Source: an uncultured Candidatus Saccharibacteria bacterium
Lineage (GTDB): Bacteria > Patescibacteriota > Minisyncoccia > Phycocordibacterales > PALSA-1337
Direction of reading: 5' to 3'
DNA length: 64,000 nucleotides
Assembly: GCA_964558375.1 (NCBI GenBank)
Contig: CAZLCD010000003.1
Coordinates: 155 to 64,154, forward strand
Below, piece by piece: positions 1 to 64,000 of the stretch. Numbering within the stretch: position 1 is the first letter of the stretch; the number at the start of each line of letters is the position of its first letter. Both the position numbers and the translations under genes were made by a program. A model generated the notes under the pieces. It was not told the DNA's origin and searched no databases. It saw only the letters and a list, made by a program, of their open reading frames with translations.

Positions 1-69
1 GAAGCTCTAGCAACAGTAGGTGGACCTACATATATATCTAGAATAGTTCATGATTCACAAAATCAGGCC

Positions 70-747
70 GTGTATTATCTAGAGCACGATGAAGGGGGTA
101 GAGATTGTCCTGCCATAATTCATAAAATCGATCTGAAAACAAAGGTTGATTCTGAAGTAAAGTCTTGCAGTGAAGCTGAAATTATGAGTTCTGAATCTTA
201 CAGTAGTCTAATGGGGAATACTTTTAAAGATTTCAATTATCTGCACAGTATTAATTTAAAGAAAAATAATATCTCTTTAGATATAAAGACTATCTCAGAG
301 AACAAGGATACTGACGGTTATACAATGTCGACTGATTTTAAAATGTCACTGTTTCAAGATAAGGTAAATAAATCCATTGTTGATTTTAAAGGCTGCTCAG
401 TAGATGATCCTAATACAATAGAAGGCTATATGGTGCCAGATTCTAATACTCTCATTTTATTGATATCTAGAAAGAGAAATTGTTTCGAAGGTGGATATAT
501 TGGAGAAGATTTATATGTTGTAGATGGCATAAATTATCATGACAAAGTTCCGGTTAGAACCTATAAAGATGTAGCCCCTACCGAACCTAATGCGGGTAAC
601 TTGGTCGTCTATCCTTCAGTAGAAGGTGGGGAAGTTAAAAATAATGTTTCTGAGGATAAAAAATTAAATAATAACAATACGATATTAGTAGTTCTAGTGT
701 TTATTGTTGGTTTAATGTTGGGATATATTGTAAAGAGAAAGGTTTAA
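70..747 (+). CDS. hypothetical exported protein with a single C-terminal transmembrane anchor and basic tail (…ILVVLVFIVGLMLGYIVKRKV)
   Basis: Long ORF with no recognisable catalytic motifs. Hydrophobic C-terminal helix followed by KRKV. No LPXTG or PGF motif seen. Confidence 0.4.
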   Translation: MYYLEHDEGGRDCPAIIHKIDLKTKVDSEVKSCSEAEIMSSESYSSLMGNTFKDFNYLHSINLKKNNISLDIKTISENKDTDGYTMSTDFKMSLFQDKVNKSIVDFKGCSVDDPNTIEGYMVPDSNTLILLISRKRNCFEGGYIGEDLYVVDGINYHDKVPVRTYKDVAPTEPNAGNLVVYPSVEGGEVKNNVSEDKKLNNNNTILVVLVFIVGLMLGYIVKRKV

Positions 748-771
748 AAAACTGTGGTAGAATAATGCCAT

Positions 772-1362
772 ATGAAAAACAACAAAAAACTTATAATTGG
801 AATTTCGTTACCCCTATTAGTAATTCTTTTCGTTATCGGAGCTGTGGTTTTTCCCAAGCTATTTTTTAACCCAAAGTATGATTTTGTCTATACTATTGAT
901 CCTATGTGTAATGATTATAATTGCAGATATTATTATAATGTTCCAAATCCGATATACCCATACAATGTGACTGACGGGAAGATTTCTAAAGCAGAAAAAC
1001 TATCTCCAATCACAATCCCTGATCCAAATGATTATCAAAAGAAAGTTACTGTAGAGGCTATTTATCCGAAATTATATATTTACCACGTAGATAAAGAATC
1101 ATTTGAAGAAATATCTCTAGAACAAGCACAGAAACTAAACTTAACTAATGGAGGCTCTGATCCAGATGGTACGGTAGTTACAAATGCTAACAATGGCAGT
1201 AGGGGAATTGTTGGAGAAGTTCTTGGGGGTGGATCTTATTATAATAGATACGACCTTTATCTTAAAAACGGCTCTTTCTCTAAAAAGATCACAATTGAAA
1301 ATGGTGGACGACAAGATTATTATTACAACTCTAATTTTCGTTTAATAGGTTGGGTAAAATAA
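772..1362 (+). CDS. hypothetical protein with N-terminal signal-anchor helix
   Basis: ORF with a hydrophobic stretch (LIIGISLPLLVILFVIGAVVF) near the N-terminus. Asn/Tyr/Gly-rich, no known motif. Confidence 0.4.
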   Translation: MKNNKKLIIGISLPLLVILFVIGAVVFPKLFFNPKYDFVYTIDPMCNDYNCRYYYNVPNPIYPYNVTDGKISKAEKLSPITIPDPNDYQKKVTVEAIYPKLYIYHVDKESFEEISLEQAQKLNLTNGGSDPDGTVVTNANNGSRGIVGEVLGGGSYYNRYDLYLKNGSFSKKITIENGGRQDYYYNSNFRLIGWVK

Positions 1363-1372
1363 TTATTATAAT

Positions 1373-2368
1373 ATGAACAAAGAACAATTGATCGGGGTTC
1401 TTAGAGAGAATTTGAAACTAGGTACTATAAGCAAAGAAGAAGTTTTGGCTTTATGTGATGTTGATCCAGCTGTCTCTGTTAGTAATCCAGAATCGAGTTT
1501 ATTTGAAGGGAAGAAGCGTTTTTCTGTGACAAATATTCTTTATTTTATCGGGGGACTAATTCTTCTTATTGGTATTGGAACACTTCTATTTAGATTTTGG
1601 GATGATTTGTCTAGTTTTGTTAAGGTAGCAATCACTCTAGGAATAGCTGTCGCTGCTTATATTTCAGGTATATTGCTCAGATCAGATACTCAGACAGTTG
1701 GTATCGGAGTTATAGCACAAGTAATATCAGGAGCCCTTTTGCCTGTCGGTATTTTCATCACACTCGATGAAATGGGTTTACAGAATATAGGTATCGGTTG
1801 GATAACTAGTGTATCGATTGCTCTAACCTTACTTTACATACTCTCTCTTGTTCTATTCAGATCAATAGTTTTTTCATTCTACTCAATTGCTTTCGGAACA
1901 TGGGCTTTGTATTCAATCATTACTTATGCTCTTACAGATTCATCAACTCTAATTTCTTTTGATATTTATAGCTATACAACCCTTGCTCTTGGTCTGGGGT
2001 ATCTATTCCTGGCATCTTATGTAAGAGGGACATCTCATCGATCATTAGCGCCAGTACTAGACTTTATCGGAAGTATGGGATTCTTCATTGCAGTTCTTGT
2101 CTTAGGTAAATACGCTCCACGACAGAACGTTTTCTGGGAAATTATCGGTGTATTATCTCTATGTGGAGGATTGTATTTATCTAGTGTTACCCACAATAAA
2201 AATATATTAAAAACTACTGGTTTATTTATATTTATTTTCATAGGTAAATTTACTGGAGAATATTTCGTTGATAGTTTTGGTTGGCCTATAGCACTTATCA
2301 TAAGTGGTCTTGTATTAATTGGTGTAGGTTTCGGTCTACTCCGATTTGGTAACAGAATTAAGCAATAG
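1373..2368 (+). CDS. polytopic membrane protein (soluble N-terminal ~50 aa then at least 8 predicted TM helices)
   Basis: Hydropathy pattern of the translation. No catalytic motif recognised. Confidence 0.45.
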   Translation: MNKEQLIGVLRENLKLGTISKEEVLALCDVDPAVSVSNPESSLFEGKKRFSVTNILYFIGGLILLIGIGTLLFRFWDDLSSFVKVAITLGIAVAAYISGILLRSDTQTVGIGVIAQVISGALLPVGIFITLDEMGLQNIGIGWITSVSIALTLLYILSLVLFRSIVFSFYSIAFGTWALYSIITYALTDSSTLISFDIYSYTTLALGLGYLFLASYVRGTSHRSLAPVLDFIGSMGFFIAVLVLGKYAPRQNVFWEIIGVLSLCGGLYLSSVTHNKNILKTTGLFIFIFIGKFTGEYFVDSFGWPIALIISGLVLIGVGFGLLRFGNRIKQ

Positions 2369-2397
2369 GCGCCATAAGGTATTTCTGCCTAATTTTT

Positions 2398-2426
2398 TTG
2401 CAATCCTCTTTAAAATGTAGTAATAT
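2398..2426 (+). promoter_or_regulatory. sigma70-like promoter, TTGCAA-N17-TAATAT, upstream of pyruvate kinase
   Basis: -35 TTGCAA at 2398-2403, a 17-nt spacer, -10 TAATAT at 2421-2426. About 39 nt of leader without a Shine-Dalgarno sequence before ATG 2466. Confidence 0.45.
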
Positions 2427-2465
2427 ACTACCTTGTGTTTATCAATTAAATAATTTATCTTCAAA

Positions 2466-3881
2466 ATGAATAACGGAAAGAAAACCAAGATTGTATGTAC
2501 TATAGGTCCAGCTACTGAATCTGTAGAAAAGCTCAATGCACTTGTGCTTGCTGGTATGAATGTAATGAGATTAAACTTTTCTCATGGAGACTTCGCTGAG
2601 CATCAAGGTCGCGTTGATAATCTAAAAAAGGTTGCAGAAAAAACTGGAACAACTATTGCTGTTATGCAAGACCTTGGTGGTCCAAAGATCAGAATTGGAG
2701 ATTTTGAAAAAGGCCTCATCACTCTTAAGGAAGGTCAGGTTTTTACTCTAACCACTGAAAAGATTGTCGGTAATGAAAAGATCGTTCATGTAAATTATCC
2801 TCTTTTACCAAAGGAGGTAAAGGTTGGCGGATATATACTACTCCATGATGGTAAAAAGAAATTGCAAATAACTGATATTAAGGGCAATGAAGTTATTACA
2901 AAGGTCTTGGTTGGCGGAGAGATCAAAAGTAAAAGAGGTGTCAATCTTCCTGGTGCTTATCTTTCTATGAGTTCTATAACTGAAAAGGACAGAAAGGATT
3001 TGGAATTTGGTTTGAAGAATAAAGTTGATTTTATTGCTCTCTCTTTCGTAAGACGACCTAGTGATATTACTGAACTTAGAGAAATTTTGAATGCTCGAAA
3101 GTCAAAAGCTGGAATTATTGCAAAGATCGAAACTCCAGAAGCCCTAGATAATATTGACGAAATCATTAACCTCTGTGACGCTATCATGGTCGCTCGAGGT
3201 GATCTTGCTATCGAGATTCCCGCTGAAGAAGTACCGCTTGTGCAGAAAATGCTTATCAGTAAATGTAATGCTGTCGGTAAGCCAGTGATTACAGCTACAC
3301 AGATGTTAGAATCTATGATCAAGAGCCCTGTAGCAACTCGTGCTGAAGTATCTGATATTGCAAATGCTATTATCGATGGAACAGATGCTATCATGCTTTC
3401 AGAAGAGACAACCCTCGGAGATTTCCCAGTAGAAGCTGTAGAGATGATGACTCGTATCGCTTCACGTGTCGAAAAGGATGTTTATACTACAGACACCATT
3501 GCTGAATACGAAGATTCTCACGGTATTACTGACATTACTTGCCAGTCTGCAGTACTTGCTTCACATGAGGTGGAGGCGCGTTTCTTGGTAGCTCTTACAG
3601 AGTCTGGTAATACAGCTCGTATGTTGGCTCGATATCGTCCAGCAGAAAGAGTTATCGCCCTTACTTCAAACAAAGTTACTGCTCAGAAACTCGCTCTAAG
3701 CTTCGGTTGCTACCCTATAGTTGTGCCAAAATTTGAGACTATGGATGATATTATGACAACAGTAAGAAAGACAGCTCTAAAGTACAAAATAGGTGTAAAA
3801 GGTAACAATGTAGTTGTTGTAGCAGGTATGCCTTTCGGCAAAATGAAAGAGACAAATATGATGCTTATCGAGACTTTGTAA
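2466..3881 (+). CDS. pyk: pyruvate kinase
   Basis: N-terminus KTKIVCTIGPATESVEKL…MNVMRLNFSHGDFAEH, then MVARGDLAIEIP and the C-terminal allosteric domain. These are typical PK family motifs. 471 aa. Confidence 0.9.
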   Translation: MNNGKKTKIVCTIGPATESVEKLNALVLAGMNVMRLNFSHGDFAEHQGRVDNLKKVAEKTGTTIAVMQDLGGPKIRIGDFEKGLITLKEGQVFTLTTEKIVGNEKIVHVNYPLLPKEVKVGGYILLHDGKKKLQITDIKGNEVITKVLVGGEIKSKRGVNLPGAYLSMSSITEKDRKDLEFGLKNKVDFIALSFVRRPSDITELREILNARKSKAGIIAKIETPEALDNIDEIINLCDAIMVARGDLAIEIPAEEVPLVQKMLISKCNAVGKPVITATQMLESMIKSPVATRAEVSDIANAIIDGTDAIMLSEETTLGDFPVEAVEMMTRIASRVEKDVYTTDTIAEYEDSHGITDITCQSAVLASHEVEARFLVALTESGNTARMLARYRPAERVIALTSNKVTAQKLALSFGCYPIVVPKFETMDDIMTTVRKTALKYKIGVKGNNVVVVAGMPFGKMKETNMMLIETL

Positions 3882-3952
3882 TAAGGAGATATCGCCACAG
3901 AGCCCTTTTCGAGAGTTATCCACAAGTTCTTAAGATTTGATAAAGTTTTTGT

Positions 3953-3983
3953 AAAAATATCCCCTTGTGGGGATATTTTGTTT
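3953..3983 (+). terminator. intrinsic terminator hairpin (AAAATATCCCC-TTGT-GGGGATATTTT followed by GTTT)
   Basis: Perfect 11-bp inverted repeat with a 4-nt loop and a T-rich tail, 70 nt downstream of the pyk stop. Confidence 0.5.
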
Positions 3984-4745
3984 GGGTATAATTTGGGAAT
4001 GGTAACAAAAACAACAGCAAAATTATATAGTTTGATGGACACCGATCTATTTCTAGACAATAGCAATAGGGAATATGTCTTAAAAATAAAAGACTTACCT
4101 TTGAACGATAAGCCTAGAGCAAAGATGATCAATCATGGACCTGGGTCGTTGTCCTTGGCGGAACTTTTGGCTGTGATTTTTAACACAGGAAGCAAGTCGG
4201 AAGATGTTTTGGAAATGTCCAATCGCATTATCCGTGAATATGGCGAGAAGAGTATTATCTCAGAAAAGAATGTCGAAAGACTTTCTATGGAGCTCAATAT
4301 TCCCATTGTTAAAGCCAGTCAGATTATCGCTTGTGGAGAGATAGGTCGAAGGTTCTATGAGAAAAATAGTTCAGGGCTTACGGTTATTCGTAGTGCAAAG
4401 GATGTGTATGAACATTTGAGAGATATGCACAATCTCCCAAAGGAGCATCTTAGGGGTCTATATTTAAATAGCCACAATCGCATTATTCACGATGAAGTGC
4501 TTTCTATCGGAACCATCAACACCAATATCATTCATCCGAGAGAAGTTTTTCGACCTGCTTTACAGTACAATGCCGCGGCTATTGTCCTAGCTCACAATCA
4601 TCCTTCAAATATCCCCACCCCAAGCGCACAGGATATAGAAGCTACCAATCAGATTATCGAAGCAGGCAAAATCATTGGCATTAGTGTTTTGGACCATGTA
4701 ATAATCACAAAAAGCACTTATGTAAGTATTAATGCGCATTATTAA
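3978..4745 (+). CDS. radC: RadC-like JAB/MPN domain protein (UPF0758)
   Basis: C-terminal JAMM motif LAHNHPSNIPTPSAQD and the N-terminal helix-hairpin-helix-like region typical of RadC. The true start is probably ATG 3999 (MVTKTT…), 6 nt after a TATAAT at 3987-3992, because the 3978 start lies inside the terminator hairpin. Confidence 0.75.
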   Translation: MFGYNLGMVTKTTAKLYSLMDTDLFLDNSNREYVLKIKDLPLNDKPRAKMINHGPGSLSLAELLAVIFNTGSKSEDVLEMSNRIIREYGEKSIISEKNVERLSMELNIPIVKASQIIACGEIGRRFYEKNSSGLTVIRSAKDVYEHLRDMHNLPKEHLRGLYLNSHNRIIHDEVLSIGTINTNIIHPREVFRPALQYNAAAIVLAHNHPSNIPTPSAQDIEATNQIIEAGKIIGISVLDHVIITKSTYVSINAHY

Positions 4746-4773
4746 TTCATTATCAATTTAATTTATATCTATT

Positions 4774-5073
4774 ATGAGTACATATAATATTATTTCCCCA
4801 TCTTTAAGCGGTTTCCTATCAGACGATCACTTGTATTTCGAGGGTATAAAATGCCCGGTTGAGATATACAGAATAAGGGATTGCAAATATATCTCGAGAG
4901 ATTCTGTAGACGTTTTGGAAAAGTATTTTAACGATATACACAATCTTTTTCTAAAAAAGCTTTCAAAGTTTTCTACTTCCGAAAATTCCACAGATGAAGA
5001 AATCACAAAAATGCAGGCTCTTTTGCAAGAATTAGTAAAGGTTAAGGGGCTTATAGAAGGAAGGACGGATTAG
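4774..5073 (+). CDS. hypothetical protein (99 aa)
   Basis: Clean ORF between radC and murD on the same strand. No motif recognised. Confidence 0.3.
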   Translation: MSTYNIISPSLSGFLSDDHLYFEGIKCPVEIYRIRDCKYISRDSVDVLEKYFNDIHNLFLKKLSKFSTSENSTDEEITKMQALLQELVKVKGLIEGRTD

Positions 5074-6389
5074 TGTATAATATGTGGGTGAATTATAAAG
5101 ACTATTTCAAAGACAAGAAGATCGCTATAGTCGGCCTCGGTCCCCACGGTGAGATGTTGGCAGACATTAAGTTTCTATTGAAGAATAAGGCTCAAGTTTC
5201 GCTTTATGATATGCGAAGTGAAGAGAGGGTTAGTAAATATGTACTAGATCTACCTGTCGGCGGTTGTCGCAAATTCTCCTTTGGCAAAATAGATGGTGAC
5301 GAACTTCTTGATGAAGATATCATTATCCTTTCTCCAGAAGTTTCCAAGAAAAGCAATTTTCTAAAGAAAGCTAGTTCTGCCGGTAAGCAGATCGAATTTA
5401 TCGATACAATGTTTTTGAAATTGATACCTCCTATTACTTTGATCGGGGTGATAGGTTCATATGGTAAGAGTGTTGTTTCTCATCTTATATATTCTGTTTT
5501 AAAGAAGGCCTTTGCTTTGAACAAGGATCAAGGGCTTTTTTTCATTGATTCAGATCTAAGCGGAGGCACTTTAAATAATTTAAAAAAGATTAACAAAGGA
5601 GATGTAGTGATATGTCGCATCCCAGAGTATCTAATGGAGTACTATCATAAGCTTCGCATTAGCCCTCATGTAGCTGTCATAACTTCGGTAGTACCTTTCG
5701 ATATACTTGAATTTCAAACCTATAACAATTTTGTTATAGCTTCCGACGAGGTTATAGATGCCATTAAAAAACATTCAAAAAATCCTTCAAAAGCCAAGAT
5801 TTTGCGAACCTATGCAAACTCTATTCCAGCTGAATGGAATATGGCTATCAATAATATTCATGATAAAGAAAATGCGGCCTTGGTTTTACAAACTGCTGAG
5901 CTCTTCAAGGTTTCAACTGATATTGTACGTGAGGTTCTACAAAATTTTACTGGACTTAAGGGACATATCGAATTGGTTAAAAGGGTAGGCGGTGTTGAAT
6001 ATTATAATGATACAAATTCCGTGCATCCTTTATCAACTCTCAATGCTATCAAGACATTATCTTCCAATAAAAATTTAATCTTAATTATGGGTGGTGCATA
6101 TACTGGTTATGACTATGACCATTTGATCGATAAGATTTCAAATTATGTTTCAACTATTATTCTTTTGCCAGGTAGTGGTACGGTCGGCTTGCGCTCAAGG
6201 ATCGACGCCCTAAAAGACGTCACTGTCTTGCAGGCTCTAGATCTGGAGAAGGCTGTAGAGCTGGCCTGTGATAATGCTCAAAAGGGTGAAATAGTGCTGT
6301 TTAGCCCTAGTTTTGAGGCTGTGGGGGTGGATTTATCGAAGAAAGAGAGGGGAGAGAGGTTTGTGAGAGCTGTAAGGAGTTTGTCCTAA
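5073..6389 (+). CDS. murD: UDP-N-acetylmuramoyl-L-alanine--D-glutamate ligase (MurD-like Mur ligase)
   Basis: N-terminal Rossmann-like KKIAIVGLG. P-loop IGVIGSYGKSVVS (compare GSNGKST). C-terminal domain GLKGHIELV…NDTNSVHP…ILIMGG…VLFSPSFEAVGVDLSKKERGERF lines up with MurD GLPHRFE…NDSKATN…LLLGG…[20 protein letters not shown]. Start may be GTG 5073 or ATG 5082. Confidence 0.75.
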   Translation: MYNMWVNYKDYFKDKKIAIVGLGPHGEMLADIKFLLKNKAQVSLYDMRSEERVSKYVLDLPVGGCRKFSFGKIDGDELLDEDIIILSPEVSKKSNFLKKASSAGKQIEFIDTMFLKLIPPITLIGVIGSYGKSVVSHLIYSVLKKAFALNKDQGLFFIDSDLSGGTLNNLKKINKGDVVICRIPEYLMEYYHKLRISPHVAVITSVVPFDILEFQTYNNFVIASDEVIDAIKKHSKNPSKAKILRTYANSIPAEWNMAINNIHDKENAALVLQTAELFKVSTDIVREVLQNFTGLKGHIELVKRVGGVEYYNDTNSVHPLSTLNAIKTLSSNKNLILIMGGAYTGYDYDHLIDKISNYVSTIILLPGSGTVGLRSRIDALKDVTVLQALDLEKAVELACDNAQKGEIVLFSPSFEAVGVDLSKKERGERFVRAVRSLS

Positions 6390-6405
6390 TCTACAGTTAA
6401 TCCTC

Positions 6406-7296
6406 TTAATCTCCACATATTATACAGACCACGGTGCCATCCCAAGATTTTCCTGTATAGACTGCTTGCATAAGTCCTGCAACTGACAGGGCACTATTTG
6501 TAGAAATAGAAATATCCGTATGCTTTTTTGTGATATCTTGCGCCGCTAGTATCTGTTCATTTGAAGCTATCCATGCACTTCCGCCTGTTTTTTCTATAAG
6601 CTTGATCAGTGTATCTTTTCTTTTGGCCATATGATCCACTATTGCATCTGCTATTGATTTTTCATCTATCACATCGCTATCTACAAATGCATTGGCAATC
6701 GGGTGACACGATGAAGTCTGCACTATATGCATCTCAACTTTTTTATTTTTCGAAATAAAGTTTTCTGCCAAAGCTTGCGCTGTTGTGCCGGATGATGTGC
6801 CTATAAAAACCGCCTGCAGATCCGCTATTTCCAAAAGTTCATCAGCAAGTGTCGAATAACCGATAAGTGCATTGTCATCGTTCGATTGTCTAAGAGCTTT
6901 GATCGATGTATCCTTTGTCTTTTGAAATAAAGTCTGAAGAGGCCTATCATGCATAGTGACATTTATATTTTCATTTCTAAAAGTCTCTAAATTATTTAAC
7001 TTTTTTTTAGAAATATGTTGACCAATAAGTATATCAAGTGAAATTTTCTTCTCTCCATTACTTTTTTTATTTTCTTGATTTACTTTGTGTATATGCTGCG
7101 CCGCAGCTAGAGCCGCATTGCCAGAAGAAGAGATGGCAAAGTGTTCAATACCTTGCTTTGAATACATATCTATCATCACGGGTATAGACCTACCTTTATG
7201 TGAACCGTATAGATGCAGATCTTCTCTTTTAAAGACTAGAGAGTCTATCTGCAATGCTTTTGCTAATTCGATATAAGGTTCTTGGGGGGTTATCAT
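6406..7296 (-). CDS. PLP-dependent enzyme, fold-type II (tryptophan-synthase-beta/threonine-synthase/ACC-deaminase superfamily)
   Basis: FKREDLHLYGSHKGRS matches the K(R/D)EDL…G(S/G)xK motif with the PLP lysine, plus a glycine-rich GTSSGTTAQ loop. The 5' end is trimmed to the internal Met (MITPQEPY) so it does not overlap the divergent neighbour. Confidence 0.55.
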   Translation of the reverse strand: MITPQEPYIELAKALQIDSLVFKREDLHLYGSHKGRSIPVMIDMYSKQGIEHFAISSSGNAALAAAQHIHKVNQENKKSNGEKKISLDILIGQHISKKKLNNLETFRNENINVTMHDRPLQTLFQKTKDTSIKALRQSNDDNALIGYSTLADELLEIADLQAVFIGTSSGTTAQALAENFISKNKKVEMHIVQTSSCHPIANAFVDSDVIDEKSIADAIVDHMAKRKDTLIKLIEKTGGSAWIASNEQILAAQDITKKHTDISISTNSALSVAGLMQAVYTGKSWDGTVVCIICGD

Positions 7297-7373
7297 GTTG
7301 ATATAATACAACGTTTTATGTACTATTAAAAGATAAGTTATTAATAAATATGTATTTTCAATCAATAAAAGTC

Positions 7374-7538
7374 ATGAAATCAAATTGTCCAGAATGTAAA
7401 AATGATATAGACCTTTCACGTTACCCATCTGTAGAAGAAGGTATGGTTATCGAATGTAATCATTGCGGTATTACCTTGCTTGCCAAGAATATAGCCGGCG
7501 ACACACTTTCTACTGAGATTGTTGACGAAGGGAAGTAA
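7374..7538 (+). CDS. small zinc-ribbon protein (CPxC…CxxC, 54 aa), LysW-like fold
   Basis: MKSNCPECKNDIDL…EGMVIECNHCGITL has the four-Cys spacing and size of LysW/ArgW carrier proteins, but the C-terminus (…EIVDEGK) lacks the EDWGE tail. Confidence 0.35.
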   Translation: MKSNCPECKNDIDLSRYPSVEEGMVIECNHCGITLLAKNIAGDTLSTEIVDEGK

Positions 7539-8877
7539 TAACTTCTTCTATCATTCCTCGGAAGCCATGAGAGCCTAAGAAAACTATAACTTCTCCGGAA
7601 GTGATGGCCTTTTTTACTAATTCTTTATCATCTTCAATATAGTAAGTGTTTGCATTTGTCTTTTTAATTATTTCAGCCAATCTATCTCCCTCTATAGGTT
7701 TGTTTTCCTCCTCGGATATTTTTAGTCTCGTTAATCGAGGAATAAGAACTATATCTGCATCTTTGAAAGCATTATCGTACATATGAGCTGAGCTTTCTTG
7801 TCTGCCACCGATATTTGGTTCATATATTGCTACTATCTTGTCTTTATAAACTTCTCTTATACTCTCTAAGACAGAAGAAGCTTTCTCTGGTGTGGGGGCA
7901 TGGCAATCAAAAACCGTGACTTTACCTTCTAATCTTTTTTCTAATCTCCTCTTTATGCCTTTAAAATTTTGAATTGCTTCTATGATAGTTTCTGGTTCAA
8001 TTCCTATTTCGGAAGCCATGGCGAAGCTGCCCGCTATATTTTCTGCGTTAAATTTACCTAGCATTGGCGAGTGGATTTTATAACTATTTCCTTTATTTTC
8101 TAAAATAAAATCAATGCCATCTCTCGTTTGGTTGGTTGAATGATAATAATAATCTGAATCAGATGTTTTTCCATAGGTAACAGCAATCTTTCCATTCAAA
8201 GCTTTTTTAATACCTTGATTATCATTACATATAACTATATTTTTAGTTTTTTCTATTAATTCTTCAAAAACTTTGAAATACGATTCTTCTGTAGGGTATA
8301 GGTCTGCATGATCCCAAGATACTGATGTTAATAGTAGGTGATTGGGGTGATAATAGACGAATTTTGGACGCTTATCCGAAATCGATACTTGATATTCATC
8401 ACCCTCTACTATGCTCCACTTTGAATCACTCAAGGCTCCGGTATTATGTGATAGAGATAATCCACCTGTGAAATAACTAGGGTCCATCTTTGCTTCAATC
8501 ATTATAAAAGATAATAGGGAAGAGATGGTAGTTTTGCCCCAAGTTCCGGTGACCACTATCGAGTTTTCTTTTATAAAATACTTTTCTAATATTTCCGGAT
8601 ACGAATATATTGGTATATTGTTTTCTTTGGCATACATTATCTCTGGATTCTTTGGACTAGTGCCTCCGCCGCCTATCATTACCATATCCGGCTTGCCTAT
8701 ATTTTCTGGATGCCAACCAGCGTAAAAGAGGATTCCATGTTTCTCCAATTCTGTAGAAACAGGAGGAAAGAAGCCTTTATCAGAACCAGTGACTTTCCAA
8801 CCCTTTTCCTTGAAAGCAATAGCAATAGCGCTGGTTGCTACACCGCAGATGCCGATGATGTGAAGGTGTTTGGACAT
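7510..8877 (-). CDS. mpl: Mur ligase, Mpl/MurC family (UDP-N-acetylmuramate:L-alanyl-gamma-D-glutamyl-meso-diaminopimelate ligase-like)
   Basis: N-terminus HLHIIGICGVATSAIA…VTGSDKGFFPPVSTELEKHGI closely resembles Mpl (HILGICGTFMGG…VTGSDANVYPPMSTLLEKQGI). P-loop VVTGTWGKTT. EGDEYQVSISDKRPKFVYYHPNHLLLTSVSWDHADLY matches Mpl [37 protein letters not shown]. Confidence 0.75.
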   Translation of the reverse strand: MSKHLHIIGICGVATSAIAIAFKEKGWKVTGSDKGFFPPVSTELEKHGILFYAGWHPENIGKPDMVMIGGGGTSPKNPEIMYAKENNIPIYSYPEILEKYFIKENSIVVTGTWGKTTISSLLSFIMIEAKMDPSYFTGGLSLSHNTGALSDSKWSIVEGDEYQVSISDKRPKFVYYHPNHLLLTSVSWDHADLYPTEESYFKVFEELIEKTKNIVICNDNQGIKKALNGKIAVTYGKTSDSDYYYHSTNQTRDGIDFILENKGNSYKIHSPMLGKFNAENIAGSFAMASEIGIEPETIIEAIQNFKGIKRRLEKRLEGKVTVFDCHAPTPEKASSVLESIREVYKDKIVAIYEPNIGGRQESSAHMYDNAFKDADIVLIPRLTRLKISEEENKPIEGDRLAEIIKKTNANTYYIEDDKELVKKAITSGEVIVFLGSHGFRGMIEEVITSLRQQSQ

Positions 8878-8924
8878 TAGGTTATTATACTGGAAGGTTA
8901 GAGGAAGGTCGATGTTTAGTAAAT

Positions 8925-9227
8925 CTACCCCAACTGAACCTCTTTATTAAAAGCTTTCGCTATGCGATATAGCGTTCCAAGAGAGAAGCTATGTTTTCCA
9001 CTCTCAATACGAGCAATTACAGATTGAGGCATCTTAGCCTCTATTGCTAAGGCTTTCTGTGTAAGTTTATTCTCTATTCGCATTTTTTTTATCTGATAGG
9101 CAAGCTTAAGGCGAGCCATCTCCTCATTGTAATTTTTGACAAAGGATTTGGATTTGAAATATTTACCAAATGACTCCTCAAATGAGTACATCTTAATAGT
9201 TTTATTGTTAACTTTTATTTCTTTCAT
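8925..9227 (-). CDS. XRE-family helix-turn-helix protein (HigA-like antitoxin)
   Basis: HTH LTQKALAIEAKMPQSVIARIESGKHSFSLGTLYRIAKAF. Trimmed to internal Met (MKEIKV…) 11 nt after the upstream partner's stop. The longer 9281 start is also possible. Confidence 0.6.
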   Translation of the reverse strand: MKEIKVNNKTIKMYSFEESFGKYFKSKSFVKNYNEEMARLKLAYQIKKMRIENKLTQKALAIEAKMPQSVIARIESGKHSFSLGTLYRIAKAFNKEVQLG

Positions 9228-9237
9228 TGATTTTGGG

Positions 9238-9555
9238 TTATTGTTTGTTAATAATTTTATATATTTTCTCAGCATACTCAATTTCTGCCCTAGGAGCTTT
9301 TTTGGTTTTCTTTATAAAAATTCTAATGAGATAAATGATACATACCTCAATGAAAAAGATAATTCTATATCTGCCCACAATTAACTCTTTTACTTTTCCT
9401 CTCAATGTCTTTATGTATAAAACACTAAAGTAAGCATTGCATAAAGCCTCAACCTCACTCGTTATCTTCACCCTATCTTTCTCAGGTAGGGAATCAATAA
9501 AATCTTTCACCTCTTCAAGTACAATTAACTTGTAAACATGATTTTCTTTATTCAT
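9238..9555 (-). CDS. RelE/HigB-like toxin (phage Gp49-like, DUF891-type)
   Basis: About 105 aa. VKDFIDSLPEKDRVKI…GKVKELIVGRYRIIFF matches the Gp49/HigB pattern (…LPxKDRAKI…ELRxxxYRILYFF). Directly followed by an XRE HTH gene, the classic HigB-HigA order. Confidence 0.5.
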   Translation of the reverse strand: MNKENHVYKLIVLEEVKDFIDSLPEKDRVKITSEVEALCNAYFSVLYIKTLRGKVKELIVGRYRIIFFIEVCIIYLIRIFIKKTKKAPRAEIEYAEKIYKIINKQ

Positions 9556-9564
9556 ATGTAGTAT

Positions 9565-9584
9565 ATCAATATTGCTATATTGAT
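9565..9584. promoter_or_regulatory. palindromic operator-like site ATCAATAT-TGCT-ATATTGAT upstream of the toxin-antitoxin pair
   Basis: Perfect 8-bp inverted repeat with a 4-nt spacer, about 10-30 nt upstream of the toxin start codon on the minus strand. Confidence 0.35.
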
Positions 9585-9742
9585 GTCAATAATTAATTAA
9601 TAATCCGTGTATGATAGCAAAAAGTTATTAAGAAAAGATAAAGAAAAACTTAAGATTTGATAAAGATTCGCATTTCACAATAAAATTACTAGAATCGACA
9701 AAACCATACCATAATATATACTACGGTAACTTTGTATAAAGT

Positions 9743-10375
9743 TTAAAATCTCAGTAACGTCTTCACCCCCTCCATATCCCCACTCCACACCTTCCCATCA
9801 AACCATTCCATTCCTGAAAATTGTAGTTTATAGGTATCTGTAGGTCTTTGAAGTGAACCTAGATATACATACTGTAAACCATTAGCTTGAGCATATTCTA
9901 TTGCCTTAATCATCATAATCAACCCCATGTCTTTTGAAGCTTTTTCTAAATCATAGAAGGGATATGAATAGTGAAGAATAGAATTATTTTTGTAGCAGAT
10001 AGCGTAACCAAAATCCGAAAAAGAAAAGAGGGTATTGAAGTTATGCTCCTCAGTCAGTAGAACTTTTATTTTATTAACCGAGAAAGACCCACCAGCTTTT
10101 TTGTCATAAAAGTCTTTAGCGAACTTGCCTAGTTGCCAATCATATTTTAAATAGGGAATTGTATTTTCTTTAATAACAATTTCCTCTCCCTTTTTAAGAA
10201 TCCTTCGATTCTCACTTGATAATGAAAACTTTTTTAAATCTATTCGTACACTTCTTGTCTGATGCATTACTCCTTTATCTATACGAGTAAATACAAAACC
10301 TTCATTGTATAGACGAGAGATATTTTCTGGTGAATGATCCGTAATTTTTTCCTGAGCCCAATTTAAATAATTCAT
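9743..10375 (-). CDS. arginyl/leucyl-tRNA--protein transferase-like protein (ATE/Bpt C-terminal domain, GNAT-like)
   Basis: C-terminal LQYVYLGSLQRPTDTYKLQFSGMEWFDGKVW resembles the ATE_C signature (YLYLGYYI..C.KM.YK..F.P.E.L…W). Trimmed to MNYLNWAQ so it abuts the mraY stop at 10378. The eukaryotic N-terminal CGYC motif is not seen. Confidence 0.45.
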   Translation of the reverse strand: MNYLNWAQEKITDHSPENISRLYNEGFVFTRIDKGVMHQTRSVRIDLKKFSLSSENRRILKKGEEIVIKENTIPYLKYDWQLGKFAKDFYDKKAGGSFSVNKIKVLLTEEHNFNTLFSFSDFGYAICYKNNSILHYSYPFYDLEKASKDMGLIMMIKAIEYAQANGLQYVYLGSLQRPTDTYKLQFSGMEWFDGKVWSGDMEGVKTLLRF

Positions 10376-10377
10376 AA

Positions 10378-11505
10378 TTAATGAAGAGCTAGCCAAACAC
10401 CAAAGATTACGAAGACAAAGTGAATAATCCAAAAGCGCATAATGGTCTTCTCTTCACTCCAACCTTTGATTTCAAAATGATGATGTATCGGTGCCATTTT
10501 AAATATTCTGCGACCAAGGATGTATTTGCCGGCGATCTGGATTATGACAGTTAGAGCCTCCACATAAAATAAAAATCCCAAAAAGAAAATCGAACCGATC
10601 TCGCCAATGGCGATAGTGTTGACGGCAAAGAGCGCGCCAAGTCCGAGAGATCCCACGTCTCCCATCATAAATCTGGCGGGCTTTATATTGAAATATGTAT
10701 AAGCGATAAGGGCACCAACGACTGTGGAGTTCAGTATTGCAAGCTCTCCAAAGCCGTTGGTCCAACTGAGAAGGGTAAGTGCACTAAAAGAAAAAATAAG
10801 CATACCTCCAGCGAGACCGTCCATACCGTCGGCGATATTTACAGCGTTCGCAGTAAACATCACAATGAGGATGATGATGGGGATTATGAGCCAGCCAGCG
10901 TATATTTCGTAATTAAAAGGGAAATAAATATAATGCCAAGCTGTTCCTAGTTTGTCATATATCCACCATGCGGTGATACTTCCTGCAGCAAACTGTAATA
11001 GAAGCTTTTCGTGAACATGTACACCCTTGTATGTTCTCGAACCTATCCACACCGAAGTTCTTTTAAAAATTGACCAAGGCAAGGTGATGATATACCAAAT
11101 CCTCATCTTGAGATCACGATGCACACTTATCAATTTGAAAATCTGAGAAAGCTTTCGGGAGCGACGTTCTGAGCCGAAAATATTTAAAAGATCGTCGATC
11201 GCTCCAAGCATTGCAGAGAACATCATCACTCCTATAGGCACCCAAGTATAACCTCTAGACCAGTTCAAAAAATATGTAATGATAGCCACGGTCACTATGA
11301 TGAGCAAGCCACCCATGACAGGTGTATTTTCTTTGCCTTTCTGAGAATCAATGATACTGAGCTCATTCTTTGCGCCTTTGAAGATACGAAAGTGGTAAAG
11401 TCTATTTATAAGAAAAGGTGACCAAGCAAAAGCCAAGACACAAGAAAGCAGTGTAAAACCAAGTATAAAGGCTAAATCGGCTGTACCTTCAAGTATACTT
11501 ATCAT
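10378..11505 (-). CDS. mraY: phospho-N-acetylmuramoyl-pentapeptide-transferase
   Basis: Motifs NAVNIADGMDGLAGG, MGDVGSLGLGA and PIHHHFE, with 10 predicted TM helices over 375 aa. Confidence 0.9.
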   Translation of the reverse strand: MISILEGTADLAFILGFTLLSCVLAFAWSPFLINRLYHFRIFKGAKNELSIIDSQKGKENTPVMGGLLIIVTVAIITYFLNWSRGYTWVPIGVMMFSAMLGAIDDLLNIFGSERRSRKLSQIFKLISVHRDLKMRIWYIITLPWSIFKRTSVWIGSRTYKGVHVHEKLLLQFAAGSITAWWIYDKLGTAWHYIYFPFNYEIYAGWLIIPIIILIVMFTANAVNIADGMDGLAGGMLIFSFSALTLLSWTNGFGELAILNSTVVGALIAYTYFNIKPARFMMGDVGSLGLGALFAVNTIAIGEIGSIFFLGFLFYVEALTVIIQIAGKYILGRRIFKMAPIHHHFEIKGWSEEKTIMRFWIIHFVFVIFGVWLALH

Positions 11506-11546
11506 TGCTCTAGACTAACACAAAATATCTCGCTTTTCTACTTTAT

Positions 11547-11555
11547 TGTGATAAT
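11547..11555 (+). promoter_or_regulatory. extended -10 element TGTGATAAT, 8 nt upstream of ATG 11564
   Basis: TGnGATAAT lies immediately before the start codon with no Shine-Dalgarno sequence, suggesting a leaderless transcript. Confidence 0.35.
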
Positions 11556-11563
11556 CTAATACT

Positions 11564-12340
11564 ATGAATACTAAGTTTATTAGCGACAAATCAAGAGAGA
11601 TTATTGATCAATACAAAAACTTTTCTATAGGTCAGGCCAGCTGTTCCATACCGTATTTTAATAATCGCACCCTAGGTACCAAAGGAGCATTGCGCGCTGA
11701 AGTTGGAAAGGGTAGCCCCTCAGATATATCTGAAGAAATCGAGCATCTTTCTTTAAAAAATAAAATAAAATTAAACACTCTGACATCGGAAGAATTGAAA
11801 AAACTGCTTGTGGATAACAATATCGGTATCGATTGCTCTGGGCTTGCTTATTATATTTTAAATGAAGAAAGTTTATCCAGAAAAAAGGGTGCTTTGGCTA
11901 GTCATATTAATTTTGTAAATGCTGGTGGATTGTGGAGAATTTTCCGAGCCAAGTTTATGCCTGAGAAAAATATAGATGTTTTGACTTTGGCTCACAATAA
12001 AAACAGTAAAGTCATTGCCCTTAAAGAAATAGAGCCGGGAGATATTGTGACTATGGTTAATGGAGAAAATAATGGGGAGCGCAATCATATTTTGATTATC
12101 AATCAAATCGAGTATCAAAATTTCTTACCTATAACCCTTCACTATGTACATTCTGTAGCTTGGCCTACTGACGGTGAATATGGTCATGGAATTCACGAGG
12201 GTAAAATAGAAATATTAGATTTGGAAAAGAATTTAATTGATCAAAGATGGATTGAAAATGGAAAAGAGGGTGAAGAAAACTACACTCATATGAGAGCTAA
12301 AAAATCTACAACGGAATTAAGAAGACTTTTCTGGTTCTAG
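11564..12340 (+). CDS. NlpC/P60-family (papain-like) peptidase-like protein
   Basis: Catalytic-Cys context IGIDCSGLAYYIL and downstream His context GDIVTMV…GERNHILIINQI are arranged as in NlpC/P60/CHAP cell-wall hydrolases. Confidence 0.45.
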   Translation: MNTKFISDKSREIIDQYKNFSIGQASCSIPYFNNRTLGTKGALRAEVGKGSPSDISEEIEHLSLKNKIKLNTLTSEELKKLLVDNNIGIDCSGLAYYILNEESLSRKKGALASHINFVNAGGLWRIFRAKFMPEKNIDVLTLAHNKNSKVIALKEIEPGDIVTMVNGENNGERNHILIINQIEYQNFLPITLHYVHSVAWPTDGEYGHGIHEGKIEILDLEKNLIDQRWIENGKEGEENYTHMRAKKSTTELRRLFWF

Positions 12341-13540
12341 ATCTGGTTCTAGATTATAAAGTAAATTCAAAATCTCCTTGCCTCGACTATTGAGCTTGTT
12401 GTGAGTTTCCATGATGCCTCGAGAACTTCTGATTCTTATAAAATCCAAATTGGGCTTGAAGTTTGGATATTTTATTACTTCATAACCTGCTTCTATAAGC
12501 TTTTTGTCTTCCAAATCTTTGGATGTGGATGTAACCCTCTGCACTATTTGTGCACCATCGTTTATGGGTATAATTTTCATTTCACCTGCATTATTCAAGA
12601 GCGCATCAATATGTATTTCAAATATTGTATTACCTTCCAAACCAATCTTTTTCTGTAAATGAGATTCATAAGTTGTCGAGGCTGGCTGCCTAGCATTTAT
12701 TTCGATCAAGTGTATCTCATCTCTTTCTTCATCAAGGATTACGTCTATGCCAAAAAGGCCTTTCCATCCAGATATGCGCATTTTTTCTGCGATTTTATGG
12801 GCGATTGCATCTATTTTTCCTAGCTGTGCCTCAGTCAAAATAGTATGAGGTAGTGCCCAATCATTACCTATTGTACTAAAAACATTTTCTGTAAAAGGGA
12901 GCATGCCGGTAATCTGATAGCTCAAATTGCCCAGAACAGCGTCCGAGCCGGAAACTACTATGTTCATAGTGAACATCGGTCCTTTTATAAAGTCACTAAT
13001 TCTCGCTTCTCGATGAGGGAATTTGTCTTGCAAAAATTTCAATTCCTCCGCATTTCTTATAAGCACCGTACCTTCTCCGGTGTGTCCATGTGACCATTGC
13101 AAAATGAATGGCTTTTTCTGCCACATCACATCCTTGGTAAAAGTAATAGAGTGAGGCGGAAGCAAAGATGACAATTCTCCTAGCCATTTTACTTGAGAAA
13201 TTTTGTTCTCCACAATATCTGAAAGCTCGGCGCTAGGGTTTAGTAATTTCCAATTTTTATTTTTACAAAATTCCTCAATGTGTATAGTGTTTTTGAAAAC
13301 CAAAACATGGGCATTGTGCTTGGGTACAAGTGCTGCCGTTTCTGGTAAGGTCAATAATTCATATGTGTCGAGTAGTGAAGGGGATTCTACTATATGAACA
13401 TTATCAGGATATTTTTCTTTTATGGTAATGGAGTAGGGAGTTTTGTTGGTTAAAATAAAATAATTATCCACAGGCTCTTGCGCCAAGGCTCGCTCGATTT
13501 CTCTTGTGATGTATAGGATGTTTGGAGATTTTGATGACAT
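12317..13540 (-). CDS. ATP-grasp family ligase (carboxylate-amine ligase)
   Basis: KKPFILQWSHGHTGEGTVLIRNAEE (KP..GS.G.GV loop) and GIDVILDEERDEIHLIEINARQPAST (Mg/ATP-binding E-x-N), with a pre-ATP-grasp N-terminal domain. Confidence 0.6.
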   Translation of the reverse strand: MSSKSPNILYITREIERALAQEPVDNYFILTNKTPYSITIKEKYPDNVHIVESPSLLDTYELLTLPETAALVPKHNAHVLVFKNTIHIEEFCKNKNWKLLNPSAELSDIVENKISQVKWLGELSSLLPPHSITFTKDVMWQKKPFILQWSHGHTGEGTVLIRNAEELKFLQDKFPHREARISDFIKGPMFTMNIVVSGSDAVLGNLSYQITGMLPFTENVFSTIGNDWALPHTILTEAQLGKIDAIAHKIAEKMRISGWKGLFGIDVILDEERDEIHLIEINARQPASTTYESHLQKKIGLEGNTIFEIHIDALLNNAGEMKIIPINDGAQIVQRVTSTSKDLEDKKLIEAGYEVIKYPNFKPNLDFIRIRSSRGIMETHNKLNSRGKEILNLLYNLEPDLEPEKSS

Positions 13541-13624
13541 TGCTCTAGTTTAGTATATTTAAATTTTATGTCTACTGATTTTGGGCAAAGGCAATTCCCC
13601 GATGAGTTTTTAGTTCTCGGGGAA

Positions 13625-14011
13625 TTATTGTATGTAAAGTCCCTTAATTCTCAATGCGAATATTCTGCACTCGCTACTCAAAGACAATCTAAGTTTACCC
13701 TCTTTGGATATAATCCTGAGGATATCAATCGTTCTTGATGGTAATATGGCGATTGGTCTTCCGAAGTACATAACTCCTTTGATGAATAAACTTCCTTGTA
13801 CTGGGATCCAAATATCGTTTACCATTTTAATTTTAATTATCCAAGAGATATCAGCTCTCAGATTCAAAATGTTACCATCTTGGACTGAAGGTCTCAATAA
13901 ACCAACTTCTCCTATTGAGTTTTCAAGACTACCGTCTGGGCCGTAGCTCCTGAGATGTAAAGTTGATGTTTTTCTGTAGGGTGCAATTTTTTCTTCTAAT
14001 GTTTTGTTCAT
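13625..14011 (-). CDS. hypothetical protein (128 aa)
   Basis: ORF with a good Shine-Dalgarno sequence (GAAAGGAGAC, 9 nt upstream of ATG on the minus strand). No motif recognised. Confidence 0.35.
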   Translation of the reverse strand: MNKTLEEKIAPYRKTSTLHLRSYGPDGSLENSIGEVGLLRPSVQDGNILNLRADISWIIKIKMVNDIWIPVQGSLFIKGVMYFGRPIAILPSRTIDILRIISKEGKLRLSLSSECRIFALRIKGLYIQ

Positions 14012-14088
14012 CGTAACCGTCTCCTTTCTGGTATAATGTTAGCATATTAAGGTATAATTACTAACAACTAAAATTTTAATATAAAAAT

Positions 14089-14304
14089 ATGTCAAAAAGA
14101 CAATGGCTTAGCATAATGGGTGTATGGGTGATCATAGTTCCTTTCCTAGGCTTCTTGGAATTTTGGAATCAGGTAATTGCTGCTGTTTCTGGTCTAGTGA
14201 TTGTTGCTATTTCATATAATCTTCCTCCAGAAACTAGAAAGTCAGGCGGACCCGGCAGCGTCTTTGTAGAAAATAGTAAAAGTGATAATACAAATCAAAC
14301 ATAG
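14089..14304 (+). CDS. small membrane protein (two TM helices)
   Basis: 71-aa ORF with two hydrophobic helices. Preceded by TGGTATAAT (14029-14037), GGTATAAT (14051-14058) and TAATAT 6 nt before the ATG. Confidence 0.3.
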   Translation: MSKRQWLSIMGVWVIIVPFLGFLEFWNQVIAAVSGLVIVAISYNLPPETRKSGGPGSVFVENSKSDNTNQT

Positions 14305-14307
14305 ATC

Positions 14308-15471
14308 ATGAAAATAGGGGCTGTAAGTTTTATCGTCATAGGAATATTTGCACTAAGTACAGCTATCGGTTTTTTTGTCCCATTTAAATATGATACTAAA
14401 GATGACTATATAAATGATTCTCTAAGCCTCAATCCTTCAAGTGTGATCGAAGCTGTGACCCTACCTCCACCTTTCAAAGTCACTCATATCGAAACTCCTA
14501 CAGCAGTGAAGGCTTTGTATATGTCTAGCTGGGTAGCGGGTAATGAAAAATTGAGAAGTAATCTTCTGAATATCATCGAGTCTTCAGAGTTGAATTCTGT
14601 GGTTATAGATATAAAAGATTATTCTGGGAAAATTAGCTTTCGTGTTCAAAATGAAAAATTGAAAGAATTTAATTCTACAGAGAATAGAATTTCTGATATC
14701 AAAGAATTTATCGGTAGGCTTCATGATAAAGGGATATATGTCATAGGTCGCATATCAGTTTTTCAAGATTCTTTTCTTGTAAAGACTCATCCAGAATATG
14801 CAGTGAAGAATAAAGCCGGCGAAGTCTGGAAAGATTATAAAGGAGTAAGTTGGCTCGATGCTGGAGCTCGAGGTGTGTGGGATTATATAGCCCTGATCGG
14901 TGACGAGGCTTATTCTGTAGGCTTCGATGAATTAAATTTCGATTATATTCGTTTTCCTTCCGATGGAAATATGCTCGATATTAGTTATCCTTTCAGTCAA
15001 GGTAAAGTTAAATCTCTTGCACTCAAAGAATTCTTTGCTTTTCTCGATAATTATTTTCGTCCAAAGAACATTCCTATATCGGCCGATCTATTTGGTATGA
15101 CTACTTCCAATAGCGATGACTTGGGTATCGGACAAATCCTAGAACATGCTTTAGCACACTTCGACTTCGTCGCGCCTATGGTCTATCCATCTCACTATCC
15201 TAAAAATTTTAATGGTTACACAAAGCCTGCAGAAAAACCTTATGAAGTTATTTCTTATGCAATGTCGAGAGGGGTGCAGAAAGCAGTTAATGCAAGTACT
15301 ACTCCTCTGAAACTTCGACCTTGGATTCAAGACTTTAGTATCGGCGGAACCATCTATACTCCAGAAATGGTACGTGCGCAGATCACTGCAACTTATGATG
15401 TAGGTCTTACAAGTTGGATGCTTTGGAACGCTTCGAATGTATACACAGTCTCTGCTCTTGACACAAAGTAA
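14308..15471 (+). CDS. membrane-anchored TIM-barrel glycoside-hydrolase-like protein (GHL/DUF4015-like)
   Basis: N-terminal TM helix, then KALYMSSWVAGNE…LNSVVIDIKDYSGKISF…GIYVIGRISVFQD…NFDYIRFP, a pattern recalled from putative glycoside hydrolase-like families. Call made by resemblance only. Confidence 0.35.
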   Translation: MKIGAVSFIVIGIFALSTAIGFFVPFKYDTKDDYINDSLSLNPSSVIEAVTLPPPFKVTHIETPTAVKALYMSSWVAGNEKLRSNLLNIIESSELNSVVIDIKDYSGKISFRVQNEKLKEFNSTENRISDIKEFIGRLHDKGIYVIGRISVFQDSFLVKTHPEYAVKNKAGEVWKDYKGVSWLDAGARGVWDYIALIGDEAYSVGFDELNFDYIRFPSDGNMLDISYPFSQGKVKSLALKEFFAFLDNYFRPKNIPISADLFGMTTSNSDDLGIGQILEHALAHFDFVAPMVYPSHYPKNFNGYTKPAEKPYEVISYAMSRGVQKAVNASTTPLKLRPWIQDFSIGGTIYTPEMVRAQITATYDVGLTSWMLWNASNVYTVSALDTK

Positions 15472-15479
15472 TAGCGGAG

Positions 15480-15830
15480 TAAGATTAGTATCCGGATGGT
15501 TGTGTTCTCGCAAAAGGAGGGGAATACTGTTGTACATCTACACGGTTCAACAAAACTAAAACAATTAGCACAAAACTGTTATGGCAAGTAATGGCGATAG
15601 AAATGGTATTCGTGCCAAAGCTACTTCAGTTCAAATTCTGCACGGTCCTGTTCGTAAGGACAAACTCGAACTTTCCAGGACGGAAAGGGTAGAACGTGAA
15701 AAAACCAACCTCATAATGATGGCGAATCTGGTAACTAACGGACAGCCAGTGCCAAGATAAACAAAACAACACCCGGCGGGCTCGCAAGCTTTCTGGGCTG
15801 TTTTTTATATTAAACAAAATATGTTAAAAT
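15480..15830. ncRNA. candidate structured non-coding RNA (unclassified) in a GC-enriched 380-bp intergenic segment
   Basis: No credible ORF on the + strand (the 63-aa minus-strand ORF at 15626-15817 is judged a shadow ORF). Local GC is clearly above the flanks. Local stem potentials are present (GTTCG…CGAAC). Strings loosely resembling RNase P/SRP conserved blocks (GGACGGAAAGGG, CCAGTGCCAAGATAAAC, ACACCCGGCGGGCT) were seen but could not be assigned to a family by eye. Confidence 0.2.
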
Positions 15831-15853
15831 TCTATCCATAAAGAACTTTATAT

Positions 15854-17593
15854 ATGAACGAAGAAAGAGTTACATATTTTGGTCAAACAGACACTAGAAA
15901 TAAAAAGGTAAATTTTGGTATTAAAGCAAAAGATCGAACAAAACATGTTTATGTAATAGGAAAGACAGGTATGGGAAAGTCGACCTTACTTGAAAACATG
16001 GCAGTGCAGGATATTAAAAATGGTGAGGGAATTGCTTTTATAGATCCTCACGGCAAGACAGCTGAGCTACTTTTGGAATATGTGCCAGAGCATAGAATGA
16101 AGGATGTGGTGTACTTTGCGCCATTCGATACAGATTTCCCAGTTTCTTTTAATGTACTTGAAAGTGTAGATCCAGACAAAAGGCATTTGGTGGTTTCTGG
16201 ACTTATGAGTACATTTAAGAAAATCTGGCAAGATGCTTGGTCGGCTAGAATGGAATATATTTTGACAAATACCTTACTGGCACTTCTTGAATATCCAGAA
16301 GCAACCCTTTTGGGAGTGAATAGAATGCTCTCTGATAAGGCTTTTAGGAATCAAGTAGTAGCTTGTGTGACCGATTCTTCTGTGAAGGCTTTCTGGACTC
16401 AAGAATTTGCAAATTATACAGAGAGAATGGCCGCAGAAGCTGTGCCTGCTATTCAAAACAAGATCGGGCAGTTTACTGCCAATGCTCTGATAAGAAATAT
16501 GATAGGGCAACCAAAATCCTCTTTTGATATTCGAAAAATGATGGATGAAAGTAAGATCTTCATTATTAACCTTTCAAAAGGGCGCATCGGTGAGTCCAAT
16601 GCCAATCTCTTGGGTGGTATGCTTATTACAAAGATCTATCTTGCAGCTCTTTCTCGTGCGGACATTCCAGATAGGGTGTTGAAAACTTTGCCAAACTTCT
16701 ATCTTTTCGTTGACGAGTTCCAATCTTTCGCAAATGAAAGTTTTGCGGATATTCTCTCTGAGGCTAGAAAATACAAGTTGAACTTAACTATGGCTCATCA
16801 GTATATTGAGCAAATGGAAGAAGAGGTTAGGGCAGCTGTCTTTGGTAACGTGGGAACTATGATTGTCTTTCGTGTAGGAGCTTTTGATGCAGAAGTTTTG
16901 GAAAAAGAATTTGCGCCACAATTTACTGCCGAAGATATTGTTAATCTTGGAATATTCCAAATCTATTTAAAATTAATGATTGATGGTATCAGTTCTTCAC
17001 CTTTTTCTGCTACGACTCTGCCTCCGATTGCAAAACCTGAGACTTCTAGTATGGATAAAGTGATAGAGAATTCTCGTGCTCAATATTCAAGACCTAGAGT
17101 TGATGTCGAGAAAAAGATCGATGAGTGGATGGCGCCGATGAAAGCTCAAGCTCCTACTCCAAGGCAAGGGCAATCTGGAACATCTACTCCATCAAAGCCT
17201 ATGCCACCAGTCACTCCTTCTCATACTCCTTCACCAATACCACAAAAGCCGGCTGAACCAGTTGTACCAATTCACCAGCATCCTCCTCAATCTGCGCCGG
17301 TTCAAGCTCCTACGCCAACTCCTTCTCATACATTTTCCAAACCTCCAGAGTCACCACAATCATCACAGCAACATCATTCAATTCCTTTACAATCACTAGC
17401 TCAAAAAGATTTTAAAAAAATCCCAGATCCTAAAAAGGTTAATGAATTGAAAGATGCCTTAGCTTCTATACTCTCACAACAAAAACCCAAAACAGAACCT
17501 AAAATTACAACCCCACTTCAAACAAATTCAGTACATCCAAAAACGAATGAAGTCCCCGAAGATGTACTTCGCAATGTTCTTAAGGTAGAGTAG
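15854..17593 (+). CDS. soluble TraD/TraG/VirD4-family-like P-loop ATPase (type IV secretion coupling-protein-like) with Pro/Ser/Thr/Gln-rich C-terminal tail
   Basis: Walker A VIGKTGMGKST. Walker B with a TraM-recognition-like block FYLFVDEFQSFANESFADILSEARKYKLNLTMAHQYIEQM. No N-terminal TM segments. C-terminal ~130 aa is low-complexity (PTPRQGQSGTSTPSKPMPPVTPSHTPSPIPQKPAEPVVP…). Confidence 0.45.
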   Translation: MNEERVTYFGQTDTRNKKVNFGIKAKDRTKHVYVIGKTGMGKSTLLENMAVQDIKNGEGIAFIDPHGKTAELLLEYVPEHRMKDVVYFAPFDTDFPVSFNVLESVDPDKRHLVVSGLMSTFKKIWQDAWSARMEYILTNTLLALLEYPEATLLGVNRMLSDKAFRNQVVACVTDSSVKAFWTQEFANYTERMAAEAVPAIQNKIGQFTANALIRNMIGQPKSSFDIRKMMDESKIFIINLSKGRIGESNANLLGGMLITKIYLAALSRADIPDRVLKTLPNFYLFVDEFQSFANESFADILSEARKYKLNLTMAHQYIEQMEEEVRAAVFGNVGTMIVFRVGAFDAEVLEKEFAPQFTAEDIVNLGIFQIYLKLMIDGISSSPFSATTLPPIAKPETSSMDKVIENSRAQYSRPRVDVEKKIDEWMAPMKAQAPTPRQGQSGTSTPSKPMPPVTPSHTPSPIPQKPAEPVVPIHQHPPQSAPVQAPTPTPSHTFSKPPESPQSSQQHHSIPLQSLAQKDFKKIPDPKKVNELKDALASILSQQKPKTEPKITTPLQTNSVHPKTNEVPEDVLRNVLKVE

Positions 17594-17615
17594 GGTTGTT
17601 TATAAAATAACTCAC

Positions 17616-18740
17616 ATGCGCAAAATACTCATATTTTCACTGATGTACTATCCAAAATCTGTCGGTGGTGCAGAGGTGGCGATAAAGGAAATTACCGATA
17701 GGATTTCTGAAAAAGAGATCGTTTTTGACATGATTACCCTTAATAGTGGCAATGAGGTTTCTTTCGAAAAGATTGGCAATGTGAATATCTATAGAATATT
17801 AAATGGAAAAGGTTTCATTCAAAAAATGCTCTACCCATTTGTGGCTTTCAAAAAGTCTCTAAGCTTACAGCGCAAAAATAAATATGATGCTATATGGTCA
17901 ATGATGGCAAGTTATGCAGGGTTTGCTGGGATGCTTTTTAAAAAGACAAATAAAAATATTCCTTTTCTTTTGACCTTGCAAGAGGGAGAAAACTTCCGAA
18001 GAAGGGAAGGGGTTTTTAAATTTTTATATAGAAAAATATTTGCTGCTGCCGACAAAATACAAGTCATTTCGAAGTTTCTAGAAGATTGGGCAAGGCATAT
18101 GGGCGCTAGTTGTCCTATAACTATAGTTCCTAATGGTGTTGATTATGAACTTTTTTCAAATAGAAAGTCTGAAGAAGAATTGAATATTTTAAAAAATAAA
18201 TTAAATAAAAAAGCTGATGATATTTTCCTCGTCACTACCTCAAGGCTTGTAGAGAAAAATGCGACAGCTGACGTAATAGATTCTCTAAAGTTTTTACCAG
18301 AAAATGTAAAGTTTCTTATCTTGGGTCAAGGTCATCAAGAAAAAATGTTGAAAGAAAAAGTTACTAGACTTGGCCTTAAAGACCGTGTGATTTTCCTTGG
18401 ATATGTTTCTCATAAAGACTTGCCGCAGTATCTACATATCTCTGATATTTTTGTGCGACCAGCCCTTTCTGAAGGGTTTGGAAATTCATATATCGAGGCT
18501 ATGGCTTCTGGTATCCCTGTAATCGCCACCGAAGTTGGTGGTATTGTGGACTTTCTTAAAGATGGCGAGACTGGACTTTTTTGTGAAGTGAAGAATCCAA
18601 GAAGTATTGCTCAGAAGGTAGAGAAGTTGATTAAAGACCGAGAGTCTCGGGACTATATTATAAAAAATGCAAGGGAGATGGTTCTAGAAAAATATAGATG
18701 GGAAGAGGTGGTGAAGGGGATGGGGGAGGTATTTAAATAG
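17616..18740 (+). CDS. glycosyltransferase family 4 (GT4, RfaB/WcaL-like)
   Basis: C-terminal retaining-GT motif RPALSEGFGNSYIEAMASGIPVIATEVGGIVDFLKDGETGLF (E-x7-E region). Confidence 0.8.
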   Translation: MRKILIFSLMYYPKSVGGAEVAIKEITDRISEKEIVFDMITLNSGNEVSFEKIGNVNIYRILNGKGFIQKMLYPFVAFKKSLSLQRKNKYDAIWSMMASYAGFAGMLFKKTNKNIPFLLTLQEGENFRRREGVFKFLYRKIFAAADKIQVISKFLEDWARHMGASCPITIVPNGVDYELFSNRKSEEELNILKNKLNKKADDIFLVTTSRLVEKNATADVIDSLKFLPENVKFLILGQGHQEKMLKEKVTRLGLKDRVIFLGYVSHKDLPQYLHISDIFVRPALSEGFGNSYIEAMASGIPVIATEVGGIVDFLKDGETGLFCEVKNPRSIAQKVEKLIKDRESRDYIIKNAREMVLEKYRWEEVVKGMGEVFK

Positions 18741-18751
18741 AATAAAAAATT

Positions 18752-18770
18752 CCAGCCCGGGAGAGGCTGG
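18752..18770. terminator. bidirectional intrinsic terminator hairpin (CCAGCC-cgggaga-GGCTGG) between convergent genes
   Basis: 6-bp GC stem flanked by an A-run upstream (aataaaaaatt) and a T-containing tract downstream. Confidence 0.45.
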
Positions 18771-18796
18771 AAGGTGTTAGTTTGGGATGGGCGAGG

Positions 18797-19495
18797 CTAA
18801 TAAGTGAAATTATCAGCAATAGGAATGCCGGAAACTGTAATCCCTTTACAAGTTCCACTCATGGTCGTAGCTACTTCTTCATCATTGATGATTCTGATAG
18901 CTGGTGAAGTGCAAATTTTGTCAAACAACTCCCTGCTCATGACCATGGTGAAGTTGTGGAAGATTCGACGAGCTCCACCTAGTGGTGAGGTTCCTGCTCC
19001 ATCTTTAGGTGGCAACTGCCTCACTGTCCTATCGTAAACAATTCCAATTTTCATAGCTTCTTCCAAGCTCAAAATTGGCAGTATTCCCTTGAGTTCAGTT
19101 CCTGTTAGCTCATCGATCATTTCACTACGAGGGTCAGTGTTAAAATAACCACAATCACGGGTTCCGAAGAATTCAATAGCCCTTTCTGCAATCTCCGGGT
19201 TTTCAACTTTAAACCTCGCATCATGTCCATCCTCTTTGTTTTGGTGAATCTCCTTTGCCATAAAGGTGAGTTTTACGTAATCAATTCCTCTGGTGGTGAG
19301 TTGCGCAGCACCTCCGATAGGTACAAGGAGTCTGTCTCCTTTTTCCCAGGCTCCTGAATTGAAAATGCCTAAGCGATACCTCTCTTCAGTCCCAATTATA
19401 GAAACAAACGGAGCTAATAATCCACAAGATACTCTATATGCCATACTAATAAGCTTTCTCTTTCGATCGTTAAAGGTGTGAAGAACGATAACCAC
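18797..19495 (-). CDS. conserved hypothetical protein (232 aa)
   Basis: Clean ORF with globular composition and motifs DCGYFNTDPRSE and GGARRIF. Not matched to a known family by eye. Confidence 0.35.
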   Translation of the reverse strand: MVIVLHTFNDRKRKLISMAYRVSCGLLAPFVSIIGTEERYRLGIFNSGAWEKGDRLLVPIGGAAQLTTRGIDYVKLTFMAKEIHQNKEDGHDARFKVENPEIAERAIEFFGTRDCGYFNTDPRSEMIDELTGTELKGILPILSLEEAMKIGIVYDRTVRQLPPKDGAGTSPLGGARRIFHNFTMVMSRELFDKICTSPAIRIINDEEVATTMSGTCKGITVSGIPIADNFTY

Positions 19496-19586
19496 GCTTG
19501 GTCACCACTCTATTTTTTATACTAAATGCTTTTTAAGCATCTGTCAAGGTTACGACAATTAAGTCTAGGGTTATAATCATCCTCAT

Positions 19587-20363
19587 ATGAACAAGAACCG
19601 CCACTCATTCACCCTTGCAACCATAGTCTCTGCCGGAGAATTACTTTTAAAAGAAAGAGATAAAAATTTCACCACCTCCTCAAAAGAAGGTGACTATCGC
19701 AATCTAGTTACCTCGGTAGATATTATTGTTGATGACTTTATAAAAAAGTCTATAAAATCTTCTTTTCCAGATGACCAAATATATTCCGAAGAATCGACGG
19801 AGAACGTGGCAACTTTAAATTCTTTCTGGTCTATTGACCCTATCGATGGAACTTCAAACTTTGCTAGAGGCATTCCTCATTTTGCTGTATGTCTTGCTTA
19901 TATAGAAAATGGCGCGGCGGTGTCTGGAGCTGTCTATAATCCTGTCACTAAAGAGCTTTATAGTTTTGAAAAAGGCAAAGGGGCCAAGCTCAATGGAAAT
20001 AAAATTGAAGTATCTAAAGTTAATCTTTTAAAAGAAGCCTATGTTTTATTGCATATCGGTCGCAAAGAATCTCTTAGGGATTGGGGTTTGAATCTACAAA
20101 GAAAGTTTTTGGGTGAAGCAAAGAAAACTATAAACCTCGGTTCATCTGCGCTTGATCTATGCTTTGTGGCTTCAGGAAAAGTCGATGCTACTATATACGG
20201 AACTCTCACCACTCTAGACTGCGCATCAGCTATTGGTATTGTTCGTGAGGCTTTGGGTGAGGTTTATGATTCTTCTGGACAGATGATCAAGCTTGATAAA
20301 AATCCACAGAAGATTTTTGCTACTTCAAATAAGGACTTATTTGATCAAATAGTTAAGCTTTAG
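19587..20363 (+). CDS. suhB: inositol monophosphatase family protein (SuhB/CysQ-like)
   Basis: WSIDPIDGTSNFARGIPHFAVCLA (DPIDGT motif) and downstream GSSALDLCFVASGKVDA (WDxAAG-like). Confidence 0.8.
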   Translation: MNKNRHSFTLATIVSAGELLLKERDKNFTTSSKEGDYRNLVTSVDIIVDDFIKKSIKSSFPDDQIYSEESTENVATLNSFWSIDPIDGTSNFARGIPHFAVCLAYIENGAAVSGAVYNPVTKELYSFEKGKGAKLNGNKIEVSKVNLLKEAYVLLHIGRKESLRDWGLNLQRKFLGEAKKTINLGSSALDLCFVASGKVDATIYGTLTTLDCASAIGIVREALGEVYDSSGQMIKLDKNPQKIFATSNKDLFDQIVKL

Positions 20364-21390
20364 CAAATTCTCTTTGTCGACTTTTTTCTTCTTCCGAGCG
20401 TAAAGTATTTCTTTCTTTTATATAAGAAGAAATAAAATTTCTGTCCAACTGTTCCTCATTTAAGATCGATTCAAGAATTTTATGCCATAGATCTATCCTT
20501 GACTCGGTAAGTGTACGTAGATCACCAGAAGTCTTCGGAAGAGATTGTGCATAAAACGAAAGTAGAAAACCGATTTTATATATACGCATGATTTTTAGAC
20601 TAAGGTATTCTTCTTTACTACGATTTTCTAAAATATATTGGCTAAGAGCTTTTTCGATATCTGGATTATGGATTATCATATAATTTAAGAAGCGTGCCCA
20701 GCCCTCGTATTTGTTACCAAACTGCACCGCTGAACAATCAAGCATATAAAGCGATTGATTTTTTATTCTAAAGTTATGTGGGACAAAGTCGCTATGGGTT
20801 AGATAGTTGGTGTATTTATCAATTAAGGCCTTATTTGATTTGATTAACTCCAATGATCGGGTATGAATTTCTTTATTCATAGAGAAGTCTCTAAAAGACT
20901 CTATGTATTTTTTTGAATTCCAAATTGGAAATGTCTTCTCTATAGATTTTATATGTTCAAATGTTGTAGCATGAAAGTTTTCTTGAGCTTCAAAAGCTTT
21001 GAGAGCAATGAAAAATTGTTCTTCTAACGCATGATCCACAAAAACTTTTTCTTGTGTAATGAAGAGGGTGATAAAGATCAGATAATTTTCCCGAACACCA
21101 TAATATAATTCTTGAGGAAAAGAAATACTGTCATCTGCAAAAGAGAGTGATTTTAATAAATCTCGAGATTTCTTCTCATTTTCAATCTCTATTTTGCCGT
21201 GAGGATGATTGGCAATTTTAATTATAACTTTAGCTTTATCTGAGAGTCTATTTCCAACAAGAACTAGTTTGTTCTTGGTCATGAGATAACGCTCTCCACC
21301 TATGTGAAGTTGATCTTTGTCCAAAGAAAATCCAAGCCCCGCAATGATTCCTCTGATATTTTCAAGGTCTATAGTGATTGATTTTGTCAT
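20353..21390 (-). CDS. phosphotransferase-family kinase-like protein (APH/choline-kinase fold)
   Basis: THSDFVPHNFRIKNQSLYMLDCSAVQFG matches the Brenner/APH catalytic-loop pattern HxDxxxxNxx…(L/I)DxE. Confidence 0.4.
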   Translation of the reverse strand: MTKSITIDLENIRGIIAGLGFSLDKDQLHIGGERYLMTKNKLVLVGNRLSDKAKVIIKIANHPHGKIEIENEKKSRDLLKSLSFADDSISFPQELYYGVRENYLIFITLFITQEKVFVDHALEEQFFIALKAFEAQENFHATTFEHIKSIEKTFPIWNSKKYIESFRDFSMNKEIHTRSLELIKSNKALIDKYTNYLTHSDFVPHNFRIKNQSLYMLDCSAVQFGNKYEGWARFLNYMIIHNPDIEKALSQYILENRSKEEYLSLKIMRIYKIGFLLSFYAQSLPKTSGDLRTLTESRIDLWHKILESILNEEQLDRNFISSYIKERNTLRSEEEKSRQREFAKA

Positions 21391-21451
21391 TTTTTTATTC
21401 TACAATAATAACACTTTTTAACCAACTAATAGCTATATTAACCAATACAAT

Positions 21452-22405
21452 ATGAATACTGTTATTTTAACCGGAGGTGCTGGATTCATCGGATCGAATC
21501 TTATTCCAAAGCTTTTGAACAAAGGCTATAAGGTTATCTGTGTAGATAATTTTGACGATACTTATGATCCAGGTATAAAAGAAAAAAATATATCGATTTT
21601 TAAGGATAATCCTAATTTTGTTTTGGAGAGAGTGGATATTCGCGACATCGATAAGTTGAAAAAAGTTTTTGAAAATAATAAACCTAAGTTCGTGGTCCAT
21701 CTAGCCGCAAAGGCCGACACTCGCGATGCTGTAGATAATCCTTTCATCTATACTTCTATAAACATAGACGGCACTCTAAACGTTCTTGAATGTGCCAGAA
21801 TTTTTGCTATAGAAAATATCGCTCTAGCCTCATCTTCTTCTGTGTATGGCAATACAGAAGCTGTACCATGGAGCGAAAATGAAACCGCTGACAAGCCTCT
21901 TTCTCCATACGGTGCTACAAAAAGAGCTGTTGAACTTATGGCCTATACCTATCATCACAATTTCAAAATGAACATTACATGCCTGCGTTATTTTAATGCT
22001 TATGGAGAAAATAACAGACCAAACATGGTGCCTTATAAATGGGCCGATCTACTGCTTCATGATAAAGAAATAGAAATTTCTGGAGATGGAAGTCGTAAGC
22101 GAGACTATACTTATGTCGGGGATATTGCAGATGCTACATTGCTTGCTATGGAAAAACCATTAGGTTTTGAGATTCTAAATATCGGTAACAAAAACCCAAT
22201 TTCTCTAAATGAACTTCTGGCTGTTTTTGAAAAAATTATTGGTGTCAAGGCTAAGGTTGTTTCTAGAAAAAGTAATTCGGCAAGTGTAGAAATAACTTAT
22301 GCTGATATTGCCAAAGCTAAAAATTTGCTCAATTGGGAACCAAAGGTTTCTCTCGAAGAGGGGATAGGGAAGTTAGTGAAGTGGTTTCGTGACAACAGAC
22401 TCTAA
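21452..22405 (+). CDS. NAD-dependent epimerase/dehydratase (UDP-glucuronate 4-epimerase/GalE-like SDR)
   Basis: ILTGGAGFIGSNL Rossmann motif, catalytic YGATK (YxxxK), and SSSSVYG. Confidence 0.8.
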   Translation: MNTVILTGGAGFIGSNLIPKLLNKGYKVICVDNFDDTYDPGIKEKNISIFKDNPNFVLERVDIRDIDKLKKVFENNKPKFVVHLAAKADTRDAVDNPFIYTSINIDGTLNVLECARIFAIENIALASSSSVYGNTEAVPWSENETADKPLSPYGATKRAVELMAYTYHHNFKMNITCLRYFNAYGENNRPNMVPYKWADLLLHDKEIEISGDGSRKRDYTYVGDIADATLLAMEKPLGFEILNIGNKNPISLNELLAVFEKIIGVKAKVVSRKSNSASVEITYADIAKAKNLLNWEPKVSLEEGIGKLVKWFRDNRL

Positions 22406-23581
22406 AATTTTCTCTAGGTTTTCTATATGGGCCTCCCAAGAGAATTTGGTTTTTAAAAGGTCCACTCCGTTATGTACAAGTTTTTCTTGCAAAGTTTTAT
22501 CTGTAAGTAGACGCAAGATGGCCTCAGCAAGGCCTTTTTCATCACCTGGTTCTACTAGTAATCCAGTCTTCTCATGATATATAGCTTCATTGGTACCACT
22601 TATATTTGTAGCGACTACGGGTATCATAGCTGCAAAACTTGTAAGAACTACATGTGGCAATCCTTCATATGTGGAATTTAAAACATAAACAGATGATTTC
22701 TTTCTCAATTGCCATGTCTCTGCACGTGAGACATTACCCTTAAATACTACATTATCAATAACTCCAAGTTCGCGGGCGAGATTTTGTAAATTTTCTAATT
22801 CTGGACCTTCTCCAGCGACTATGAGTTTGATATTAGGAATTTTTTCTTTAAGAATTGCTACGGCTTTTATAATGCCATCTATACCTTTCCATACTACCAA
22901 TCTGGCTGTTGTGACTATTTGATTCTCTACTTTCTCTACGTTGAAAGGTAAAATCTCAGAATTTTCTGAGGCATTGTAATTTACGACTACTTTTTCTCTT
23001 GGTACTTTGTATGCCTTAATAATTTCCTCTCCGAGATAGGCTGATGGGGTAGTGACAATAGAAGCACGACGTAATACAAAACCTTGTATCCACATCATTG
23101 TTTTTATTTTGATCCCGCCATCCGGGTTTTTTAAAAATTCCTCAAGTCTCTTTTCTGTTAGTCTGCGCTGCGCCGCTCTTTCCCAAGCTTCATCTCCTAC
23201 AAATTTTAAAATAAATGGCACATGAAAAATACTACAAGCTATAGCTGTAGGTAAGCCAGCTGCCATGGCGTTCTGAACATAGACAATATCAAAACCCCTT
23301 ACTACTTTTAAAAGTTCAATTGTATATTTTAATAATCTTTTTATCAGAGCCTGATTTTTTTCAACTACTATAAGTTTGGTACCGACGAATGGTTCCTGCT
23401 TATGGGTGTAGGCAGTAACAGTTATTTCATGTTTTGTGTGAAGTCGCTCACATAGTTCTTTGATATAGGTCGCAGGCCCGCCAATTTCTGGTGGATAGAT
23501 CGGTGTTGCTAGAAGAATTTTCATAATTTTCGATAATAACACAATTATATATCTTTGTGATAGTATGTACAAATAACCCAT
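22373..23581 (-). CDS. glycosyltransferase family 4
   Basis: N-terminus MKILLATPIYPPEIGGPATY. C-terminus NSTYEGLPHVVLTSFAAMIPVVATNISGTNEAIYHEKTGLLVEP. Confidence 0.75.
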   Translation of the reverse strand: MGYLYILSQRYIIVLLSKIMKILLATPIYPPEIGGPATYIKELCERLHTKHEITVTAYTHKQEPFVGTKLIVVEKNQALIKRLLKYTIELLKVVRGFDIVYVQNAMAAGLPTAIACSIFHVPFILKFVGDEAWERAAQRRLTEKRLEEFLKNPDGGIKIKTMMWIQGFVLRRASIVTTPSAYLGEEIIKAYKVPREKVVVNYNASENSEILPFNVEKVENQIVTTARLVVWKGIDGIIKAVAILKEKIPNIKLIVAGEGPELENLQNLARELGVIDNVVFKGNVSRAETWQLRKKSSVYVLNSTYEGLPHVVLTSFAAMIPVVATNISGTNEAIYHEKTGLLVEPGDEKGLAEAILRLLTDKTLQEKLVHNGVDLLKTKFSWEAHIENLEKILESVVTKPLH

Positions 23582-23586
23582 AGTCT

Positions 23587-24606
23587 ATGAAAATCCTCAT
23601 TTCTACAGGTATATACCCTCCCGATATAGGCGGATCAGCTCAATATGCTCGTAATCTATATGAGACATGGAAAGCTGAGGGTCATGAAGTGAAAGTGGCT
23701 GCATACAGATGGGAGAGAGCCTTTCCCAATTTTGCTAGGCATTTTCTTTTTTTTACAAAAATCATTCGCAAAGGTTGGAATGCCGATATGATACTCGTTC
23801 TCGATACTTGGAGTGCTGCGGTGCCTACTATGTATGCCTGTGCTTTGATGAGAAAGAAATACATTATAAGAACCGGTGGAGATTTCCTCTGGGAAACTTA
23901 TGTTGAAAGAACTGGAGATCTTGTCCTATTTAAAGATTTTTATAATACTCGCCTCAATAAACTTTCAAAAAAAGAAAGAGTTATTTTTAAGTTAGGTGGA
24001 GAATCTTTGCGTAAGGCTTCAAAGGTAATCTACAGTACAGAATGGCAAAGAAAGATTTTTGAAAAAGTCTATAAGCTTGATAAAAACAAAAGTGTAATTG
24101 TTGAGAATTATTGTGGTGAAAGGGAAGAACCTGTGGAACCAGAGGGAAGAGTTTTTCTTGCTGGAACTCGCAATCTCAAATGGAAAAATGTCGAAGCTCT
24201 CAAAGAGGCTTTCAAACTTGCGCAGAGTGAAGTAAATAAAAGGGGACTATTACCAATAGAATTCGATACCACCAAGGCTATATATGATAATTTTCAAGAT
24301 AGAATGAGAAGGGCATATGCCGTAATTCTTACATCTCTTGGAGATATTAGCCCCAATATGATTTTGGACGCTATACGTCTTGGTGTGCCTTTTATTTTAA
24401 CCAAAGAAACTGGCATAGCAGACAAAATAAAAGACTGTGCAATCTTTGTCGATCCTTTGAATGAAAGAGATATTGTAGAGAAAATACTCTGGATATCTGA
24501 TCCTAAAAACCGCGCTTCGCAGGCGGAAAAAGTAAAAAGATTTAATTGGGTGCATAGTTGGAAGGATATCGGTAAAGAGATAATTGATATACATGGACGA
24601 AAATAA
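23587..24606 (+). CDS. glycosyltransferase-like protein (GT4-type N-terminal domain)
   Basis: N-terminus MKILISTGIYPPDIGGSAQYARNLYETW is paralogous to the neighbouring GT4 N-terminus. The C-terminal half is divergent. Confidence 0.5.
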   Translation: MKILISTGIYPPDIGGSAQYARNLYETWKAEGHEVKVAAYRWERAFPNFARHFLFFTKIIRKGWNADMILVLDTWSAAVPTMYACALMRKKYIIRTGGDFLWETYVERTGDLVLFKDFYNTRLNKLSKKERVIFKLGGESLRKASKVIYSTEWQRKIFEKVYKLDKNKSVIVENYCGEREEPVEPEGRVFLAGTRNLKWKNVEALKEAFKLAQSEVNKRGLLPIEFDTTKAIYDNFQDRMRRAYAVILTSLGDISPNMILDAIRLGVPFILTKETGIADKIKDCAIFVDPLNERDIVEKILWISDPKNRASQAEKVKRFNWVHSWKDIGKEIIDIHGRK

Positions 24607-25717
24607 TAATAAAAAAGTATTAGAAAATTTTAATACTGAATATAAAGATTATAACGATTATACAGCGATAATGATTTCGACTGATCGAGCAATTTTTATT
24701 GAAACAAGTGCAGTGCGTGCAAGGATGATCGAATATTCTAAGCTTTACAAAGAACTACATATTATTGTTTTCTCTACAAATAATTTTGAGACCGTAAATC
24801 TTTCTGAAAACTGCAAGATCTATTCTACAAATTCTCTTACCAAGCTTGATTATATAAGAGGTGCTTATAATGTCGGCAAAGAAATTTTAAAAAATATCCC
24901 AGTGGGTGAGAAGGTTTTGTTTACCTGTCAGGATCCATTTGAGACGGGATTGGTTGGAGCAAAACTATCTTCGATTAGGAATGGTTCAGAATTATTGTTA
25001 CAAATTCACACGGATTTATTTAGTCCATATTTTGGTTCTTTGAAAATAGGCTTTAAAAACTTTATATTAAATAATCTTCGACTTTTTATTTCCAGATTTA
25101 CTTTACCCAGAGCAAATACTATTCGTGTTGTTTCAAAAAAGATTGCAGATTCTTTGGAAAAGCGAGGCTTCTCAATTGAAAAAATAATTGTAAAACCGAT
25201 CGAAGTAAATGTTGATTTTTTTAAAAATAGCGTCCCCGCCTTTTCTTTGAAAGAAAAATTTCCTCAATTTAAAAAGATAGTGCTTATGGTTTCGCGACTA
25301 GAAACTGAGAAGAATATTGATATGGCTATAAGGGCGGTGGCTAAAGTTATAGAACAAAGAAAAAGTCAGGCTGATGGACAGGTAAATGGCCGGGGCCATG
25401 GGCAAAATAGCGACCTAGGACTGGTCATTGTAGGCTCTGGCAAAGAGATGCAAAAGCTCAAAAAACTAGCCTATACACTCAAAATTGAGGCTCAAGTGGC
25501 CTTTGAAGGCTTCCAAAGTGACCTTATTCCTTATTATAAAGGTTGTGATATATTTCTAGTAACTTCTTGGTATGAAGGTTATGGTATGGTTTTTAAAGAG
25601 GCTCAAGCCGCAGGGTGTAGAATCATTTCTACTGATGTGGGGATTGCCCGCGAAGTTGGAGTAGAGATTGTGGGGTGGGAGGTTGAAGATATTGTAGAGG
25701 TACTTAATGAAATTTGA
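24584..25717 (+). CDS. glycosyltransferase family 4
   Basis: C-terminus SWYEGYGMVFKEAQAAGCRIISTDVGIAREV. Confidence 0.7.
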   Translation: MIYMDENNNKKVLENFNTEYKDYNDYTAIMISTDRAIFIETSAVRARMIEYSKLYKELHIIVFSTNNFETVNLSENCKIYSTNSLTKLDYIRGAYNVGKEILKNIPVGEKVLFTCQDPFETGLVGAKLSSIRNGSELLLQIHTDLFSPYFGSLKIGFKNFILNNLRLFISRFTLPRANTIRVVSKKIADSLEKRGFSIEKIIVKPIEVNVDFFKNSVPAFSLKEKFPQFKKIVLMVSRLETEKNIDMAIRAVAKVIEQRKSQADGQVNGRGHGQNSDLGLVIVGSGKEMQKLKKLAYTLKIEAQVAFEGFQSDLIPYYKGCDIFLVTSWYEGYGMVFKEAQAAGCRIISTDVGIAREVGVEIVGWEVEDIVEVLNEI

Positions 25718-26681
25718 GATGAAAGAGAAAATTAATTTAAAAGGTAAAAAAATAGTTATTACTGGAGGCGCGGGATTTATTGGGTCTCATATTGCCGATG
25801 CGCTTTTATCTGAAGATGCTCAAGTGATAATTGTTGATATAAAAAAGGAAAATCAATTAGATTCAATTGCTCACATAAAAGATAAAATTGAATATCATAA
25901 TGTAAGTATTGTTGATACAGCAAAGCTCACGGATATTTTTAAAGGTGCATATGCAGTCTTGCATCAAGCAGCTTTACCATCTGTACCTAGAAGTATTGAA
26001 TTTCCACTGGAGACTCAAAATATAAACTCGACAGGAACCATCAGTGTTTTTGTGGCAGCAAAAGATGCTGGAGTAGAAAGACTAGTATATGCATCATCAA
26101 GTTCTGTGTATGGTAATACCCCTGTTCTTCCAAAAGTTGAAACGATGATACCTGACCCTCTATCACCTTATGCTGCTCAGAAACTTACAAATGAATTATA
26201 TGGAAAGATTTTTTATACAATCTTTGGATTAAAAACAATTGGTCTCAGATATTTTAATGTTTTTGGACCAAGACAAAATCCTGATTCAGAATACGCTGCG
26301 GTTATACCCAAATTTATAAAACTTATGAAGAATGGTCATCAGCCTACTATATTTGGAGATGGAGAAAACTTCAGAGATTTTACTCATGTTAAAAATGTGG
26401 CCGATGCTAATATTTCCGCACTCAAGGCTGACTCAGGTTTCGGTGAAGTATTTAACATTTCTTGTGGTGAGCCAATCTCATTAAATTGTCTCGCTTCTCA
26501 GATTAACAGTATATTGTCTAAAACAATTGAATCTAATCATCTACCTCTTCGTAAGGGTGACATTAAAGATAGTTTCGCGGATATAAATAAAGCTAAAGAA
26601 ATTCTAGGTTATAAACCAACTATCTATTTTAATGATGGATTAAATTTAACTGTAAAGTGGTTTTTGGAAGGAGGTTTCTAA
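25707..26681 (+). CDS. NAD-dependent epimerase/dehydratase (UDP-GlcNAc/UDP-Glc 4-epimerase-like, WbpP/GalE family)
   Basis: VITGGAGFIGSHIADAL, SSSSVYG and YAAQK (YxxxK). Confidence 0.8.
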   Translation: MKFEMKEKINLKGKKIVITGGAGFIGSHIADALLSEDAQVIIVDIKKENQLDSIAHIKDKIEYHNVSIVDTAKLTDIFKGAYAVLHQAALPSVPRSIEFPLETQNINSTGTISVFVAAKDAGVERLVYASSSSVYGNTPVLPKVETMIPDPLSPYAAQKLTNELYGKIFYTIFGLKTIGLRYFNVFGPRQNPDSEYAAVIPKFIKLMKNGHQPTIFGDGENFRDFTHVKNVADANISALKADSGFGEVFNISCGEPISLNCLASQINSILSKTIESNHLPLRKGDIKDSFADINKAKEILGYKPTIYFNDGLNLTVKWFLEGGF

Positions 26682-26703
26682 ATTTGATTAAAACCCTCTT
26701 TTC

Positions 26704-26711
26704 TGTATAAT
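26704..26711 (+). promoter_or_regulatory. extended -10 TGTATAAT, 8 nt upstream of the gmd ATG
   Basis: TGnTATAAT with no Shine-Dalgarno sequence between it and the start codon. Confidence 0.35.
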
Positions 26712-26719
26712 GGACAAAT

Positions 26720-27742
26720 ATGAAAAAAGCCCTAATCACTGGTATTACTGGCCAAGATGGTTCCTATTTAGCTGAATTTCTCTTAAAGAAAGGATATGAG
26801 GTTTATGGCCTTGTGAGAAGAACCAGCAATGATCCTTTTGCTCGTTTCGACTACCCAAATATAAAGATACATAAAATTGATGGGAACTTGAGAGATCTTG
26901 GAACAGTGCGTAGAGCGATGGAAGAAGTCGTTCCTGATGAAATTTACAATCTTGCTGCGCAGTCTCACGTAGGAGTTTCTTTCAATTGTGCTGAAGAAAC
27001 AGAAGATATTAATTATTATGGAGTAGGTAGAGTTGTAAATGAAGCTATCAGGGTTAACCCAAAAGTAAAAATTTATCAAGCATCAACTAGTGAAATGTTT
27101 GGCTCTAGTAAACCTCCGCAGAATGAAAAAACTGAGTTTAATCCAGTTAGTCCTTATGCAGATGCAAAAAGACGAGCCCATGATGATTTTGTGGTGAATA
27201 TTAGAGATAAAGGATACTTTATCTGCTCTGGAATACTTTTTAACCATGAATCTCCAAGAAGAGGAGCACAATTTGTAACAAGAAAGATCACGATTTCTTT
27301 GGCTAAGATAAAATTAGGATTACAGGATTGTTTAGAATTAGGTAATCTTGATGCAAAAAGAGATTGGGGTTTTGCGGGAGACTATGTAGAGATTATGTGG
27401 AAAATGCTTCAACAAAAACAACCCAAGGACTATGTTATTGCTACCGGAGAGTCTCACACTGTAAGAGATTTCGTCAATGCTTCCGCAGAAGTTTTGGGTA
27501 TAAAAATAAAATGGTCTGGAAAAGGTGAAAAAGAAATAGGTAAAGATGAAGATGGTAAAGTCATTGTTAAAGTAAATCCCAAATTCTACCGTCCTGCAGA
27601 AGTAAATTATCTTTGTGGAGATCCTTCAAAAGCAAAGAAAGATTTAAATTGGAAGCCAAAGGTAACTTTTAAAGAATTAGTCAAAATGATGGTTGAGCAT
27701 GACCTAACTGTTTTTAGTTTTCATAAACAACATCAGAAGTAA
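26720..27742 (+). CDS. gmd: GDP-mannose 4,6-dehydratase
   Basis: MKKALITGITGQDGSYLAEFLLKKGYEVYGLVRRTS is the hallmark GMD N-terminus. YADAK catalytic pair. 340 aa. Confidence 0.85.
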   Translation: MKKALITGITGQDGSYLAEFLLKKGYEVYGLVRRTSNDPFARFDYPNIKIHKIDGNLRDLGTVRRAMEEVVPDEIYNLAAQSHVGVSFNCAEETEDINYYGVGRVVNEAIRVNPKVKIYQASTSEMFGSSKPPQNEKTEFNPVSPYADAKRRAHDDFVVNIRDKGYFICSGILFNHESPRRGAQFVTRKITISLAKIKLGLQDCLELGNLDAKRDWGFAGDYVEIMWKMLQQKQPKDYVIATGESHTVRDFVNASAEVLGIKIKWSGKGEKEIGKDEDGKVIVKVNPKFYRPAEVNYLCGDPSKAKKDLNWKPKVTFKELVKMMVEHDLTVFSFHKQHQK

Positions 27743-27755
27743 TTGGTTTAATTTT

Positions 27756-28784
27756 GTGAAAATACTAATTATTACCCAAAAATTAGATGCTTCAGATCCA
27801 ATTTTAGGTTTTTTCCATCGCTGGATAGAGGAATTTTCTAAGCATGTAGAAAGTTTAACTGTCATATGCTTGTATAAGGGTGAATATGATTTACCTAAAA
27901 ATGTAAAAGTTCTTTCTCTTGGAAAAGAGGCTGGTGAGTCAAGAATAAAATATATAATTAACTTTTATAAATATATTTGGCGAGAAAGAAAAAATTACGA
28001 CAATGTTTTTGTACATATGAATCAAATATATGTTCTGCTAGGAGGTATATTCTGGAAGTTAGTGGGGAAGAAAATATCGCTTTGGTATACGCATAAGAGT
28101 GTGACTGTATCTTTGAGAATTGCTTTGATAATAGTTGATAATATCTTTACTGCATCAAAAGAAAGTTTCCGTATCAAGAGTGATAAGTTAAAGGTAACTG
28201 GTCATGGAATTGATACGGGGATATTTAAACCAATACAAAGAGAGGGGAATAATATGGTTAAAATAATATCTGTTGGAAGATTGAGTTCAGTAAAAGGATA
28301 TGAATATATTATTTCAGCTATGGATTTGATGAATAATAAAACCATATGTGAAATATGGGGGAGTGCTAGCCTTTCTTCTGATAAAGAATATGTAGATAAG
28401 TTAAAGATTGATATAGAAAAACAGATACCACAAAAAGTTTTTCTAAAAGGCTCAATACCTCAGGATAAATTGAATAATGTTCTAAATACTGCAGATATAT
28501 TCATCAATATAAGTTCAACTGGAAGTTTAGATAAAGCAATACTAGAAGCTATGTCTGCTGGAGTTATTGTAATAACTTCTAATGAAGCATTTAGTGATAT
28601 TTTGTCGATCTATCCATATATATATGTATCAAGGGATGTAAAAAAAATAGCTGAATCAATAGAAAAAGTTATATCTCTTTCTCTAGAACAAAAGATGGAA
28701 ATATCAAATTATTTCAGAAAATATGTACAAGAAAATCACTCACTCAAAACACTAATCCCTAAACTAGTTTCTTATATTAAATAA
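27756..28784 (+). CDS. glycosyltransferase (GT4-like)
   Basis: Two-domain GT-B-like layout. C-terminal …TGSLDKAILEAMSAGVIVITSNEAFSDIL resembles the GT4 E-x7-E region. Confidence 0.5.
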   Translation: MKILIITQKLDASDPILGFFHRWIEEFSKHVESLTVICLYKGEYDLPKNVKVLSLGKEAGESRIKYIINFYKYIWRERKNYDNVFVHMNQIYVLLGGIFWKLVGKKISLWYTHKSVTVSLRIALIIVDNIFTASKESFRIKSDKLKVTGHGIDTGIFKPIQREGNNMVKIISVGRLSSVKGYEYIISAMDLMNNKTICEIWGSASLSSDKEYVDKLKIDIEKQIPQKVFLKGSIPQDKLNNVLNTADIFINISSTGSLDKAILEAMSAGVIVITSNEAFSDILSIYPYIYVSRDVKKIAESIEKVISLSLEQKMEISNYFRKYVQENHSLKTLIPKLVSYIK

Positions 28785-29993
28785 ATGAAAAAGATACTTG
28801 TCGTATGTCCCATAATTCCATATCCTGAAAATGGAGCTGAGCAGTTAGATCGTGCTAATGGAATAAGGCAATTAATAAGACTTGGATATGAAGTTAGAGT
28901 AATTGCAAAACGTCGTCCATACCAAAAGGATATTGATATTGAAGCTTTTTCGAAATCTGTTGGAGGGGTTATTGTTAAAACTGTTCTATATAAATACACT
29001 CTTTCAGGTAAGTCTCTTTTAAATAAGATATCGATCATACTAAAACGTTTAAGAAAACTATCATATCTAGATGGTGCAGCTTTTGAATACAGTGATCCGG
29101 AAATACAGAATCTGGTTGATAAAGAAATAAAAGAATGGAAACCAGATGCTCTATGGTTTGAATATACATACCTATGGTCTCTGTATCACTTGGCAGAGAA
29201 AAACAACATTCCAATTATTACCAGATCAATTAACTACGAACCTAATCATTTTCTAGATGAAGATGGAAGAACAATTCTAAACTATATAAAATCTATACCA
29301 AAATTTTTAAGTGAAAGAAAGGTTGTCAAAAGCAGTGATCTAGTTTGTTCTATCACTCCACTAGAAGAAAAGATATATATAAAACTAGGAGCAAAAAATA
29401 CAATAACTCTACCGCTAAGAGGTCTACCAGGTTTGCCTGAACACATATTTAGGGTCAATGATGGAAAAGTAAACTTGTTTTTTATGGGATCTACATATAA
29501 TGTTTCTCATAACAAAAATGCTGCATTGTTCATAATAGACTCCATAGCTCCCGCTCTGGCTTCAATATCTCCTAAATTTAATATATACATAACAGGTTCA
29601 AAGCTACGTAGTGACATTGAAACCAGATTACCTTCTAATGTTATATACAAAGGATTTGTAAAAGATTTAGATGTTTTTCTGAATGATATGGATATCGCAA
29701 TAGTACCTTCATTGTTTGGGGCCGGTATGCAGCAGAAAATATTTGAACCATTAATGCGAGGATTTCCAACAATTACTTCTAATCGAGGAATTGCTGAATA
29801 TCCATTTGTTGACGGTGTAGATTTTTTGAATGCAGATACTGTTGATGAATATATTTCTTGTATAAAAAAGTTGAGTAGTGACTATGAATCTTCTGTAAGA
29901 ATTGGAAAAGCTGCCAGAGAGAAATCTTTAGAGATTTTTAACCAATCAGCTACAGATGAGAAGCTATCCCAAGCCTTAAGAAAGATAGTGTGA
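28785..29993 (+). CDS. glycosyltransferase family 4
   Basis: …VPSLFGAGMQQKIFEPLMRGFPTITSNRGIAEY… GT-B C-terminal domain pattern. Confidence 0.6.
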   Translation: MKKILVVCPIIPYPENGAEQLDRANGIRQLIRLGYEVRVIAKRRPYQKDIDIEAFSKSVGGVIVKTVLYKYTLSGKSLLNKISIILKRLRKLSYLDGAAFEYSDPEIQNLVDKEIKEWKPDALWFEYTYLWSLYHLAEKNNIPIITRSINYEPNHFLDEDGRTILNYIKSIPKFLSERKVVKSSDLVCSITPLEEKIYIKLGAKNTITLPLRGLPGLPEHIFRVNDGKVNLFFMGSTYNVSHNKNAALFIIDSIAPALASISPKFNIYITGSKLRSDIETRLPSNVIYKGFVKDLDVFLNDMDIAIVPSLFGAGMQQKIFEPLMRGFPTITSNRGIAEYPFVDGVDFLNADTVDEYISCIKKLSSDYESSVRIGKAAREKSLEIFNQSATDEKLSQALRKIV

Positions 29994-30028
29994 CTTTTAA
30001 CTGTCCATCCAGTATACTTTTGACATAA

Positions 30029-31843
30029 ATGTGTGCTATAAACGGCTTTAACTGGGAGGACAAAGAACTTATCGAAAAGATGAATCGATGCTTGTCTCAT
30101 CGTGGTCCAGATGGATCTGGCACCTTCTTAACTCCAGAAATATCTCTAGGTCATAACCGTCTAAGTATTATCGACACAAGAGTCATGGCTAATCAACCAA
30201 TGAATAGTGATGACGGAAGATATATTATTGTTTTCAATGGAGAAATATATAACTTTGGAGATATAAAAAGGGAATTGGATGGATACATATTCTCAACCAA
30301 CAGTGACACTGAAGTTATCTTGGCTGCATACAAAAAGTGGGGAAAGGAATGTGTTAGTCGACTAAATGGAATGTTTGCCTTTGCGATTTGGGATACTATT
30401 GAAAAAAGTTTGTTCATAACAAGAGATCCTGTAGGAATAAAACCTCTGTACTATCACTTTGATGGTAAAAAATTAATATTTTCATCTGAGATAAAAGCAA
30501 TATTAGAACACCCACTTCCTAGAATATTGAATACTGAAGCCTTTTCTTTGTATATGAGAGTCCTATATACTCCAGAACCCCATACTCTTTTTGAGGGAAT
30601 AAATAAGCTTACACCTGGCCATACAATTTTTTTAAAGAACAATAATTTAAGTATTAATAAATACACTCCATACAAAGTAAACTATCAAAAAGAGGAATAT
30701 GGTAATCCTTCAAAACTAAAGGAGAAGATAGGGTTGGCGGTTAAGAGACAGCTGATATCTGATAGACCACTCGGAGTATATCTTTCTGGAGGTGTAGACT
30801 CTACAACTGTTTTGAATGCAGTTTCTAATGTTCAGAAAAATATTACAACATTTAGTGTTGGTTTTGAGTTGAGTGAGGGGGAACAAGAAGAGAAGTTTAA
30901 TAAAGATATGCTCTTAGCTAGAAAGACTGCTCAATTGTATAAAACTGATCATCATGAAGTTCTAGTTAAGAAAGATGAGGTTATAAATCTTTTGGAAGAA
31001 GCTTCCTACATCTTTGATGAACCAGTTTCTAACCCAACAATTATTCCTATGATAAAGCTTGCACGTTTTGCTAAAGAAAAAGTCACAGTTGTACTAGGTG
31101 GTGATGGAGGAGATGAGCTTTTTGGAGGATATGAAAGATATAGACTGAGTCTTATTTCTCAATACTATCAACTCCTTCCTTCTTTTATAACAAAAATTCT
31201 TAATAATTTTAGTAAGTTCAATAAGTTAGATACCCATAAAGGTGTTGAACAATTCATGTTGTTTATGTTCCAGAAAGACAAGAATGTAAGTAGAGTTTTA
31301 AATGAGAAAAATAACTCCTTACCAAAAGAATTTTTCGATAAGAAATACTTTAGTGATACATATAAATCAGGTCCTGAACTTCTAATGAATGTAGATCAAA
31401 ACAGTTGGCTCGTAGATGAATCCCTACTTCGAAGTGATAAGACTTCAATGTCTGCAGGTCTTGAACTCAGAGTTCCTCTACTGGATCTGGAAATAGTAGA
31501 TTATGCAAAACATATTCCTGTAAAAGAAAAAGTTAGTCCTAATTCAACTAAAAAGATTTTAAAGAATGCTATGAAAGGTATTCTTCCAGAATATATCCTA
31601 AAACAACCTAAGAGAGGATGGTTTTCTCCTGGAGCAAAATGGCTCCGAGATCCTAAGGTTTTAGTGTACGTAACTAATGTTTTGAGTGAGGAATACTACA
31701 CTCCAACGAAAGATATATTTAACTGGAAAGAAGTTAAAGATATGCTTGATGAGCATGCAAGAGGTGATTCATATCATTTTACTATGCTCTGGGCTATAAT
31801 ATCTTTTCAGTTGTGGGCTAAGAGGTATAATATAAAGCTATAA
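30029..31843 (+). CDS. asnB: asparagine synthase (glutamine-hydrolysing)-family amidotransferase (AsnB/WbpS-like)
   Basis: N-terminal nucleophile MCAINGF, Ntn glutaminase domain, and the PP-loop SGGVDSTTV of the synthetase domain. 604 aa. Confidence 0.85.
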   Translation: MCAINGFNWEDKELIEKMNRCLSHRGPDGSGTFLTPEISLGHNRLSIIDTRVMANQPMNSDDGRYIIVFNGEIYNFGDIKRELDGYIFSTNSDTEVILAAYKKWGKECVSRLNGMFAFAIWDTIEKSLFITRDPVGIKPLYYHFDGKKLIFSSEIKAILEHPLPRILNTEAFSLYMRVLYTPEPHTLFEGINKLTPGHTIFLKNNNLSINKYTPYKVNYQKEEYGNPSKLKEKIGLAVKRQLISDRPLGVYLSGGVDSTTVLNAVSNVQKNITTFSVGFELSEGEQEEKFNKDMLLARKTAQLYKTDHHEVLVKKDEVINLLEEASYIFDEPVSNPTIIPMIKLARFAKEKVTVVLGGDGGDELFGGYERYRLSLISQYYQLLPSFITKILNNFSKFNKLDTHKGVEQFMLFMFQKDKNVSRVLNEKNNSLPKEFFDKKYFSDTYKSGPELLMNVDQNSWLVDESLLRSDKTSMSAGLELRVPLLDLEIVDYAKHIPVKEKVSPNSTKKILKNAMKGILPEYILKQPKRGWFSPGAKWLRDPKVLVYVTNVLSEEYYTPTKDIFNWKEVKDMLDEHARGDSYHFTMLWAIISFQLWAKRYNIKL

Positions 31844-31844
31844 A

Positions 31845-32900
31845 ATGAAAGCACTCTATATATATTCTGGAGATAGATCACAAAAGTTTAAAGGAGTTGC
31901 TGGCGTTGACTATCCTGATACACAGTTCTACGGAATGAATCATCTATATCAATTTGGAATAGATGCAGAATACAAAGAATTTGAAACATATCCTCTAGGA
32001 AGATTTCTTGCAAAGATATTTGGCTTTAGAATAAAACATTTGTTCATGTACTTTGTAGCTCGTAAATATGATGTCGCTTTCGGTATTTCCATAATGTACA
32101 TGCTTTTCTGGAAGAAGTTTCTTCGTTCAAAAACAAAGTTTATAATATTCAACTCGGTACTAAATAGAATGTTCATAGTTCACAAGGAAGGGTCTTTTAA
32201 GAGAAAAATGTTGTTATGGTTCCTAAAAGAAGTAGATGGAATTGTATTTCTAGCCAAGGTTCATATGGATCGTGTATTGGAAAGAGCTCATTTTTTGAAA
32301 GACAGAGTATTTTTTGTGCCAATGGGAGTGGATTCAAAATACTACAAACCAATCTATGAAGACAGGGAAGACTTCATTTTGTCTGTAGGTAGGGACAATG
32401 CTAGAGACTACAAAACAGTTATTGAAGTTGCTCGAAAAATGCCTAATGAACAATTTCATATAGTATGTCTACCTAGAAATATACAGGGAAATAAAGATAT
32501 ACCATCAAATGTTCATGTCCATTTCAATATTCCTCTTGCAGAGCTACAAAGAATGTACAAAAAAGCTAAGGTTTTGCTTCTCATAATGCATAATGATACA
32601 TATATCGATGGTTCAGATTCTTCTGGTCCGACCGTACTACTCGAAGCTATGGCTATAGGTTTACCGATAATATCAAGTAAGAAAGAATACCTAAAAGACT
32701 ATATAGATCATGGAAAAGATGCTCTAATTGTCGATTTTTACGATACTGATGATATAGTAGAGAGTATTAAAAAGCTTTCAGATGCATCTTTACGAAAGGA
32801 GATGGCAATGAATGCAAGAAAGAAGGTTGATTCAGTGTTTAATACAAAAGAGATGGCGCGAGGTATTTCTGAAGTATTCAAAAAAGTATATGCAAAATAA
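31845..32900 (+). CDS. glycosyltransferase (GT4-like)
   Basis: C-terminus GSDSSGPTVLLEAMAIGLPIISSKKEYLKDYIDHGKDALIV. Confidence 0.55.
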   Translation: MKALYIYSGDRSQKFKGVAGVDYPDTQFYGMNHLYQFGIDAEYKEFETYPLGRFLAKIFGFRIKHLFMYFVARKYDVAFGISIMYMLFWKKFLRSKTKFIIFNSVLNRMFIVHKEGSFKRKMLLWFLKEVDGIVFLAKVHMDRVLERAHFLKDRVFFVPMGVDSKYYKPIYEDREDFILSVGRDNARDYKTVIEVARKMPNEQFHIVCLPRNIQGNKDIPSNVHVHFNIPLAELQRMYKKAKVLLLIMHNDTYIDGSDSSGPTVLLEAMAIGLPIISSKKEYLKDYIDHGKDALIVDFYDTDDIVESIKKLSDASLRKEMAMNARKKVDSVFNTKEMARGISEVFKKVYAK

Positions 32901-33828
32901 TCAATACAACATACCAGTTCTCTCAAAAGATATATATTGGGGTAAGATTCCTGAACAAGAGTTGGGGGATATTATAGATCTAATAGAAGAAAAGGGATTT
33001 TCTGTGTTTGATTCAAAGATGCAAAAGAAACTAGATTTCACTTATGATGAAGACCGTGCAGATTGGAGAGTAAATATCCCATTAACAAAAGATTCAACAA
33101 TACTAGATATTGGTGCTGGTCTTGGACGTATATCAATTCCCCTAGCTAGAGTTTCTAAAAAAGTTGTTGCTTGTGATACATCTCTTTCGAGAATGCGTTT
33201 TCTAAAGAAAAGAGCAGAGGCTGAAGGACTTTCTAATATAGAAGTAATGGTTGCAGATGTTTATAATCTTCCATTCAAAGAAAATACTTTTGATTTGATA
33301 GTTATGAATGGTGTTTTGGAATGGGTTGGTCTGACTGATCTATACAAAGACCCTAGAGAAGCTCAGATAAAGAGTTTGGAGATATGTAAGAAGCTATTGA
33401 AGAAAGGCGGATATCTGTACGTTGGTATAGAGAATAGATGGGCTTTGGTATACACAAGAGCTGCAGATCATGGAGGTTTGTTGTATACAAGTTATATGCC
33501 AAGATTTCTAGCTAGCATCTATTCACGTATCAGAGGAAAAGGATCATATAGAACATATACATATTCAAAGAAAGGATATGAAAATGTTTTTAAAGAAGCT
33601 TCGTTTGAAAATAAACCTGATTTCTATCTCCTTTACCCAGGATACAATCTTCCTCGAACTATAATTCCATACAGTAATCTGAATGCATTTAGATTTATGA
33701 TAAGTTCATTCAAGAGATCTAAAAACACCATCATAAACAAGGTTGTATCTCTCTTGGTTAAATCTTCAATATTCCTTCGAATATACCGATTCGTATTCTT
33801 CAGCTTTGGTATAATTATAAAAAAATGA
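32890..33828 (+). CDS. class I SAM-dependent methyltransferase
   Basis: Motif I ILDIGAGLGRISIPLA and acidic motif II VVACDTS, then DLIVMNGVLEW. Start trimmed to the internal Met (MQNNQ…). The track start 32812 overlaps the upstream gene by 89 nt. Confidence 0.65.
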   Translation: MQNNQYNIPVLSKDIYWGKIPEQELGDIIDLIEEKGFSVFDSKMQKKLDFTYDEDRADWRVNIPLTKDSTILDIGAGLGRISIPLARVSKKVVACDTSLSRMRFLKKRAEAEGLSNIEVMVADVYNLPFKENTFDLIVMNGVLEWVGLTDLYKDPREAQIKSLEICKKLLKKGGYLYVGIENRWALVYTRAADHGGLLYTSYMPRFLASIYSRIRGKGSYRTYTYSKKGYENVFKEASFENKPDFYLLYPGYNLPRTIIPYSNLNAFRFMISSFKRSKNTIINKVVSLLVKSSIFLRIYRFVFFSFGIIIKK

Positions 33829-34706
33829 TTTCTACTATAGAAAAAGTATTAAGAAAGGAGATGAATATCTCTCCAAAAACTAATTTAAGCTATCTTAAAT
33901 ACAGCACTCCGATTTCTGGTAAGGGTGTCGGATGCAAAGTTATATTTTTCGTATTTGTTGGAGAAAATAAGATGCCAAGTTTTGTTGTTAAGTCTGTAAG
34001 AACAGAAATTAATGCTTTTAGCATACGAGAAGGATACGAGAATATGTCACTTCTTAATAACCTTACAAAAAATACAGAATTTGATTCCATGTTTCCAAAG
34101 ATGATACATATCCATGATGATAATGGTGGTATTTTTACAATAGAAACTATGTGTTCAGGTTTAAAGATGGGTAGAGACGAGAATATAGATAAAGTATTTA
34201 AAATATATACCTCTTTTTCTAAACATCTTCTCTCTTCTTCTAAAGATAAAATCCTGTTAAACTTTGAGTATGGCAAAAAAATACTAGAAAGTTTAAATGG
34301 TTCTAAGGAAGATATAGATAACCTCTCTAAATATCTCTTAGGGTTATGGAATAACCTCAATGTTGAACTACCTTCCATATATCAGCACGGAGATCTAACT
34401 ATCGATAATATATTGTTGGATAGAGGAAATGTGAGAATGATAGACTGCGATACTTTTGGAAATATTAGAGTTCCAGGATTCGATATCTCCCATCTATCAA
34501 CGAGAAAAAAACTATTTAACTCTCTAGATAGACTAAATACATATTTTAAGGATATGAATATTAGTTATACGGTAGATAAAAAGATATTGTCCATATATTT
34601 CCTTCATGAACTCTACATTAAAAAAGACTATATCCTACTCAAAAAAAATTCTGAAGAGGTAATTAAAGATTTTGAAAATATATTAAAGATATATAACCTT
34701 AACTAA
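33825..34706 (+). CDS. phosphotransferase-family kinase-like protein (APH/choline-kinase fold)
   Basis: YQHGDLTIDNILLDRGNVRMIDCDTFG matches the HGDxxxxN…IDxD catalytic loop plus DFG-like pattern. Confidence 0.45.
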   Translation: MISTIEKVLRKEMNISPKTNLSYLKYSTPISGKGVGCKVIFFVFVGENKMPSFVVKSVRTEINAFSIREGYENMSLLNNLTKNTEFDSMFPKMIHIHDDNGGIFTIETMCSGLKMGRDENIDKVFKIYTSFSKHLLSSSKDKILLNFEYGKKILESLNGSKEDIDNLSKYLLGLWNNLNVELPSIYQHGDLTIDNILLDRGNVRMIDCDTFGNIRVPGFDISHLSTRKKLFNSLDRLNTYFKDMNISYTVDKKILSIYFLHELYIKKDYILLKKNSEEVIKDFENILKIYNLN

Positions 34707-34707
34707 T

Positions 34708-35895
34708 ATGACTACAATTCTGCATATAACTAGAATGAACTTCCTTTCAAACAAGGCTCATGTGTATACAACTACAAAAACATGTGAAGCTTTGGCTATG
34801 CAGGAGAATACCAAAGTCATACTTCTAAGTTCTGATAACAGTTTGATTTCAAATGATGCTAAGGATAGTTTCTTTAAAAAACACGATATATTAAAAAGAT
34901 TTGATATTGTTTCGCTAAACTCATTCTCGAATAAACTAAAGGGAAGTAAGATTCGTCCAGTAAACTGGATGGAAACAATTTCAGTTAATATATCCATATT
35001 GAATTATGTCCTTTTTAACTCAAAGAAATTTGATATTTTGTACTATAGAGACTGCTCACTAATCCTACCAATCCTAGCTTCAAAATATATTCTAAGTAAA
35101 CCCATATTCATAGAACTTCATGCTGTACTTCATAAGAAACACGGACAGTTTTCAATTAACTTCTTCTCAAAGATATCGAATGGTCTAATTACAATAAGTT
35201 ATAGTTTGAAAGAATACTATAAAAAGATTAATTCAAAAATAATGGTTGCTTTCTGTGCTGCTGCAGAACCAGAAAGATTTGCTTTGATTAAAGAAAGTAA
35301 TGGAGAGTTAAGAAATATATTAAACCTACCAAAAGACAAGACAATACTCATGTATTCTGGAAATCTGTATAAAACAGGAAACTATGATTCATATGGTATA
35401 GAAGATATTGTAAATGCCATGCCTTTTGTAAGTAATTCATTCGTGTTTGTTGGAGTGGGAAAAAAAGGAAATGAGACAAAGGAACATGAGGAACTGGCTT
35501 TAAGGCTTGGAATACAGAATAAAATAATATTTCTTCCTTGGGTGAGTAAACAAAAAGTATATGAATATTGGAAAGCTTCTGATATGCTCCTGCTTCCAGC
35601 TGCGGGAGCACAGATAGGTAATTCTCCAACAAAAATGTTCGAATACCTTGCTGCGGAAAAACCAATAATCTCTGCCCGCACTAAAGCTATTGAAGAAGTG
35701 CTTGAAGATAAAAAGAATGCTCTATTAATTTCAAACTATAAAGATCCACAAGAGTGGGCACGAGCAATAGAAAGTATGGCTAGTGATGTTGTTTTGCGTG
35801 ATAATCTAATAAAACAAGCTATGCTTGATAGCAAGAGATATACATGGGAGAATCGAGGTCTTGAGATATTGAAATTCATTAATAAAAGTCTATGA
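34708..35895 (+). CDS. glycosyltransferase family 4
   Basis: GT-B C-terminal domain: …LLLPAAGAQIGNSPTKMFEYLAAEKPIISARTKAIEEVLEDKKNALLI. Confidence 0.6.
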   Translation: MTTILHITRMNFLSNKAHVYTTTKTCEALAMQENTKVILLSSDNSLISNDAKDSFFKKHDILKRFDIVSLNSFSNKLKGSKIRPVNWMETISVNISILNYVLFNSKKFDILYYRDCSLILPILASKYILSKPIFIELHAVLHKKHGQFSINFFSKISNGLITISYSLKEYYKKINSKIMVAFCAAAEPERFALIKESNGELRNILNLPKDKTILMYSGNLYKTGNYDSYGIEDIVNAMPFVSNSFVFVGVGKKGNETKEHEELALRLGIQNKIIFLPWVSKQKVYEYWKASDMLLLPAAGAQIGNSPTKMFEYLAAEKPIISARTKAIEEVLEDKKNALLISNYKDPQEWARAIESMASDVVLRDNLIKQAMLDSKRYTWENRGLEILKFINKSL

Positions 35896-36818
35896 ATCTA
35901 AAAGGTATAATATATTACATACTTCACTACACTGGATTTAACTATATCTACAGTCTTTTCCTCAACAAAAAACTCTTCATTGTTATGTATCACAGTATAG
36001 GGAACAAAGAGAATGCGGATCGACTATTAAATCATCTATACAGTCACATATCAGTAGACTCTAAGAAGTTTGAAGAACATATTGAATACCTTAAAAAAAG
36101 TGGTCATACATTCATATCGTTTAAAGATATATCTAGAATAAAGTCTGATAACATAAAGAAACCAACTATCATATATTTCGATGATGGATTCAAAGATGTT
36201 CTTGAAAATGCTCTGCCAATACTCGAAAAAAATAATATCCCAGCTACAATTTTTGTAGTTACAGGTATTCTAGATAAGACTGAGATGCTATGGACTATTC
36301 TATACAAAGAAGCTTTAACAAAACAGAATATTTCTCTAGAAAAACAAGCTGAAATGATAGAGAAAATAAAGACTGGTACAGAACAAGATAGAATAAATGT
36401 AATGAATCAATTTTCTTTAAAAGACTATCAATACCTTTTTGATATATTCCTTTCTTGGGATGATCTGAGAAATATATCTAAAAGAAATGTTCACACAGCT
36501 TCTCATAGTGTTTCTCATATGCGAATGAATGAGCTATCAGAATCAGACTTCAAAAAAGAAATAGCTGTTTCTAAGAATCGCACTGAGGAAGAATTGAGAG
36601 AAAAAGCTATATCATTCTCATTCCCATATGGTAGAGGAAGTGAAGAAATGGTTAAGGAGTTGTATAAAACTGGATATTCATATGTTGTATCGAAGGGTTG
36701 TGGAATAAATGAAGTAAATGAGACTAAAAATATATATCTAAAGAACATTTCACCTAAACCAAATGATTCTCTAATGATGTTTAAGTTAAGACTATACTCT
36801 CTAAATATAAACAAATGA
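35892..36818 (+). CDS. polysaccharide deacetylase (NodB-homology domain, CE4)
   Basis: IIYFDDGFKDVLENALPILEKNNIPATIFVVTG (DD metal-binding motif 1) and TASHSVSHMRM (H-x-x-H-like motif 2). Confidence 0.7.
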   Translation: MNLKGIIYYILHYTGFNYIYSLFLNKKLFIVMYHSIGNKENADRLLNHLYSHISVDSKKFEEHIEYLKKSGHTFISFKDISRIKSDNIKKPTIIYFDDGFKDVLENALPILEKNNIPATIFVVTGILDKTEMLWTILYKEALTKQNISLEKQAEMIEKIKTGTEQDRINVMNQFSLKDYQYLFDIFLSWDDLRNISKRNVHTASHSVSHMRMNELSESDFKKEIAVSKNRTEEELREKAISFSFPYGRGSEEMVKELYKTGYSYVVSKGCGINEVNETKNIYLKNISPKPNDSLMMFKLRLYSLNINK

Positions 36819-37579
36819 TTACTGTAAAGAATCATCTTTTCCTAAAAACAGCCACTGTAATTTTTGAGGACGATCAAATAACTCCTCTGTTTAAAACTGG
36901 AAAATATTCTTCAATAGTTGCTGTGTCATACAAGAAGATGGATATTCCAAAGTTTGTTATGTACTCAAAACCAACTTTGTTAATAGATTTAACTAGAACC
37001 GAAGATGATATAATGGCAGGGTTTAATGATACTACTCGTAATGAAATACGAAAGACATTCAAGGATAATAGACTTAAGTTTGTAATAAAAGATTCTCCAG
37101 ACAAAGAATCCTATGAGATGTATAGAGAATTTGAATATTCTCAAGGAAGAGCCCCTGTAAGTATGAATGTTCTAAAGGAATCATTCTTTCTAGGTATTTC
37201 ACTCGACGATAAGTTAATTTCTGGTATATATGTGACTAAGAGTGATCCATATCTAAGAATTAGATCAATCTTCTCTAAGAGATTGAAGGTGGAAGATAAA
37301 GAAATATATAAACTAATAGCATATTCAACAAGAAGATTGATATGGGAAGCTTGTTCTTGGGGAAAGAAAGAGGGATATATTTCTCTCGATATGGCCTCTG
37401 TAAATATAAACAATCCAAAGACTGAAAGCATCGCTAGATTTAAGATGTCTTTTGGTAAAGATCTTGTAGATGAATATACTTATATATATAAATCTCCATT
37501 ATTTTCTTTTCTAGAGAAAATGGTTAGAATTAAGCTTCTCTTGAGAAAAGCTATATTCAAAATCAGAGAACTCTTTTAA
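36815..37579 (+). CDS. FemAB-family-like GNAT-fold transferase (aminoacyl-tRNA-dependent transferase-like)
   Basis: TTRNEIRKTFKDNRLKFVIK resembles the FemAB KTR.NIRKAEK.GV block. SIARFKMSFGKDLVDEYTY resembles the FemAB ..RFK..FGG block. Only 254 aa, so a single-domain version. Confidence 0.4.
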   Translation: MITVKNHLFLKTATVIFEDDQITPLFKTGKYSSIVAVSYKKMDIPKFVMYSKPTLLIDLTRTEDDIMAGFNDTTRNEIRKTFKDNRLKFVIKDSPDKESYEMYREFEYSQGRAPVSMNVLKESFFLGISLDDKLISGIYVTKSDPYLRIRSIFSKRLKVEDKEIYKLIAYSTRRLIWEACSWGKKEGYISLDMASVNINNPKTESIARFKMSFGKDLVDEYTYIYKSPLFSFLEKMVRIKLLLRKAIFKIRELF

Positions 37580-38697
37580 TGAAAATACTCATTCTCACAA
37601 ACTATCTCGGTAATCATGGAGGACTAGGAAGATACTCCTCTCAAGTAGTTAAAGCTTCCTCAGACCTTTCTTTGGATGTTAAGGTTTTAACTGAGGCTAA
37701 AGTGTCGACTTCTCCCATAGAACTCAATGTATTAAAACCAGTTTTTAATCAAAAGAAATGGAGGTTAATGTGGAATATAATTTTCAATATCATATCTGTT
37801 AGATGGTACAGTCGTGGGGTCGATGTAATCCACGCTCATGATGGTTGGCCATATGGATTCTATGCTTGGTTTGCTGTGTTGGGGACAAAAAAGAAACTGT
37901 ATATAACTGGTATTGGAACATATACAATCGCCCCACTAAAGGAAACGATACGAGGAATACTTCTACGTATGGCATACAAAAGAACTTCTAATATATTTTG
38001 TATAAGTGAATACGTGAGAGATAGGTTGTTAAAACTATGCCCACAAGCAAAAACATCTGTGGTGTTCATGGGAACAACTAGACTACCTGAAGTTTCAAAA
38101 GAAAAGATAGAAGAGAGTCGAATAAAGTTTGGATTAGAGAATACAAACCCCATCTTTCTAACTGTAGGTGATATAAAAAAGAGAAAGGGTCAATTAGATA
38201 CTCTGAAATCACTTAATTTGATAAAGAGTAAATATCCTAATTTTAAATATGTGATGATTGGAGATGATGCAGATACTAACTACATTAATTTAATAAAAAA
38301 TTTTGCTAAGGAGAATAATATTGAGAAAAATGTCTTAATAATCTCAAAGATGTATGATGATCTAGTACTGTCCTCTATGTATTCAATGTGTGATATCTTT
38401 ATGCTCAATTCTAATAATGATAGTGATCATTTTGAAGGCTTCGGACTGGTATTTCTAGAGGCGGCACAGTTTGGAAAACCAGTAATTGGTAGTAAAAATT
38501 GCGGTATTGAAAATGCCTTTAAGAACTGCTACAATGGGTTTTTAACAGAGCAGGGGAATCATAAGGATATAAGTGAGAAAGTGGAGAAGATTCTATCGGA
38601 CAAAGTAGGGGTTTTTGGTAAGAATTCGATGGAATTTTACAAAGGTTTCTCTTGGGAACATACCGCAAAGGCTTATGTAGATAACTACAAAAAATAA
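37579..38697 (+). CDS. glycosyltransferase family 4
   Basis: DHFEGFGLVFLEAAQFGKPVIGSKNCGIENAFKNCYNGFL is a classic E-x7-E GT4 motif. Confidence 0.7.
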   Translation: MKILILTNYLGNHGGLGRYSSQVVKASSDLSLDVKVLTEAKVSTSPIELNVLKPVFNQKKWRLMWNIIFNIISVRWYSRGVDVIHAHDGWPYGFYAWFAVLGTKKKLYITGIGTYTIAPLKETIRGILLRMAYKRTSNIFCISEYVRDRLLKLCPQAKTSVVFMGTTRLPEVSKEKIEESRIKFGLENTNPIFLTVGDIKKRKGQLDTLKSLNLIKSKYPNFKYVMIGDDADTNYINLIKNFAKENNIEKNVLIISKMYDDLVLSSMYSMCDIFMLNSNNDSDHFEGFGLVFLEAAQFGKPVIGSKNCGIENAFKNCYNGFLTEQGNHKDISEKVEKILSDKVGVFGKNSMEFYKGFSWEHTAKAYVDNYKK

Positions 38698-38701
38698 ATA
38701 T

Positions 38702-40132
38702 ATGCTTACTGTAATCGGAAATATCAGAATAAATTCCCTCTCACATCTTGAACACTTTAAGAATTCATTAAAATCTTTTGATGGAGCGAGTGATAACTGG
38801 CTAATAAATATCCGTGGAACTTTCCGTGATGAAGCAATTACTTTCCTAAAGAGTGAGTTAGGTAATAAACTAGTACCCTTTAAACTACTGGATGAATCTA
38901 GAGGGTGGATGGTTAATTCCCTTGAAATGCTCAAGGAGGCTAAGTATGACTATGTTTTAGTTTGGAATGAAGATCATCTAAACATTGCATCAGCAAAAGA
39001 TTTGGTTGATGTAGTTTCAGATATGAAAAAGGTAAAAGCTGACTACCTCTGCTATAGTTGGTGGCTTCTGGGAAAGTCTAGAGAAGCTTTTGATAAGTTG
39101 GGAAATAAAATAGGGTTTAAAAAAGAAAAATACATTAGTCACTTAAAACTAGATCAAGATAAGTGGAAAATGATACGAGATACTGGATATCCATATTTCA
39201 TAATATCCATGTGTGGAATTTTTAGAAAAGAATTTCTTCAGTCTATGTGGAAAAAAGACCAAAGAAGATTGCCGTTTTTCTTCAAAAAGATGGTATTCAA
39301 ATTCTTTGGATTGTTCACTAAGCTTAAAATTATGTCTCCTTATGGACACAAGGAGTTGTTTGAGAAGATAAATAGATTTGTATTTAGAAACAAGATTCGT
39401 AAATATCCGACGTATCTTCCTTTTGAAATGGAAAAGGGTCCAGAGAGAGTAGATATGTTACCTCTAAACTTTGCCTTCTCTAACAAAGAAATATTTGCTT
39501 GTATTGACGATAATGTGAATATGGAAGGATACTCATTGAGTGATAGAGGGTTGTATAAAAATTCAAAGAACAATAGACCTATAAAGGAACACCTAGACAC
39601 CATACTTTCAGAGATAAGAACTGTTCTTTCTAAGGTAGATGAAAAACAGGTTGATATGTTTGTTAAGTATATACTTTCTGCAAGAAGAATTGTTGCTTCT
39701 GGGGCGGGAAGAGTTGGAATGGCTGTGAAGGGTTTTGTTATGAGACTAAAGCATATGGGACTTGATGCATATATTCTAGGTGACGCTAACGTTCCCTCGA
39801 TAAAGCCACAAGATCTTTTCTTGGTGTGTTCTGGATCTGGTGAGACTCAGACAATATATGAACTAACTTTAATTGCTCAGAAAAATCAAACACCAATCGC
39901 TCTTGTAACAGGAAATCCTGAATCTCGCATGGGAAAGATTGCTAATACAATAGTTGAGATTAAAGCCCCTTCAAAAGTTAAAAAGGTTGATAACTTTGTA
40001 TCAATACAACCTATGACAACTCTAAACGAACAATCCCTAGCTATATTTTTTGATGCAATAGTTTTGAAGTTGATGGATGAACTGAACGAAACACACGAGA
40101 CTATGTGGGAGAGACATTCTAATTTGGAATAA
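38702..40132 (+). CDS. two-domain protein: uncharacterised N-terminal domain (~300 aa) plus C-terminal SIS (sugar-isomerase) domain
   Basis: C-terminal SIS motifs RIVASGAGRVGMAVKGFVMRLKHMG…LFLVCSGSGETQTIYEL…ALVTGNPESRMGKIANTIVEI, as in GmhA/KpsF/PHI-type phosphosugar isomerases. Confidence 0.6.
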   Translation: MLTVIGNIRINSLSHLEHFKNSLKSFDGASDNWLINIRGTFRDEAITFLKSELGNKLVPFKLLDESRGWMVNSLEMLKEAKYDYVLVWNEDHLNIASAKDLVDVVSDMKKVKADYLCYSWWLLGKSREAFDKLGNKIGFKKEKYISHLKLDQDKWKMIRDTGYPYFIISMCGIFRKEFLQSMWKKDQRRLPFFFKKMVFKFFGLFTKLKIMSPYGHKELFEKINRFVFRNKIRKYPTYLPFEMEKGPERVDMLPLNFAFSNKEIFACIDDNVNMEGYSLSDRGLYKNSKNNRPIKEHLDTILSEIRTVLSKVDEKQVDMFVKYILSARRIVASGAGRVGMAVKGFVMRLKHMGLDAYILGDANVPSIKPQDLFLVCSGSGETQTIYELTLIAQKNQTPIALVTGNPESRMGKIANTIVEIKAPSKVKKVDNFVSIQPMTTLNEQSLAIFFDAIVLKLMDELNETHETMWERHSNLE

Positions 40133-40133
40133 T

Positions 40134-40826
40134 ATGAAGAAGAATATAAAAACTAAAAAGAATAATACTTATGGACTAGCTGCATCTCTAGTATGTGCAG
40201 ATATGTTGAATATAAGAGGAGAGATAGAGAAACTTGAAAGAGGTGGAGTAGAATATATCCACTTTGACGTAATGGATAATCAATTTGTACCAAGATTCGG
40301 ACTTCATCCAGAAATTCTTCAATCAATAAAGAAAATAACTAAGATTCCTGTAGATGTTCATCTAATGGTTGATGATCCAGAGAATGCAATAAAGGTATTT
40401 GCAGACGCTGGAGCAGATATTATAGTAGTTCATGAAGAATCAACAGCTCAACTTCATAGACTAATAAAACTAATAAAAGCTACTGGAAAGAAAGCTGGAG
40501 TTGCTCTAAATCCTGCTACAAGCCTATCAACCCTAGACTATATTCTAAACGATATAGATCTTGTAATGCTAATGGCTATTAATCCTGGAATACTAGGTCA
40601 TAAATTGATTCCTGAAATGATGGACAAGATATCTGCGTTAAAGCTTAAACTTAGAAATTATCCCAATATGATAATAGAAATTGATGGAGGGGTAACACCT
40701 GAAAGTGCTAAAGAAATGGTTAAAAGAGGAGCAAATCTGCTAGTTTGTGGTACTTCAACTATATTTAAACCAGAGGGTGATGTTGATGTAAAGATAAAGG
40801 AATTGAAGAAAATTCTTGATAAATAG
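40134..40826 (+). CDS. rpe: ribulose-phosphate 3-epimerase family protein
   Basis: LAASLVCADMLNIRGEI…YIHFDVMDNQFVPRFGLHP…DVHLMV…MAINPGILGHKLIP…IEIDGGV…CGTSTIF follows the Rpe signature (SILSAD…HxDVMDGxFVPN…DVHLMV…NPGFGGQ…VDGG…GSAIF) throughout. Confidence 0.8.
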   Translation: MKKNIKTKKNNTYGLAASLVCADMLNIRGEIEKLERGGVEYIHFDVMDNQFVPRFGLHPEILQSIKKITKIPVDVHLMVDDPENAIKVFADAGADIIVVHEESTAQLHRLIKLIKATGKKAGVALNPATSLSTLDYILNDIDLVMLMAINPGILGHKLIPEMMDKISALKLKLRNYPNMIIEIDGGVTPESAKEMVKRGANLLVCGTSTIFKPEGDVDVKIKELKKILDK

Positions 40827-40850
40827 CAATAGAAAGAGTAATGTAAACAC

Positions 40851-42056
40851 ATGAAAGTCTTAATCCCGATAGATGAGACAAAGTTCCATTTCGGTGAACT
40901 AACTAAACATACAAACCCTGGTCTAATTCGTGTTGGAAAGAAGCCAATAATTTCATATATTATAGAATCATATCCAAAAGATACTGAGTTCATTTTAGCC
41001 CTAGACTACAAAAAAGATCATATAAAAGATTTCCTAACTCTCGTATATCCTAAACAAAGTTTCAAGATAATCTCGCTATCAGAAATAGATTCTTTTTCAA
41101 AAGAACCTTTTCTATATCATCCAACAAACTTAATTAGAGATATTAAAGCTCTACATAAAGCACGTAAGAATACTTATGATAAGTTTGATAATCTTGATAA
41201 GGTAGATGAGTCACTCTTCTTCTTTGAAGATTTCGCTATAAAATTCTTTGCGGATGGTAGAAAAATAAAGAGTCGTGTGCAGAGAGGGAAGATGTTGGGG
41301 AATCTGGTGCCAAAAACTCTACAGGTAAAAAATAATTTCTATAAATACGCATATATAAAAGGAGATACATATTCTGATGTAGCTACTCCACATAATTTCT
41401 CACAATTCCTGCACTGGGCAAAGGTAAAACTATGGAAGCCGAAGAAACACCTTTCAGAAAAAGAATTCAATAGTGTCTGTTTTGATTTCTATCAAACAAA
41501 GACAAAGGAAAGAATTGCTAAGTTTCTAGATTCTCATAATATTTCAGATTCAGAAATGATAATAAATGGAGAGAAGATTCCATCTATTGAAACTCTGCTA
41601 TCTCAAATTGATTTTGGTCATATTTCATCAGGAATCCAGACACAATTTCATGGAGATCTGATTCTTGAAAACATTCTTCTAGATAAGAAAGAATATACAC
41701 TTCTAGATTGGAGACAAGATTTTGGAGGAGTATTGCATGCTGGAGATATGTACTACGATCTAGCTAAACTTTATCATAATCTAGTTGTTAACCATGACAT
41801 AATAAGTAAGGATAGGTTTGTTATAGACGTTAAGAAGAACAGAGTTATATGTTCAATAGAAAGAAAACCTCATCTCGTTGTATGTGAGAAAACTTTTGAA
41901 GAATTTGTAATATCTCAGAAACTAGACTTAAGAAAGATAAAAATACTAAGAGCTATAATATGGCTAAATATGTCTCCATTACACCATCATCCATTCAGTC
42001 TTTTTCTTTACTACTTCGGGAAGTATAATCTTTGGAAAGCCGTTAATGAAAAATAA
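40851..42056 (+). CDS. fusion protein: degenerate sugar-phosphate nucleotidyltransferase-like N-domain plus APH/choline-kinase-like C-domain (LicC-LicA-like architecture)
   Basis: N-terminus VLIPIDETKFHFGELTKHTNPGLIRVGKKPIISYIIESYPKDTEF is a clear paralogue of the standalone nucleotidyltransferase at 42580 but lacks the G-x-G-(T/S)-R loop. C-terminus FHGDLILENILLDKKEYTLLDWRQDFGG is a kinase catalytic loop. Confidence 0.55.
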   Translation: MKVLIPIDETKFHFGELTKHTNPGLIRVGKKPIISYIIESYPKDTEFILALDYKKDHIKDFLTLVYPKQSFKIISLSEIDSFSKEPFLYHPTNLIRDIKALHKARKNTYDKFDNLDKVDESLFFFEDFAIKFFADGRKIKSRVQRGKMLGNLVPKTLQVKNNFYKYAYIKGDTYSDVATPHNFSQFLHWAKVKLWKPKKHLSEKEFNSVCFDFYQTKTKERIAKFLDSHNISDSEMIINGEKIPSIETLLSQIDFGHISSGIQTQFHGDLILENILLDKKEYTLLDWRQDFGGVLHAGDMYYDLAKLYHNLVVNHDIISKDRFVIDVKKNRVICSIERKPHLVVCEKTFEEFVISQKLDLRKIKILRAIIWLNMSPLHHHPFSLFLYYFGKYNLWKAVNEK

Positions 42057-42578
42057 ATGAAAAAAAAGATAATAAAAAACTTAATATTAGATGTTGACGG
42101 AGTCTTCACTGATGGTCAGTTTCACTATACCACAGAAGGCAAGACTGCAAAGATATTTGGTCCAGATGATAACGATGGTCTAGCTCTAATAAGACCATAT
42201 CTTAATATAGTTGCTGTAACAGGTGACAAGAAGGGGTTTGAGATCACAAAGAAGAGAATTGATGATATGAAAATTCCTCTTTTTCAAGTCAGTACTTTTG
42301 AAAGAATACATTGGATAAAGTCACAAGGATACAATCTTTCAGAAACTGTATACATGGGAGATGGAATATTTGATGCTATGGTTTTTGATAAGGTTGGATA
42401 CAGTATTGCTCCAGCAAATGCATTCCCAGCAATAAAGAAATACGCTGATCATGTTACGAAACTTAGTGGAGGACATGGGGCTGTTGCTGAAGCTTGTCTG
42501 CATCTTCTAGAAAAGTTCTTTAAGAAAGTAGATATGCTTAATTTGAAAATACAGGAAGGAGAGTGGGGAAATAAATAA
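42057..42578 (+). CDS. HAD-superfamily IIIA phosphatase, KdsC-like (sugar-acid/sugar phosphate phosphatase)
   Basis: LILDVDGVFTDGQFHYTTEG (DxDG motif I), VTGDKK (motif II region), YMGDGIFDAMVFDKVG (motif III), and GGHGAVAEACLHLL as in KdsC. 173 aa. Confidence 0.7.
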   Translation: MKKKIIKNLILDVDGVFTDGQFHYTTEGKTAKIFGPDDNDGLALIRPYLNIVAVTGDKKGFEITKKRIDDMKIPLFQVSTFERIHWIKSQGYNLSETVYMGDGIFDAMVFDKVGYSIAPANAFPAIKKYADHVTKLSGGHGAVAEACLHLLEKFFKKVDMLNLKIQEGEWGNK

Positions 42579-42579
42579 T

Positions 42580-43302
42580 ATGAAATATAAAGTACTCATC
42601 ACTACATCAGGTACAGGTTCACGTTTGGGAGAACTGACAAAGAATACAAATAAGGCTATGGTTTTAATTAATGGAAGACCAACCATTAAATATATCTTTG
42701 ATTCATATACAAAAGATACTACTTTCGTAATAACTCTAGGATTTCTAGGTGATCAAGTTAAGGATTTTCTTCTAAAGAGATATCCAGAATATAACTTTGA
42801 ATTTGCTGTTGTAGATAAGTATATAGGAGATGGAAGTAGTCTTCTATACTCAATGCTATGTGCTAAAGACTATCTACAATGTGCATTTATCTTCCATGCA
42901 TGTGACACTATCGTTACAGAAAAGATTCCAGAACCAATAGAGGATTGGGTAATTGGGTATGTCATAGATCCTGCAACAACTACGATGGATGTAAAACAAT
43001 ATCGAAGTCATGATGTTAAGGATGGGTATCTAGCTAAGGTTAATGACAAGGGGGTAATGAAGTTCAATTCAATTCATATTGGTATGACTGGAATATATAG
43101 CTACCAAACTTTTTGGAAAGTCGTAGAAGAGATGTATAAAAATGATCCAACGAATCAGGCTCTAGGAGATGTTCCTGTTATAGAAAAACTTATGGATTTA
43201 GGAGTAAGGTTTAAATGGATTCCTTTTAAAAATTGGCTTGATACTGGTAACCCCCAAGCACTTAAGGAGACTGAACAATTTATTATAAAAAGTAGTTTAT
43301 AA
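42580..43302 (+). CDS. sugar-phosphate nucleotidyltransferase (LicC/RmlA/GlmU N-domain family)
   Basis: VLITTSGTGSRLGELTKNTNKAMVLINGRPTIKYI matches the G-x-G-T-R-L…T…PK…L nucleotide-binding signature. Confidence 0.65.
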   Translation: MKYKVLITTSGTGSRLGELTKNTNKAMVLINGRPTIKYIFDSYTKDTTFVITLGFLGDQVKDFLLKRYPEYNFEFAVVDKYIGDGSSLLYSMLCAKDYLQCAFIFHACDTIVTEKIPEPIEDWVIGYVIDPATTTMDVKQYRSHDVKDGYLAKVNDKGVMKFNSIHIGMTGIYSYQTFWKVVEEMYKNDPTNQALGDVPVIEKLMDLGVRFKWIPFKNWLDTGNPQALKETEQFIIKSSL

Positions 43303-43312
43303 TAACTCATGT

Positions 43313-44200
43313 ATGACATACAAATCTCTAAAGACTAGAATAAAGGATATAACTAGAAAATATGCTCCATTGATATATCCTTTTGTATATAAAGCGTCTC
43401 TAAGATTTTCTAATTCTAAAATTGAGAAAAGTAGGATAGAGAAATACTCACGATTTGTAAGACCTGGATTCTATCCATTCGAACTTGGGAAAATTAAATT
43501 CGATATGAAGCTCGATCCAGCTAATGGGGGAGTTGATATGGATATCTTTGCTGATAAATACTATGAATCAAAGATACTTGAGTTAGTAGGTTCTCTTTTG
43601 AAAAAGGAAGATACTTTCATAGATATTGGAGCTAATATTGGTCAACATTCTATGTATGCTTCATATTTCTGTAAACATGTATATAGTTTTGAACCAGTAA
43701 AGAAACTTTTCAATCAGTTTAATGAATCAATCTCGAAGAATGTAATTTTAAATATATCTACATATAACTACGCTTTAGGAAATGAGAAAAAGAGAATGCC
43801 AATATATTCAAATGGAGTCAGTATGGCAGCTTCTTCTATAAATACAGTTAAGAACAAGAAGTATATACAAGATATACAAATATTAAGATTTGATGATGTA
43901 TATGAAAAAATGAATATTGGAAAAGCTGAATTAATTAAAATAGATGTGGAAGGGTATGAGTTAGAAGTCCTTTTGGGGGCAAAGGAGTATATCAATAAAT
44001 ATAAACCAAAGATTCTTCTAGAATTCAGTCCATATTTCTATAGAAGAATAGATGCAACAATATCAGACAAGATTATTTCTTTCCTCGTCGACTCTAAATA
44101 TAAAGTATATGACTTAGGAGAATATAATGATAAGAGAATTCCCATATTTAAATTAAAGGATATAAGTAATACAGATCAGGTTAATCTTTTGTGTGAATAA
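43313..44200 (+). CDS. FkbM-family SAM-dependent methyltransferase
   Basis: FIDIGANIGQHSMYAS (motif I, FkbM type) and LIKIDVEGYELEVLLGA (the FkbM-family DxEGxE block). Confidence 0.65.
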   Translation: MTYKSLKTRIKDITRKYAPLIYPFVYKASLRFSNSKIEKSRIEKYSRFVRPGFYPFELGKIKFDMKLDPANGGVDMDIFADKYYESKILELVGSLLKKEDTFIDIGANIGQHSMYASYFCKHVYSFEPVKKLFNQFNESISKNVILNISTYNYALGNEKKRMPIYSNGVSMAASSINTVKNKKYIQDIQILRFDDVYEKMNIGKAELIKIDVEGYELEVLLGAKEYINKYKPKILLEFSPYFYRRIDATISDKIISFLVDSKYKVYDLGEYNDKRIPIFKLKDISNTDQVNLLCE

Positions 44201-44263
44201 TAAACGGCACTTTTAGATATAAGTCAATATATCGTTATCTGTATAAATAAGTACAATTACTTC

Positions 44264-45415
44264 ATGAAAATATTTAATGATTATATCGAAAGAAAAAAGA
44301 GTATTATCACTAACAAAGAAGGTTTGGAACATCTATATACATTCAAAAACTTCCCAATTTTTTTTGGTTGCGTAGACTCCCCACAAGATGAGGATTTGTT
44401 TGCTAATATGGAATGGGCTATTGATAAGGAGACGGGAGTAATACAACTTACTAAACTAATACCTCTGGATATTTTGTACCAGGCTCAACATGTTGATGGA
44501 TATGGACCAACTTGGCAACAGTATTATAAAGATCTCGCTGATTATATAGTTAAATATAATCCAGAATTAGTTCTAGAAATAGGTGGTGGACAAGGTCAAT
44601 TAGCTACATTTGTTACAGATAAATTAAAAAATTTAAATTGGACTATAGTTGAACCAAACTCTTGGCATGAGGGAAATGACAGAATTAAGACAGTTTCTGC
44701 TTTTTTTGATAAAAACTTTTTGTACGATAAAAAAGTAGACGCTGTTGTTTTTTCACAAGTACTTGAACATGCTTTTGATCCTAATGAATTTATCTCCGCT
44801 ATCTCTAAGTTTCTAAAACCAGGAGGAAAACTTATATTTGCTTACCCACAACTTGAGGTGTGGCTTAAAAATAAATTTACTAATGCTTTGAATTTTGAAC
44901 ATACAATGTTCCTAACCGATTATTTTGTAGATTTTATCCTAGAATCTAATTCATTTAAAATTTTAGATAAATATACTTACAAAACACACAGTCATTTTTA
45001 TGTAGCTGAACGTCTAGGTGTAGATACTCCAGCTGTTAATCTTGCTAAACTTGATAATAAATATGAATCATACAAAGAGATATTTAATGATTTTATTAAA
45101 TATCATCAAGATATGGTTGATGATATCAATAAAAAAATTGAAAATGCAAAAGACCCAGTGTATTTATTCGGTGCTCATATATTCTCAGAATACCTACTTG
45201 CTTTCGGTCTTAATGATAAAAAGATAGTTTCTATACTAGATAATAGTCCCACTAAGAATAAAAAAAGATTATATGGAACTAGATTTGTTATAGAATCACC
45301 AAAGATTCTAGAAGGTAAGGGTAAGGTTAATCTAATACTGAAAGCTGGAATATATAATGAAGAGATCAAGAAAGACATATTACAAAATATTAACAGTGAA
45401 GTGGAATTTTGGTAA
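44264..45415 (+). CDS. class I SAM-dependent methyltransferase with C-terminal extension (sugar C/O-methyltransferase-like)
   Basis: LVLEIGGGQGQLATFV (motif I), VFSQVLEHAFDP, and ISKFLKPGGKLIF (motif III), plus a C-terminal ~130-aa domain as in three-domain sugar methyltransferases. Confidence 0.6.
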   Translation: MKIFNDYIERKKSIITNKEGLEHLYTFKNFPIFFGCVDSPQDEDLFANMEWAIDKETGVIQLTKLIPLDILYQAQHVDGYGPTWQQYYKDLADYIVKYNPELVLEIGGGQGQLATFVTDKLKNLNWTIVEPNSWHEGNDRIKTVSAFFDKNFLYDKKVDAVVFSQVLEHAFDPNEFISAISKFLKPGGKLIFAYPQLEVWLKNKFTNALNFEHTMFLTDYFVDFILESNSFKILDKYTYKTHSHFYVAERLGVDTPAVNLAKLDNKYESYKEIFNDFIKYHQDMVDDINKKIENAKDPVYLFGAHIFSEYLLAFGLNDKKIVSILDNSPTKNKKRLYGTRFVIESPKILEGKGKVNLILKAGIYNEEIKKDILQNINSEVEFW

Positions 45416-45424
45416 TAAAGTAAG

Positions 45425-46282
45425 ATGAACAAGCCAACTATATCGATCTGTACACTGATAAGAAGCGAAGCTCATCAAATGGAGAGTTTTCTCCTTGACC
45501 TTAAGGGCTTTGCTGATGAGGTAATTTTTGTTGACTCTGGCACTTCAACTGATGCAACAATTCCAATAATTAAAAAACATATTGATACGGGGGAGAATCA
45601 TATAAAACACCATAGCTTCATTGAGGAAGGTAAACCTCACTTCGGAAAAATAAGAAACTTTTGTTTGGAAAAGGCAACTATGGACTATGTAATTTTCCTC
45701 GATGCTGATGAGAGATTGAGTGAGGATTTCAAGAATGATATAAGAAAATATTTAAAGGAAAAGAATCCAAATGTAGTAAAGATCATAAGAATAGATGATT
45801 TGGTAACTAATCTTGTTGAGAATATAGATAGAATAATAAAGAATGATAAAAATATTTGGTATGGTACTGATGAAGGATCTAGAGCTCATGAGTATCCAAT
45901 ACATTCAGATAAATCAGAGATATTTCCGGAACCAATATGGCATAGTCAGAAAGAAGGACATTGGCTGCACTCTCCGCAGAGAATTCTTCACTGTATAGAT
46001 CTAGAAATATATCGTACTCCTAAAACAAAGACCTTCTTCGGACATTTACTACGAGGCTTGTGGCTGTTTCAATTCAAGTTTAAAAAAGTATATTTTCAAC
46101 AGAATGTACGTAAGAATGGCAGAGTTGGTTTAAAATATGCATTTATGAGAGCCCTTCAGGTGTTTATCATTCAATTGTTCGTAGGTCTTAAGCCTGGAGG
46201 GAAATATAAGTATTGGGAGAATCCAAATTATGAAAAGAATATGAAGTCAGCTTTAGATGAGCTTCATTTTAAAAACAAATAA
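45425..46282 (+). CDS. glycosyltransferase family 2-like protein
   Basis: ISICTLIRSEAHQM…EVIFVDSGTSTD…YVIFLDADERL (GT-A fold with DxD-type DAD/DADE). Confidence 0.55.
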   Translation: MNKPTISICTLIRSEAHQMESFLLDLKGFADEVIFVDSGTSTDATIPIIKKHIDTGENHIKHHSFIEEGKPHFGKIRNFCLEKATMDYVIFLDADERLSEDFKNDIRKYLKEKNPNVVKIIRIDDLVTNLVENIDRIIKNDKNIWYGTDEGSRAHEYPIHSDKSEIFPEPIWHSQKEGHWLHSPQRILHCIDLEIYRTPKTKTFFGHLLRGLWLFQFKFKKVYFQQNVRKNGRVGLKYAFMRALQVFIIQLFVGLKPGGKYKYWENPNYEKNMKSALDELHFKNK

Positions 46283-46931
46283 ATTTATGTATATATTTCA
46301 ACCAGAACGCATCATTCTTCGAGAGCAGGTAATAAAACACTCCAGCTATATCACTGGAAAAACTCTAGATGTTGGGGCTGGTGAAGGGGGAAGATACAAA
46401 GGATTGTTTCCATGTACTGAATATATAACTATGGATGTAGATAAGAATGCTGGAGTTGATATTGTGGGAAGAGCAGAGAAAATACCCCTAGCTGACGCTA
46501 GTGTTGATTCTATAGTTTGTACTCAGGTTATGGAACATCTCAATTTACCTTTCGACGCAGTTAAAGAGTTTTATCGTATATTAAAACCTGGAGGTCATAT
46601 ACTCGTAACTGCTCCTCAGATGAATGAATTACATGAAGAACCTAATGATTTCTTTCGATATACAAAATTTGGACTATTGAGTATGTTTGAAAAGGTTGGT
46701 TTCAATACAATCAAATATGAACAGAGAGGTGGTTTTTTTACCACTAGAGCCCAGATTCTAATACGTTATCTGATTGATCGTCTAAGATTATATAAGAGAC
46801 CAATTTTAGGTAAAATATTAGGTAAGTTTATTCTTGTGTATGGTAAGTTTATGATGTGGCTTGATACTCTAGACAAGAGTGAAGCTAACAGAAAAAATAC
46901 ACTAGGTTGGTGTTTTGTATTTTCTAAATAA
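46257..46931 (+). CDS. class I SAM-dependent methyltransferase
   Basis: TLDVGAGEGGRYKGLF (motif I), IVCTQVMEHL, and YRILKPGGHILVTAP (motif III). Confidence 0.65.
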   Translation: MSFILKTNKFMYIFQPERIILREQVIKHSSYITGKTLDVGAGEGGRYKGLFPCTEYITMDVDKNAGVDIVGRAEKIPLADASVDSIVCTQVMEHLNLPFDAVKEFYRILKPGGHILVTAPQMNELHEEPNDFFRYTKFGLLSMFEKVGFNTIKYEQRGGFFTTRAQILIRYLIDRLRLYKRPILGKILGKFILVYGKFMMWLDTLDKSEANRKNTLGWCFVFSK

Positions 46932-46939
46932 TTTTATAT

Positions 46940-47653
46940 ATGATCAATAAAAAAGAACTAGCAGGGATATTGTCAGGAATAGAGGGCTTCTTAACTCTAG
47001 AGGAAGGAAAATTACTTTTTGATTTGGCTAAAAATACCAAAACAGATTCAATAGTTGAAATAGGTTCTTGGAAGGGAAAGTCTACTGTATGTTTAGGGTT
47101 AGGATCAAAAGAAGGATCTGGAATAAAAATATATGCAATAGATCCACATACAGGAAGTCTGGAGCATCAAAATGAATTTAAGGGAAATGTTTGGACATTT
47201 GATATTTTTAAAGAAAATGTTAGAAGGTCAGGTATTGAAGATATGATAGTGCCTATAGTCAAACCTTCTGGAGAAGCTGTGAAGGATTTCAATCAAGAAG
47301 TATCTCTTATATTTATTGATGGAGCTCATGAGTACGATGCCGTAAAAAAAGATTTTGAAGATTGGATTTCAAAGATTGTTGATGGAGGTGTTGTTGCCTT
47401 CCATGATACTATTGGTTGGGCTGGTCCACGTAAGGTTGTAGAAGAGTATCTTTATAAATCTAATAACTTTATAAATATAGGATTCGTAGATTCCATTACT
47501 TACGGAACTAAGGTGTCTAATAATAACCTATTAGATAGGATTAAAAATAGATATATTTTATGTCTAAGAGATTTTTCGGAATATGTTCGTCCTCTACCAA
47601 TACCTAAAGTTATTAAAAAAACAGGAAAGAAGATATTAAATATATTCACATAA
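46940..47653 (+). CDS. class I SAM-dependent methyltransferase (CmcI/O-MTase family-3-like)
   Basis: SIVEIGSWKGKSTVCL, SLIFIDGAHEYDAVKKDFEDW and GGVVAFHD, the pattern of Methyltransf_24/CmcI-like enzymes. Confidence 0.5.
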   Translation: MINKKELAGILSGIEGFLTLEEGKLLFDLAKNTKTDSIVEIGSWKGKSTVCLGLGSKEGSGIKIYAIDPHTGSLEHQNEFKGNVWTFDIFKENVRRSGIEDMIVPIVKPSGEAVKDFNQEVSLIFIDGAHEYDAVKKDFEDWISKIVDGGVVAFHDTIGWAGPRKVVEEYLYKSNNFINIGFVDSITYGTKVSNNNLLDRIKNRYILCLRDFSEYVRPLPIPKVIKKTGKKILNIFT

Positions 47654-47657
47654 ATAT

Positions 47658-48902
47658 ATGAAGATCTTATTCCTATCAGATGATTTTCCTCCCAAAAGTT
47701 TTGGAGGTGCAGGTATTATAACCTTCAATCTTGCCAAAGGCCTTCTGGATGCTGGGCATAAGATGTATGCAATAACTACAACTCAGGATAGAAAGGAAGA
47801 GGGTTGGAGTAATGTTGAGGGTATAGAGGTATATAACTTGTACGTTGATTATGATGGTAGATTCGCTGCGTATGTTAGTCTATGTAATCCTAAGGTTATA
47901 TTAAAGGTAAAAAAACTAATAAAGGATATAAATCCAGAAGTAATTCATGCGCATAATATCCATCACTATCTTTCATACTACACCCTTGCTGTAGCTCGAT
48001 CATTCACTTCAAAAGTGTTCCTTACAACCCATGATGCTATGTCATTTAACTATGGTAAATTGGTGAATTTTTATGATAGAAAAAATCTTGAAGTTCAAAA
48101 AGATTTCTCATATAAAGTTGGGTTTTTACAAAACCTACGTACAGCCAAGAAAAGATACAATCCAATTCGTAATATAGCTATACGTTGGTATTTAAATACT
48201 TTTCCAAAGAAGATATTCGCTATATCTCACGAACTAAAGAAAGCGTTGAATCAAAATGGAATTAAAAATGTAGAAACAATACACTATGGTATTGAATCTA
48301 GAGACTGGAATGTATCAGAAGAAGAGAAGAAAACATTCAGTACAAAACTTGGACTAGATACCAAGAAAATTGTGTTTTTTGGTGGAAGACTAAGTGAATT
48401 TAAAGGAGGAAAGATTATGATAGATACAATGAAAGAGTTGTCTGAGAAGGATAGAGATATTGTTCTACTTATTGCAGGTACTCTAAATGACTATTCAAAA
48501 TACTTATTAAACTATGCTGAAGAAATCGGAGTGATGAACAATATATTTTTTACTGGTTGGTTGTCGAGAGATGATATGAAAAAAGCATACGCAGTATGTG
48601 ATGTCTGTGTTACTCCATCAATATATTTTGATGCTTTTAATCTTTTTAATATAGAAGCCGGGTCGGCATCTAAACCAGTTGTTGGTACATGTTTTGGTGG
48701 TACTCCTGAAATTGTAATCGATAAAGTTACAGGACTTATTGTTAACCCTAATAATATAGAGATATTAAGTAATGCTATATATACTATAGTTGAAGATAAA
48801 GAATATACTACGAAACTAGGAAAGGCAGGGAATGAGAGGGTTAAAGAATACTTTACTATGGATAGGTATGTTATAGAGACCCTGTCTTGGTATCAGAAAT
48901 AG
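47658..48902 (+). CDS. glycosyltransferase family 4
   Basis: N-terminus MKILFLSDDFPPKSFGGAGIITFNLAKGL. C-terminus PSIYFDAFNLFNIEAGSASKPVVGTCFGGTPEIVIDKVTGLIV. Confidence 0.75.
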   Translation: MKILFLSDDFPPKSFGGAGIITFNLAKGLLDAGHKMYAITTTQDRKEEGWSNVEGIEVYNLYVDYDGRFAAYVSLCNPKVILKVKKLIKDINPEVIHAHNIHHYLSYYTLAVARSFTSKVFLTTHDAMSFNYGKLVNFYDRKNLEVQKDFSYKVGFLQNLRTAKKRYNPIRNIAIRWYLNTFPKKIFAISHELKKALNQNGIKNVETIHYGIESRDWNVSEEEKKTFSTKLGLDTKKIVFFGGRLSEFKGGKIMIDTMKELSEKDRDIVLLIAGTLNDYSKYLLNYAEEIGVMNNIFFTGWLSRDDMKKAYAVCDVCVTPSIYFDAFNLFNIEAGSASKPVVGTCFGGTPEIVIDKVTGLIVNPNNIEILSNAIYTIVEDKEYTTKLGKAGNERVKEYFTMDRYVIETLSWYQK

Positions 48903-50187
48903 TTTGCTGTTGTTTTCGATCTTTCTTAACTATATAGAACCAGATAAACACAGATATTGTAGCTGTAGCTACTAGTAATGTCATTCTTCCGTATACCACA
49001 CTGGTCACTCCTAATTTCTGGATGAAAGAGAAGATGAATATTGTTGATAGGAGACTAGGTATATTCCATAGGTATAACATCTTCTTAGGTAGATAATTTA
49101 CTTTTGAATTTATAGCAGGACTTAACATGGTCAAAGGCATAGATATTAGTATTGTAAGGGCATATATTCTAGATATTCCTACAGATGAAAGATATGCTGG
49201 GAAGAATATCTTAAATATTAGGGGAGCGAATATAATGTAAAGTATTACTATGCCTATAGAGATAATGAATATCATAAATATTCTCTTATATAGAAGTTTG
49301 CCTATATCAGCGATTGGACGTGCTGCCATTTTAGGCATTGCTAGAGTCGGTATATTTCTAAACAGACTTACCATTTGGGTTACTGGCGCTATAGCAAAAC
49401 TATATATTGCTAGTTCTATAGATCCTAAGTAATGAAAGATTAGAATTGAATCTAAAGATCCTATTAAAGTTGCAATAACATCGATAAAGCTCGAATGCTT
49501 ACCCATAGGTATTGTTGCAGGATCAATCCTATCATTAGGGGGGTATCTCTTTATAGTTCTAAAGAAAAATAAAATTCTAATCAGTGTCCATGAGGATAAA
49601 TATACAACTAATATTATGTATATGTTACTTGTTACAAATACAGTAGCTATCATTAATGAACTAGCAATCAATTGACTCAAAGTTATATATCTCGAAGATA
49701 TATCAAATATTTTCTTTCCCTGAAGATAGTCTTGGTAGAGATGGAAAGAATCCATAAATGGAATGAATAGTGAGGCTATTAGGAATACAATAGCTAGCTC
49801 AATGTTTCCATTTGAGTAGTAATAGATTGATACTCCAACACTGACAATTGATCCAACTACACCCCAAGTTATTTTTGTCTTCAATCCTTTTATCAACGAT
49901 CCTTCCAAACCTCTCGCTACGGCCTGAGATATCATGGAACCCATCCCTGTCAGAGTTGTTATTGAAAGTATCCCAAGTATCGATAGGAAGTATTTGTATA
50001 CTCCATATGTATGTGCAGGTATATGGCTAGCAAACACTATGGCAGTCACAAATACCATTGCAGAAGCTGATATATTACTTATAGTAAGCCAAAAACCACC
50101 CCTCGCAAGGTATACCATATCTGTCTTAGTGTATTTCTCACTCGATCTCAATATTAAGTACGTTCTCTGTTTAAGGTGGTGGAACAT
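48871..50187 (-). CDS. wzx: polysaccharide/oligosaccharide flippase (Wzx-like, MOP superfamily)
   Basis: 438 aa, about 12-14 predicted TM helices, basic N-terminal cytoplasmic segment, overall layout of Polysacc_synt proteins. Membership of the glycan island supports the call. Confidence 0.55.
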   Translation of the reverse strand: MFHHLKQRTYLILRSSEKYTKTDMVYLARGGFWLTISNISASAMVFVTAIVFASHIPAHTYGVYKYFLSILGILSITTLTGMGSMISQAVARGLEGSLIKGLKTKITWGVVGSIVSVGVSIYYYSNGNIELAIVFLIASLFIPFMDSFHLYQDYLQGKKIFDISSRYITLSQLIASSLMIATVFVTSNIYIILVVYLSSWTLIRILFFFRTIKRYPPNDRIDPATIPMGKHSSFIDVIATLIGSLDSILIFHYLGSIELAIYSFAIAPVTQMVSLFRNIPTLAMPKMAARPIADIGKLLYKRIFMIFIISIGIVILYIIFAPLIFKIFFPAYLSSVGISRIYALTILISMPLTMLSPAINSKVNYLPKKMLYLWNIPSLLSTIFIFSFIQKLGVTSVVYGRMTLLVATATISVFIWFYIVKKDRKQQQTISDTKTGSL

Positions 50188-50289
50188 ATATACTCATCAC
50201 TATATCTAAAAAAAGGGTACTAAGCTAGTCTGGAATGGTCTAATGTCGAATTAACATTTAAATAGAATAATGCTATCATCTCTCTACAT

Positions 50290-52581
50290 ATGAAAAATAC
50301 CACAAATACAATTATTAAATACAGCATATTTACAATCATTTTTATAATTTCTTTCCTCCCCCTTTACGTCGCCAACCCATTATTCTTTCCGTTCATCACT
50401 GGCAAGGCTTTCGTCTTTAGAATACTAGTAGAACTAGCTTTCGCTCTGTGGCTCATACTTCTTATACGTGAAAAGGGAACTACGGTCGCTGGTACTGAGA
50501 GAAGTGTGGCACCAAGGATAAATGCTATCACTATAGCCATAACAGCTTTCGTTTCAATTATCTTTGTCGCCGACCTCCTAGGTCTAAATGTCTTGCGAAG
50601 CTTCTGGTCAAACTTCGAGAGAATGGAAGGATGGATAACCCTAGTACATCTTTGGGGATATTTCATTGTTCTATCTAGTATTTTTGGCTCCAGTTACTTT
50701 TCGGGCTCCACTGAAAATTCCGAAGCTCATAAAAATTGGCATCGATTCTTCAATGTGGTGCTTATCGCTGGCTTTATCACGGCTATGTACGGCCTATTCC
50801 AATTCTTCGGTTGGGCAGACATTCATCAGGGCTCTAGTCGTGTAGATGCCTCACTAGGAAACTCAGCTTATATGGCGGTTTATATGATCATAAACGCATT
50901 TCTAGCAGGGTATATGGCTTTCGATGCTTATATAAAAAGGTTAAAGTTTTCACTGCTATTCTTTATCTACTCTATCCTTGCCATTTTCTTCTCCTTCATA
51001 ATGTTCCAGACAGCAACTAGAGGAACTATCCTAGGTTGGGTTGCAGCTATCCTCGTTTCTCTGGCTATTTATGCGGTTTTTGGTAAAAATAAAAAGGGCG
51101 GCGTTTCCACAAAATCAAGACTTATAGCTTCAGGTGCAATAGTTCTGGTTTTGCTTATCGGAACCCTCTTCTATTTTAATAGAGATGCGCAGTGGATAAA
51201 GAACAATCAGGTATTAGGACGTATCGCAACCATATCTATTTCCGATACCAAGACTCAAGCTCGAGGATTCATCTGGCCTATGGCACTCAAAGGTGTATTT
51301 GAAAGTCCAAAAACCGCGATCATAGGTGTAGGTCAAGAAAACTTCAATTATATTTTTAACAAAAACTATGATCCGAAGATGTGGGCACATGAACAATGGT
51401 TCGATAGGGCACACAGTGTCTTTATCGACTGGCTTGTAGCTGGAGGGCTCATAGGATTTATATCGTACCTTGCTCTCTATCTCTTTGCTCTTATCTATAT
51501 TATCAAAAGTCACTTGCATATTGGTCAAAAATCAATACTCATAGGACTTTTGGTTGGTTATGGAATACATAACATTTTCGTTTTCGACAATCAGACTAGC
51601 TATATAATGTTCTTCATAGTTTTGGCTTTCATACATTCTTTTGTGCCTGGTAAGGTTCCAAAGTTCTTACACGATACCAAGTCTCATGTTTCAGAGGATT
51701 ATATAACAGTAAGAGATTATATATTTGTGCCAGCTATCATTATCCTTTTGGGTTGTTCACTATATTTTATCAATATTCGTCCAATACAGGCTAATACCGG
51801 ACTTATAGCCGCTCTACGTTCTTGTTCAGATGCCAAAACCTTGTCTACAAAGACTTTTGAAAAAGTATTTGCTCTAGATCAAACCGTAGCCAATCAAGAA
51901 ACCTTAGAACAGCTCTATTCTTGCTCTGGCAATGTACTACGTAGCCAATTGCCACAAGAAAAGAAAATCGAATTCTACAATTTAACTAAGGCAGAAATAG
52001 AAAAACAGGCCTCAACTACTCCAAACGACGCTCGACTATATATTCTCGCTGGAAACTTCTTTGATTCTATAGGAGATTGGTCCACAGGTACTGCATATTT
52101 AGAAAAAGCTCATAAACTCTCTCCAACCAAGCAAAGCATAGCTTCAGAGCTCGCGCTCAACTACTTAAATATAGGGAAAACAAAAGAATCCATAGAAATA
52201 ATGGAGCAGGCTTACAATTCTGATACAGAGAATTACAATGCTCGAACTTCATATATCGTAACCCTGATCTATACAGGAGAAGAAAAGAAAGCTATAGAAC
52301 TATTTGGTAAAAATCTAGAATATTTCGAAAATGAGCAAGTGATCAATGCCTATGTGACTTTGAAACAATACGATAAAGCGATAGCTCTATACAAATCAAT
52401 CATGTTAAAGAATCCAAATGAACAGAAGAATTATTCTGCCCTAGCTTCTATCTACCTTATGAATGGTCAAAAGGCAAAAGCAATTGAGACTATAAAAATC
52501 GCTGGGGATAAGTTTCCAGAAATCAAAAAGCAAGCAGATGCGATAATCAAGCAGATCGAGGAGGGGAAGGTAGGGAATTAA
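50290..52581 (+). CDS. O-antigen ligase/Wzy_C-domain membrane protein with C-terminal TPR repeats (candidate pilin O-oligosaccharyltransferase, PglL/TfpO-like)
   Basis: N-terminal ~450 aa polytopic. Wzy_C-like blocks …MFQTATRGTILGWVAAIL… and …HEQWFDRAHSVFIDWLVAGGLIGF… (compare the aHN.yL..l.E.G..G block of O-antigen ligases). Large periplasmic loop. C-terminal ~250 aa of TPR-like helical repeats. Confidence 0.6.
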   Translation: MKNTTNTIIKYSIFTIIFIISFLPLYVANPLFFPFITGKAFVFRILVELAFALWLILLIREKGTTVAGTERSVAPRINAITIAITAFVSIIFVADLLGLNVLRSFWSNFERMEGWITLVHLWGYFIVLSSIFGSSYFSGSTENSEAHKNWHRFFNVVLIAGFITAMYGLFQFFGWADIHQGSSRVDASLGNSAYMAVYMIINAFLAGYMAFDAYIKRLKFSLLFFIYSILAIFFSFIMFQTATRGTILGWVAAILVSLAIYAVFGKNKKGGVSTKSRLIASGAIVLVLLIGTLFYFNRDAQWIKNNQVLGRIATISISDTKTQARGFIWPMALKGVFESPKTAIIGVGQENFNYIFNKNYDPKMWAHEQWFDRAHSVFIDWLVAGGLIGFISYLALYLFALIYIIKSHLHIGQKSILIGLLVGYGIHNIFVFDNQTSYIMFFIVLAFIHSFVPGKVPKFLHDTKSHVSEDYITVRDYIFVPAIIILLGCSLYFINIRPIQANTGLIAALRSCSDAKTLSTKTFEKVFALDQTVANQETLEQLYSCSGNVLRSQLPQEKKIEFYNLTKAEIEKQASTTPNDARLYILAGNFFDSIGDWSTGTAYLEKAHKLSPTKQSIASELALNYLNIGKTKESIEIMEQAYNSDTENYNARTSYIVTLIYTGEEKKAIELFGKNLEYFENEQVINAYVTLKQYDKAIALYKSIMLKNPNEQKNYSALASIYLMNGQKAKAIETIKIAGDKFPEIKKQADAIIKQIEEGKVGN

Positions 52582-52682
52582 AATATAGTTATCCACATAC
52601 CCCCTTGAACTTATTTGCCTGAGCTTTGCTATACTTATGGCATAAGTTTAATTATTAAGTTTTTATAAGTTAATTTATTCGT

Positions 52683-53144
52683 ATGAAGAAAACATATTTA
52701 GAAAAAGGTTTTACATTGATTGAATTGCTAGTGGTTATTGCTATTATCGGTATTTTGTCATCAGTGGTGTTGGCGAGTTTGAACACAGCTCGAAATAAGG
52801 GTGCAGATGCTGCAGTAAAAGCAAACTTGTCTGGTATTAGATCACAGGCAGAGTTGATTTATGATACTGCTGTTCCAAATTCTTACGCAACTATCTGTAC
52901 AGATACAAATGTTGTTAATGCAATAAATGCTGCAAAGACAGCTGCTGGAGTTTCATCTGCTACCAATGTTACTTATGGTACAGCTGGTGGTGCAGCTACA
53001 GCTACTTGTCATGCTAACGGTGCAACCGGATGGGCTGTAGAAGTTCCATTAAAGTCCGCAGGATTCTTCTGTGTAAACAATTCTGGTACATCTTCAACAA
53101 CAGCTGCAAGTACTCTTGGTGCTAGTGAAACAGATTGTAACTAG
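52683..53144 (+). CDS. pilA: type IV pilin (probable major pilin; class III signal peptide)
   Basis: MKKTYLEKG|FTLIELLVVIAIIGILSSVV shows the prepilin leader, cleavage G, F+1, E+5 and a hydrophobic helix. C-terminal region has paired Cys and is Ala/Thr/Ser/Gly-rich. Followed by its own intrinsic terminator. Confidence 0.75.
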   Translation: MKKTYLEKGFTLIELLVVIAIIGILSSVVLASLNTARNKGADAAVKANLSGIRSQAELIYDTAVPNSYATICTDTNVVNAINAAKTAAGVSSATNVTYGTAGGAATATCHANGATGWAVEVPLKSAGFFCVNNSGTSSTTAASTLGASETDCN

Positions 53145-53170
53145 TGTATATTGTTTGGTTGGTTTGATTT

Positions 53171-53203
53171 AAAAAAACTACGTAGAATATACGTGGTTTT
53201 TTT
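53171..53203. terminator. bidirectional intrinsic terminator AAAAAAA-CTACGTA-gaata-TACGTGG-TTTTTTT
   Basis: 7-bp stem (one G-U), 5-nt loop, flanked by A7 and T7, 27 nt after the pilA stop. Confidence 0.55.
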
Positions 53204-53253
53204 GTTGACTTATTAGATTGTTATATAATTATATTAAGTTTATAATATATAAT

Positions 53254-53742
53254 ATGAAAAAAATAAATAAAGGTTTTACATTAATAGAATTGCTAGTAGT
53301 TATTGCTATAATAGGAATATTATCATCTGTTGTATTATCGAGTCTAAGTACTGCTCGTGTTAAAGGTAGGTCTGCAGCACTTAAGGCAGAAATGGATAGT
53401 TTTAAGAAAACAGCTCAACTTTTCTATGATGATAATAACAATTCATATACAGGAATGTTTTCAAATGATCCTACTATTTTAGCACTGGTAGCTACAACAA
53501 CCACAGATGTTGCAATTCAGAATATATTAATATCTCTAGAACAGAAGTCAGGTAATTTTGCTCTGTATGGTCTTGTGTCTGATAATGCTTACGCACTATA
53601 TACAAGGTTACCAAGTGCAACCAATCTTGACAGTCTTGATCCTGTAGATATTTGGTGTATTGACAGTGAGGGAAAGTCTGGAAATCCTAGTTCAGTAGCT
53701 GTAGATCAATTTACCACTACTCCAGCCAGTGTTTGTTGGTAA
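53254..53742 (+). CDS. type IV pilin
   Basis: MKKINKG|FTLIELLVVIAIIGILSSVVLSSL, with a C-terminal disulfide loop (C…C-W end). The track start 53218 adds 12 unlikely residues. Confidence 0.7.
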   Translation: MKKINKGFTLIELLVVIAIIGILSSVVLSSLSTARVKGRSAALKAEMDSFKKTAQLFYDDNNNSYTGMFSNDPTILALVATTTTDVAIQNILISLEQKSGNFALYGLVSDNAYALYTRLPSATNLDSLDPVDIWCIDSEGKSGNPSSVAVDQFTTTPASVCW

Positions 53743-53771
53743 AGGATAAACAATTCTCCAATTACATTACA

Positions 53772-53797
53772 AAATCCTTCGAAAGAGAGGGATTTTT
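53772..53797 (+). terminator. weak hairpin plus T-tract (AAATCC-N12-GGATTTTT) after the second pilin gene
   Basis: 6-bp stem with a large loop followed by T5. Judged a weaker terminator than the one after pilA. Confidence 0.3.
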
Positions 53798-53885
53798 GGT
53801 ATTAGGTGTAATCTTTACCAAATCTTTATTATTTTTTAATCTTTCCCCCAATCCCCAACTCTCTATACACCAAAGCATTTTTTAC

Positions 53886-53894
53886 TGCTATAAT
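53886..53894 (+). promoter_or_regulatory. extended -10 TGCTATAAT, 6 nt upstream of ATG 53901 (leaderless configuration)
   Basis: Perfect TGnTATAAT. No room for a Shine-Dalgarno sequence before the start codon. Confidence 0.4.
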
Positions 53895-53900
53895 TAGCCT

Positions 53901-54410
53901 ATGAAAAATACTAAAAAAGGATTTACTTTAATTGAGCTTATGGTTTCGATTGCGATTATAGGAATTTTGACTGCCATTATCACCACCAACTTTACTTCAA
54001 GCAAAGCCAAATCAAGAGATGCAAAGAGAGTTTCAGATCTTGCGCAGATACAGCTGGCGTTGTCTCTATATTTTGATAAATTTAATTCTTATCCAGGTGT
54101 AGGTACTGGTCTTGAAGCTGGTGGTGTAACAAGCGGGGCAACTTCTCCTTACAACAGTATTCCTTTTAGTAACTACATTGCTGTGATACCAAAAGATCCA
54201 AATGGAACTGTGTATTCGTATGTGGTAGATGGATCTAAAACAGACTATATTTTGAGGGCCACTTTAGAAACCAACTCCACAGCTCTTAGTGATGATATTG
54301 ATAATACAAATAGACCATCGTGGGCAACAACTGTTTCCTTTGGTGGAGGTAGTGGAATACCTTGCGATGATACTTCTACACCGCTTTACTATTGCGTATC
54401 CCCAAGATAA
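53901..54410 (+). CDS. type IV pilin/pseudopilin
   Basis: MKNTKKG|FTLIELMVSIAIIGILTAII prepilin N-terminus, with a C-terminal Cys pair. Confidence 0.7.
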   Translation: MKNTKKGFTLIELMVSIAIIGILTAIITTNFTSSKAKSRDAKRVSDLAQIQLALSLYFDKFNSYPGVGTGLEAGGVTSGATSPYNSIPFSNYIAVIPKDPNGTVYSYVVDGSKTDYILRATLETNSTALSDDIDNTNRPSWATTVSFGGGSGIPCDDTSTPLYYCVSPR

Positions 54411-55186
54411 TGCCAAGTATATTTTTAATTTTTTCATTTGCACTCGGAACCATCATAGGAAGCTTTTTAAATGTTGTAGCTTTTAGATACAACACCGGCA
54501 TGACCTTGAACGGTCGATCAAAATGCTTTTCTTGTGGACATGGTTTGCATTGGCATGAACTTATCCCTATCTTTAGTTTCTTTTTGCAAAAAGGTAAATG
54601 TAAAAAGTGCAAAAGTAAAATCTCTTGGCAATATCCACTGATCGAGGTTACAGCCGGACTTATATTCCTGATGATCTTTTTTTATTTTCCACCAGTATCA
54701 GTACAAGCAAGTGTTGATACTATCTTCTATCTACTCATAACTTGTATACTTCTAGTAATAACGGTTTACGATATAAAACATAAGATCATTCCAGATCCAC
54801 TAGTCTATACTTTTGCGATTGTAGCTTTTGCCAAACTTTTCATCTCTCCAGAATTTTCTTTTGTCATACCAGAGACCATGGCTATGCTAGCAGGACCGAT
54901 ACTGGCCCTACCTTTCGCTTTGATGTGGCTTCTTTCAAAGGGAACTTGGATGGGCTTTGGGGATGCCAAGCTTGTTTTGGGTATAGGCTTTGTTTTGGGA
55001 CTTATGCCGGGACTTTCGGCTATAGTACTAGCTTTTTGGATAGGGGCAGTGGCTAGTGTTTTGTGGATGTATATAGTTATGAGAAAGTTTAAGTCTCATT
55101 ATGAAATACCTTTTGGGCCGTATCTTATCCTTGGAATGTATCTAGTTTTATTTTTTGGAATAAATGTTATTGATTTTACAATATGA
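54392..55186 (+). CDS. pilD: prepilin peptidase (A24 family, PilD/TadV-like)
   Basis: N-terminal zinc-binding CFSCGH…CKKCKS. Catalytic Asp contexts DIKHKIIPDP and GFGDAKL. About 7 TM helices. Alternative start ATG 54410 (MPSIF…) overlaps the upstream stop as TAATG. Confidence 0.85.
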   Translation: MRIPKIMPSIFLIFSFALGTIIGSFLNVVAFRYNTGMTLNGRSKCFSCGHGLHWHELIPIFSFFLQKGKCKKCKSKISWQYPLIEVTAGLIFLMIFFYFPPVSVQASVDTIFYLLITCILLVITVYDIKHKIIPDPLVYTFAIVAFAKLFISPEFSFVIPETMAMLAGPILALPFALMWLLSKGTWMGFGDAKLVLGIGFVLGLMPGLSAIVLAFWIGAVASVLWMYIVMRKFKSHYEIPFGPYLILGMYLVLFFGINVIDFTI

Positions 55187-55803
55187 GAAAAAATAGATTT
55201 TTAAAATTTAAAGGCGGCTTCACTATCATAGAGCTTATGATCTGTGTTTTTATCTTTGCTATGATGACGACTTTGCTTCTTGCAAAATACGGTTCTTTCA
55301 ATACAAATGTCTTACTTACAAACCTCGCTTATGATGTGGCTCTTACCATACGTAATGCTCAATCATACGGGCTCAATGTAAAGAGTTCACCCAATGAAGA
55401 AAATAAATTCAACTATGCCTACGGAGTACATATTGCATTGGGTACAGAATTTATCTTTTTTGTGGATACAACTCCCAATGGTCTATATGATGCTAATCTA
55501 GGAGAAAAAATTACTTCTACAACTATCAAAAGGGGAATGAGTATAGGTAGAATATGTCCTGGTAGTGCAATATGTTCTTCTTTAAATAGTTATACAGGAG
55601 CTGATAGTATGGATATAACTTATAAAAGACCAAATCCAGAAGCTATTATAAAGTCAACTACTGGCGGTGTGACGATTACTCAAACTTCTTTTTCTTCTTC
55701 ATTTGCTCTTAGAAATAGTTTAAGTACCACATTTCCTGATCTACTTAACTCTATAGATATAGTGGTTAATAAAAATGGCGCAATTTCCATTAAGAAAAAA
55801 TAA
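55183..55803 (+). CDS. pseudopilin/minor pilin (prepilin-type N-terminus)
   Basis: …KFKGG|FTIIELMICVFIFAMMTTLLLA. Start overlaps the pilD stop (ATGA coupling). Confidence 0.6.
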   Translation: MRKNRFLKFKGGFTIIELMICVFIFAMMTTLLLAKYGSFNTNVLLTNLAYDVALTIRNAQSYGLNVKSSPNEENKFNYAYGVHIALGTEFIFFVDTTPNGLYDANLGEKITSTTIKRGMSIGRICPGSAICSSLNSYTGADSMDITYKRPNPEAIIKSTTGGVTITQTSFSSSFALRNSLSTTFPDLLNSIDIVVNKNGAISIKKK

Positions 55804-55804
55804 T

Positions 55805-56473
55805 ATGAAATATATTTCTCAAAAAAAAGGATTTACTTTGGTGGAAATGATAGTATCATTGGCTGTCTTTATGGTTGTTGCAGTTATTGCTGTCGGTGCT
55901 CTTTTAAAAATAACCGATGCTAATAGGAAGTCTCAGGCTTTAAAAACTGCTATCAACAATATAAATTATGCTTTAGATGCTATGTCTCGAGAGATGAGAA
56001 CGGGGAAGAATATGGTGCTTTATACTAATCCACTGGGTACTCCATATGAACTTCACGGTGGCTCAAATCAGTATGCTGATGGTAATAATACAGGTCTAGA
56101 TGATGAATGGGTAATGGTTTTTGAATCTACAAAAAGTCCTGCTGGGGGAACTTGTAAATTGAAAATTGGGTATAAATTTGCATCATATACAACTAATAAT
56201 GATACCTCTAACAAACACACTATTCAAAAAGCTGAGCAGCCTTTAACAGATTCTGATTGTGATGGTCAATTGGGTGATACTCTTGGTTCTGGACCGGAAT
56301 ACGACTTCGTCGACATCCTCTCTCCTGATGTTCAAATCACCAATTCCATTGTCGATGTGGATACTAGCGGAGGTCATGGCAAGGCTTCTTTCTGGTTCAA
56401 GGGCTACGCAGGTAAAACTTCGAAGGATAGAACAGACTTCGAAATACAAACAACGGTTTCTCAAAGAAATTAA
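55805..56473 (+). CDS. pseudopilin/minor pilin
   Basis: MKYISQKKG|FTLVEMIVSLAVFMVVAVIA. Start chosen at ATG 55805, directly after the upstream stop, rather than the overlapping 55775. Confidence 0.6.
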   Translation: MKYISQKKGFTLVEMIVSLAVFMVVAVIAVGALLKITDANRKSQALKTAINNINYALDAMSREMRTGKNMVLYTNPLGTPYELHGGSNQYADGNNTGLDDEWVMVFESTKSPAGGTCKLKIGYKFASYTTNNDTSNKHTIQKAEQPLTDSDCDGQLGDTLGSGPEYDFVDILSPDVQITNSIVDVDTSGGHGKASFWFKGYAGKTSKDRTDFEIQTTVSQRN

Positions 56474-56480
56474 AAAATTT

Positions 56481-57044
56481 ATGTCACTATTTAACTTAAA
56501 AAATAATTCGCAAAATAAAGGTCTTAGAGGCTTCACTTTGGTCGAGACCTTAGTGGCGATTGCTATACTCATGATAGCTATAGCCGGACCGCTTACTATT
56601 GCGAGCAAGGGTCTCACTGCTGCGACTTATGCCAAGAATCAAGTGATAGCATCTTTCCTTGCGCAGGATTTGATCGAATATGTCAAAAGCCAGGAGGTCA
56701 ATCTGGGATTCGATAACTTTCTCTCGCAGTTTGATGAGGGAAGTATAGCCTGTACCTTTGAAGCAGATGAGTGTAATATCGACACTACAGATAGTGCCGC
56801 GAATCTCGATAGAGACAATGACGGACAACTCTACTTTTCTCCTGCCGGGGGTTATAGACCATCCGCTAGTGGCGCCACAATATCTCCTTTCCGTAGAATA
56901 TTTTTTATAAGCAATCCAGACGGCTCTACCCTCACAGATCTAAATACCGATCAGATAAAGATCACGGTAAAGATTTTTTGGAGTACAGGAATACTCGACA
57001 ATGAGCTGGTTTTCGAAAGTTATTTATTTGATGTATTGAAATAG
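56481..57044 (+). CDS. pseudopilin/minor pilin
   Basis: MSLFNLKNNSQNKGLRG|FTLVETLVAIAILMIAIAGPL. The track ORF 56259 starts inside the upstream gene, so the internal ATG 56481 is used. Confidence 0.6.
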   Translation: MSLFNLKNNSQNKGLRGFTLVETLVAIAILMIAIAGPLTIASKGLTAATYAKNQVIASFLAQDLIEYVKSQEVNLGFDNFLSQFDEGSIACTFEADECNIDTTDSAANLDRDNDGQLYFSPAGGYRPSASGATISPFRRIFFISNPDGSTLTDLNTDQIKITVKIFWSTGILDNELVFESYLFDVLK

Positions 57045-57047
57045 AGT

Positions 57048-57581
57048 ATGAAAATGATTAAATTTAATTTAAAAACAATGATGAATAAAGGCTATACACT
57101 TCTTTTTGCGGTTCTAGTTTCATCTATTGTCTTGTCTATCGGTATTTCTATTTTGACAATTAGTAAAAAAGAAGTTTTGCTCGCTTCATCCGCTAGAGAC
57201 TCCATGCTCGCCTTCTATTCTGCAGATAGTGGAATGGAATGTGTGAGATATTGGGATGTGAGAGGTACCATTTCTTCAAGTACCGCATCCGCACCTCAAT
57301 CTTGCGCTGATACTGCTGATCTTCAGCTCGATAGTGCTGGCTTTCACGAATATACTTCAAAGGTCTGGACTGCTTCTTCCTCTCTCAAGCTTGGTAATAG
57401 TGGACAATGTGCTGTAGTTACAGTTCAGAAGACCTATGGTGCCGACGCTGCTCTGGGACGACAGACTATAAAGACAACTATAGACTCCAGAGGCTACAAT
57501 ATAGGCTGGGACAATGCTACTTCCAAATGCAATACTCCAAGTCCTCGCAGAGTAGAACGTGGCTTGAGATTGGTCTATTAA
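57048..57581 (+). CDS. minor pilin-like protein (degenerate prepilin N-terminus, no Glu+5)
   Basis: …MMNKG|YTLLFAVLVSSIVLSIGISIL. Hydrophobic N-terminal helix after a Gly, but Glu5 is replaced, as in some PilX/GspK-type minor pilins. Confidence 0.4.
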   Translation: MKMIKFNLKTMMNKGYTLLFAVLVSSIVLSIGISILTISKKEVLLASSARDSMLAFYSADSGMECVRYWDVRGTISSSTASAPQSCADTADLQLDSAGFHEYTSKVWTASSSLKLGNSGQCAVVTVQKTYGADAALGRQTIKTTIDSRGYNIGWDNATSKCNTPSPRRVERGLRLVY

Positions 57582-57585
57582 ATGA

Positions 57586-59619
<2,034 letters not shown>

Positions 59620-59644
59620 TGGGGTTTATGATAAAATCAATTTT

Positions 59645-59938
59645 ATGATCACATCTACCGAAATAGAAAAATTGGCAAACCTTGCGCGTATCAAGCTTGC
59701 TCCAGAGGAAAAAGAAGGTCTGACCAAGGAGATTGGTTCTATTTTGACTTATATTGATGAAATAAAAAAAGCAACGATAGGTTCAGACTATACGCCTTTA
59801 GCTGGGTCTTTGAGAAACGTTTTTAGAGAAGATATTGCTAAACCTATTTTACCAGAAGATAAAGATAGAATTTTAAACGAAGCTCCGGATCGCGAAGGAG
59901 ATTTTATTGCTGTTAAGAAAATAATCGCTCAAGATTAA
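59645..59938 (+). CDS. gatC: Asp-tRNA(Asn)/Glu-tRNA(Gln) amidotransferase subunit C
   Basis: 97 aa. ITSTEIEKLANLARIKLAPEEKEGLTKEIGSILTYIDEI is a typical GatC sequence. Immediately upstream of gatA. Confidence 0.8.
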   Translation: MITSTEIEKLANLARIKLAPEEKEGLTKEIGSILTYIDEIKKATIGSDYTPLAGSLRNVFREDIAKPILPEDKDRILNEAPDREGDFIAVKKIIAQD

Positions 59939-59956
59939 AAAATTAAAATTATACCC

Positions 59957-61384
59957 ATGATCGACTTGTCTACATTAACAATTAAAAAAGCTCACGAAGC
60001 TTTGAAAAAAGGTGAATATTCTTGTGTAGAACTGACACAAAGATATCTTGAAGAAATAGAAAAGCAAAATAAAGAAATAAACGCCTATCTCGAAGTTTTT
60101 CCCGATGCTATTAGACAAGCCGAAGAAGCCGATAAAAGATTTAAAGATGGCACTGCTACTATCCTTACTGGAATCCCTTTTGCTATCAAAGATAATATTT
60201 TAATAAAGGGTAGAATCGCGAGCTCGGCCTCAAAGATTTTGGAAAATTATCACGCAAGTTATGATGCAACTGTTATAGAAAAACTGAGGGTGGCAGGTGT
60301 CGTTTTTTTGGGTAGAACCAATATGGATGAATTTGCAATGGGAGGGTCTACAGAAAACTCTGCTTTTGGAGTTACAAAAAATCCTCATGACACATCAAGG
60401 GTGGCGGGTGGATCTTCAGGTGGATCATCTGCGGCTATGGCTATGAATGGAGCATTGGCAAGTCTAGGATCTGATACTGGAGGGTCTGTACGTCAACCTG
60501 CTAGTTTCTGTGGTCTTGTGGGTCTAAAGCCAACATACGGCGCAGTCTCTCGTTATGGTGTGATGTCTATGGGATCTTCTTTGGATCAGATAGGTCCTTT
60601 CGGTAAAACTGTAACTGATACAGAAATTATCTTCGATGCTATCTCCGGGCAAGACATAAAAGATAGCACGACTACTCCAAAAGAAACCTTTCAATTGAAA
60701 AATTATGACAAAAAACCTGTGATCGGTGTACCTAGGGATTTTTTTAAAGGAGATGGGATAGATAAAGATGTGATTTTAAATTTTAATGAATCTGTAGAAA
60801 AATTAAAAACACTTGGATACGAAATCAAAGATATTTCTTTGCCAAATATTTCATATTCCTTACCTGCCTATTATGTGATTATGCCAGCTGAAGTTTCTTC
60901 AAACCTAGCACGCTTCGATGGTATGCGTTTTGGTCTTCATAAGGATGGCAAAGATGGCATAGACGATTATTTTGAAACTCGAGGAATAGGTTTCGGCAAA
61001 GAGGTTAGAAGAAGAATTTTACTAGGAACTTATGTGCTTTCGTCAGGGTATTATGATGCATATTACAATCGTGCAAATACTGTTAGAAATATTATCACCG
61101 ATGACTTCGTGAAAGCTTTTGAAAATGTTGATATAATACTAACACCTACAACTCCTGCGCCAGCATTCAAGATAGGTGAGAAAACTTCCGATCCTGTAGC
61201 AATGTATCTTGAGGATATATTTACTGTAACTGCCAACCTTACTGGTATGCCAGCCATTTCTATTCCTTCTGGTTTCAGTGAAGTTTCAGAAAAAAAGCTT
61301 CCACTAGGGATACAGATGACTGGCCGCCACGGAGAAGAGAAAACTTTATTTGATGTAGGTAAAGAATTTTTGGGAGAAAAGTAG
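59957..61384 (+). CDS. gatA: Asp-tRNA(Asn)/Glu-tRNA(Gln) amidotransferase subunit A (amidase signature family)
   Basis: Amidase signature GGSSGGSSAAMA…GSDTGGSVRQPASFCG with the Ser-cisSer-Lys triad context. 475 aa. Confidence 0.9.
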   Translation: MIDLSTLTIKKAHEALKKGEYSCVELTQRYLEEIEKQNKEINAYLEVFPDAIRQAEEADKRFKDGTATILTGIPFAIKDNILIKGRIASSASKILENYHASYDATVIEKLRVAGVVFLGRTNMDEFAMGGSTENSAFGVTKNPHDTSRVAGGSSGGSSAAMAMNGALASLGSDTGGSVRQPASFCGLVGLKPTYGAVSRYGVMSMGSSLDQIGPFGKTVTDTEIIFDAISGQDIKDSTTTPKETFQLKNYDKKPVIGVPRDFFKGDGIDKDVILNFNESVEKLKTLGYEIKDISLPNISYSLPAYYVIMPAEVSSNLARFDGMRFGLHKDGKDGIDDYFETRGIGFGKEVRRRILLGTYVLSSGYYDAYYNRANTVRNIITDDFVKAFENVDIILTPTTPAPAFKIGEKTSDPVAMYLEDIFTVTANLTGMPAISIPSGFSEVSEKKLPLGIQMTGRHGEEKTLFDVGKEFLGEK

Positions 61385-61407
61385 AGAAATAAAGAGAAAA
61401 ATAAAAA

Positions 61408-62007
61408 ATGCAAGACACACCAATAGAAGTTATAACAACCCCCACTATCGATATCCAATCTTATCTAGAAATAGCGATCAACTTTTTTGTTGGCCATTTC
61501 CCTAGTTTTATAAATTTTCTAAAATCTACTATAGGTATTTTAATCGGCGTTTCTATACCGCTCTCCGTTATCCTATTTATAGGGATTATTATTGCCGTTG
61601 AAGGTCTCAAGTCAATTAGAAAAAAGGAGGAGAAAGCCTTAAGTGCAAAAGTTGATATGGGTTATGAAGAAAAAGCAAAGGGTAATCATGATATGGCTAA
61701 TAAATGGCAAAATGTTTTGACACACGTAGAATCCGTTAATCCCAATGATTGGAGGCAAGCGATAATCGAAGCGGATATTTTACTTGGAGAAGTGCTAACA
61801 CATCTTGGATATAGAGGAGAGGGTATCGGAGAGCAATTAAAAAGGGCAAATAAGGCTGATTTTGTAACCCTAAATGATGCTTGGGAGGCTCATAAAGTTC
61901 GAAATGAAATTGCTCACAGTGGCTCAGATTTTCCTCTTACCCAGATCGAGGCTCGACAAGTCATCCATAAATACCGCAAGGTTTTCGAGGAGTTTTTCTA
62001 TATTTAA
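61408..62007 (+). CDS. hypothetical membrane protein (two N-terminal TM helices plus soluble C-terminal domain)
   Basis: ORF with hydrophobic N-terminal third and a charged C-terminal domain. No motif recognised. Confidence 0.35.
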   Translation: MQDTPIEVITTPTIDIQSYLEIAINFFVGHFPSFINFLKSTIGILIGVSIPLSVILFIGIIIAVEGLKSIRKKEEKALSAKVDMGYEEKAKGNHDMANKWQNVLTHVESVNPNDWRQAIIEADILLGEVLTHLGYRGEGIGEQLKRANKADFVTLNDAWEAHKVRNEIAHSGSDFPLTQIEARQVIHKYRKVFEEFFYI

Positions 62008-62062
62008 TTTGATTTTAAATTGCACATCACATTTGCGCATCTTACTACTTGTGTGTTAATAT

Positions 62063-62134
62063 GGTTATCTATAGCGGGGTAGAGTAACAGTAGCTCGTCA
62101 GGCTCATAACCTGAAGATTGTCGGTGCAATTCCG
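62063..62134 (+). tRNA. tRNA-like element with CAU anticodon, non-canonical (possible divergent tRNA-Met/Ile2 or pseudogene)
   Basis: Folds as a cloverleaf. Acceptor AGCGGGG/CTCCGCA (A1·A72 mismatch, one G-U). D-stem GAGT/GCTC with a 7-nt D-loop lacking GG. Anticodon stem TCAGG/CCTGA with loop CTCATAA (U33, CAU, A37). 5-nt variable loop. T-stem GTCGG/CCGAC with loop TGCAATT (G at position 55). No encoded CCA. Confidence 0.3.
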
Positions 62135-62220
62135 ACCTCCGCAACAATCAAGAGGTGCTATTGACTTATATTGCATGATATGTTATACTATGTGGGTAGT
62201 ACCTTTACATAGTGAACTTT

Positions 62221-62264
62221 GTTACAGCTTTAAGGGCATTTGCCTGTGCTTTTGAAGCTGTAAC
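62221..62264. repeat. perfect 10-bp inverted repeat GTTACAGCTT…AAGCTGTAAC (24-nt loop) just upstream of ORF 62300
   Basis: Read directly from the sequence. Could be an operator or an RNA hairpin in the 5' leader of the downstream ORF. Confidence 0.4.
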
Positions 62265-62299
62265 AAAACGTTTCAGCAAACAAAACAAAGGAAAAAGTT

Positions 62300-62806
62300 A
62301 TGAAATTAAGTTCTGATGCAGTTGCATTCCTCCAGATGACGCAGGTTGCCTTAACAAATATTGCTACTAAATATCTCAGTTGTTTTGACAACACAACAGA
62401 GAAACAGTTAGCGGAGGCAAAAATTGCCGGGATGATTGTCGGAGAGACGGAATTGTTTTTTGAAGAAAGAGGTTTGGTTCAAAGAGAGAAAGTCGGTTGT
62501 ATTGAATTTAGGGGCTTCACCCTTAAAGGACAATTGATGAATGGAAACTCTTTTGAATCATACGGGTTTGTAGGTAGGAAGCATGGGAAAGAAAGATGGT
62601 GCTCACTTGGAGTCAGTATTAAAATCACTGATCACGAGTTAGAGGAATCTTTAGCAAGTGGTGCTTTCATTGTTGGGGGTAATCCTAATGATGATCATCA
62701 TACTTTTCTAAGTTATTGTGATGAAGAAGTTCCTTTTCGTCTTTGTCAGATGGCAAATGAGAAGAGGAGGGATTTTGTCCAATGGCTTCTAGAGTGTGAA
62801 AATTAG
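62300..62806 (+). CDS. hypothetical protein (168 aa), compositionally GC-richer than surrounding genes
   Basis: Clean ORF preceded by GGAAAAAG (Shine-Dalgarno-like). Codon usage visibly richer in G/C than neighbours. Several Cys/His (CSLG…HH…C…C). No family recognised. Confidence 0.35.
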   Translation: MKLSSDAVAFLQMTQVALTNIATKYLSCFDNTTEKQLAEAKIAGMIVGETELFFEERGLVQREKVGCIEFRGFTLKGQLMNGNSFESYGFVGRKHGKERWCSLGVSIKITDHELEESLASGAFIVGGNPNDDHHTFLSYCDEEVPFRLCQMANEKRRDFVQWLLECEN

Positions 62807-62941
62807 TAGGTTAATATGCACCATCGTTAGTTAAGTTAATTGTCGGTGTGAGTGTTTTTGTACTTTGTTTCGGTTACTTGAAATGGAAGTTCACTTTTGT
62901 GAATAGGAAAAAAGAAAGTAACCGCGCAGTCTGCAAAGATC

Positions 62942-63712
62942 GTGCGGTTTAATTTTGTCTATTTATATACTCATGATATAGTGTCATATAACATGAATTC
63001 TAAAAGACACTTATTAAATAAAGTTATACAAGATAGAAAAACTGGAATGTCTCTGGGTGATCTGTCTAAGAAGTATAAGATTTCTAAAAGCACCGTTAGC
63101 TTATGGTGTAATGATATTAAACTTTCAAATAAAGTAAAACTCCTCATAAAAGAAAACTGGCTTATAAAAACTACTTCAGCACGTGCGAAAGGTACAATCA
63201 AAATTAAGCAGAAAAGAATAGATAGTATAGAAAGGGAATATATAGAAGCAAAGAAAATAATTAATACTTTAAGTGACAGAGACCTATTGATCATGGGTGC
63301 TGCTCTGTATTGGGCAGAAGGTAGTAAAAAGGAAACAGGATCAGGATTCAGCTTTATAAATTCAGACCCTCTTATGATTAAGATTATGTATAAATGGTTG
63401 ATAAAGATTATGAATATCAAAAAAGATCAATTAACCATTAACTTAGCCATAAATATAGTTCACAAAGAAAGAGAAAAAGAAATATTGAAATTTTGGTCAA
63501 ATCTGCTAGACTTCAACTTGGGAGCTTTTGGTAATACCACTTTCATAAAGACACCCCATTTGAGGATGTATGATAATCATACAAACTATTTTGGTATGTT
63601 GCGTATCAAAGTTAAATCAAGTTCTTGGTTGAGAAGAAGAATTTTGGGTATGATCAAAGTTTTTACCAAAGAAGCCGACGTAGCTCAGGTGGCTAGAGCA
63701 TCGCACTCATAA
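62942..63712 (+). CDS. LAGLIDADG-type homing-endonuclease-like protein with N-terminal helix-turn-helix region
   Basis: LLIMGAALYWAEGSK resembles the LAGLIDADG/…YWxEGS dodecapeptide variants. N-terminal HTH-like LSKKYKISKSTVSLW. The last ~13 codons of the ORF are read from the 5' half of the downstream tRNA (the stop lies in its anticodon loop), so the real C-terminus is probably shorter. Confidence 0.4.
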   Translation: MRFNFVYLYTHDIVSYNMNSKRHLLNKVIQDRKTGMSLGDLSKKYKISKSTVSLWCNDIKLSNKVKLLIKENWLIKTTSARAKGTIKIKQKRIDSIEREYIEAKKIINTLSDRDLLIMGAALYWAEGSKKETGSGFSFINSDPLMIKIMYKWLIKIMNIKKDQLTINLAINIVHKEREKEILKFWSNLLDFNLGAFGNTTFIKTPHLRMYDNHTNYFGMLRIKVKSSSWLRRRILGMIKVFTKEADVAQVARASHS

Positions 63713-63747
63713 AGCGAAGGTCCCTGGTTCGAGTCCAGGCGTCGGCA
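63674..63747 (+). tRNA. tRNA with CAU anticodon (elongator tRNA-Met or tRNA-Ile2/lysidine type)
   Basis: Acceptor GCCGACG/CGTCGGC. D-arm GCTC-AGGTGGCTA-GAGC. Anticodon loop CTCATAA. 5-nt variable loop AGGTC. T-arm CCTGG-TTCGAGT-CCAGG. Discriminator A. G1-C72 indicates an elongator rather than initiator. No encoded CCA. Confidence 0.8.
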
Positions 63748-63802
63748 CATTTAATCAAAGACGCTTTGAAATTATACAGAATTATGTATAATAGATCCTA
63801 TT

Positions 63803-63876
63803 GCGATCGTAGCTCAACTGGTTAGAGCACCCGCCTGTCACGTGGGAGGTTACGGGTTCGAGCCCCGCCGATCGCG
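63803..63876 (+). tRNA. tRNA-Asp (GUC)
   Basis: Acceptor GCGATCG/CGATCGC. D-arm GCTC-AACTGGTTA-GAGC. Anticodon stem CCCGC/GTGGG with loop CTGTCAC. T-loop TTCGAGC. Discriminator G. No encoded CCA. Confidence 0.8.
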
Positions 63877-64000
63877 CAGAGAATTAGACAAAGGGACTTC
63901 GAGAGAGGTTCTTTTTCTGTATTTGATTAACTTCAATAAATAGACTATTCTTACCTCTGTGCCGTTGTAGCTGTTTTGGTAGTTAAACCTGATGGAGTGT

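Follow-up and report, generated by a model that had tools for sequence, protein, structure and literature searches.

A truncated, probably vestigial nucleotidyltransferase domain on a kinase encoded by an uncultured Candidatus Saccharibacteria bacterium

A kinase with one-third of a nucleotidyltransferase

Why should a kinase carry at its N-terminus a piece of an enzyme that is encoded, seemingly complete, two genes downstream? The question arises from a stretch of 64,000 nucleotides (hereafter, the window) of an uncultured Candidatus Saccharibacteria bacterium, in which two open reading frames lie on the forward strand at 40851-42056 (401 aa) and 42580-43302 (240 aa). A preliminary description had taken the N-domain of the first, a fusion of nucleotidyltransferase (NTase) and kinase, for a copy of the second that had lost its glycine-rich loop and turned into a pseudo-enzyme domain, perhaps one for channelling or regulation, thereby dating the assembly of the operon.

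The homology itself is real. BLASTP aligned residues 2-72 of ORF 40851 with residues 4-74 of ORF 42580 without a gap, with 31 of 71 positions identical (44%, E=7e-17 with composition-based statistics), and the Smith-Waterman score of 163 compares with 30.4 +/- 5.4 in 1000 shuffles (maximum 56, z=24.5); compositional bias of the aligned stretch was checked and excluded. The loss of the loop was also borne out, the site reading PIDETKFHF in the fusion (residues 6-14, motif coordinates 40866-40892, +) and TSGTGSRLG in the standalone protein. Because a motif scan of the first 120 residues of the 401-aa protein detected no G-x-G, a shifted G-x-G-x-R motif is excluded too. The paralog downstream is intact, as had been claimed, with GTGSR, TNK and HACDT in place and 229 of 235 profile columns aligned.

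The loop, however, is not the sole loss, and what remains is not a whole domain. Homology to the NTase amounts to about 78 residues plus two short relics, approximately one-third of the domain. The N-terminal remnant (residues 1-78, 40851..41084, +) is made of strand-helix units and corresponds to positions 3-80 of the fused-domain (F) profile; within it, by motif coordinates, the catalytic Lys of TNK is replaced by Pro (TNP, 40911-40919, +) and the structural GKKP motif is retained (40935-40946, +). Next comes a junction which, according to the alignments, derives from internal deletions (residues 79-113, 41085..41189, +). It holds what is left of the Mg-Asp strand, PFLYHPTNLI (residues 86-95, 41106-41135, +; PFIYHACDTI in the intact form, with D changed to N), and a relic of the last NTase helix, RDIKALHKARKNTY (residues 96-109, 41136-41177, +; DIGNxxxLxxAR in the intact form), of which residues 97-109 match F-profile positions 218-230. 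With only positions 3-80 and 218-230 represented, about 137 of 235 positions have been deleted, and no more than 78 of the 235 columns could be aligned for the fused N-domain as such; in the alignments it has no counterpart of the EGxGxS loop or of some 105-120 columns of the sugar-binding lobe. Homology to the family is clear from the match to the F profile (E=3.9e-31), but a complete NTase fold of about 230 residues is lacking and no Pfam match to PF00483 was reported for the 401-aa protein. With the G-loop, the Lys (TNP) and the Mg-binding Asp (HPTNL) all absent, the fused copy is, judging from its residues, certainly non-catalytic; thus the pseudo-enzyme domain of the preliminary description stands as to its inactivity, as a remnant of about 110 residues.

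Structure prediction gave a similar picture. AF2 models, built on alignments dominated by full-length homologs, reached pLDDT 91.5 and pTM 0.81 for the stub alone (residues 1-113) and pLDDT 93 and pTM 0.88 for the whole 401-aa protein. The top Foldseek matches of the stub were all sugar-phosphate NTases, with the MurU structures 4y7u, 4y7v and 4y7t among the best, and its structural matches also include HddC, eIF2B chains, GMPPA and KJC2; the alignments span 79-130 columns with TM-scores of 0.13-0.36 normalised by target length. The shared NTase fold that had been proposed is recognizable over about one-third of each target.

The remainder of the protein (residues 114-401, 41190..42056, +) is a kinase domain of the APH/choline-kinase fold, as supported by invariant columns, AF2 and Foldseek. 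Its catalytic motifs are intact (K131; H267-G-D269...N274; D286-W-R). The Brenner motif H-G-D-x4-N, the Mg-binding Asp, the ATP-binding Lys and the bilobal kinase fold are all present. The Pfam APH match (PF01636) is weak, 18.2 bits against a gathering cutoff of 23.2, and membership of the APH family hence rests on fold and motifs. Since searching solved structures with the 401-aa sequence returned nothing meaningful, a fold search was used, and Foldseek linked the kinase to APH(2''), choline/ethanolamine kinases and fructosamine-3-kinase (FN3K-like) at E~1e-5 and probability 1.0. We presume that this domain is a sugar kinase.

Origin of the stub within the fusion family

Most homologs of the 401-aa protein are fusions of about 525 aa with an intact TSGTGSRLG, belonging to an NTase-kinase family that is widespread, mainly in CPR/Patescibacteria; among the best 120 homologs, only the window protein (WIN) and P0002 are about 400 aa long. 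The kinase domain is orthologous to that of this family (50-69% identity to members over ~287 columns), and the full-length N-terminal NTase of its members is what the window protein lacks. By sequence comparison, the 401-aa protein is a truncated derivative of the ~525-aa family.

The preliminary description would have it that the standalone NTase was duplicated, and that one copy was joined to the kinase and turned into a pseudo-enzyme domain. The genuine homology between stub and neighbour would agree with this scenario, and so would the fact that the fused copy has lost its G-loop while the catalytic copy was kept in the operon. The stub, however, belongs to the fused clade F and not to the standalone clade S, scoring 96.9 bits against the F profile vs. 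61.1 against S, as opposed to 389 bits (S) vs. 296 (F) for ORF 42580. In bootstraps over 80 N-terminal columns, WIN and L001 were sisters in 99/100 and fell inside an all-fused clade in 93/100. Moreover, the stub resembles fused domains from other genomes more than it does the NTase encoded beside it (55% identity to that of L004 vs. 44% to ORF 42580), and it comprises only one-third of the domain. In the closest full-length relative, P0004 (64% identity over the whole protein and 65% within the kinase domain), the genes follow the same order, with HAD and S NTase downstream, and the fused loop is intact; the S gene thus already coexists with the closest full-length fusion (L004/L005). Family-wide comparison indicates that the fusion, a common architecture, is the ancestral one, and that the standalone gene is a member of clade S, a distinct paralogous group that is older. 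For these reasons, namely the F-clade position, the ancestral fusion and the S gene beside a full-length fusion, the stub was not copied from ORF 42580, and the duplication scenario must be considered highly improbable. Nor does the fusion date the assembly of the operon, the decay being more recent than the old, conserved cassette in which it took place.

We consider it likely, instead, that the N-domain is the vestigial remnant of a fused NTase that decayed after a paralog had made it redundant, and that the standalone enzyme carries out nucleotidyl transfer. The ancestor would have encoded a bifunctional NTase-kinase fusion of ~525 aa in a cassette with 3-hexuloisomerase, 3-epimerase and KdsC-like phosphatase, and the presence of a clade S standalone NTase in the same cassette would have rendered the fused NTase redundant. 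The catalytic residues would have been lost first, followed by most of the length via in-frame internal deletions, leaving an alpha/beta stub of ~110 residues in which the first ~78 residues are followed by the relic of one strand and by the last helix. The 401-aa protein would now be a kinase only, with nucleotidyl transfer most likely performed by the intact standalone ORF 42580-43302.

Decay across loci and the fate of the stub

If redundancy drove the decay, decayed domains should be found beside standalone paralogs, and association was counted over 79 de-duplicated loci. The fused domain is degenerate or truncated at 13 loci with a standalone NTase and at 3 without, all 3 of the latter being on contigs with short flanks, and intact at 14 loci with and 46 without a standalone NTase, i.e., 13/16 vs. 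14/60 (Fisher p=3.6e-5, loci counted regardless of kinship). When loss of the Lys is included, degeneracy affects about two-thirds of the fused domains that have a standalone partner, and the standalone protein is intact in 29 of 31. Decay was seen in roughly ten or more separate lineages, and a standalone NTase was present at every truncated locus examined. Nevertheless, at 14 loci both NTases are apparently intact, and therefore the pair may not be simply redundant. Pairs of a fused and a standalone NTase recur in DPANN loci as well.

Regarding truncation, the kinase tree joined (WIN,L001) with the full-length L004 in 99/100 and L010 with the full-length L046 in 89-100/100, and on sequence grounds truncation is independent at least twice. 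A third event is probably represented by P0379 (35% identity; the kinase tree covered the first two lineages), whose locus carries an S-type NTase 2.3 kb downstream, matching the prediction of the redundancy model. A grouping of WIN with L010 (15/100, NJ, 80 N-terminal columns) was dismissed as attraction of degenerate sequences, the 286-column kinase tree separating the two firmly. Most of the short proteins from the representative search (P0294, P0348, P0417, P0419, P0359, P0329, P0354, P0413, P0369 and P0415) were likewise rejected as truncated variants; their first residues already lie within the C-terminal portion of the NTase, and they resemble 5'-cut gene calls.

The stub is conserved. 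WIN and L001 share 63% identity in the stub vs. 69% in the kinase, and pN in the stub is 0.237 with pS 0.81 (saturated); as synonymous sites were saturated throughout (pS 0.8-0.9), pN and identity were used instead of dN/dS. The fastest-evolving segment is the junction (residues ~77-113), with pN 0.40 vs. 0.24 in the stub and 0.18 in the kinase. According to these values the stub is under purifying selection, which together with its predicted folding suggests that its role is probably structural. Translated and maintained by selection, it would most likely be a folded extension that packs against the kinase and is needed for stability or solubility in this lineage. Apparently complete kinase-only relatives that have no stub (P0375, P0393) speak against such a role, and in-frame internal deletion may simply be the easiest route by which a domain is lost and the start site retained.

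The metagenomic derivation of the sequence and the rapidly evolving junction could raise the suspicion that the 401-aa ORF arose by misassembly or is a dying pseudogene, and that the stub is neutral junk. We give this almost no credence: the ORF and its kinase motifs are intact, the identical protein occurs on three contigs, one of them an independent assembly, a 62%-identical relative has the same truncated architecture in a syntenic locus, the stub is well conserved in spite of saturated synonymous sites, and the second truncated lineage is found on 7 contigs from 5 sources.

More attention is due to the idea of a docking or regulatory module, in which the stub, like the degenerate fused domains that are still of full length, would tether the standalone NTase to the kinase for hand-over of the sugar phosphate or control of activity. 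It is well established that inactive NTase paralogs partner or regulate catalytic ones, such as GMPPA/GMPPB, GlgD/GlgC, KONJAC/VTC1, the plant AGPase large subunit and eIF2B gamma/epsilon; non-catalytic paralogs of the GMPPA, GlgD and KONJAC type retain the whole fold and form complexes. The window resembles them in that a copy devoid of catalytic residues coexists with an intact paralog, and the structural matches of the stub include the non-catalytic NTase folds eIF2B, GMPPA and KJC2. Purifying selection on the stub would fit docking as well, as would the many relatives that keep a full-length dead fused domain beside an intact standalone enzyme (L044, L047 and L024 retain such full-length but degenerate domains) and the recurrence of fused and standalone pairs in separate clades, the loci of DPANN archaea included. 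In contrast to the whole fold with a dead site of those paralogs, however, the window copy is a kinase-fused third of the fold, in which most of the NTase surface is gone; the fusion alone serves many loci (46 intact without a partner), and kinase-only relatives without a stub, apparently complete, exist (P0375, P0393). On balance a docking role seems unlikely. We are similarly doubtful that an adaptor partnership, that is, a kinase-NTase complex passing or gating an unusual sugar phosphate, arose repeatedly among CPR bacteria and DPANN archaea; if this were true, it would constitute a pseudo-enzyme partnership within a nucleotide-sugar pathway that has no description in the literature searched.

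Under the preferred reading of a vestigial remnant, the case is clearly one of a redundant enzyme domain decaying, and not a new kind of system. Such proteins should accordingly be annotated as kinases with a vestigial NTase stub rather than as bifunctional enzymes, and the 240-aa neighbour taken as the NTase of the pathway. The family offers a graded series, from intact fusions through full-length domains with Arg, Gly or Lys lost to stubs in three lineages; each step of decay accompanies the presence of a paralog, making it a natural experiment on the decay of redundant domains and on which part resists loss.

The cassette and its likeness to known pathways

The window and most of the ~90 loci examined share the order PHI, RPE-like, fusion, KdsC-like HAD. 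The first cassette gene encodes a 476-aa protein (38702..40132, +) with an N-domain of ~295 aa, for which no match was found in Pfam or PDB sequences, and a 6-phospho-3-hexuloisomerase (SIS) domain (residues 299-476; TIGR03127, 183 bits, cutoff 160). The second encodes a ribulose-phosphate 3-epimerase family protein of 230 aa (40134..40826, +; PF00834, 212 bits; TIGR01163, 221 bits, cutoff 212.6). Directly after the fusion, as in most loci, lies the gene for a KdsC-like HAD phosphatase of 173 aa (42057..42578, +; TIGR01670, 81.5 bits against a cutoff of 106.95; Pfam Hydrolase_3), and then that of the S-clade standalone NTase of 240 aa (42580..43302, +; PF00483, 24.7 bits, cutoff 21.2). Nearly all of the 218 homologs of the latter are standalone proteins of ~240 aa. 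Its best solved relative is LicC (1jyk, E=2e-7), the HddC structure 5xhw was also matched, and it fell far below the cutoffs of the MurU NCBIfam models (NF045697, 24.1 vs. 370 bits; NF045761, 22.3 vs. 250). We presume that ORF 42580 is the active nucleotidyltransferase of the pathway.

The cassette, which is widespread in CPR, DPANN archaea and some Bacteroidota, comprises 3-hexuloisomerase, 3-epimerase, kinase, KdsC-like phosphatase, one or two NTases and methyltransferases. Neither the cassette nor degenerate NTase-kinase fusions were found described in the literature searched. By analogy, the pathway would lead from a hexose or ketose 6-phosphate to an NDP-sugar; following GmhA/HddA/GmhB/HddC, the steps would proceed from isomerase/epimerase through kinase and phosphatase to NTase, an order that agrees with the gene order in the window.

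Three known systems bear comparison. AmgK and MurU are the anomeric MurNAc/GlcNAc kinase and MurNAc-1-phosphate uridylyltransferase of Pseudomonas cell-wall recycling. There, too, an APH-fold sugar kinase is combined with a small NTP_transferase-fold enzyme activating the product of the kinase, MurU structures match the stub, and the standalone protein weakly matches the MurU models. In the present locus, however, hexuloisomerase, 3-epimerase, KdsC-like phosphatase and methyltransferases are added within a glycan cluster, and the two activities were ancestrally fused in the order NTase-kinase, with the fused NTase degenerate; the AmgK/MurU literature yielded only the known two-gene system.

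LicC and LicA are CTP:phosphocholine cytidylyltransferase and choline kinase, fused as LicCA in some bacteria. The arrangement of N-terminal NTase and C-terminal kinase is shared, LicC is the closest solved sequence relative of the standalone NTase, and choline/ethanolamine kinases match the kinase fold. On the other hand, the kinase is only ~13% identical to choline kinases in structural alignments, and none of the flanking genes examined was recognized as a lic gene for transport or transfer. The sugar-phosphate enzymes around the fusion favour a sugar substrate over choline.

Finally, the GDP-D-glycero-D-manno-heptose route (GmhA, HddA, GmhB, HddC) likewise has SIS isomerase, kinase, HAD phosphatase and NTase in this order, and HddC structures appear among the matches of the standalone NTase (5xhw) and of the stub alike. 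It differs in that the kinase here is of the APH and not the GHMP fold, and in that the isomerase is of the 6-phospho-3-hexuloisomerase type, with a 3-epimerase added. Additionally, the cluster of L001 also contains a trio of NTase, GHMP-kinase and HAD of the heptose-route kind.

Origin and extent of the N-terminal stub

The 401-aa protein (40851-42056, forward strand), a kinase preceded by a stub of about 110 residues, is homologous at its N-terminus to the standalone 240-aa nucleotidyltransferase (NTase) lying two genes downstream (42580-43302, forward strand). BLASTP aligned residues 2-72 of the former with residues 4-74 of the latter without gaps, 31 of 71 being identical (E=7e-17). The local-alignment score of 163, against 30.4 +/- 5.4 in 1000 shuffles (z=24.5), rules out compositional bias as the source of the similarity. 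PIDETKFHF in the fused copy is aligned to TSGTGSRLG in the standalone one, and a motif scan found no G-x-G in residues 1-120 of the 401-aa protein, which excludes a shifted but intact loop. The preliminary description was therefore right about the homology and the loss of the glycine-rich loop, and also about a putative catalytic paralog downstream, where the NTase motifs are intact.

That description had further taken the stub for a copy of this downstream NTase and for a pseudo-enzyme domain, and here our results depart from it. The great majority of homologs of the 401-aa protein measure about 525 aa, come chiefly from CPR/Patescibacteria, and have a full NTase domain carrying TSGTGSRLGELTK ahead of the kinase; the sole short ones among the best 120 are the window protein and P0002 (413 aa, 62% identical). 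Two profiles were made, F from 96 fused NTase domains and S from 116 standalone proteins; the stub scored 96.9 bits with F versus 61.1 with S, and the standalone NTase 389 with S versus 296 with F. In phylogenies of 80 N-terminal columns, the nearest neighbours of the stub were fused domains from other genomes, not standalone proteins: the window protein and its closest truncated relative, at locus L001, were sisters (99/100 bootstraps) within an all-fused clade (93/100), and the standalone NTase belonged to a separate clade of ~240-aa proteins found across Patescibacteria. In P0004, the nearest relative of full length (521 aa, 64% overall identity), the fused loop is intact, and the locus keeps the gene order of the window, including the HAD phosphatase and an S-type NTase downstream; the standalone gene is thus older than the truncation. 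Judging from the sequences, the stub is not derived from the standalone NTase.

Nor is the domain complete. The stub covers F-profile positions 3-80 and 218-230, so that ~137 of 235 positions are missing and about one third is left. In the residue-level alignment the EGxGxS loop and ~105-120 columns of the sugar-binding lobe are absent, and substitutions have removed the catalytic Lys (TNP in place of TNK) and the Mg-binding Asp (HPTNL in place of HACDT); a strand (PFLYHPTNLI) survives as a relic, along with the last helix RDIKALHKARKNTY and the structural GKKP motif. Every catalytic NTase feature has been lost from the fused copy and the kinase motifs are intact, and these losses mark the N-domain, as far as sequence can tell, as a dead remnant of one-third length.

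Decay and repeated truncation across the family

We took 80 loci from species-representative genomes (181 cassette loci confirmed by tblastn), together with further loci surrounding selected proteins, and scored every ORF with F, S, kinase, HAD, RPE (ribulose-phosphate 3-epimerase family) and PHI (6-phospho-3-hexuloisomerase) profiles. The order PHI, RPE-like, fusion, HAD was conserved, with a standalone NTase, upstream or downstream, in about one third of loci. After near-duplicate removal (79 loci), fused NTases with a degenerate loop or truncation had a standalone partner in 13 cases and lacked one in 3 (all short-flank contigs), versus 14 with and 46 without among intact fused NTases (Fisher test ignoring kinship, p=3.6e-5, odds ratio 14). 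When catalytic Lys loss was included, about two thirds of the fused domains with a standalone partner were degenerate; 29 of 31 standalone copies were intact. Decay has affected some ten or more distinct branches of the tree.

Truncation itself has been repeated. The 406-aa protein of L010 (7 contigs, 5 sources) has the architecture of the window protein, yet its kinase groups with that of full-length L046 (89-100/100 bootstraps), whereas the kinases of the window and L001 group with full-length L004 (99/100); the two truncations are therefore independent. The L010-type architecture is also that of P0248 (403 aa, 60% identity). P0379 (398 aa, 35% identical), whose stub is smaller still, is probably a third independent truncation, and an S-type NTase lies 2.3 kb downstream of it, as the redundancy model predicts. 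A standalone NTase was present at every truncated locus examined. Beside the third truncated lineage, the standalone NTase of L089 (11509-12158) is broken into ORFs of 158 and 92 aa, probably by a sequencing frameshift; in the near-identical L090 it runs unbroken to the contig end.

Other arrangements were also seen. At L023 (835-4378) the domains are swapped: the hexuloisomerase is joined to an F-type NTase that lacks the catalytic Lys (TNP; 419 aa in all), and the kinase to an S-type NTase whose motifs are intact (530 aa in all). Three loci labelled DPANN archaea (L071, L081, L086) hold both fused and standalone NTases, the fused loop of L086 being degenerate (GGVASQMG). Their standalone copies form a clade sister to the DPANN fused domains, so the two came to be paired, or stayed paired, independently of the CPR F/S split.

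Retention and possible role of the stub

The identical 401-aa protein occurs on three contigs, one from an independent assembly. Between the window and L001, with synonymous sites at saturation (pS 0.81), the stub (pN 0.237, 63% identical) is nearly as constrained as the kinase (pN 0.183, 69%), and constraint is looser in the junction segment (pN 0.40). AlphaFold2, with alignments dominated by full-length homologs, gave pLDDT 93 and pTM 0.88 for the whole protein and 91.5 and 0.81 for residues 1-113 alone. The best structural matches of the stub, weak as they are (best E=5e-3, about one third of each target covered), are all sugar-phosphate NTases (MurU, GalU, HddC, LicC, IPCT), and the matches include the non-catalytic eIF2B, GMPPA and KJC2; the kinase part matches APH(2''), choline/ethanolamine kinases and a fructosamine-3-kinase-like protein. 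Taken together, these data point to a translated, predicted-folded and selected appendage. It is no universal requirement, since P0375 and P0393 are apparently complete kinase-only relatives without a stub.

We suggest that the 401-aa protein acts as a kinase only, that the 240-aa protein would supply nucleotidyl transfer, and that the stub may persist for folding or stability. Less probably, both the stub and the full-length dead domains serve to dock the standalone NTase, in the manner of GMPPA with GMPPB; many loci keep a full-length dead domain, and fused and standalone pairs recur, DPANN archaea included, which somewhat favours docking. Pseudo-NTase partners and domain decay after paralog redundancy are of already known kinds; what sets the present case apart is that the decay takes place within a fusion, comes in grades and has been replicated, and that the same N-terminal stub was retained convergently.

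The surrounding cassette

In the window, the cassette opens with ORF 38702-40132, whose C-terminal domain is a 6-phospho-3-hexuloisomerase (TIGR03127, 183 bits, cutoff 160), followed by an RPE-family ORF at 40134 (TIGR01163, 221 bits), the APH-type kinase at 40851 (weak signature), a KdsC-like HAD phosphatase at 42057 and the NTP_transferase at 42580 (closest solved relative LicC, E=2e-7), and then by FkbM-type and other methyltransferases. One of these (44264-45415) has a weak C-terminal match (20.1 bits against a cutoff of 23.5) to PF08484, a C-methyltransferase domain as in NDP-sugar C-methyltransferases, which hints at C- or O-methylation of the product sugar. By analogy with the logic of the GmhA/HddA/GmhB/HddC heptose route, the pathway may run from isomerase/epimerase through kinase and distal phosphatase to NTase, matching the gene order, and would yield an NDP-sugar later modified by the methyltransferases. 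The closest known systems, AmgK/MurU and LicA/LicC, likewise combine an APH-fold kinase with a small NTase; neither they nor the heptose pathway is a membership match.

The cassette of PHI, RPE-like, fusion and HAD genes, usually with methyltransferases next, is widespread in CPR/Patescibacteria, DPANN archaea, Bacteroidota and some proteobacteria. Our literature searches turned up no description of it, and it may repay study more than the stub.

The N-terminal ~295-aa domain of ORF 38702 (residues 1-299, 38702-39598) matched nothing in Pfam or, by sequence, in the PDB. Elsewhere, many loci have a separate ORF of 290-400 aa near the cassette that matches a profile of this 476-aa protein, and at the distant L089/L090 locus, which is without PHI and RPE, the match spans profile positions 1-288, which is the N-domain. 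The domain has the look of a conserved partner to the kinase, HAD and NTase genes.

The window from ~23.5 to 49 kb is a single co-directional glycan gene cluster of about 31-34% G+C, and three forward-strand tRNA genes lie near the window end (62073-62144, 63674-63747, 63803-63876). The L001 cluster also holds, at 12547-14741, genes for a 225-aa NTase, a 335-aa GHMP kinase and a 166-aa HAD phosphatase, a trio resembling the HddC/HddA/GmhB GDP-heptose route and missing from the corresponding part of the window. At L007, the standalone NTase, fusion and HAD are preceded not by hexuloisomerase and epimerase genes but by a GatZ/KbaZ-like gene (6259-7254; tagatose-bisphosphate aldolase accessory family, weak Pfam match), and the front end of L089/L090 is a cupin (mannose-phosphate-isomerase-like) with a shikimate-dehydrogenase-like gene; the pathway front end seems interchangeable between loci.

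Follow-up and report, generated by a model that had tools for sequence, protein, structure and literature searches.

The window, as we call the whole 64,000-nucleotide stretch of DNA analysed, carries a glycan ligase gene between a surface-glycan biosynthesis island and a cluster of type IV pilin genes. All open reading frames described in a first-pass annotation of this DNA were found in place, including those for which a dedicated pilin O-glycosylation system had been proposed. The features are:

21452-48902, no strand assigned: variable surface-glycan biosynthesis island (Pfam/NCBIfam and hydrophobicity scan)
48871-50187, minus strand: Wzx-type flippase (MOP, Polysacc_synt), divergent from the ligase; Pfam PF01943 E=3.6e-11, 10 hydrophobic segments
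50290-52581, plus strand: Wzy_C/WaaL-fold glycan ligase with C-terminal TPR domain, 763 aa
51766-52581, plus strand: TPR domain of the ligase, predicted extracytoplasmic (TPR Pfam/NCBIfam matches, Foldseek)
52683-53144, plus strand: major prepilin PilA1, 153 aa; N_methyl E=4.9e-8
53170-53205, no strand assigned: bidirectional intrinsic-terminator-like hairpin after pilA1 (RNA fold)
53254-53742, plus strand: prepilin PilA2, 162 aa; N_methyl E=3.3e-9, start codon confirmed
53901-54410, plus strand: prepilin PilA3, GspG-like, 169 aa; N_methyl and T2SSG
54410-55186, plus strand: prepilin peptidase PilD, 258 aa; A24_N_bact E=9.7e-29 and Peptidase_A24
55183-57581, plus strand: block of four minor pilins, N_methyl in the first three
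55183-55803, plus strand: minor pilin 1; N_methyl
55775-56473, plus strand: minor pilin 2; N_methyl
56481-57044, plus strand: minor pilin 3, PilV-like; N_methyl, NCBIfam PilV E=4.6e-10 (below cut-off)
57048-57581, plus strand: minor pilin 4, GspK/PilX-like N-terminus; pilin-like hydrophobic N-terminus KGYTLLF, no Glu5

Pfam and NCBIfam matches in the island comprise about 11 GT1/GT4 and one GT2 enzyme, a GDP-mannose 4,6-dehydratase, epimerases, an AsnB-like amidotransferase, six methyltransferases, a deacetylase and a sugar-phosphate/nucleotidyl-transferase set. The hydrophobicity scan revealed no second polytopic Wzy-like protein in the island; within the window, no initiating phosphoglycosyltransferase was found and no S-layer-like gene was recognised.

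The pilin genes were assigned to a type IV pilus or pseudopilus cluster by prepilins with a G-F/Y-T-L-x-E N-terminal motif together with an A24 prepilin peptidase, here six N_methyl matches and the A24_N_bact/Peptidase_A24 protein. PilD and five of the six further prepilins initially reported beyond PilA1 are thereby upheld, whereas the sixth (57048-57581) lacks Glu5 and has no family match in Pfam or NCBIfam. The PilA3 match to NCBIfam GspG (E=3.3e-17) is below cut-off, and no pilB, pilC or pilT lies within the window. PilA1 ends in ...GTSSTTAASTLGASETDCN, the last residues being ETDCN with a terminal Asn. It has four Cys (72, 109, 130 and 152), with a Ser/Thr/Ala-rich segment inside the C-terminal Cys130-Cys152 loop, and Ser and Thr make up 24% of its head. 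The strong terminator reported after pilA1 is borne out by the hairpin at 53170-53205 (A7-stem8-loop5-stem8-T7; -17.5 kcal/mol, z=-4.05, equalled by 1/200 shuffles), which a simple terminator scan did not pick up. With this terminator and a promoter-like element of its own, pilA1 looks like a separate transcription unit.

A WaaL-type ligase with a C-terminal TPR domain

The product of 50290-52581 is a real WaaL-type (Wzy_C) glycan ligase with the WaaL fold and Arg/Arg/His residues. Pfam Wzy_C (PF04932) matches aa 230-394 over profile positions 2-149 of 149 (E=4.5e-15), its 56.2 bits exceeding the gathering threshold of 31.7 bits, and TPR_19 and other Pfam TPR models match aa ~567-750, as the original domain assignment had it. 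The protein has 13 TM helices (aa 2-492) followed by the TPR domain (aa ~493-763). Its polytopic fold is WaaL-like, and TM10 is preceded by a large external loop; this catalytic loop (aa 297-376) contains R325 and H375, and R244 lies between TM7 and TM8. Given the N-in topology and TM13, the TPR domain is predicted to lie outside the cell, which agrees with the external loop and TPR domain first envisaged. Cys512 and Cys545 at its base form an invariant pair in the homologue alignment, and Foldseek matched the domain to OGT, SPY and consensus TPR proteins, with the TPR domains of OGT and SPY, both protein glycosyltransferases, ranking near the top.

R244, R325 and H375 do not vary among 28 homologues. 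The motif at H375, H[NSQ]x9Gxx[GTY], is the same as around H338 of E. coli WaaL, and 75 of 80 relatives carry it; both enzymes have a spacing of 50 residues between R and H. The mapping of residues onto WaaL relies on this motif, this spacing and an hhalign alignment that is weak (E=0.058) and pairs R244 with WaaL R215. The functionally important Arg/Arg/His residues are R215, R288 and H338 in E. coli WaaL and R224, R298 and H349 in PglL (PMC3643930). The PglL_A (PF15864) and PglL_B motifs flank Wzy_C and separate PglL from WaaL (PMC3643930). The Pfam scan gave no PglL_A match in the ligase at E<=0.01, and the protein thus lacks a positive sequence signature favouring a protein over a lipid acceptor.

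Gene order in related genomes

Homologue loci from 80 related Paceibacteria genomes were compared; downstream genes were counted at the 64 loci with sufficient downstream flank and upstream exporters at 62. All homologues are labelled Patescibacteria/Paceibacterota, and a Patescibacterium as host is consistent with the absence of LPS, as had been expected. The ligase is one of a large family of full-length Wzy_C and TPR proteins in Paceibacteria, mostly of 700-800 aa, in which this architecture, with the external TPR domain as judged from the length pattern, is kept; between species with unrelated glycan loci the enzyme is 45-65% identical. The family gene keeps its place at the edge of a glycan island that is itself hypervariable and whose export route differs between loci. 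An exporter of lipid-linked glycan lies within four genes upstream at 54 of 62 loci (21 ABC-2/Wzt, 21 MOP/Wzx and 12 MsbA-like), and Wzx-type flippase orthologues are found immediately 5' of the homologue in 14-17 related loci. The association with glycan assembly and a flippase noted in the first-pass annotation therefore holds in relatives too. Upstream of the 65% homologue are two TagF-type Glyphos_transf genes, NeuB and a CMP-transferase; in locus L085, TagF-like genes precede the homologue. Downstream genes include MurB (47/64 loci) and SecA (45/64), and a DedA(VTT)-PAP2 fusion, which from its context may handle the Und-PP by-product, is close to the homologue in 14 of the 80 loci.

Synteny in related genomes had been named beforehand as a test that could refute a pilin-glycosylation locus. 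A pilin lies downstream of the homologue at 1 of 64 loci, and pilD does so at none of the 80. The homologues at 61-65% identity, the next closest after a 91% relative, have HisKA-MurB-SecA or RR-DedA/PAP2 downstream, and pilin adjacency is absent in all of them. A prepilin also lies directly downstream in one distant relative (L035). Pilin linkage is limited to the window's own lineage, and the adjacency of ligase and pilin is no more than chance would give, because it is not repeated in relatives.

The pilin cluster beside the ligase is common only to the window and the 91% relative (L081). These two orthologues serve unrelated glycan loci: the counterpart of Wzx in the window is an ABC-2/Wzt pathway in L081. 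Nucleotide homology between them begins 58 nt inside the ligase ORF, and none was found left of position 50348. The catalytic loop is 96% and PilD 99% identical, while the major-pilin head is replaced in L081 (47% identity only) and the PilA1 orthologue ends in ...AMDAR, with a terminal Arg.

Candidate acceptors and alternative readings

We put at about 45% the probability that the enzyme is a conserved, donor-promiscuous ligase of undecaprenyl-pyrophosphate (Und-PP)-linked glycans with a conserved extracytoplasmic acceptor, probably surface proteins. On the outer side of the membrane it would pick up the finished glycan and move it en bloc onto that acceptor. Both the Und-PP linkage of the donor and the relaxed donor specificity are what we infer; the varied exporters, the exchange of Wzx for ABC-2/Wzt in L081 and the 96% identical loop argue for a donor-promiscuous ligase rather than a polymerase. 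The acceptor would most probably be Ser, Thr or Tyr of secreted surface proteins, making the enzyme a general O-oligosaccharyltransferase like WsfB or PglL; its TPR domain would hold the substrate protein, and the neighbouring pilins may be among the substrates. A protein acceptor is plausible because of the predicted external TPR domain with its invariant Cys pair, the WsfB architecture and the OGT/SPY matches. Against it, TPR domains also act as scaffolds in polysaccharide export and are no proof of a protein substrate.

It is a tentative and rather doubtful suggestion that the Wzy_C-TPR family provides the ultra-small episymbiotic Paceibacteria with their general protein O-oligosaccharyltransferase, placing strain-specific glycans on surface proteins, type IV pilins included. 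The external TPR domain would then hold unfolded or flexible protein segments, and the glycans would be drawn from a swappable island. If true, a lineage that lacks LPS would vary its surface in an O-antigen-like manner by means of glycoproteins, and the Candidate Phyla Radiation would have its first defined machinery for protein glycosylation.

Possible, although on the unlikely side, is a ligase that anchors the exported polymer on a glycolipid of the membrane, or on some other envelope acceptor that is not a protein, giving an O-antigen- or teichoic-acid-like coat, with the TPR domain as a scaffold to envelope machinery. The monoderm Wzy_C enzyme TacL joins Und-PP-linked teichoic acid to a glycolipid in this way (PMC5727136). 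The TagF-type, NeuB and CMP-transferase genes of the 65% homologue point in this direction, as do ABC-2/Wzt export, typical of wall polymers, in many loci, the conserved cell-wall precursor gene MurB, and WaaL, the nearest solved fold, which uses a lipid acceptor. The MurB-SecA linkage may, however, be just conserved core gene order; TacL and WaaL are ~400 aa without TPR, a lipid acceptor does not account for the family-conserved 270-aa external domain, and WsfB, of like architecture, modifies protein (PMC2943079). The teichoic-acid-like upstream loci (TagF-type Glyphos_transf) fit a TacL-like glycolipid ligase as well as they fit the protein reading.

A dedicated pilin O-oligosaccharyltransferase (TfpO/PilO-like or pilin-linked PglL-like), transferring the island glycan to the adjacent major pilin, is improbable. 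In the TfpO systems of P. aeruginosa 1244 and Acinetobacter the C-terminal Ser of the pilin is the acceptor; the last residue is Asn in PilA1 and Arg in its orthologue, and the Ser/Thr-rich tail is not kept in the 91% relative. The ligase lies immediately 5' of pilA1 on the same strand, as in that relative, the L035 arrangement and the Ser/Thr content of the PilA1 head are in keeping with such an enzyme, and 21 of 31 pglL genes adjoin pilin genes (PMC3643930). Yet adjacency is missing from 63 of the 64 loci and from the 61-65% homologues, the ligase family is far more widespread and conserved than any single pilin, PglL_A was not detected, and pilA1 has a promoter-like element and terminator of its own. 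The homologues accompany sugar-export and cell-wall genes, not pilin genes; an enzyme dedicated to pilus glycosylation is therefore less likely than a ligase of surface glycans in general, and the proposed pilin-glycosylation locus does not pass the synteny test named for it.

A Wzy-type polymerase acting on Wzx-flipped repeat units is very improbable: Pfam Wzy_C includes some polymerases, the Wzx gene adjoins the ligase and the island has no second polytopic protein by hydrophobicity scan, but in 21 of 62 relatives, the 91% orthologue among them, the enzyme goes with ABC-2/Wzt pathways, in which polymerisation is cytoplasmic and needs no Wzy, while a Wzy would be expected with Wzx pathways only; its 45-65% identity across unrelated loci is unlike that of repeat-unit-specific polymerases, and it carries the WaaL His motif.

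Comparison with known systems

Pneumococcal TacL, the lipoteichoic acid ligase, is, as the window ligase would be, a monoderm Wzy_C enzyme working outside the membrane on an Und-PP-linked polymer, which it ligates (PMC5727136), and teichoic-acid-type genes lie upstream in some relatives; it differs in its 397 aa, glycolipid acceptor and lack of TPR, against 763 aa with TPR here. The O-antigen ligase WaaL (PDB 7TPG/7TPJ; E. coli WaaL) shares the Arg/Arg/His and His motif. It too is conserved while the glycan loci that it serves are hypervariable, and it takes glycans delivered by Wzx- as well as ABC-dependent routes, as the window ligase and its family would. In contrast, the window ligase comes from a Patescibacterium without lipid A-core, has one TM helix more, the 13th, and an external TPR domain of 270 aa, and is only about 14-15% identical to WaaL.

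The Neisseria general O-oligosaccharyltransferase PglL and the pilin enzymes TfpO/PilO of Pseudomonas and Acinetobacter have Wzy_C and Arg/Arg/His in common with the ligase (PMC3643930), as well as a relaxed donor specificity that it would share and, in the window's one lineage, a place beside pilA. They differ in that the ligase has no detected PF15864, a pilin adjacency of 1/64, a pilin without C-terminal Ser and a monoderm-like host, and in that its large TPR domain makes it much longer.

A pilus-glycosylation locus of this size with a TPR-fused ligase had been described as potentially new, but the fusion itself is not: WsfB, the S-layer protein tyrosine O-oligosaccharyltransferase of Paenibacillus alvei, already combines Wzy_C and a C-terminal TPR in one polypeptide (PMC2943079); in the WsaB/WsaA pair of Geobacillus stearothermophilus, the TPR belongs to the neighbouring protein, WsaA. 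Unlike WsfB, the window ligase adjoins no S-layer gene, and its CPR family is fixed beside MurB-SecA or DedA-PAP2. As far as a review's figure legend lists them, the genes of the WsfB cluster also include an asparagine-synthase homologue, which the AsnB-like gene of the window island recalls, and a glycerophosphotransferase (PMC2943079). By its published description, WsfB is like the window ligase in joining Wzy_C and a C-terminal TPR in one protein, in its monoderm host and in the position of its gene at the edge of a surface-glycan cluster.

The ligase protein and its family

All open reading frame positions claimed by the first-pass annotation were exact in the window sequence. Those needed here are the following.

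48871-50187, minus strand: Wzx-type flippase, divergent from the ligase
50290-52581, plus strand: ligase, 763 aa
52683-53144, plus strand: PilA1, major prepilin
53254-53742: PilA2, prepilin
53901-54410: PilA3, prepilin
54410-55186: PilD, prepilin peptidase
57048-57581: seventh pilin-like open reading frame

The enzyme class assigned at first pass was also correct, as indicated by a Wzy_C match, a WaaL fold and the Arg/Arg/His residues. The entire Wzy_C model (PF04932) was matched by ligase residues 230-394 in Pfam (E=4.5e-15, 56.2 bits against a gathering cut-off of 31.7 bits), and several TPR models matched residues ~567-750, while NCBIfam returned no family for the membrane domain and only sub-threshold TPR matches. 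AlphaFold2 models built with a 28-homologue alignment had a pLDDT of 82.9 and pTM of 0.79 for the full-length protein, and 82.4 and 0.87, respectively, for residues 1-505 modelled alone. Foldseek comparison of the full-length model with the PDB recovered TPR proteins only, among them the corresponding domains of OGT and SPY, both protein glycosyltransferases, and profile and phmmer searches of PDB sequences gave TPR proteins or nothing. The best match to the membrane domain alone was WaaL (7TPG; E=3.1e-5, TM 0.52/0.62), with no other significant Foldseek match in the PDB.

Functionally important residues have been reported as R215, R288 and H338 in E. coli WaaL and R224, R298 and H349 in PglL (Schulz et al., PMC3643930). 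Ligase residues R244, R325 and H375 are invariant throughout the 28 homologues. H375 lies within HSVFIDWLVAGGLIG and WaaL H338 within HNEIIEAGSLKGLMG, both of which match H[NSQ]x9Gxx[GTY], a motif present in 75 of 80 family members versus 2% of shuffled sequences. The second Arg is separated from the His by 50 residues in both proteins, and the R244 context (QTATRGTIL) resembles that in WaaL (LTQTRATLL). Alignment of the family profile to E. coli WaaL with hhalign placed R244 opposite R215 and was not significant (E=0.058). By profile, fold and catalytic residues, the ligase is a member of the Wzy_C/WaaL-fold superfamily.

The model contains 13 transmembrane helices; with the N-terminus inside, the "in" loops carry 12 Lys+Arg in 67 residues and the "out" loops 13 in 144. 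A conserved 80-residue loop (residues 297-376) falls on the outer face in this predicted topology, and the TPR domain is predicted to be extracytoplasmic owing to the extra thirteenth helix. Cys512 and Cys545, an invariant pair in the 28-homologue alignment at the base of the TPR domain, are consistent with such a location.

The ligase family is large and stable in architecture: a search at E<1e-5 gave >3,000 homologues, each ~720-780 aa long and of Wzy_C+TPR composition. Groundwater from Hainich is among the sources of close homologues. Searches with the membrane domain alone gave 4,897 clusters (50% identity) at E<=1e-3 and 1,428 at E<=1e-30, and relatives are encoded in 411 GTDB species genomes. 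Named homologues carry Patescibacteria or Paceibacterota labels and generic annotations only ("O-antigen ligase family protein" or "tetratricopeptide repeat protein"); nothing specific was found in the literature on O-antigen ligases in Patescibacteria or Parcubacteria. One MAG (SMAG_U8183) encodes two Wzy_C-TPR paralogues in different contexts (loci L007 and L019), one adjoining a response regulator and DedA-PAP2 fusion and the other MurB-SecA; both are preceded by an MsbA-like ABC gene.

Pilin adjacency and gene neighbourhoods in relatives

Downstream of the ligase are six N_methyl prepilins and the A24 prepilin peptidase PilD; the seventh pilin-like frame has a hydrophobic N-terminus, no Glu5 and no family match in Pfam or NCBIfam. 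The terminator proposed after pilA1 was borne out as an A7/8-bp stem/T7 hairpin at 53170-53205 (-17.5 kcal/mol, z=-4.05), which a simple terminator scan did not detect, and an extended -10-like element, TGCTATACT, can be read 5' of pilA1 at 52627-52635. PilA1 ends in ...GTSSTTAASTLGASETDCN, its Ser/Thr/Ala-rich stretch lying within the Cys130-Cys152 loop.

This arrangement had been interpreted as a dedicated pilus-glycosylation locus, for which synteny in related genomes was the proposed test. A total of 80 loci of ligase homologues were fetched with up to 10 kb per side and screened with a prepilin-motif detector that recovers five of the six window prepilins, neighbours being confirmed by Pfam. 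A prepilin was directly downstream of the homologue in one of 64 loci with ≥3 kb of downstream sequence (L035), and a pilD homologue was near the ligase in none of the 80; pilin linkage is thus not kept in relatives and the dedicated locus is not supported. The neighbourhood instead comprises MurB (47/64 loci) and SecA (45/64) downstream or, alternatively, a response regulator, a DedA(VTT)-PAP2 fusion and then an MFS gene. Homologues with 61-65% identity (P0003, P0004, P0007 and P0012) have the same pattern and no pilins. Small same-strand frames between ligase and MurB, considered as hidden pilins or acceptors, were spurious or unrelated, one being GtrA-like. Upstream, a lipid-linked-glycan exporter was found within four genes in 54 of 62 loci with ≥3 kb of upstream sequence.

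Exporter types in the 54 loci
ABC-2 permease + Wzt-type ATPase: 21/54
Wzx orthologues of the window gene: 14/54
MsbA/PglK-like ABC: 12/54
Second MOP type: 7/54

The ligase-pilin adjacency reflects two loci of surface variation that lie side by side in this particular lineage. A single gene adjacency in a streamlined genome is unsafe ground for inferring a pilin-glycosylation system, and in the paper on Saccharibacteria type IV pili, pilin O-glycosylation was only predicted, with GlycoPP.

The glycan island and its replacement

The ~27 kb beyond the flippase encode glycosyltransferases, methyltransferases and sugar-nucleotide enzymes. At locus L081, whose ligase (P0002) is 91% identical, the downstream genes are the same as in the window (pilA1-3, pilD, four minor pilins, ligA and gatCA), whereas the upstream genes (ABC2_membrane, ABC_tran+Wzt_C, methyltransferases, AsnB and GT2) form an ABC-transporter-dependent pathway without homology to the window island. 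Nucleotide homology starts 58 nt into the ligase frame (window position 50348), and the entire glycan island is replaced.

Protein identity, window versus L081
PilD: 99%
GatA: 97%
LigA: 96%
Ligase: 91%
Minor pilins: 80-92%
PilA3: 73%
PilA2: 55%
PilA1: 47%

The two ligases are 96% identical in the catalytic loop. PilA1 is shared over its N-terminal ~40 residues only and the Ser/Thr-rich tail is not kept, the head domains of PilA1 and PilA2 having been replaced (window 52800-53850 versus L081 12540-14068). On this comparison the glycan island and the pilin heads are two neighbouring hotspots at which the surface varies. L081 also carries an insertion between pilA2 and pilA3, an ORF6N-domain gene (13717-13998) that the window lacks in the corresponding intergenic region (53743-53900).

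Because the 91% identical ligases adjoin unrelated upstream pathways, an enzyme that has hardly changed works with two unrelated kinds of glycan synthesis, which is the behaviour of a lipid-carrier-recognising ligase and not of a repeat-unit-specific polymerase. The ligase appears to be donor-promiscuous, accepting glycans from Wzx- and ABC-dependent routes that are unrelated to one another. These data suggest that hundreds of Paceibacteria species have a single conserved ligase gene bordering a hypervariable glycan island that can be swapped, an arrangement for which no description was found in the searchable literature.

Other features of the window were as follows.

10378-11505, minus strand: MraY, the only PF00953 protein in the window
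14308-15471: DUF4015 glycosyl hydrolase
15854-17593, plus strand: VirD4/TraD-like type IV coupling ATPase (Pfam T4SS-DNA_transf and TrwB_AAD_bind; NCBIfam TraD/CD1115-like, sub-threshold)
17616-18740: GT4 glycosyltransferase
18797-19495 and 20353-21390, both minus strand, and 36815-37579: frames in or flanking the island, no family match
33825-34706 and 40851-42056, both plus strand: island proteins, weak APH (phosphotransferase) similarity only, no NCBIfam family
38702-43302, plus strand: five-gene sugar set

No Bac_transf/WecA-type initiating phosphoglycosyltransferase or LCP-family ligase was found in window positions 1-64000; the GT4-family membrane protein at 10378-11505, considered for the initiating role, scores as MraY and lies among Mur ligase genes. 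The five-gene set comprises an HxlB-type 6-phospho-3-hexuloisomerase domain fused to a ~290-aa N-terminus without assignment, a ribulose-phosphate 3-epimerase, an APH-like kinase without family, a KdsC-like HAD phosphatase and a sugar-1-P nucleotidyltransferase, and looks like a pathway from pentose or hexulose phosphates to an unusual nucleotide-activated sugar for the island glycan. No other conjugation genes were recognised near the coupling ATPase, which sits between the glycosyl hydrolase and the GT4 glycosyltransferase.

Proposed mechanism, acceptor and known systems

Host range and phage sensitivity in Patescibacteria, which grow on the cells of a host, are believed to depend on their surface. 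We propose that cytoplasmic glycosyltransferases would assemble, with undecaprenyl phosphate as carrier, a glycan rich in methyl groups, which would be flipped by Wzx, or exported by an ABC transporter in other strains. The Arg/His site of the WaaL-fold enzyme would then bind the Und-PP moiety on the outer face, pass the glycan to an acceptor and release Und-PP. The DedA-PAP2 fusions that neighbour the ligase (14 loci) would be suited to recycling this by-product, with PAP2 acting as Und-PP phosphatase and DedA as Und-P re-flippase, roles generally ascribed to these families. Such fusions occur in L013, L004 and others, and in the P0012 locus (L090, 10330-12429), where ligase and fusion are followed by a 699-aa GT2+PMT+PMT_4TMC protein, in which a polyprenol-phosphate-sugar synthase is fused to a GT-C of the protein O-mannosyltransferase type, a candidate second protein-glycosylation enzyme in the same neighbourhood.

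Surface proteins are the favoured acceptor by analogy, because WsfB, the only characterised enzyme for which this architecture could be documented, is an S-layer O-oligosaccharyltransferase (PMC2943079), and because protein binding is the simplest role for a large TPR domain outside the cell. A serious rival is transfer to a glycolipid or the wall, as by the lipoteichoic acid ligase TacL (PMC5727136), and TagF-type genes do occur upstream of the ligase homologue in some relatives. A Wzy polymerase role is contradicted by the pairing of the family with ABC-dependent pathways. The identity of the acceptor, if established, would define how these organisms build a variable coat, and a ligase that is naturally donor-promiscuous and carries its own acceptor-binding domain could be useful for glycoengineering.

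Among known O-oligosaccharyltransferases, membership of the PglL family was rejected, its published discriminator PglL_A (PF15864) not being detected in the ligase by Pfam, as was a TfpO-type enzyme on both counts, since pilin adjacency is not conserved and PilA1 has no C-terminal Ser. With WsfB of Paenibacillus alvei the ligase has a common architecture, a likeness of domain architecture alone.

Follow-up and report, generated by a model that had tools for sequence, protein, structure and literature searches.

Genes and signals at the tRNA locus

The window, a 64,000-nt stretch of contig CAZLCD010000003.1 (assembly GCA_964558375.1) from an uncultured Candidatus Saccharibacteria bacterium, contains three tRNA genes close to its end, all on the forward strand, as are all of its features described below. 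These are a tRNA(CAU) assigned as an initiator (62073-62145; ARAGORN, Rfam 55.9 bits), a canonical tRNA(CAU) of the elongator type, for Met or Ile2 (63674-63748; ARAGORN, Rfam 65.8 bits), and a tRNA-Asp (63803-63877; ARAGORN, Rfam). The succession of the last two had been given in the initial annotation and was recovered, with the 3′ end of the tRNA(CAU) at 63748. Between the two CAU tRNAs lie two ORFs, here called ORF168 (62300-62806) and ORF239 (62993-63712). A terminator-like hairpin follows tRNA-Asp (63890-63915) and marks the end of an inferred transcription unit formed by ORF239 and the two tRNAs.

ORF239 runs into the second tRNA(CAU). Its TAA stop codon (63710-63712) is formed by U36, A37 and A38 of the tRNA and so lies within the anticodon loop, as first proposed. 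The overlap amounts to 39 nt, the first 39 nt of the tRNA being the last 13 codons of the ORF. Screening positions 61000-64000 against Rfam (E≤10) returned no RNA family beyond the three tRNAs and no match to a group I or group II intron. Since both CAU tRNAs are intact and contiguous and no intron core was found in this region, ORF239 is free-standing, in agreement with what had been suspected from the arrangement. The reading of the gene as an intron-borne endonuclease was rejected, there being neither a ribozyme core nor an interrupted host gene.

The upstream CAU element was initially placed at 62063-62134. The cloverleaf exists, and is the minimum-free-energy fold of 62073-62145, but it lies 10 nt further right. 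Its odd features are real: the sequence and the Rfam alignment confirm an A1·A72 mismatch, the D-loop (AACAGUA) has no GG, and the T-loop (UGCAAUU) carries G55. The hallmarks of E. coli tRNA-fMet are a CAU anticodon, the lack of a Watson-Crick 1:72 pair and A11:U24, and the element shows all three in the Rfam alignment. A further criterion for initiator tRNAs is a run of G-C pairs at 29-41, 30-40 and 31-39 of the anticodon stem. This run is absent here (A29-U41, G30-C40, G31-C39, two of three) and likewise in most relatives, and initiator variants short of the three pairs are known in some bacteria. Orthologous initiator tRNAs of relatives (CGCGGGG...CCCCGCAA, with C1·A72) are also found at empty sites, i.e. 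those without an ORF239-type gene. Across 268 scored tRNAs positions 18 and 55 covary, with A18/G55 perfectly covarying in 23 tRNAs. A18/G55 in the element therefore reads as a compensated swap of the 18:55 tertiary pair, and because this swap recurs in related genomes the element is not a relic. We identify it as an initiator tRNA, the upstream landmark of the insertion slot. Of the two options initially offered, that of a third CAU-type tRNA (an initiator) is supported by the orthologues in relatives, whereas that of a relic of the insertion target falls with the same orthologues and their presence at empty sites. The absence of G18 and U55 can accordingly be compensated in a functional tRNA.

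ORF168 belongs to a strain-specific cassette (62149-62970) that was delimited by alignment with two near-identical strains (loci L155 and L157). These strains lack the cassette, whose ~820 nt stand in place of a spacer of ~80 nt. It consists of a promoter-like sequence (62161-62189; TTGACT-17-TATACT, TG-extended, a consensus match at 10/12 positions), a long hairpin in the predicted 5′ UTR (62218-62267; RNA fold -31.2 kcal/mol, z = -4.5), ORF168 itself and a terminator-like hairpin with a T-run (62931-62947). The inverted repeat had been described as a perfect one of 10 bp; it is larger, with a perfect outer stem of 13 bp in arms of 21 nt (62218-62238/62247-62267). ORF168 encodes an orphan protein of 168 aa, which found only itself among 5.8 billion proteins and had no match in Pfam, NCBIfam or PHROG. 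Its codon score is atypical (0.162 against a genome mean of 0.276), but this frame scores best among the six. The ORF and its orphan status stand, but it is not visibly GC-rich (0.391 against a window mean of 0.352, sd 0.037; GC3 0.33), contrary to the initial annotation. The near-identical strains have ORF239 without ORF168, and hence the two are unrelated. The cassette is best described as a recently acquired orphan, unrelated to its neighbour, which sits in the same variable slot and outside the nuclease-like element.

ORF239 and its family

The start of ORF239 was initially set at a GTG codon (62942). Homologous proteins start with MNSK..., and there is a TG-extended -10 box at 62977-62982, so the start is moved to the ATG at 62993, giving a protein of 239 aa. 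The -10 box is part of a promoter-like sequence (62955-62982; TTGTCT-16-TATAGT) that ends 10 nt before the ATG, a region resembling the T-run and -10 box found just 5′ of the tRNA at empty sites. The protein comprises a helix-turn-helix (HTH) at aa ~5-42, a long helix at aa 46-90 and a C-terminal domain of ~135 aa with the conserved motif LYWAEGSK (aa 105-112, codons 63305-63328). Codon usage is close to that of the genome.

Against Pfam, NCBIfam and PHROGs, ORF239 gave weak HTH matches only. The HTH that had been read from the N-terminus holds for the family consensus (HTH_23, 33.9 bits, over the Pfam threshold) but is sub-threshold in ORF239 itself (E 0.02-0.13); the best matches are of transposase or resolvase type (HTH_23, HTH_38, HTH_7, HTH_SB). 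Domain searches with ORF239 and 45 relatives revealed no DDE, serine- or tyrosine-recombinase domain. The block GAALYWAEGSK, initially singled out as LAGLIDADG-like, is present and conserved across the family alignments: LYWAEG is invariant in 28 sequences, E and G in 45, and Y, E and G are at least 90% conserved in 107, while the acidic and lysine residues of this nuclease-like motif are conserved at ≥90%.

A relationship to the LAGLIDADG enzymes is possible, with results on either side. None of the Pfam profiles LAGLIDADG_1, LAGLIDADG_2, LAGLIDADG_3 and LAGLIDADG_WhiA matched ORF239, the 45 relatives or the family consensus at E≤1, an outcome that the initial annotation had named as one that would refute its reading. 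Nevertheless, when the family profile was compared with PDB sequences, I-DmoI was the only non-HTH chain matched, at E = 5e-3 with a 45-sequence profile and 1.4e-4 with 107 sequences. In this alignment LYWAEGSK falls on the second catalytic motif of I-DmoI (LYVAEGDK), whose glutamate (E117) is catalytic; in both, the helix ending in A-E-G-x-K leads into a beta-hairpin and then a further helix. As a single-motif protein ORF239 could act as a dimer in the manner of LAGLIDADG enzymes, and fused double units exist within the family. It differs from them in its N-terminal HTH and 45-residue helix, and in being neither intron- nor intein-borne. No significant match was found by hhalign between the family and canonical LAGLIDADG_3 ORFs from the same neighbourhoods, or by Foldseek between full-length or domain models and PDB or BFVD, where no LAGLIDADG structure was hit. 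Among the best 150 matches listed by the exhaustive profile search, none bridged the family to annotated LAGLIDADG proteins. The LAGLIDADG fold is alpha-beta-beta-alpha-beta-beta-alpha. In the domain model (pLDDT 91.8) an extra helix is predicted between strands 3 and 4, which would make the second half beta-alpha-beta-beta-alpha as opposed to beta-beta-alpha.

Over 200 homologues of ORF239 were collected. The GTDB species representatives that carry the family number at least 567 and are Patescibacteria with few exceptions; its cluster representatives (50% identity, E≤1e-3) number at least 4,353. By its sequence, ORF239 is a member of a very large unnamed family defined by an HTH, a long helix and a ~135-aa LYWAEGxK...NSD domain. 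Its members are mostly docked at tRNA 5′ ends. In ~74 of 80 genome loci (L001-L080, a biased sample, having been selected for carrying the gene) the stop codon lies between -39 and +76 nt from the start of a same-strand tRNA. Overall, ~90% of the copies examined end a few bases from, or inside, the 5′ end of a tRNA on the same strand; members from the candidate phyla radiation (CPR) almost always stop within ~25 nt upstream of the tRNA or within its first 10-39 nt. Motif and tRNA +1 are separated by 360-444 nt, independent of reading phase. The tRNAs abutted are mostly Met (40) and Gln (34), then Lys (5) and Arg (1). Copies with no adjoining tRNA are that of L015, a minus-strand copy in L008 and a second copy in L034.

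Filled and empty sites

A near-identical tRNA was present in 53 metagenomic loci, of which 14 were filled and 39 empty. Among the 39 empty loci, 19 have the initiator tRNA 40-115 nt upstream. Three loci (L114, L116 and L087) share synteny with the window and have a spacer of 52-65 nt where the window has 1,528 nt, and thus supply the empty sites in relatives for which a search had been suggested. The cassettes are also exchanged among close relatives. GatA is 84% identical between L119 and L101 and their flanks 78-86%, whereas the ORFs are only 36% identical, and similarity vanishes exactly between tRNA-Met +1 and tRNA-fMet. The reverse is seen for L024 and L135 (GatA 60%, ORFs 75%). Across 210 pairs, ORF and GatA identity have a Spearman correlation of 0.21; filled and empty loci are interleaved on the GatA tree, and the ORF tree disagrees with it. 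Decayed copies were found as well, with a frameshift (L027), in-frame stops (L035, L036, L052), a truncation (L094) or a split (L112). The initial annotation spoke of a free-standing or decayed mobile insertion. Mobility is supported by the empty sites, the exchanged cassettes and the decayed copies elsewhere, whereas decay of the copy in the window is not, this copy being intact. It had also been proposed that relatives with the same ORFs in the same place and with normal GC would indicate ancestral, non-mobile genes. Such relatives formally exist, but the empty sites and the disagreement between ORF and host-gene trees overturn that reading. These data support ORF239 behaving as a mobile insertion at the tRNA locus.

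The strongest of the alternatives, though an unlikely one, is that ORF239 is a vertically inherited, domesticated regulator of the adjoining tRNA operon with absences due to loss. A precedent would be WhiA, a single-copy and vertically inherited protein with two degenerate LAGLIDADG domains, devoid of catalytic acids, and a C-terminal HTH. WhiA resembles ORF239 in joining a LAGLIDADG-like domain and an HTH in one protein, but the WhiA profile is among those matching neither ORF239 nor its 45 relatives. A regulator would account for an HTH of regulator/transposase type, for codon usage near that of the genome and for the gene being in the same place in many relatives. It would also suit the promoter immediately upstream and the inverted repeats that bracket the -10 box in some subfamilies; an enrichment of GAAC...GTTC was computed on a hand-picked subset and is of no use as a probability. 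Loss from vertical descent does not, however, sit well with 39 of 53 near-identical tRNAs lacking the gene, with ORFs 36% identical and sharp cassette boundaries in GatA-sister genomes, or with ORFs more alike than GatA in L024 and L135. Moreover, pseudogenised copies exist, paralogues occur at four kinds of tRNA as well as in tRNA arrays of phages, and the nuclease-like motif has retained its acidic and lysine residues.

ORF239 homologues are not the only nuclease-like genes at these positions. In relatives, canonical LAGLIDADG_3 ORFs (E 1e-13) precede tRNA-Asp and end as MRS* or MRP* in its U8A9G10, and the 54-nt spacer ahead of tRNA-Asp in the window is an empty site for this gene. HNH-like ORFs, recognised by motif as their Pfam HNH matches are sub-threshold, precede tRNA-Met and tRNA-Thr. 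Distant ORF239 homologues lie within tRNA arrays of jumbo phages, and in one of these (L154) the same HTH is fused to a domain with an HNH-like motif. In the literature we searched, bacterial endonuclease genes set against tRNA 5′ ends had not been described.

It is improbable, and somewhat more so than a regulator, that ORF239 represents a minimal one-gene element, a site-specific transposon or something akin to an integrase, with an IS30-, resolvase- or Sleeping Beauty-like HTH, which would enter upstream of tRNA genes by recombination as opposed to double-strand break repair. The HTH types listed above, the precise insertion position and the partial duplicates of tRNA 5′ ends upstream of some tRNAs would all fit. 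On the other hand, no terminal inverted or direct repeats flank ORF239 in the window, and neither target-site duplications nor copies of the tRNA 5′ end (positions 1-12) were found upstream at ORF distance. The recombinase domains searched for are missing, the sole non-HTH similarity is to a LAGLIDADG enzyme, and canonical homing endonucleases occupy the same niche.

There is very little likelihood that ORF239 is a tRNA-directed toxin or defence module, the adjoining tRNA serving as a copy that is protected or acts as a replacement. The family's strict link to certain tRNA species and its occurrence in tRNA arrays of phages, in which tRNAs can counteract anticodon nucleases (context: PMC13096335), speak for it; yet the adjoining tRNAs are the usual chromosomal ones and do not differ between filled and empty alleles, no RNase or PADLOC-type domain was seen among the profile matches of ORF239 and its architecture is that of a DNA-binding protein. 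Scarcely credible is a scheme that makes the upstream CAU element a decayed duplicate or target relic and has ORF168 and ORF239 entering as one foreign block: the non-canonical positions 18 and 55 and the 1:72 mismatch might suggest it, but that mismatch is with A11:U24 an initiator hallmark, A18/G55 covary, orthologues stand at empty sites and near-identical strains have ORF239 alone.

A probable selfish nuclease-like gene in the pre-tRNA leader

We consider it probable that ORF239 is a free-standing, homing-endonuclease-like selfish gene housed in the 5′ leader of a pre-tRNA. The protein would dimerise via its LAGLIDADG-like helix and bind DNA with its HTH. An empty allele would be cut at or near the junction between the short promoter/leader region of the tRNA and tRNA +1, and repair off the filled allele would copy the gene in. 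As the insertion splits the target site, the carrier would be protected. No protective substitutions were seen in the tRNA bodies of filled as against empty alleles; since the tRNA body is alike in both, either the target would have to extend into the upstream flank, which is poorly conserved, or self-protection works in some other way.

The insertion may do no harm, as it is placed between the promoter of the tRNA and its mature part, and RNase P removes any 5′ leader. Processing of the leader by RNase P would thus be the counterpart of splicing for endonuclease genes borne by introns or inteins. With its -10 box 10 nt before the ATG, the ORF239 mRNA is presumably leaderless or nearly so, and it would share one transcript with tRNA(CAU) and tRNA-Asp that ends at the 63890-63915 terminator. 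Given that the stop codon falls within the tRNA, an mRNA cut by RNase P would be without a stop, and expression could be held low in this way.

Parts of this arrangement have parallels in known systems. In I-TevI-type enzymes a nuclease domain is tethered to an HTH-containing DNA-binding domain, and the protein represses its own promoter. The family shares this modularity, an HTH with an interchangeable nuclease domain (the phage protein of L154 has the same HTH with an HNH-like domain), and its promoter overlaps possible binding sites, although autoregulation here is conjecture. The domain order is reversed and the catalytic domain different. SegB of phage T4 is a free-standing GIY-YIG homing endonuclease in a tRNA gene cluster, which recognises conserved tRNA-gene sequence and favours its own inheritance together with that of the tRNA genes beside it (PMC2330249). 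Both are free-standing nuclease or nuclease-like genes among tRNA genes, and ORF239 homologues are also found in phage tRNA arrays. The likeness is functional only: ORF239 belongs to another protein family with no GIY-YIG domain (Pfam, PHROG), its host is a cellular CPR chromosome, it lies flush to the tRNA 5′ end with a stop codon often borrowed from the tRNA, and its nuclease activity is putative. In CPR bacteria themselves, intervening sequences of rRNA genes and rRNA spacers carry canonical LAGLIDADG endonucleases (PMC11270868, PMC8172020). These share with ORF239 the host group, selfish genes in stable-RNA operons and an insert removed by RNA processing; they differ in residing inside or between rRNA genes, in contrast to the tRNA 5′ edge, and in that the main family here is unannotated.

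A broader possibility, which we advance tentatively and below even odds, is that homing endonuclease genes of CPR bacteria and their phages have in tRNA 5′ leaders a general refuge that had so far gone unrecognised. At least three nuclease lineages would have converged on it, the dominant one, of thousands of sequence clusters, being a new, highly derived LAGLIDADG-like or novel nuclease fold on a shared HTH with tRNA-specialised subfamilies.

If the gene is indeed a selfish one of this kind, the leader removed by RNase P would be a third harmless hiding place for selfish nuclease genes, beside introns and inteins. The family would then offer natural enzymes, each specific for its own type of tRNA-gene junction, whose scaffold may be a LAGLIDADG variant of a new kind. 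For annotators, ORFs that enter tRNA genes at such loci are to be taken as real and not as artefacts. Thousands of CPR proteins now called "hypothetical" or "HTH regulator" would gain a testable function and a name, and the variable gene content around tRNA clusters in the tiny genomes of these bacteria would be explained.

ORF239 and its family at tRNA 5′ ends

ARAGORN and Rfam concordantly placed three tRNAs on the + strand: an upstream tRNA(CAU) at 62073-62145, a second tRNA(CAU) at 63674-63748 and a tRNA-Asp at 63803-63877. Between the two CAU tRNAs, on the same strand, lie the 168-aa orphan ORF168 (62300-62806) and ORF239 (62993-63712), an HTH gene with a LYWAEGSK domain whose 3′ end falls in the second tRNA. 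As the initial annotation had read it, the stop lies in the anticodon loop, the TAA being U36-A37-A38 of that tRNA; the start, put there at 62942, is the ATG at 62993. The locus it singled out (62040-63760) is real and interesting, with three details misjudged: how GC-rich ORF168 is, what the first tRNA is, and whether the two ORFs form a unit. In its D-arm (CAGGUGGCUAGAGC) and T-arm the second tRNA resembles Ile-type tRNAs, and it may be a lysidine-dependent tRNA-Ile2 instead of an elongator tRNA-Met. An Rfam scan of 61000-64000, covering the suggested intron cores (RF00028/RF00029), detected neither group I nor group II introns, nor any family besides the tRNAs, at E<=10.

We regard genomic context, as read from sequence comparison, as the decisive evidence on ORF239. 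Its homologues occur in 567 or more species-representative genomes, almost all of them Patescibacteria, and form at least 4,353 clusters at 50% identity. In about 74 of the 80 fetched loci (L001-L080, picked because they carry a family gene), the ORF stop lies -39 to +76 nt from the 5′ end of a same-strand tRNA. The stop codon occupies tRNA positions 8-10 (a conserved UAG) or 13-15, lies in the anticodon loop, or precedes the tRNA by a few nt; the LYWAEG codons are 360-444 nt from tRNA +1, independent of reading phase. Partner tRNAs are Met(CAU), Gln(UUG), Lys(CUU) and Arg(UCG), and two family copies at different tRNAs can occur in one genome.

Metagenomes were scanned for tRNAs that match 63674-63748 exactly at positions 7-49, yielding 53 usable loci. 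The ORF was carried in 14 of these (filled) and missing from 39 (empty), with the initiator tRNA 40-115 nt upstream in 19 of the 39. Empty sites at homologous loci, a comparison that the initial annotation had proposed, were found in L114, L116 and L087, which share the synteny of the window (gatA-ORF199-tRNAfMet-tRNAMet-tRNAAsp) and have 52-65 nt between the CAU tRNAs instead of 1,528 nt. In a tree of the housekeeping protein GatA, filled and empty loci are interleaved, and ORF identity is nearly uncorrelated with GatA identity (rho 0.21): loci L119 and L101 are 84% identical in GatA and 36% in the ORF, L024 and L135 60% and 75%, respectively. Nucleotide similarity between L119 and L101 (78-86%) is lost exactly between tRNA-Met +1 and tRNA-fMet. 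Family copies with a frameshift, stop interruption or truncation also exist. Of the earlier reading as a free-standing or decayed mobile insertion, the syntenic empty sites bear out the insertion, and decay is seen in copies elsewhere in the family. The comparative evidence supports the idea that ORF239 may be a homing endonuclease.

The initiator tRNA and the slot behind it

The upstream CAU element had been placed at 62063-62134 and read as a divergent third CAU tRNA (initiator or Ile2) or a relic of the insertion target. The element is real, its true position being 10 nt further right. It folds into a cloverleaf at minimum free energy and has an A.A mismatch at 1:72, A11:U24 and two of the three canonical G-C pairs in the anticodon stem; A1 is common to several relatives. 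The same-position tRNA in related genomes reads CGCGGGG...CCCCGCAA with C1.A72, the bacterial tRNA-fMet acceptor stem, as in E. coli. The 1:72 mismatch, A11:U24 and these orthologues mark it, on sequence grounds, as the initiator tRNA. A target relic is excluded, because the same tRNA is found at empty sites too.

Positions 18 and 55 were surveyed in 281 distinct tRNAs from non-phage loci, 268 of which were scorable. G55 occurred in 23 of the 268 (in loci L008-L139; T-loop UGCAA/UGCGA), as in window 62073-62145, and all 23 show ..AG.. at the usual G18G19 place (A18-G19); six do have a GG, located instead at positions 15-16. Every U55 tRNA (245) has the GG, and none shows the A18-G19 variant (Fisher p = 3e-22 even under a crude classification). 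The variant is found mostly in initiator and elongator CAU tRNAs, and in one tRNA-Thr. Since the two positions covary perfectly, tRNA 62073-62145 has a compensated A18:G55 form of the G18:psi55 tertiary pair, and not decay.

ORF168 had been described as visibly GC-richer than the genome. Its GC content (0.391) is only about one sd above the window mean (0.352, sd 0.037) and is no outlier; ORF239 is AT-rich (0.30). A search of 5.8 billion proteins returned ORF168 itself and nothing else, and family searches gave no match. Codon usage in ORF168 favours the annotated frame, yet lies at the lowest end of the genomic range. The ORF has a promoter-like site of its own and a strong 5′ hairpin (z = -4.5), and a terminator follows it. 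Three near-identical strains (ORF239 at least 90% identical) have the order ligA-gatC-gatA-ORF199-tRNAfMet-ORF239 with a spacer of ~80 nt, against ~820 nt in the window (62149-62970). Because these strains keep ORF239 without ORF168, the two arrived separately and not as the one insertion first supposed; ORF168 is evidently a separate, very recent cassette. More distant relatives hold an unrelated 163-aa orphan (L001 3299-3790) or a PRTase-like ORF (L002 3219-3881) in this slot, which, given also the strains without ORF168, makes the stretch between tRNAfMet and ORF239 a hotspot of gene turnover. Each lineage has a different gene there, or nothing (window 62149-62970, L001, L002, L120). On the other side of the initiator tRNA, ORF199 (61408-62007) encodes a conserved protein that has a hydrophobic segment at its N terminus and matches no Pfam family; the gatA-ORF199-tRNAfMet synteny spans many Paceibacteria-like genomes.

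The LYWAEG domain and nuclease-like ORFs in the niche

The AlphaFold model of ORF239 (pLDDT 86) comprises a three-helix HTH, a 45-residue helix and a C-terminal alpha/beta domain (pLDDT 91.8 when modelled alone). The HTH is sub-threshold in ORF239 itself and clear in the family consensus (HTH_23, 33.9 bits). The C-terminal domain conserves L-Y-W-A-E-G-x-K...F-x-N-S-D; LYWAEG is invariant in a 28-sequence alignment, and Y, E, G, N and D are at least 90% conserved in 107 sequences. The ORF had been called LAGLIDADG-like, with a profile search suggested. Pfam LAGLIDADG models matched neither ORF239, 45 relatives nor the family consensus, alignment of the family to canonical LAGLIDADG_3 ORFs was below significance, and Foldseek with the ORF239 model returned no LAGLIDADG structure. 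What stands is that the family profile, searched against all PDB sequences, has I-DmoI as its sole match outside HTH domains, E falling from 5e-3 (45-sequence profile) to 1.4e-4 (107-sequence profile), with LYWAEGsK paired to the second motif, LYVAEGDK. The first half of the domain is therefore probably distantly related to LAGLIDADG, which supports the LAGLIDADG label only in part. Eight family proteins (P0150, P0166, P0184, P0194, P0209, P0215, P0217, P0247; 396-576 aa) contain two complete HTH-plus-domain units, and locus L034 has two tandem copies of the gene; the former may be fusions, as behind monomeric two-domain LAGLIDADG enzymes, or gene calls reading across tandem copies.

Other nuclease-like ORFs occupy the same niche. 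The tRNAMet-tRNAAsp spacer in relatives is about 20-70 nt (start-to-start 93-143) or about 700-750 nt (770-830); that of the window, 54 nt (63749-63802), is therefore empty. The long form contains a canonical two-motif ORF of ~203-242 aa (LGFLFADGN...GYFDGDG; Pfam LAGLIDADG_3, E 1e-13) in L089, L097, L109, L125, L126, L131 and L133, decayed in L093, L099 and L141. It ends MRS*/MRP*, its last codons reading AT|GCGATCGTAG, so that its stop is U8A9G10 of tRNA-Asp. HNH-like ORFs of 120-155 aa lie before tRNA-Met (L082, L121, L137) and tRNA-Thr CGU (L095) and likewise stop 10-21 nt into the tRNA; Pfam HNH matches fall short of the threshold (E 0.013, 3.5e-5; none for L121), so the call leans mainly on a CxxC...DH...N...CxxCH motif. 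Distant ORF239 homologues (22-35% identity) occur in phage tRNA arrays, on viral contigs of 45-500 kb, some flush with the next tRNA; the viral set (L143-L154) consists of IMG/VR contigs of 21-499 kb. In L154 the same KSTVSLW-type HTH is fused to an HNH-like motif domain, overlapping tRNA-Cys by 15 nt. Of the indirect arguments that the LYWAEG domain may be a nuclease module, this shared niche is the strongest. Among described systems T4 SegB (PMC2330249) comes closest, and the nearest host-matched case is the rRNA-borne LAGLIDADG genes of CPR (PMC11270868, PMC8172020). No published account of endonuclease genes docked at the 5′ ends of tRNAs came up in a literature search.

Leader signals and predicted expression of ORF239

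Inverted repeats of 7-12 bp (GAACnnnnn ... nnnnnGTTC), ending 2-6 nt before the ATG, bracket the -10 box upstream of family ORFs in L029 (3943-3983), L042, L077, L026, L064, L069 and L025, and are absent from the subfamily of the window. Their inner bases vary by locus with complementarity kept, and they could be an operator, or an RNA hairpin blocking translation of read-through transcripts. A pseudo-copy of a tRNA 5′ end recurs upstream, 35-110 nt from the genuine tRNA (63961-63982 in the window, truncated by its edge; L016 4691, L095 7021, L125 3077, L126 7051, L132 545, L134 2111). It consists of 7 nt, then the fixed string TAGCTGTTTTGGT instead of TAGCTCAGNTGGT; in most loci checked (L095, L125/L126, L132, L134) the 7 nt are those of the acceptor strand in the tRNA that comes next downstream (Thr, Asp or Met). 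L109 and L111 have tandem 96-98-nt repeats bearing tRNA 5′ ends. The pseudo-copy could be a repair scar, decoy or leader element.

Empty-site spacers contain a hairpin and a T-run, together with a -10-like box about 7-17 nt upstream of tRNA +1. The window retains the hairpin (62931-62947), the T-run and TTGTCT-16-TATAGT directly ahead of ATG 62993, and ORF239 therefore appears to lie between the tRNA promoter and the mature tRNA. Filled and empty alleles do not differ in the tRNA body, so the target probably extends across the flank/tRNA junction, which the insertion splits. The ORF239 message would be leaderless and share one transcript with the tRNAs. RNase P would release the tRNA from this transcript, cutting away the ORF239 stop codon as well, and the insertion would thereby be harmless.
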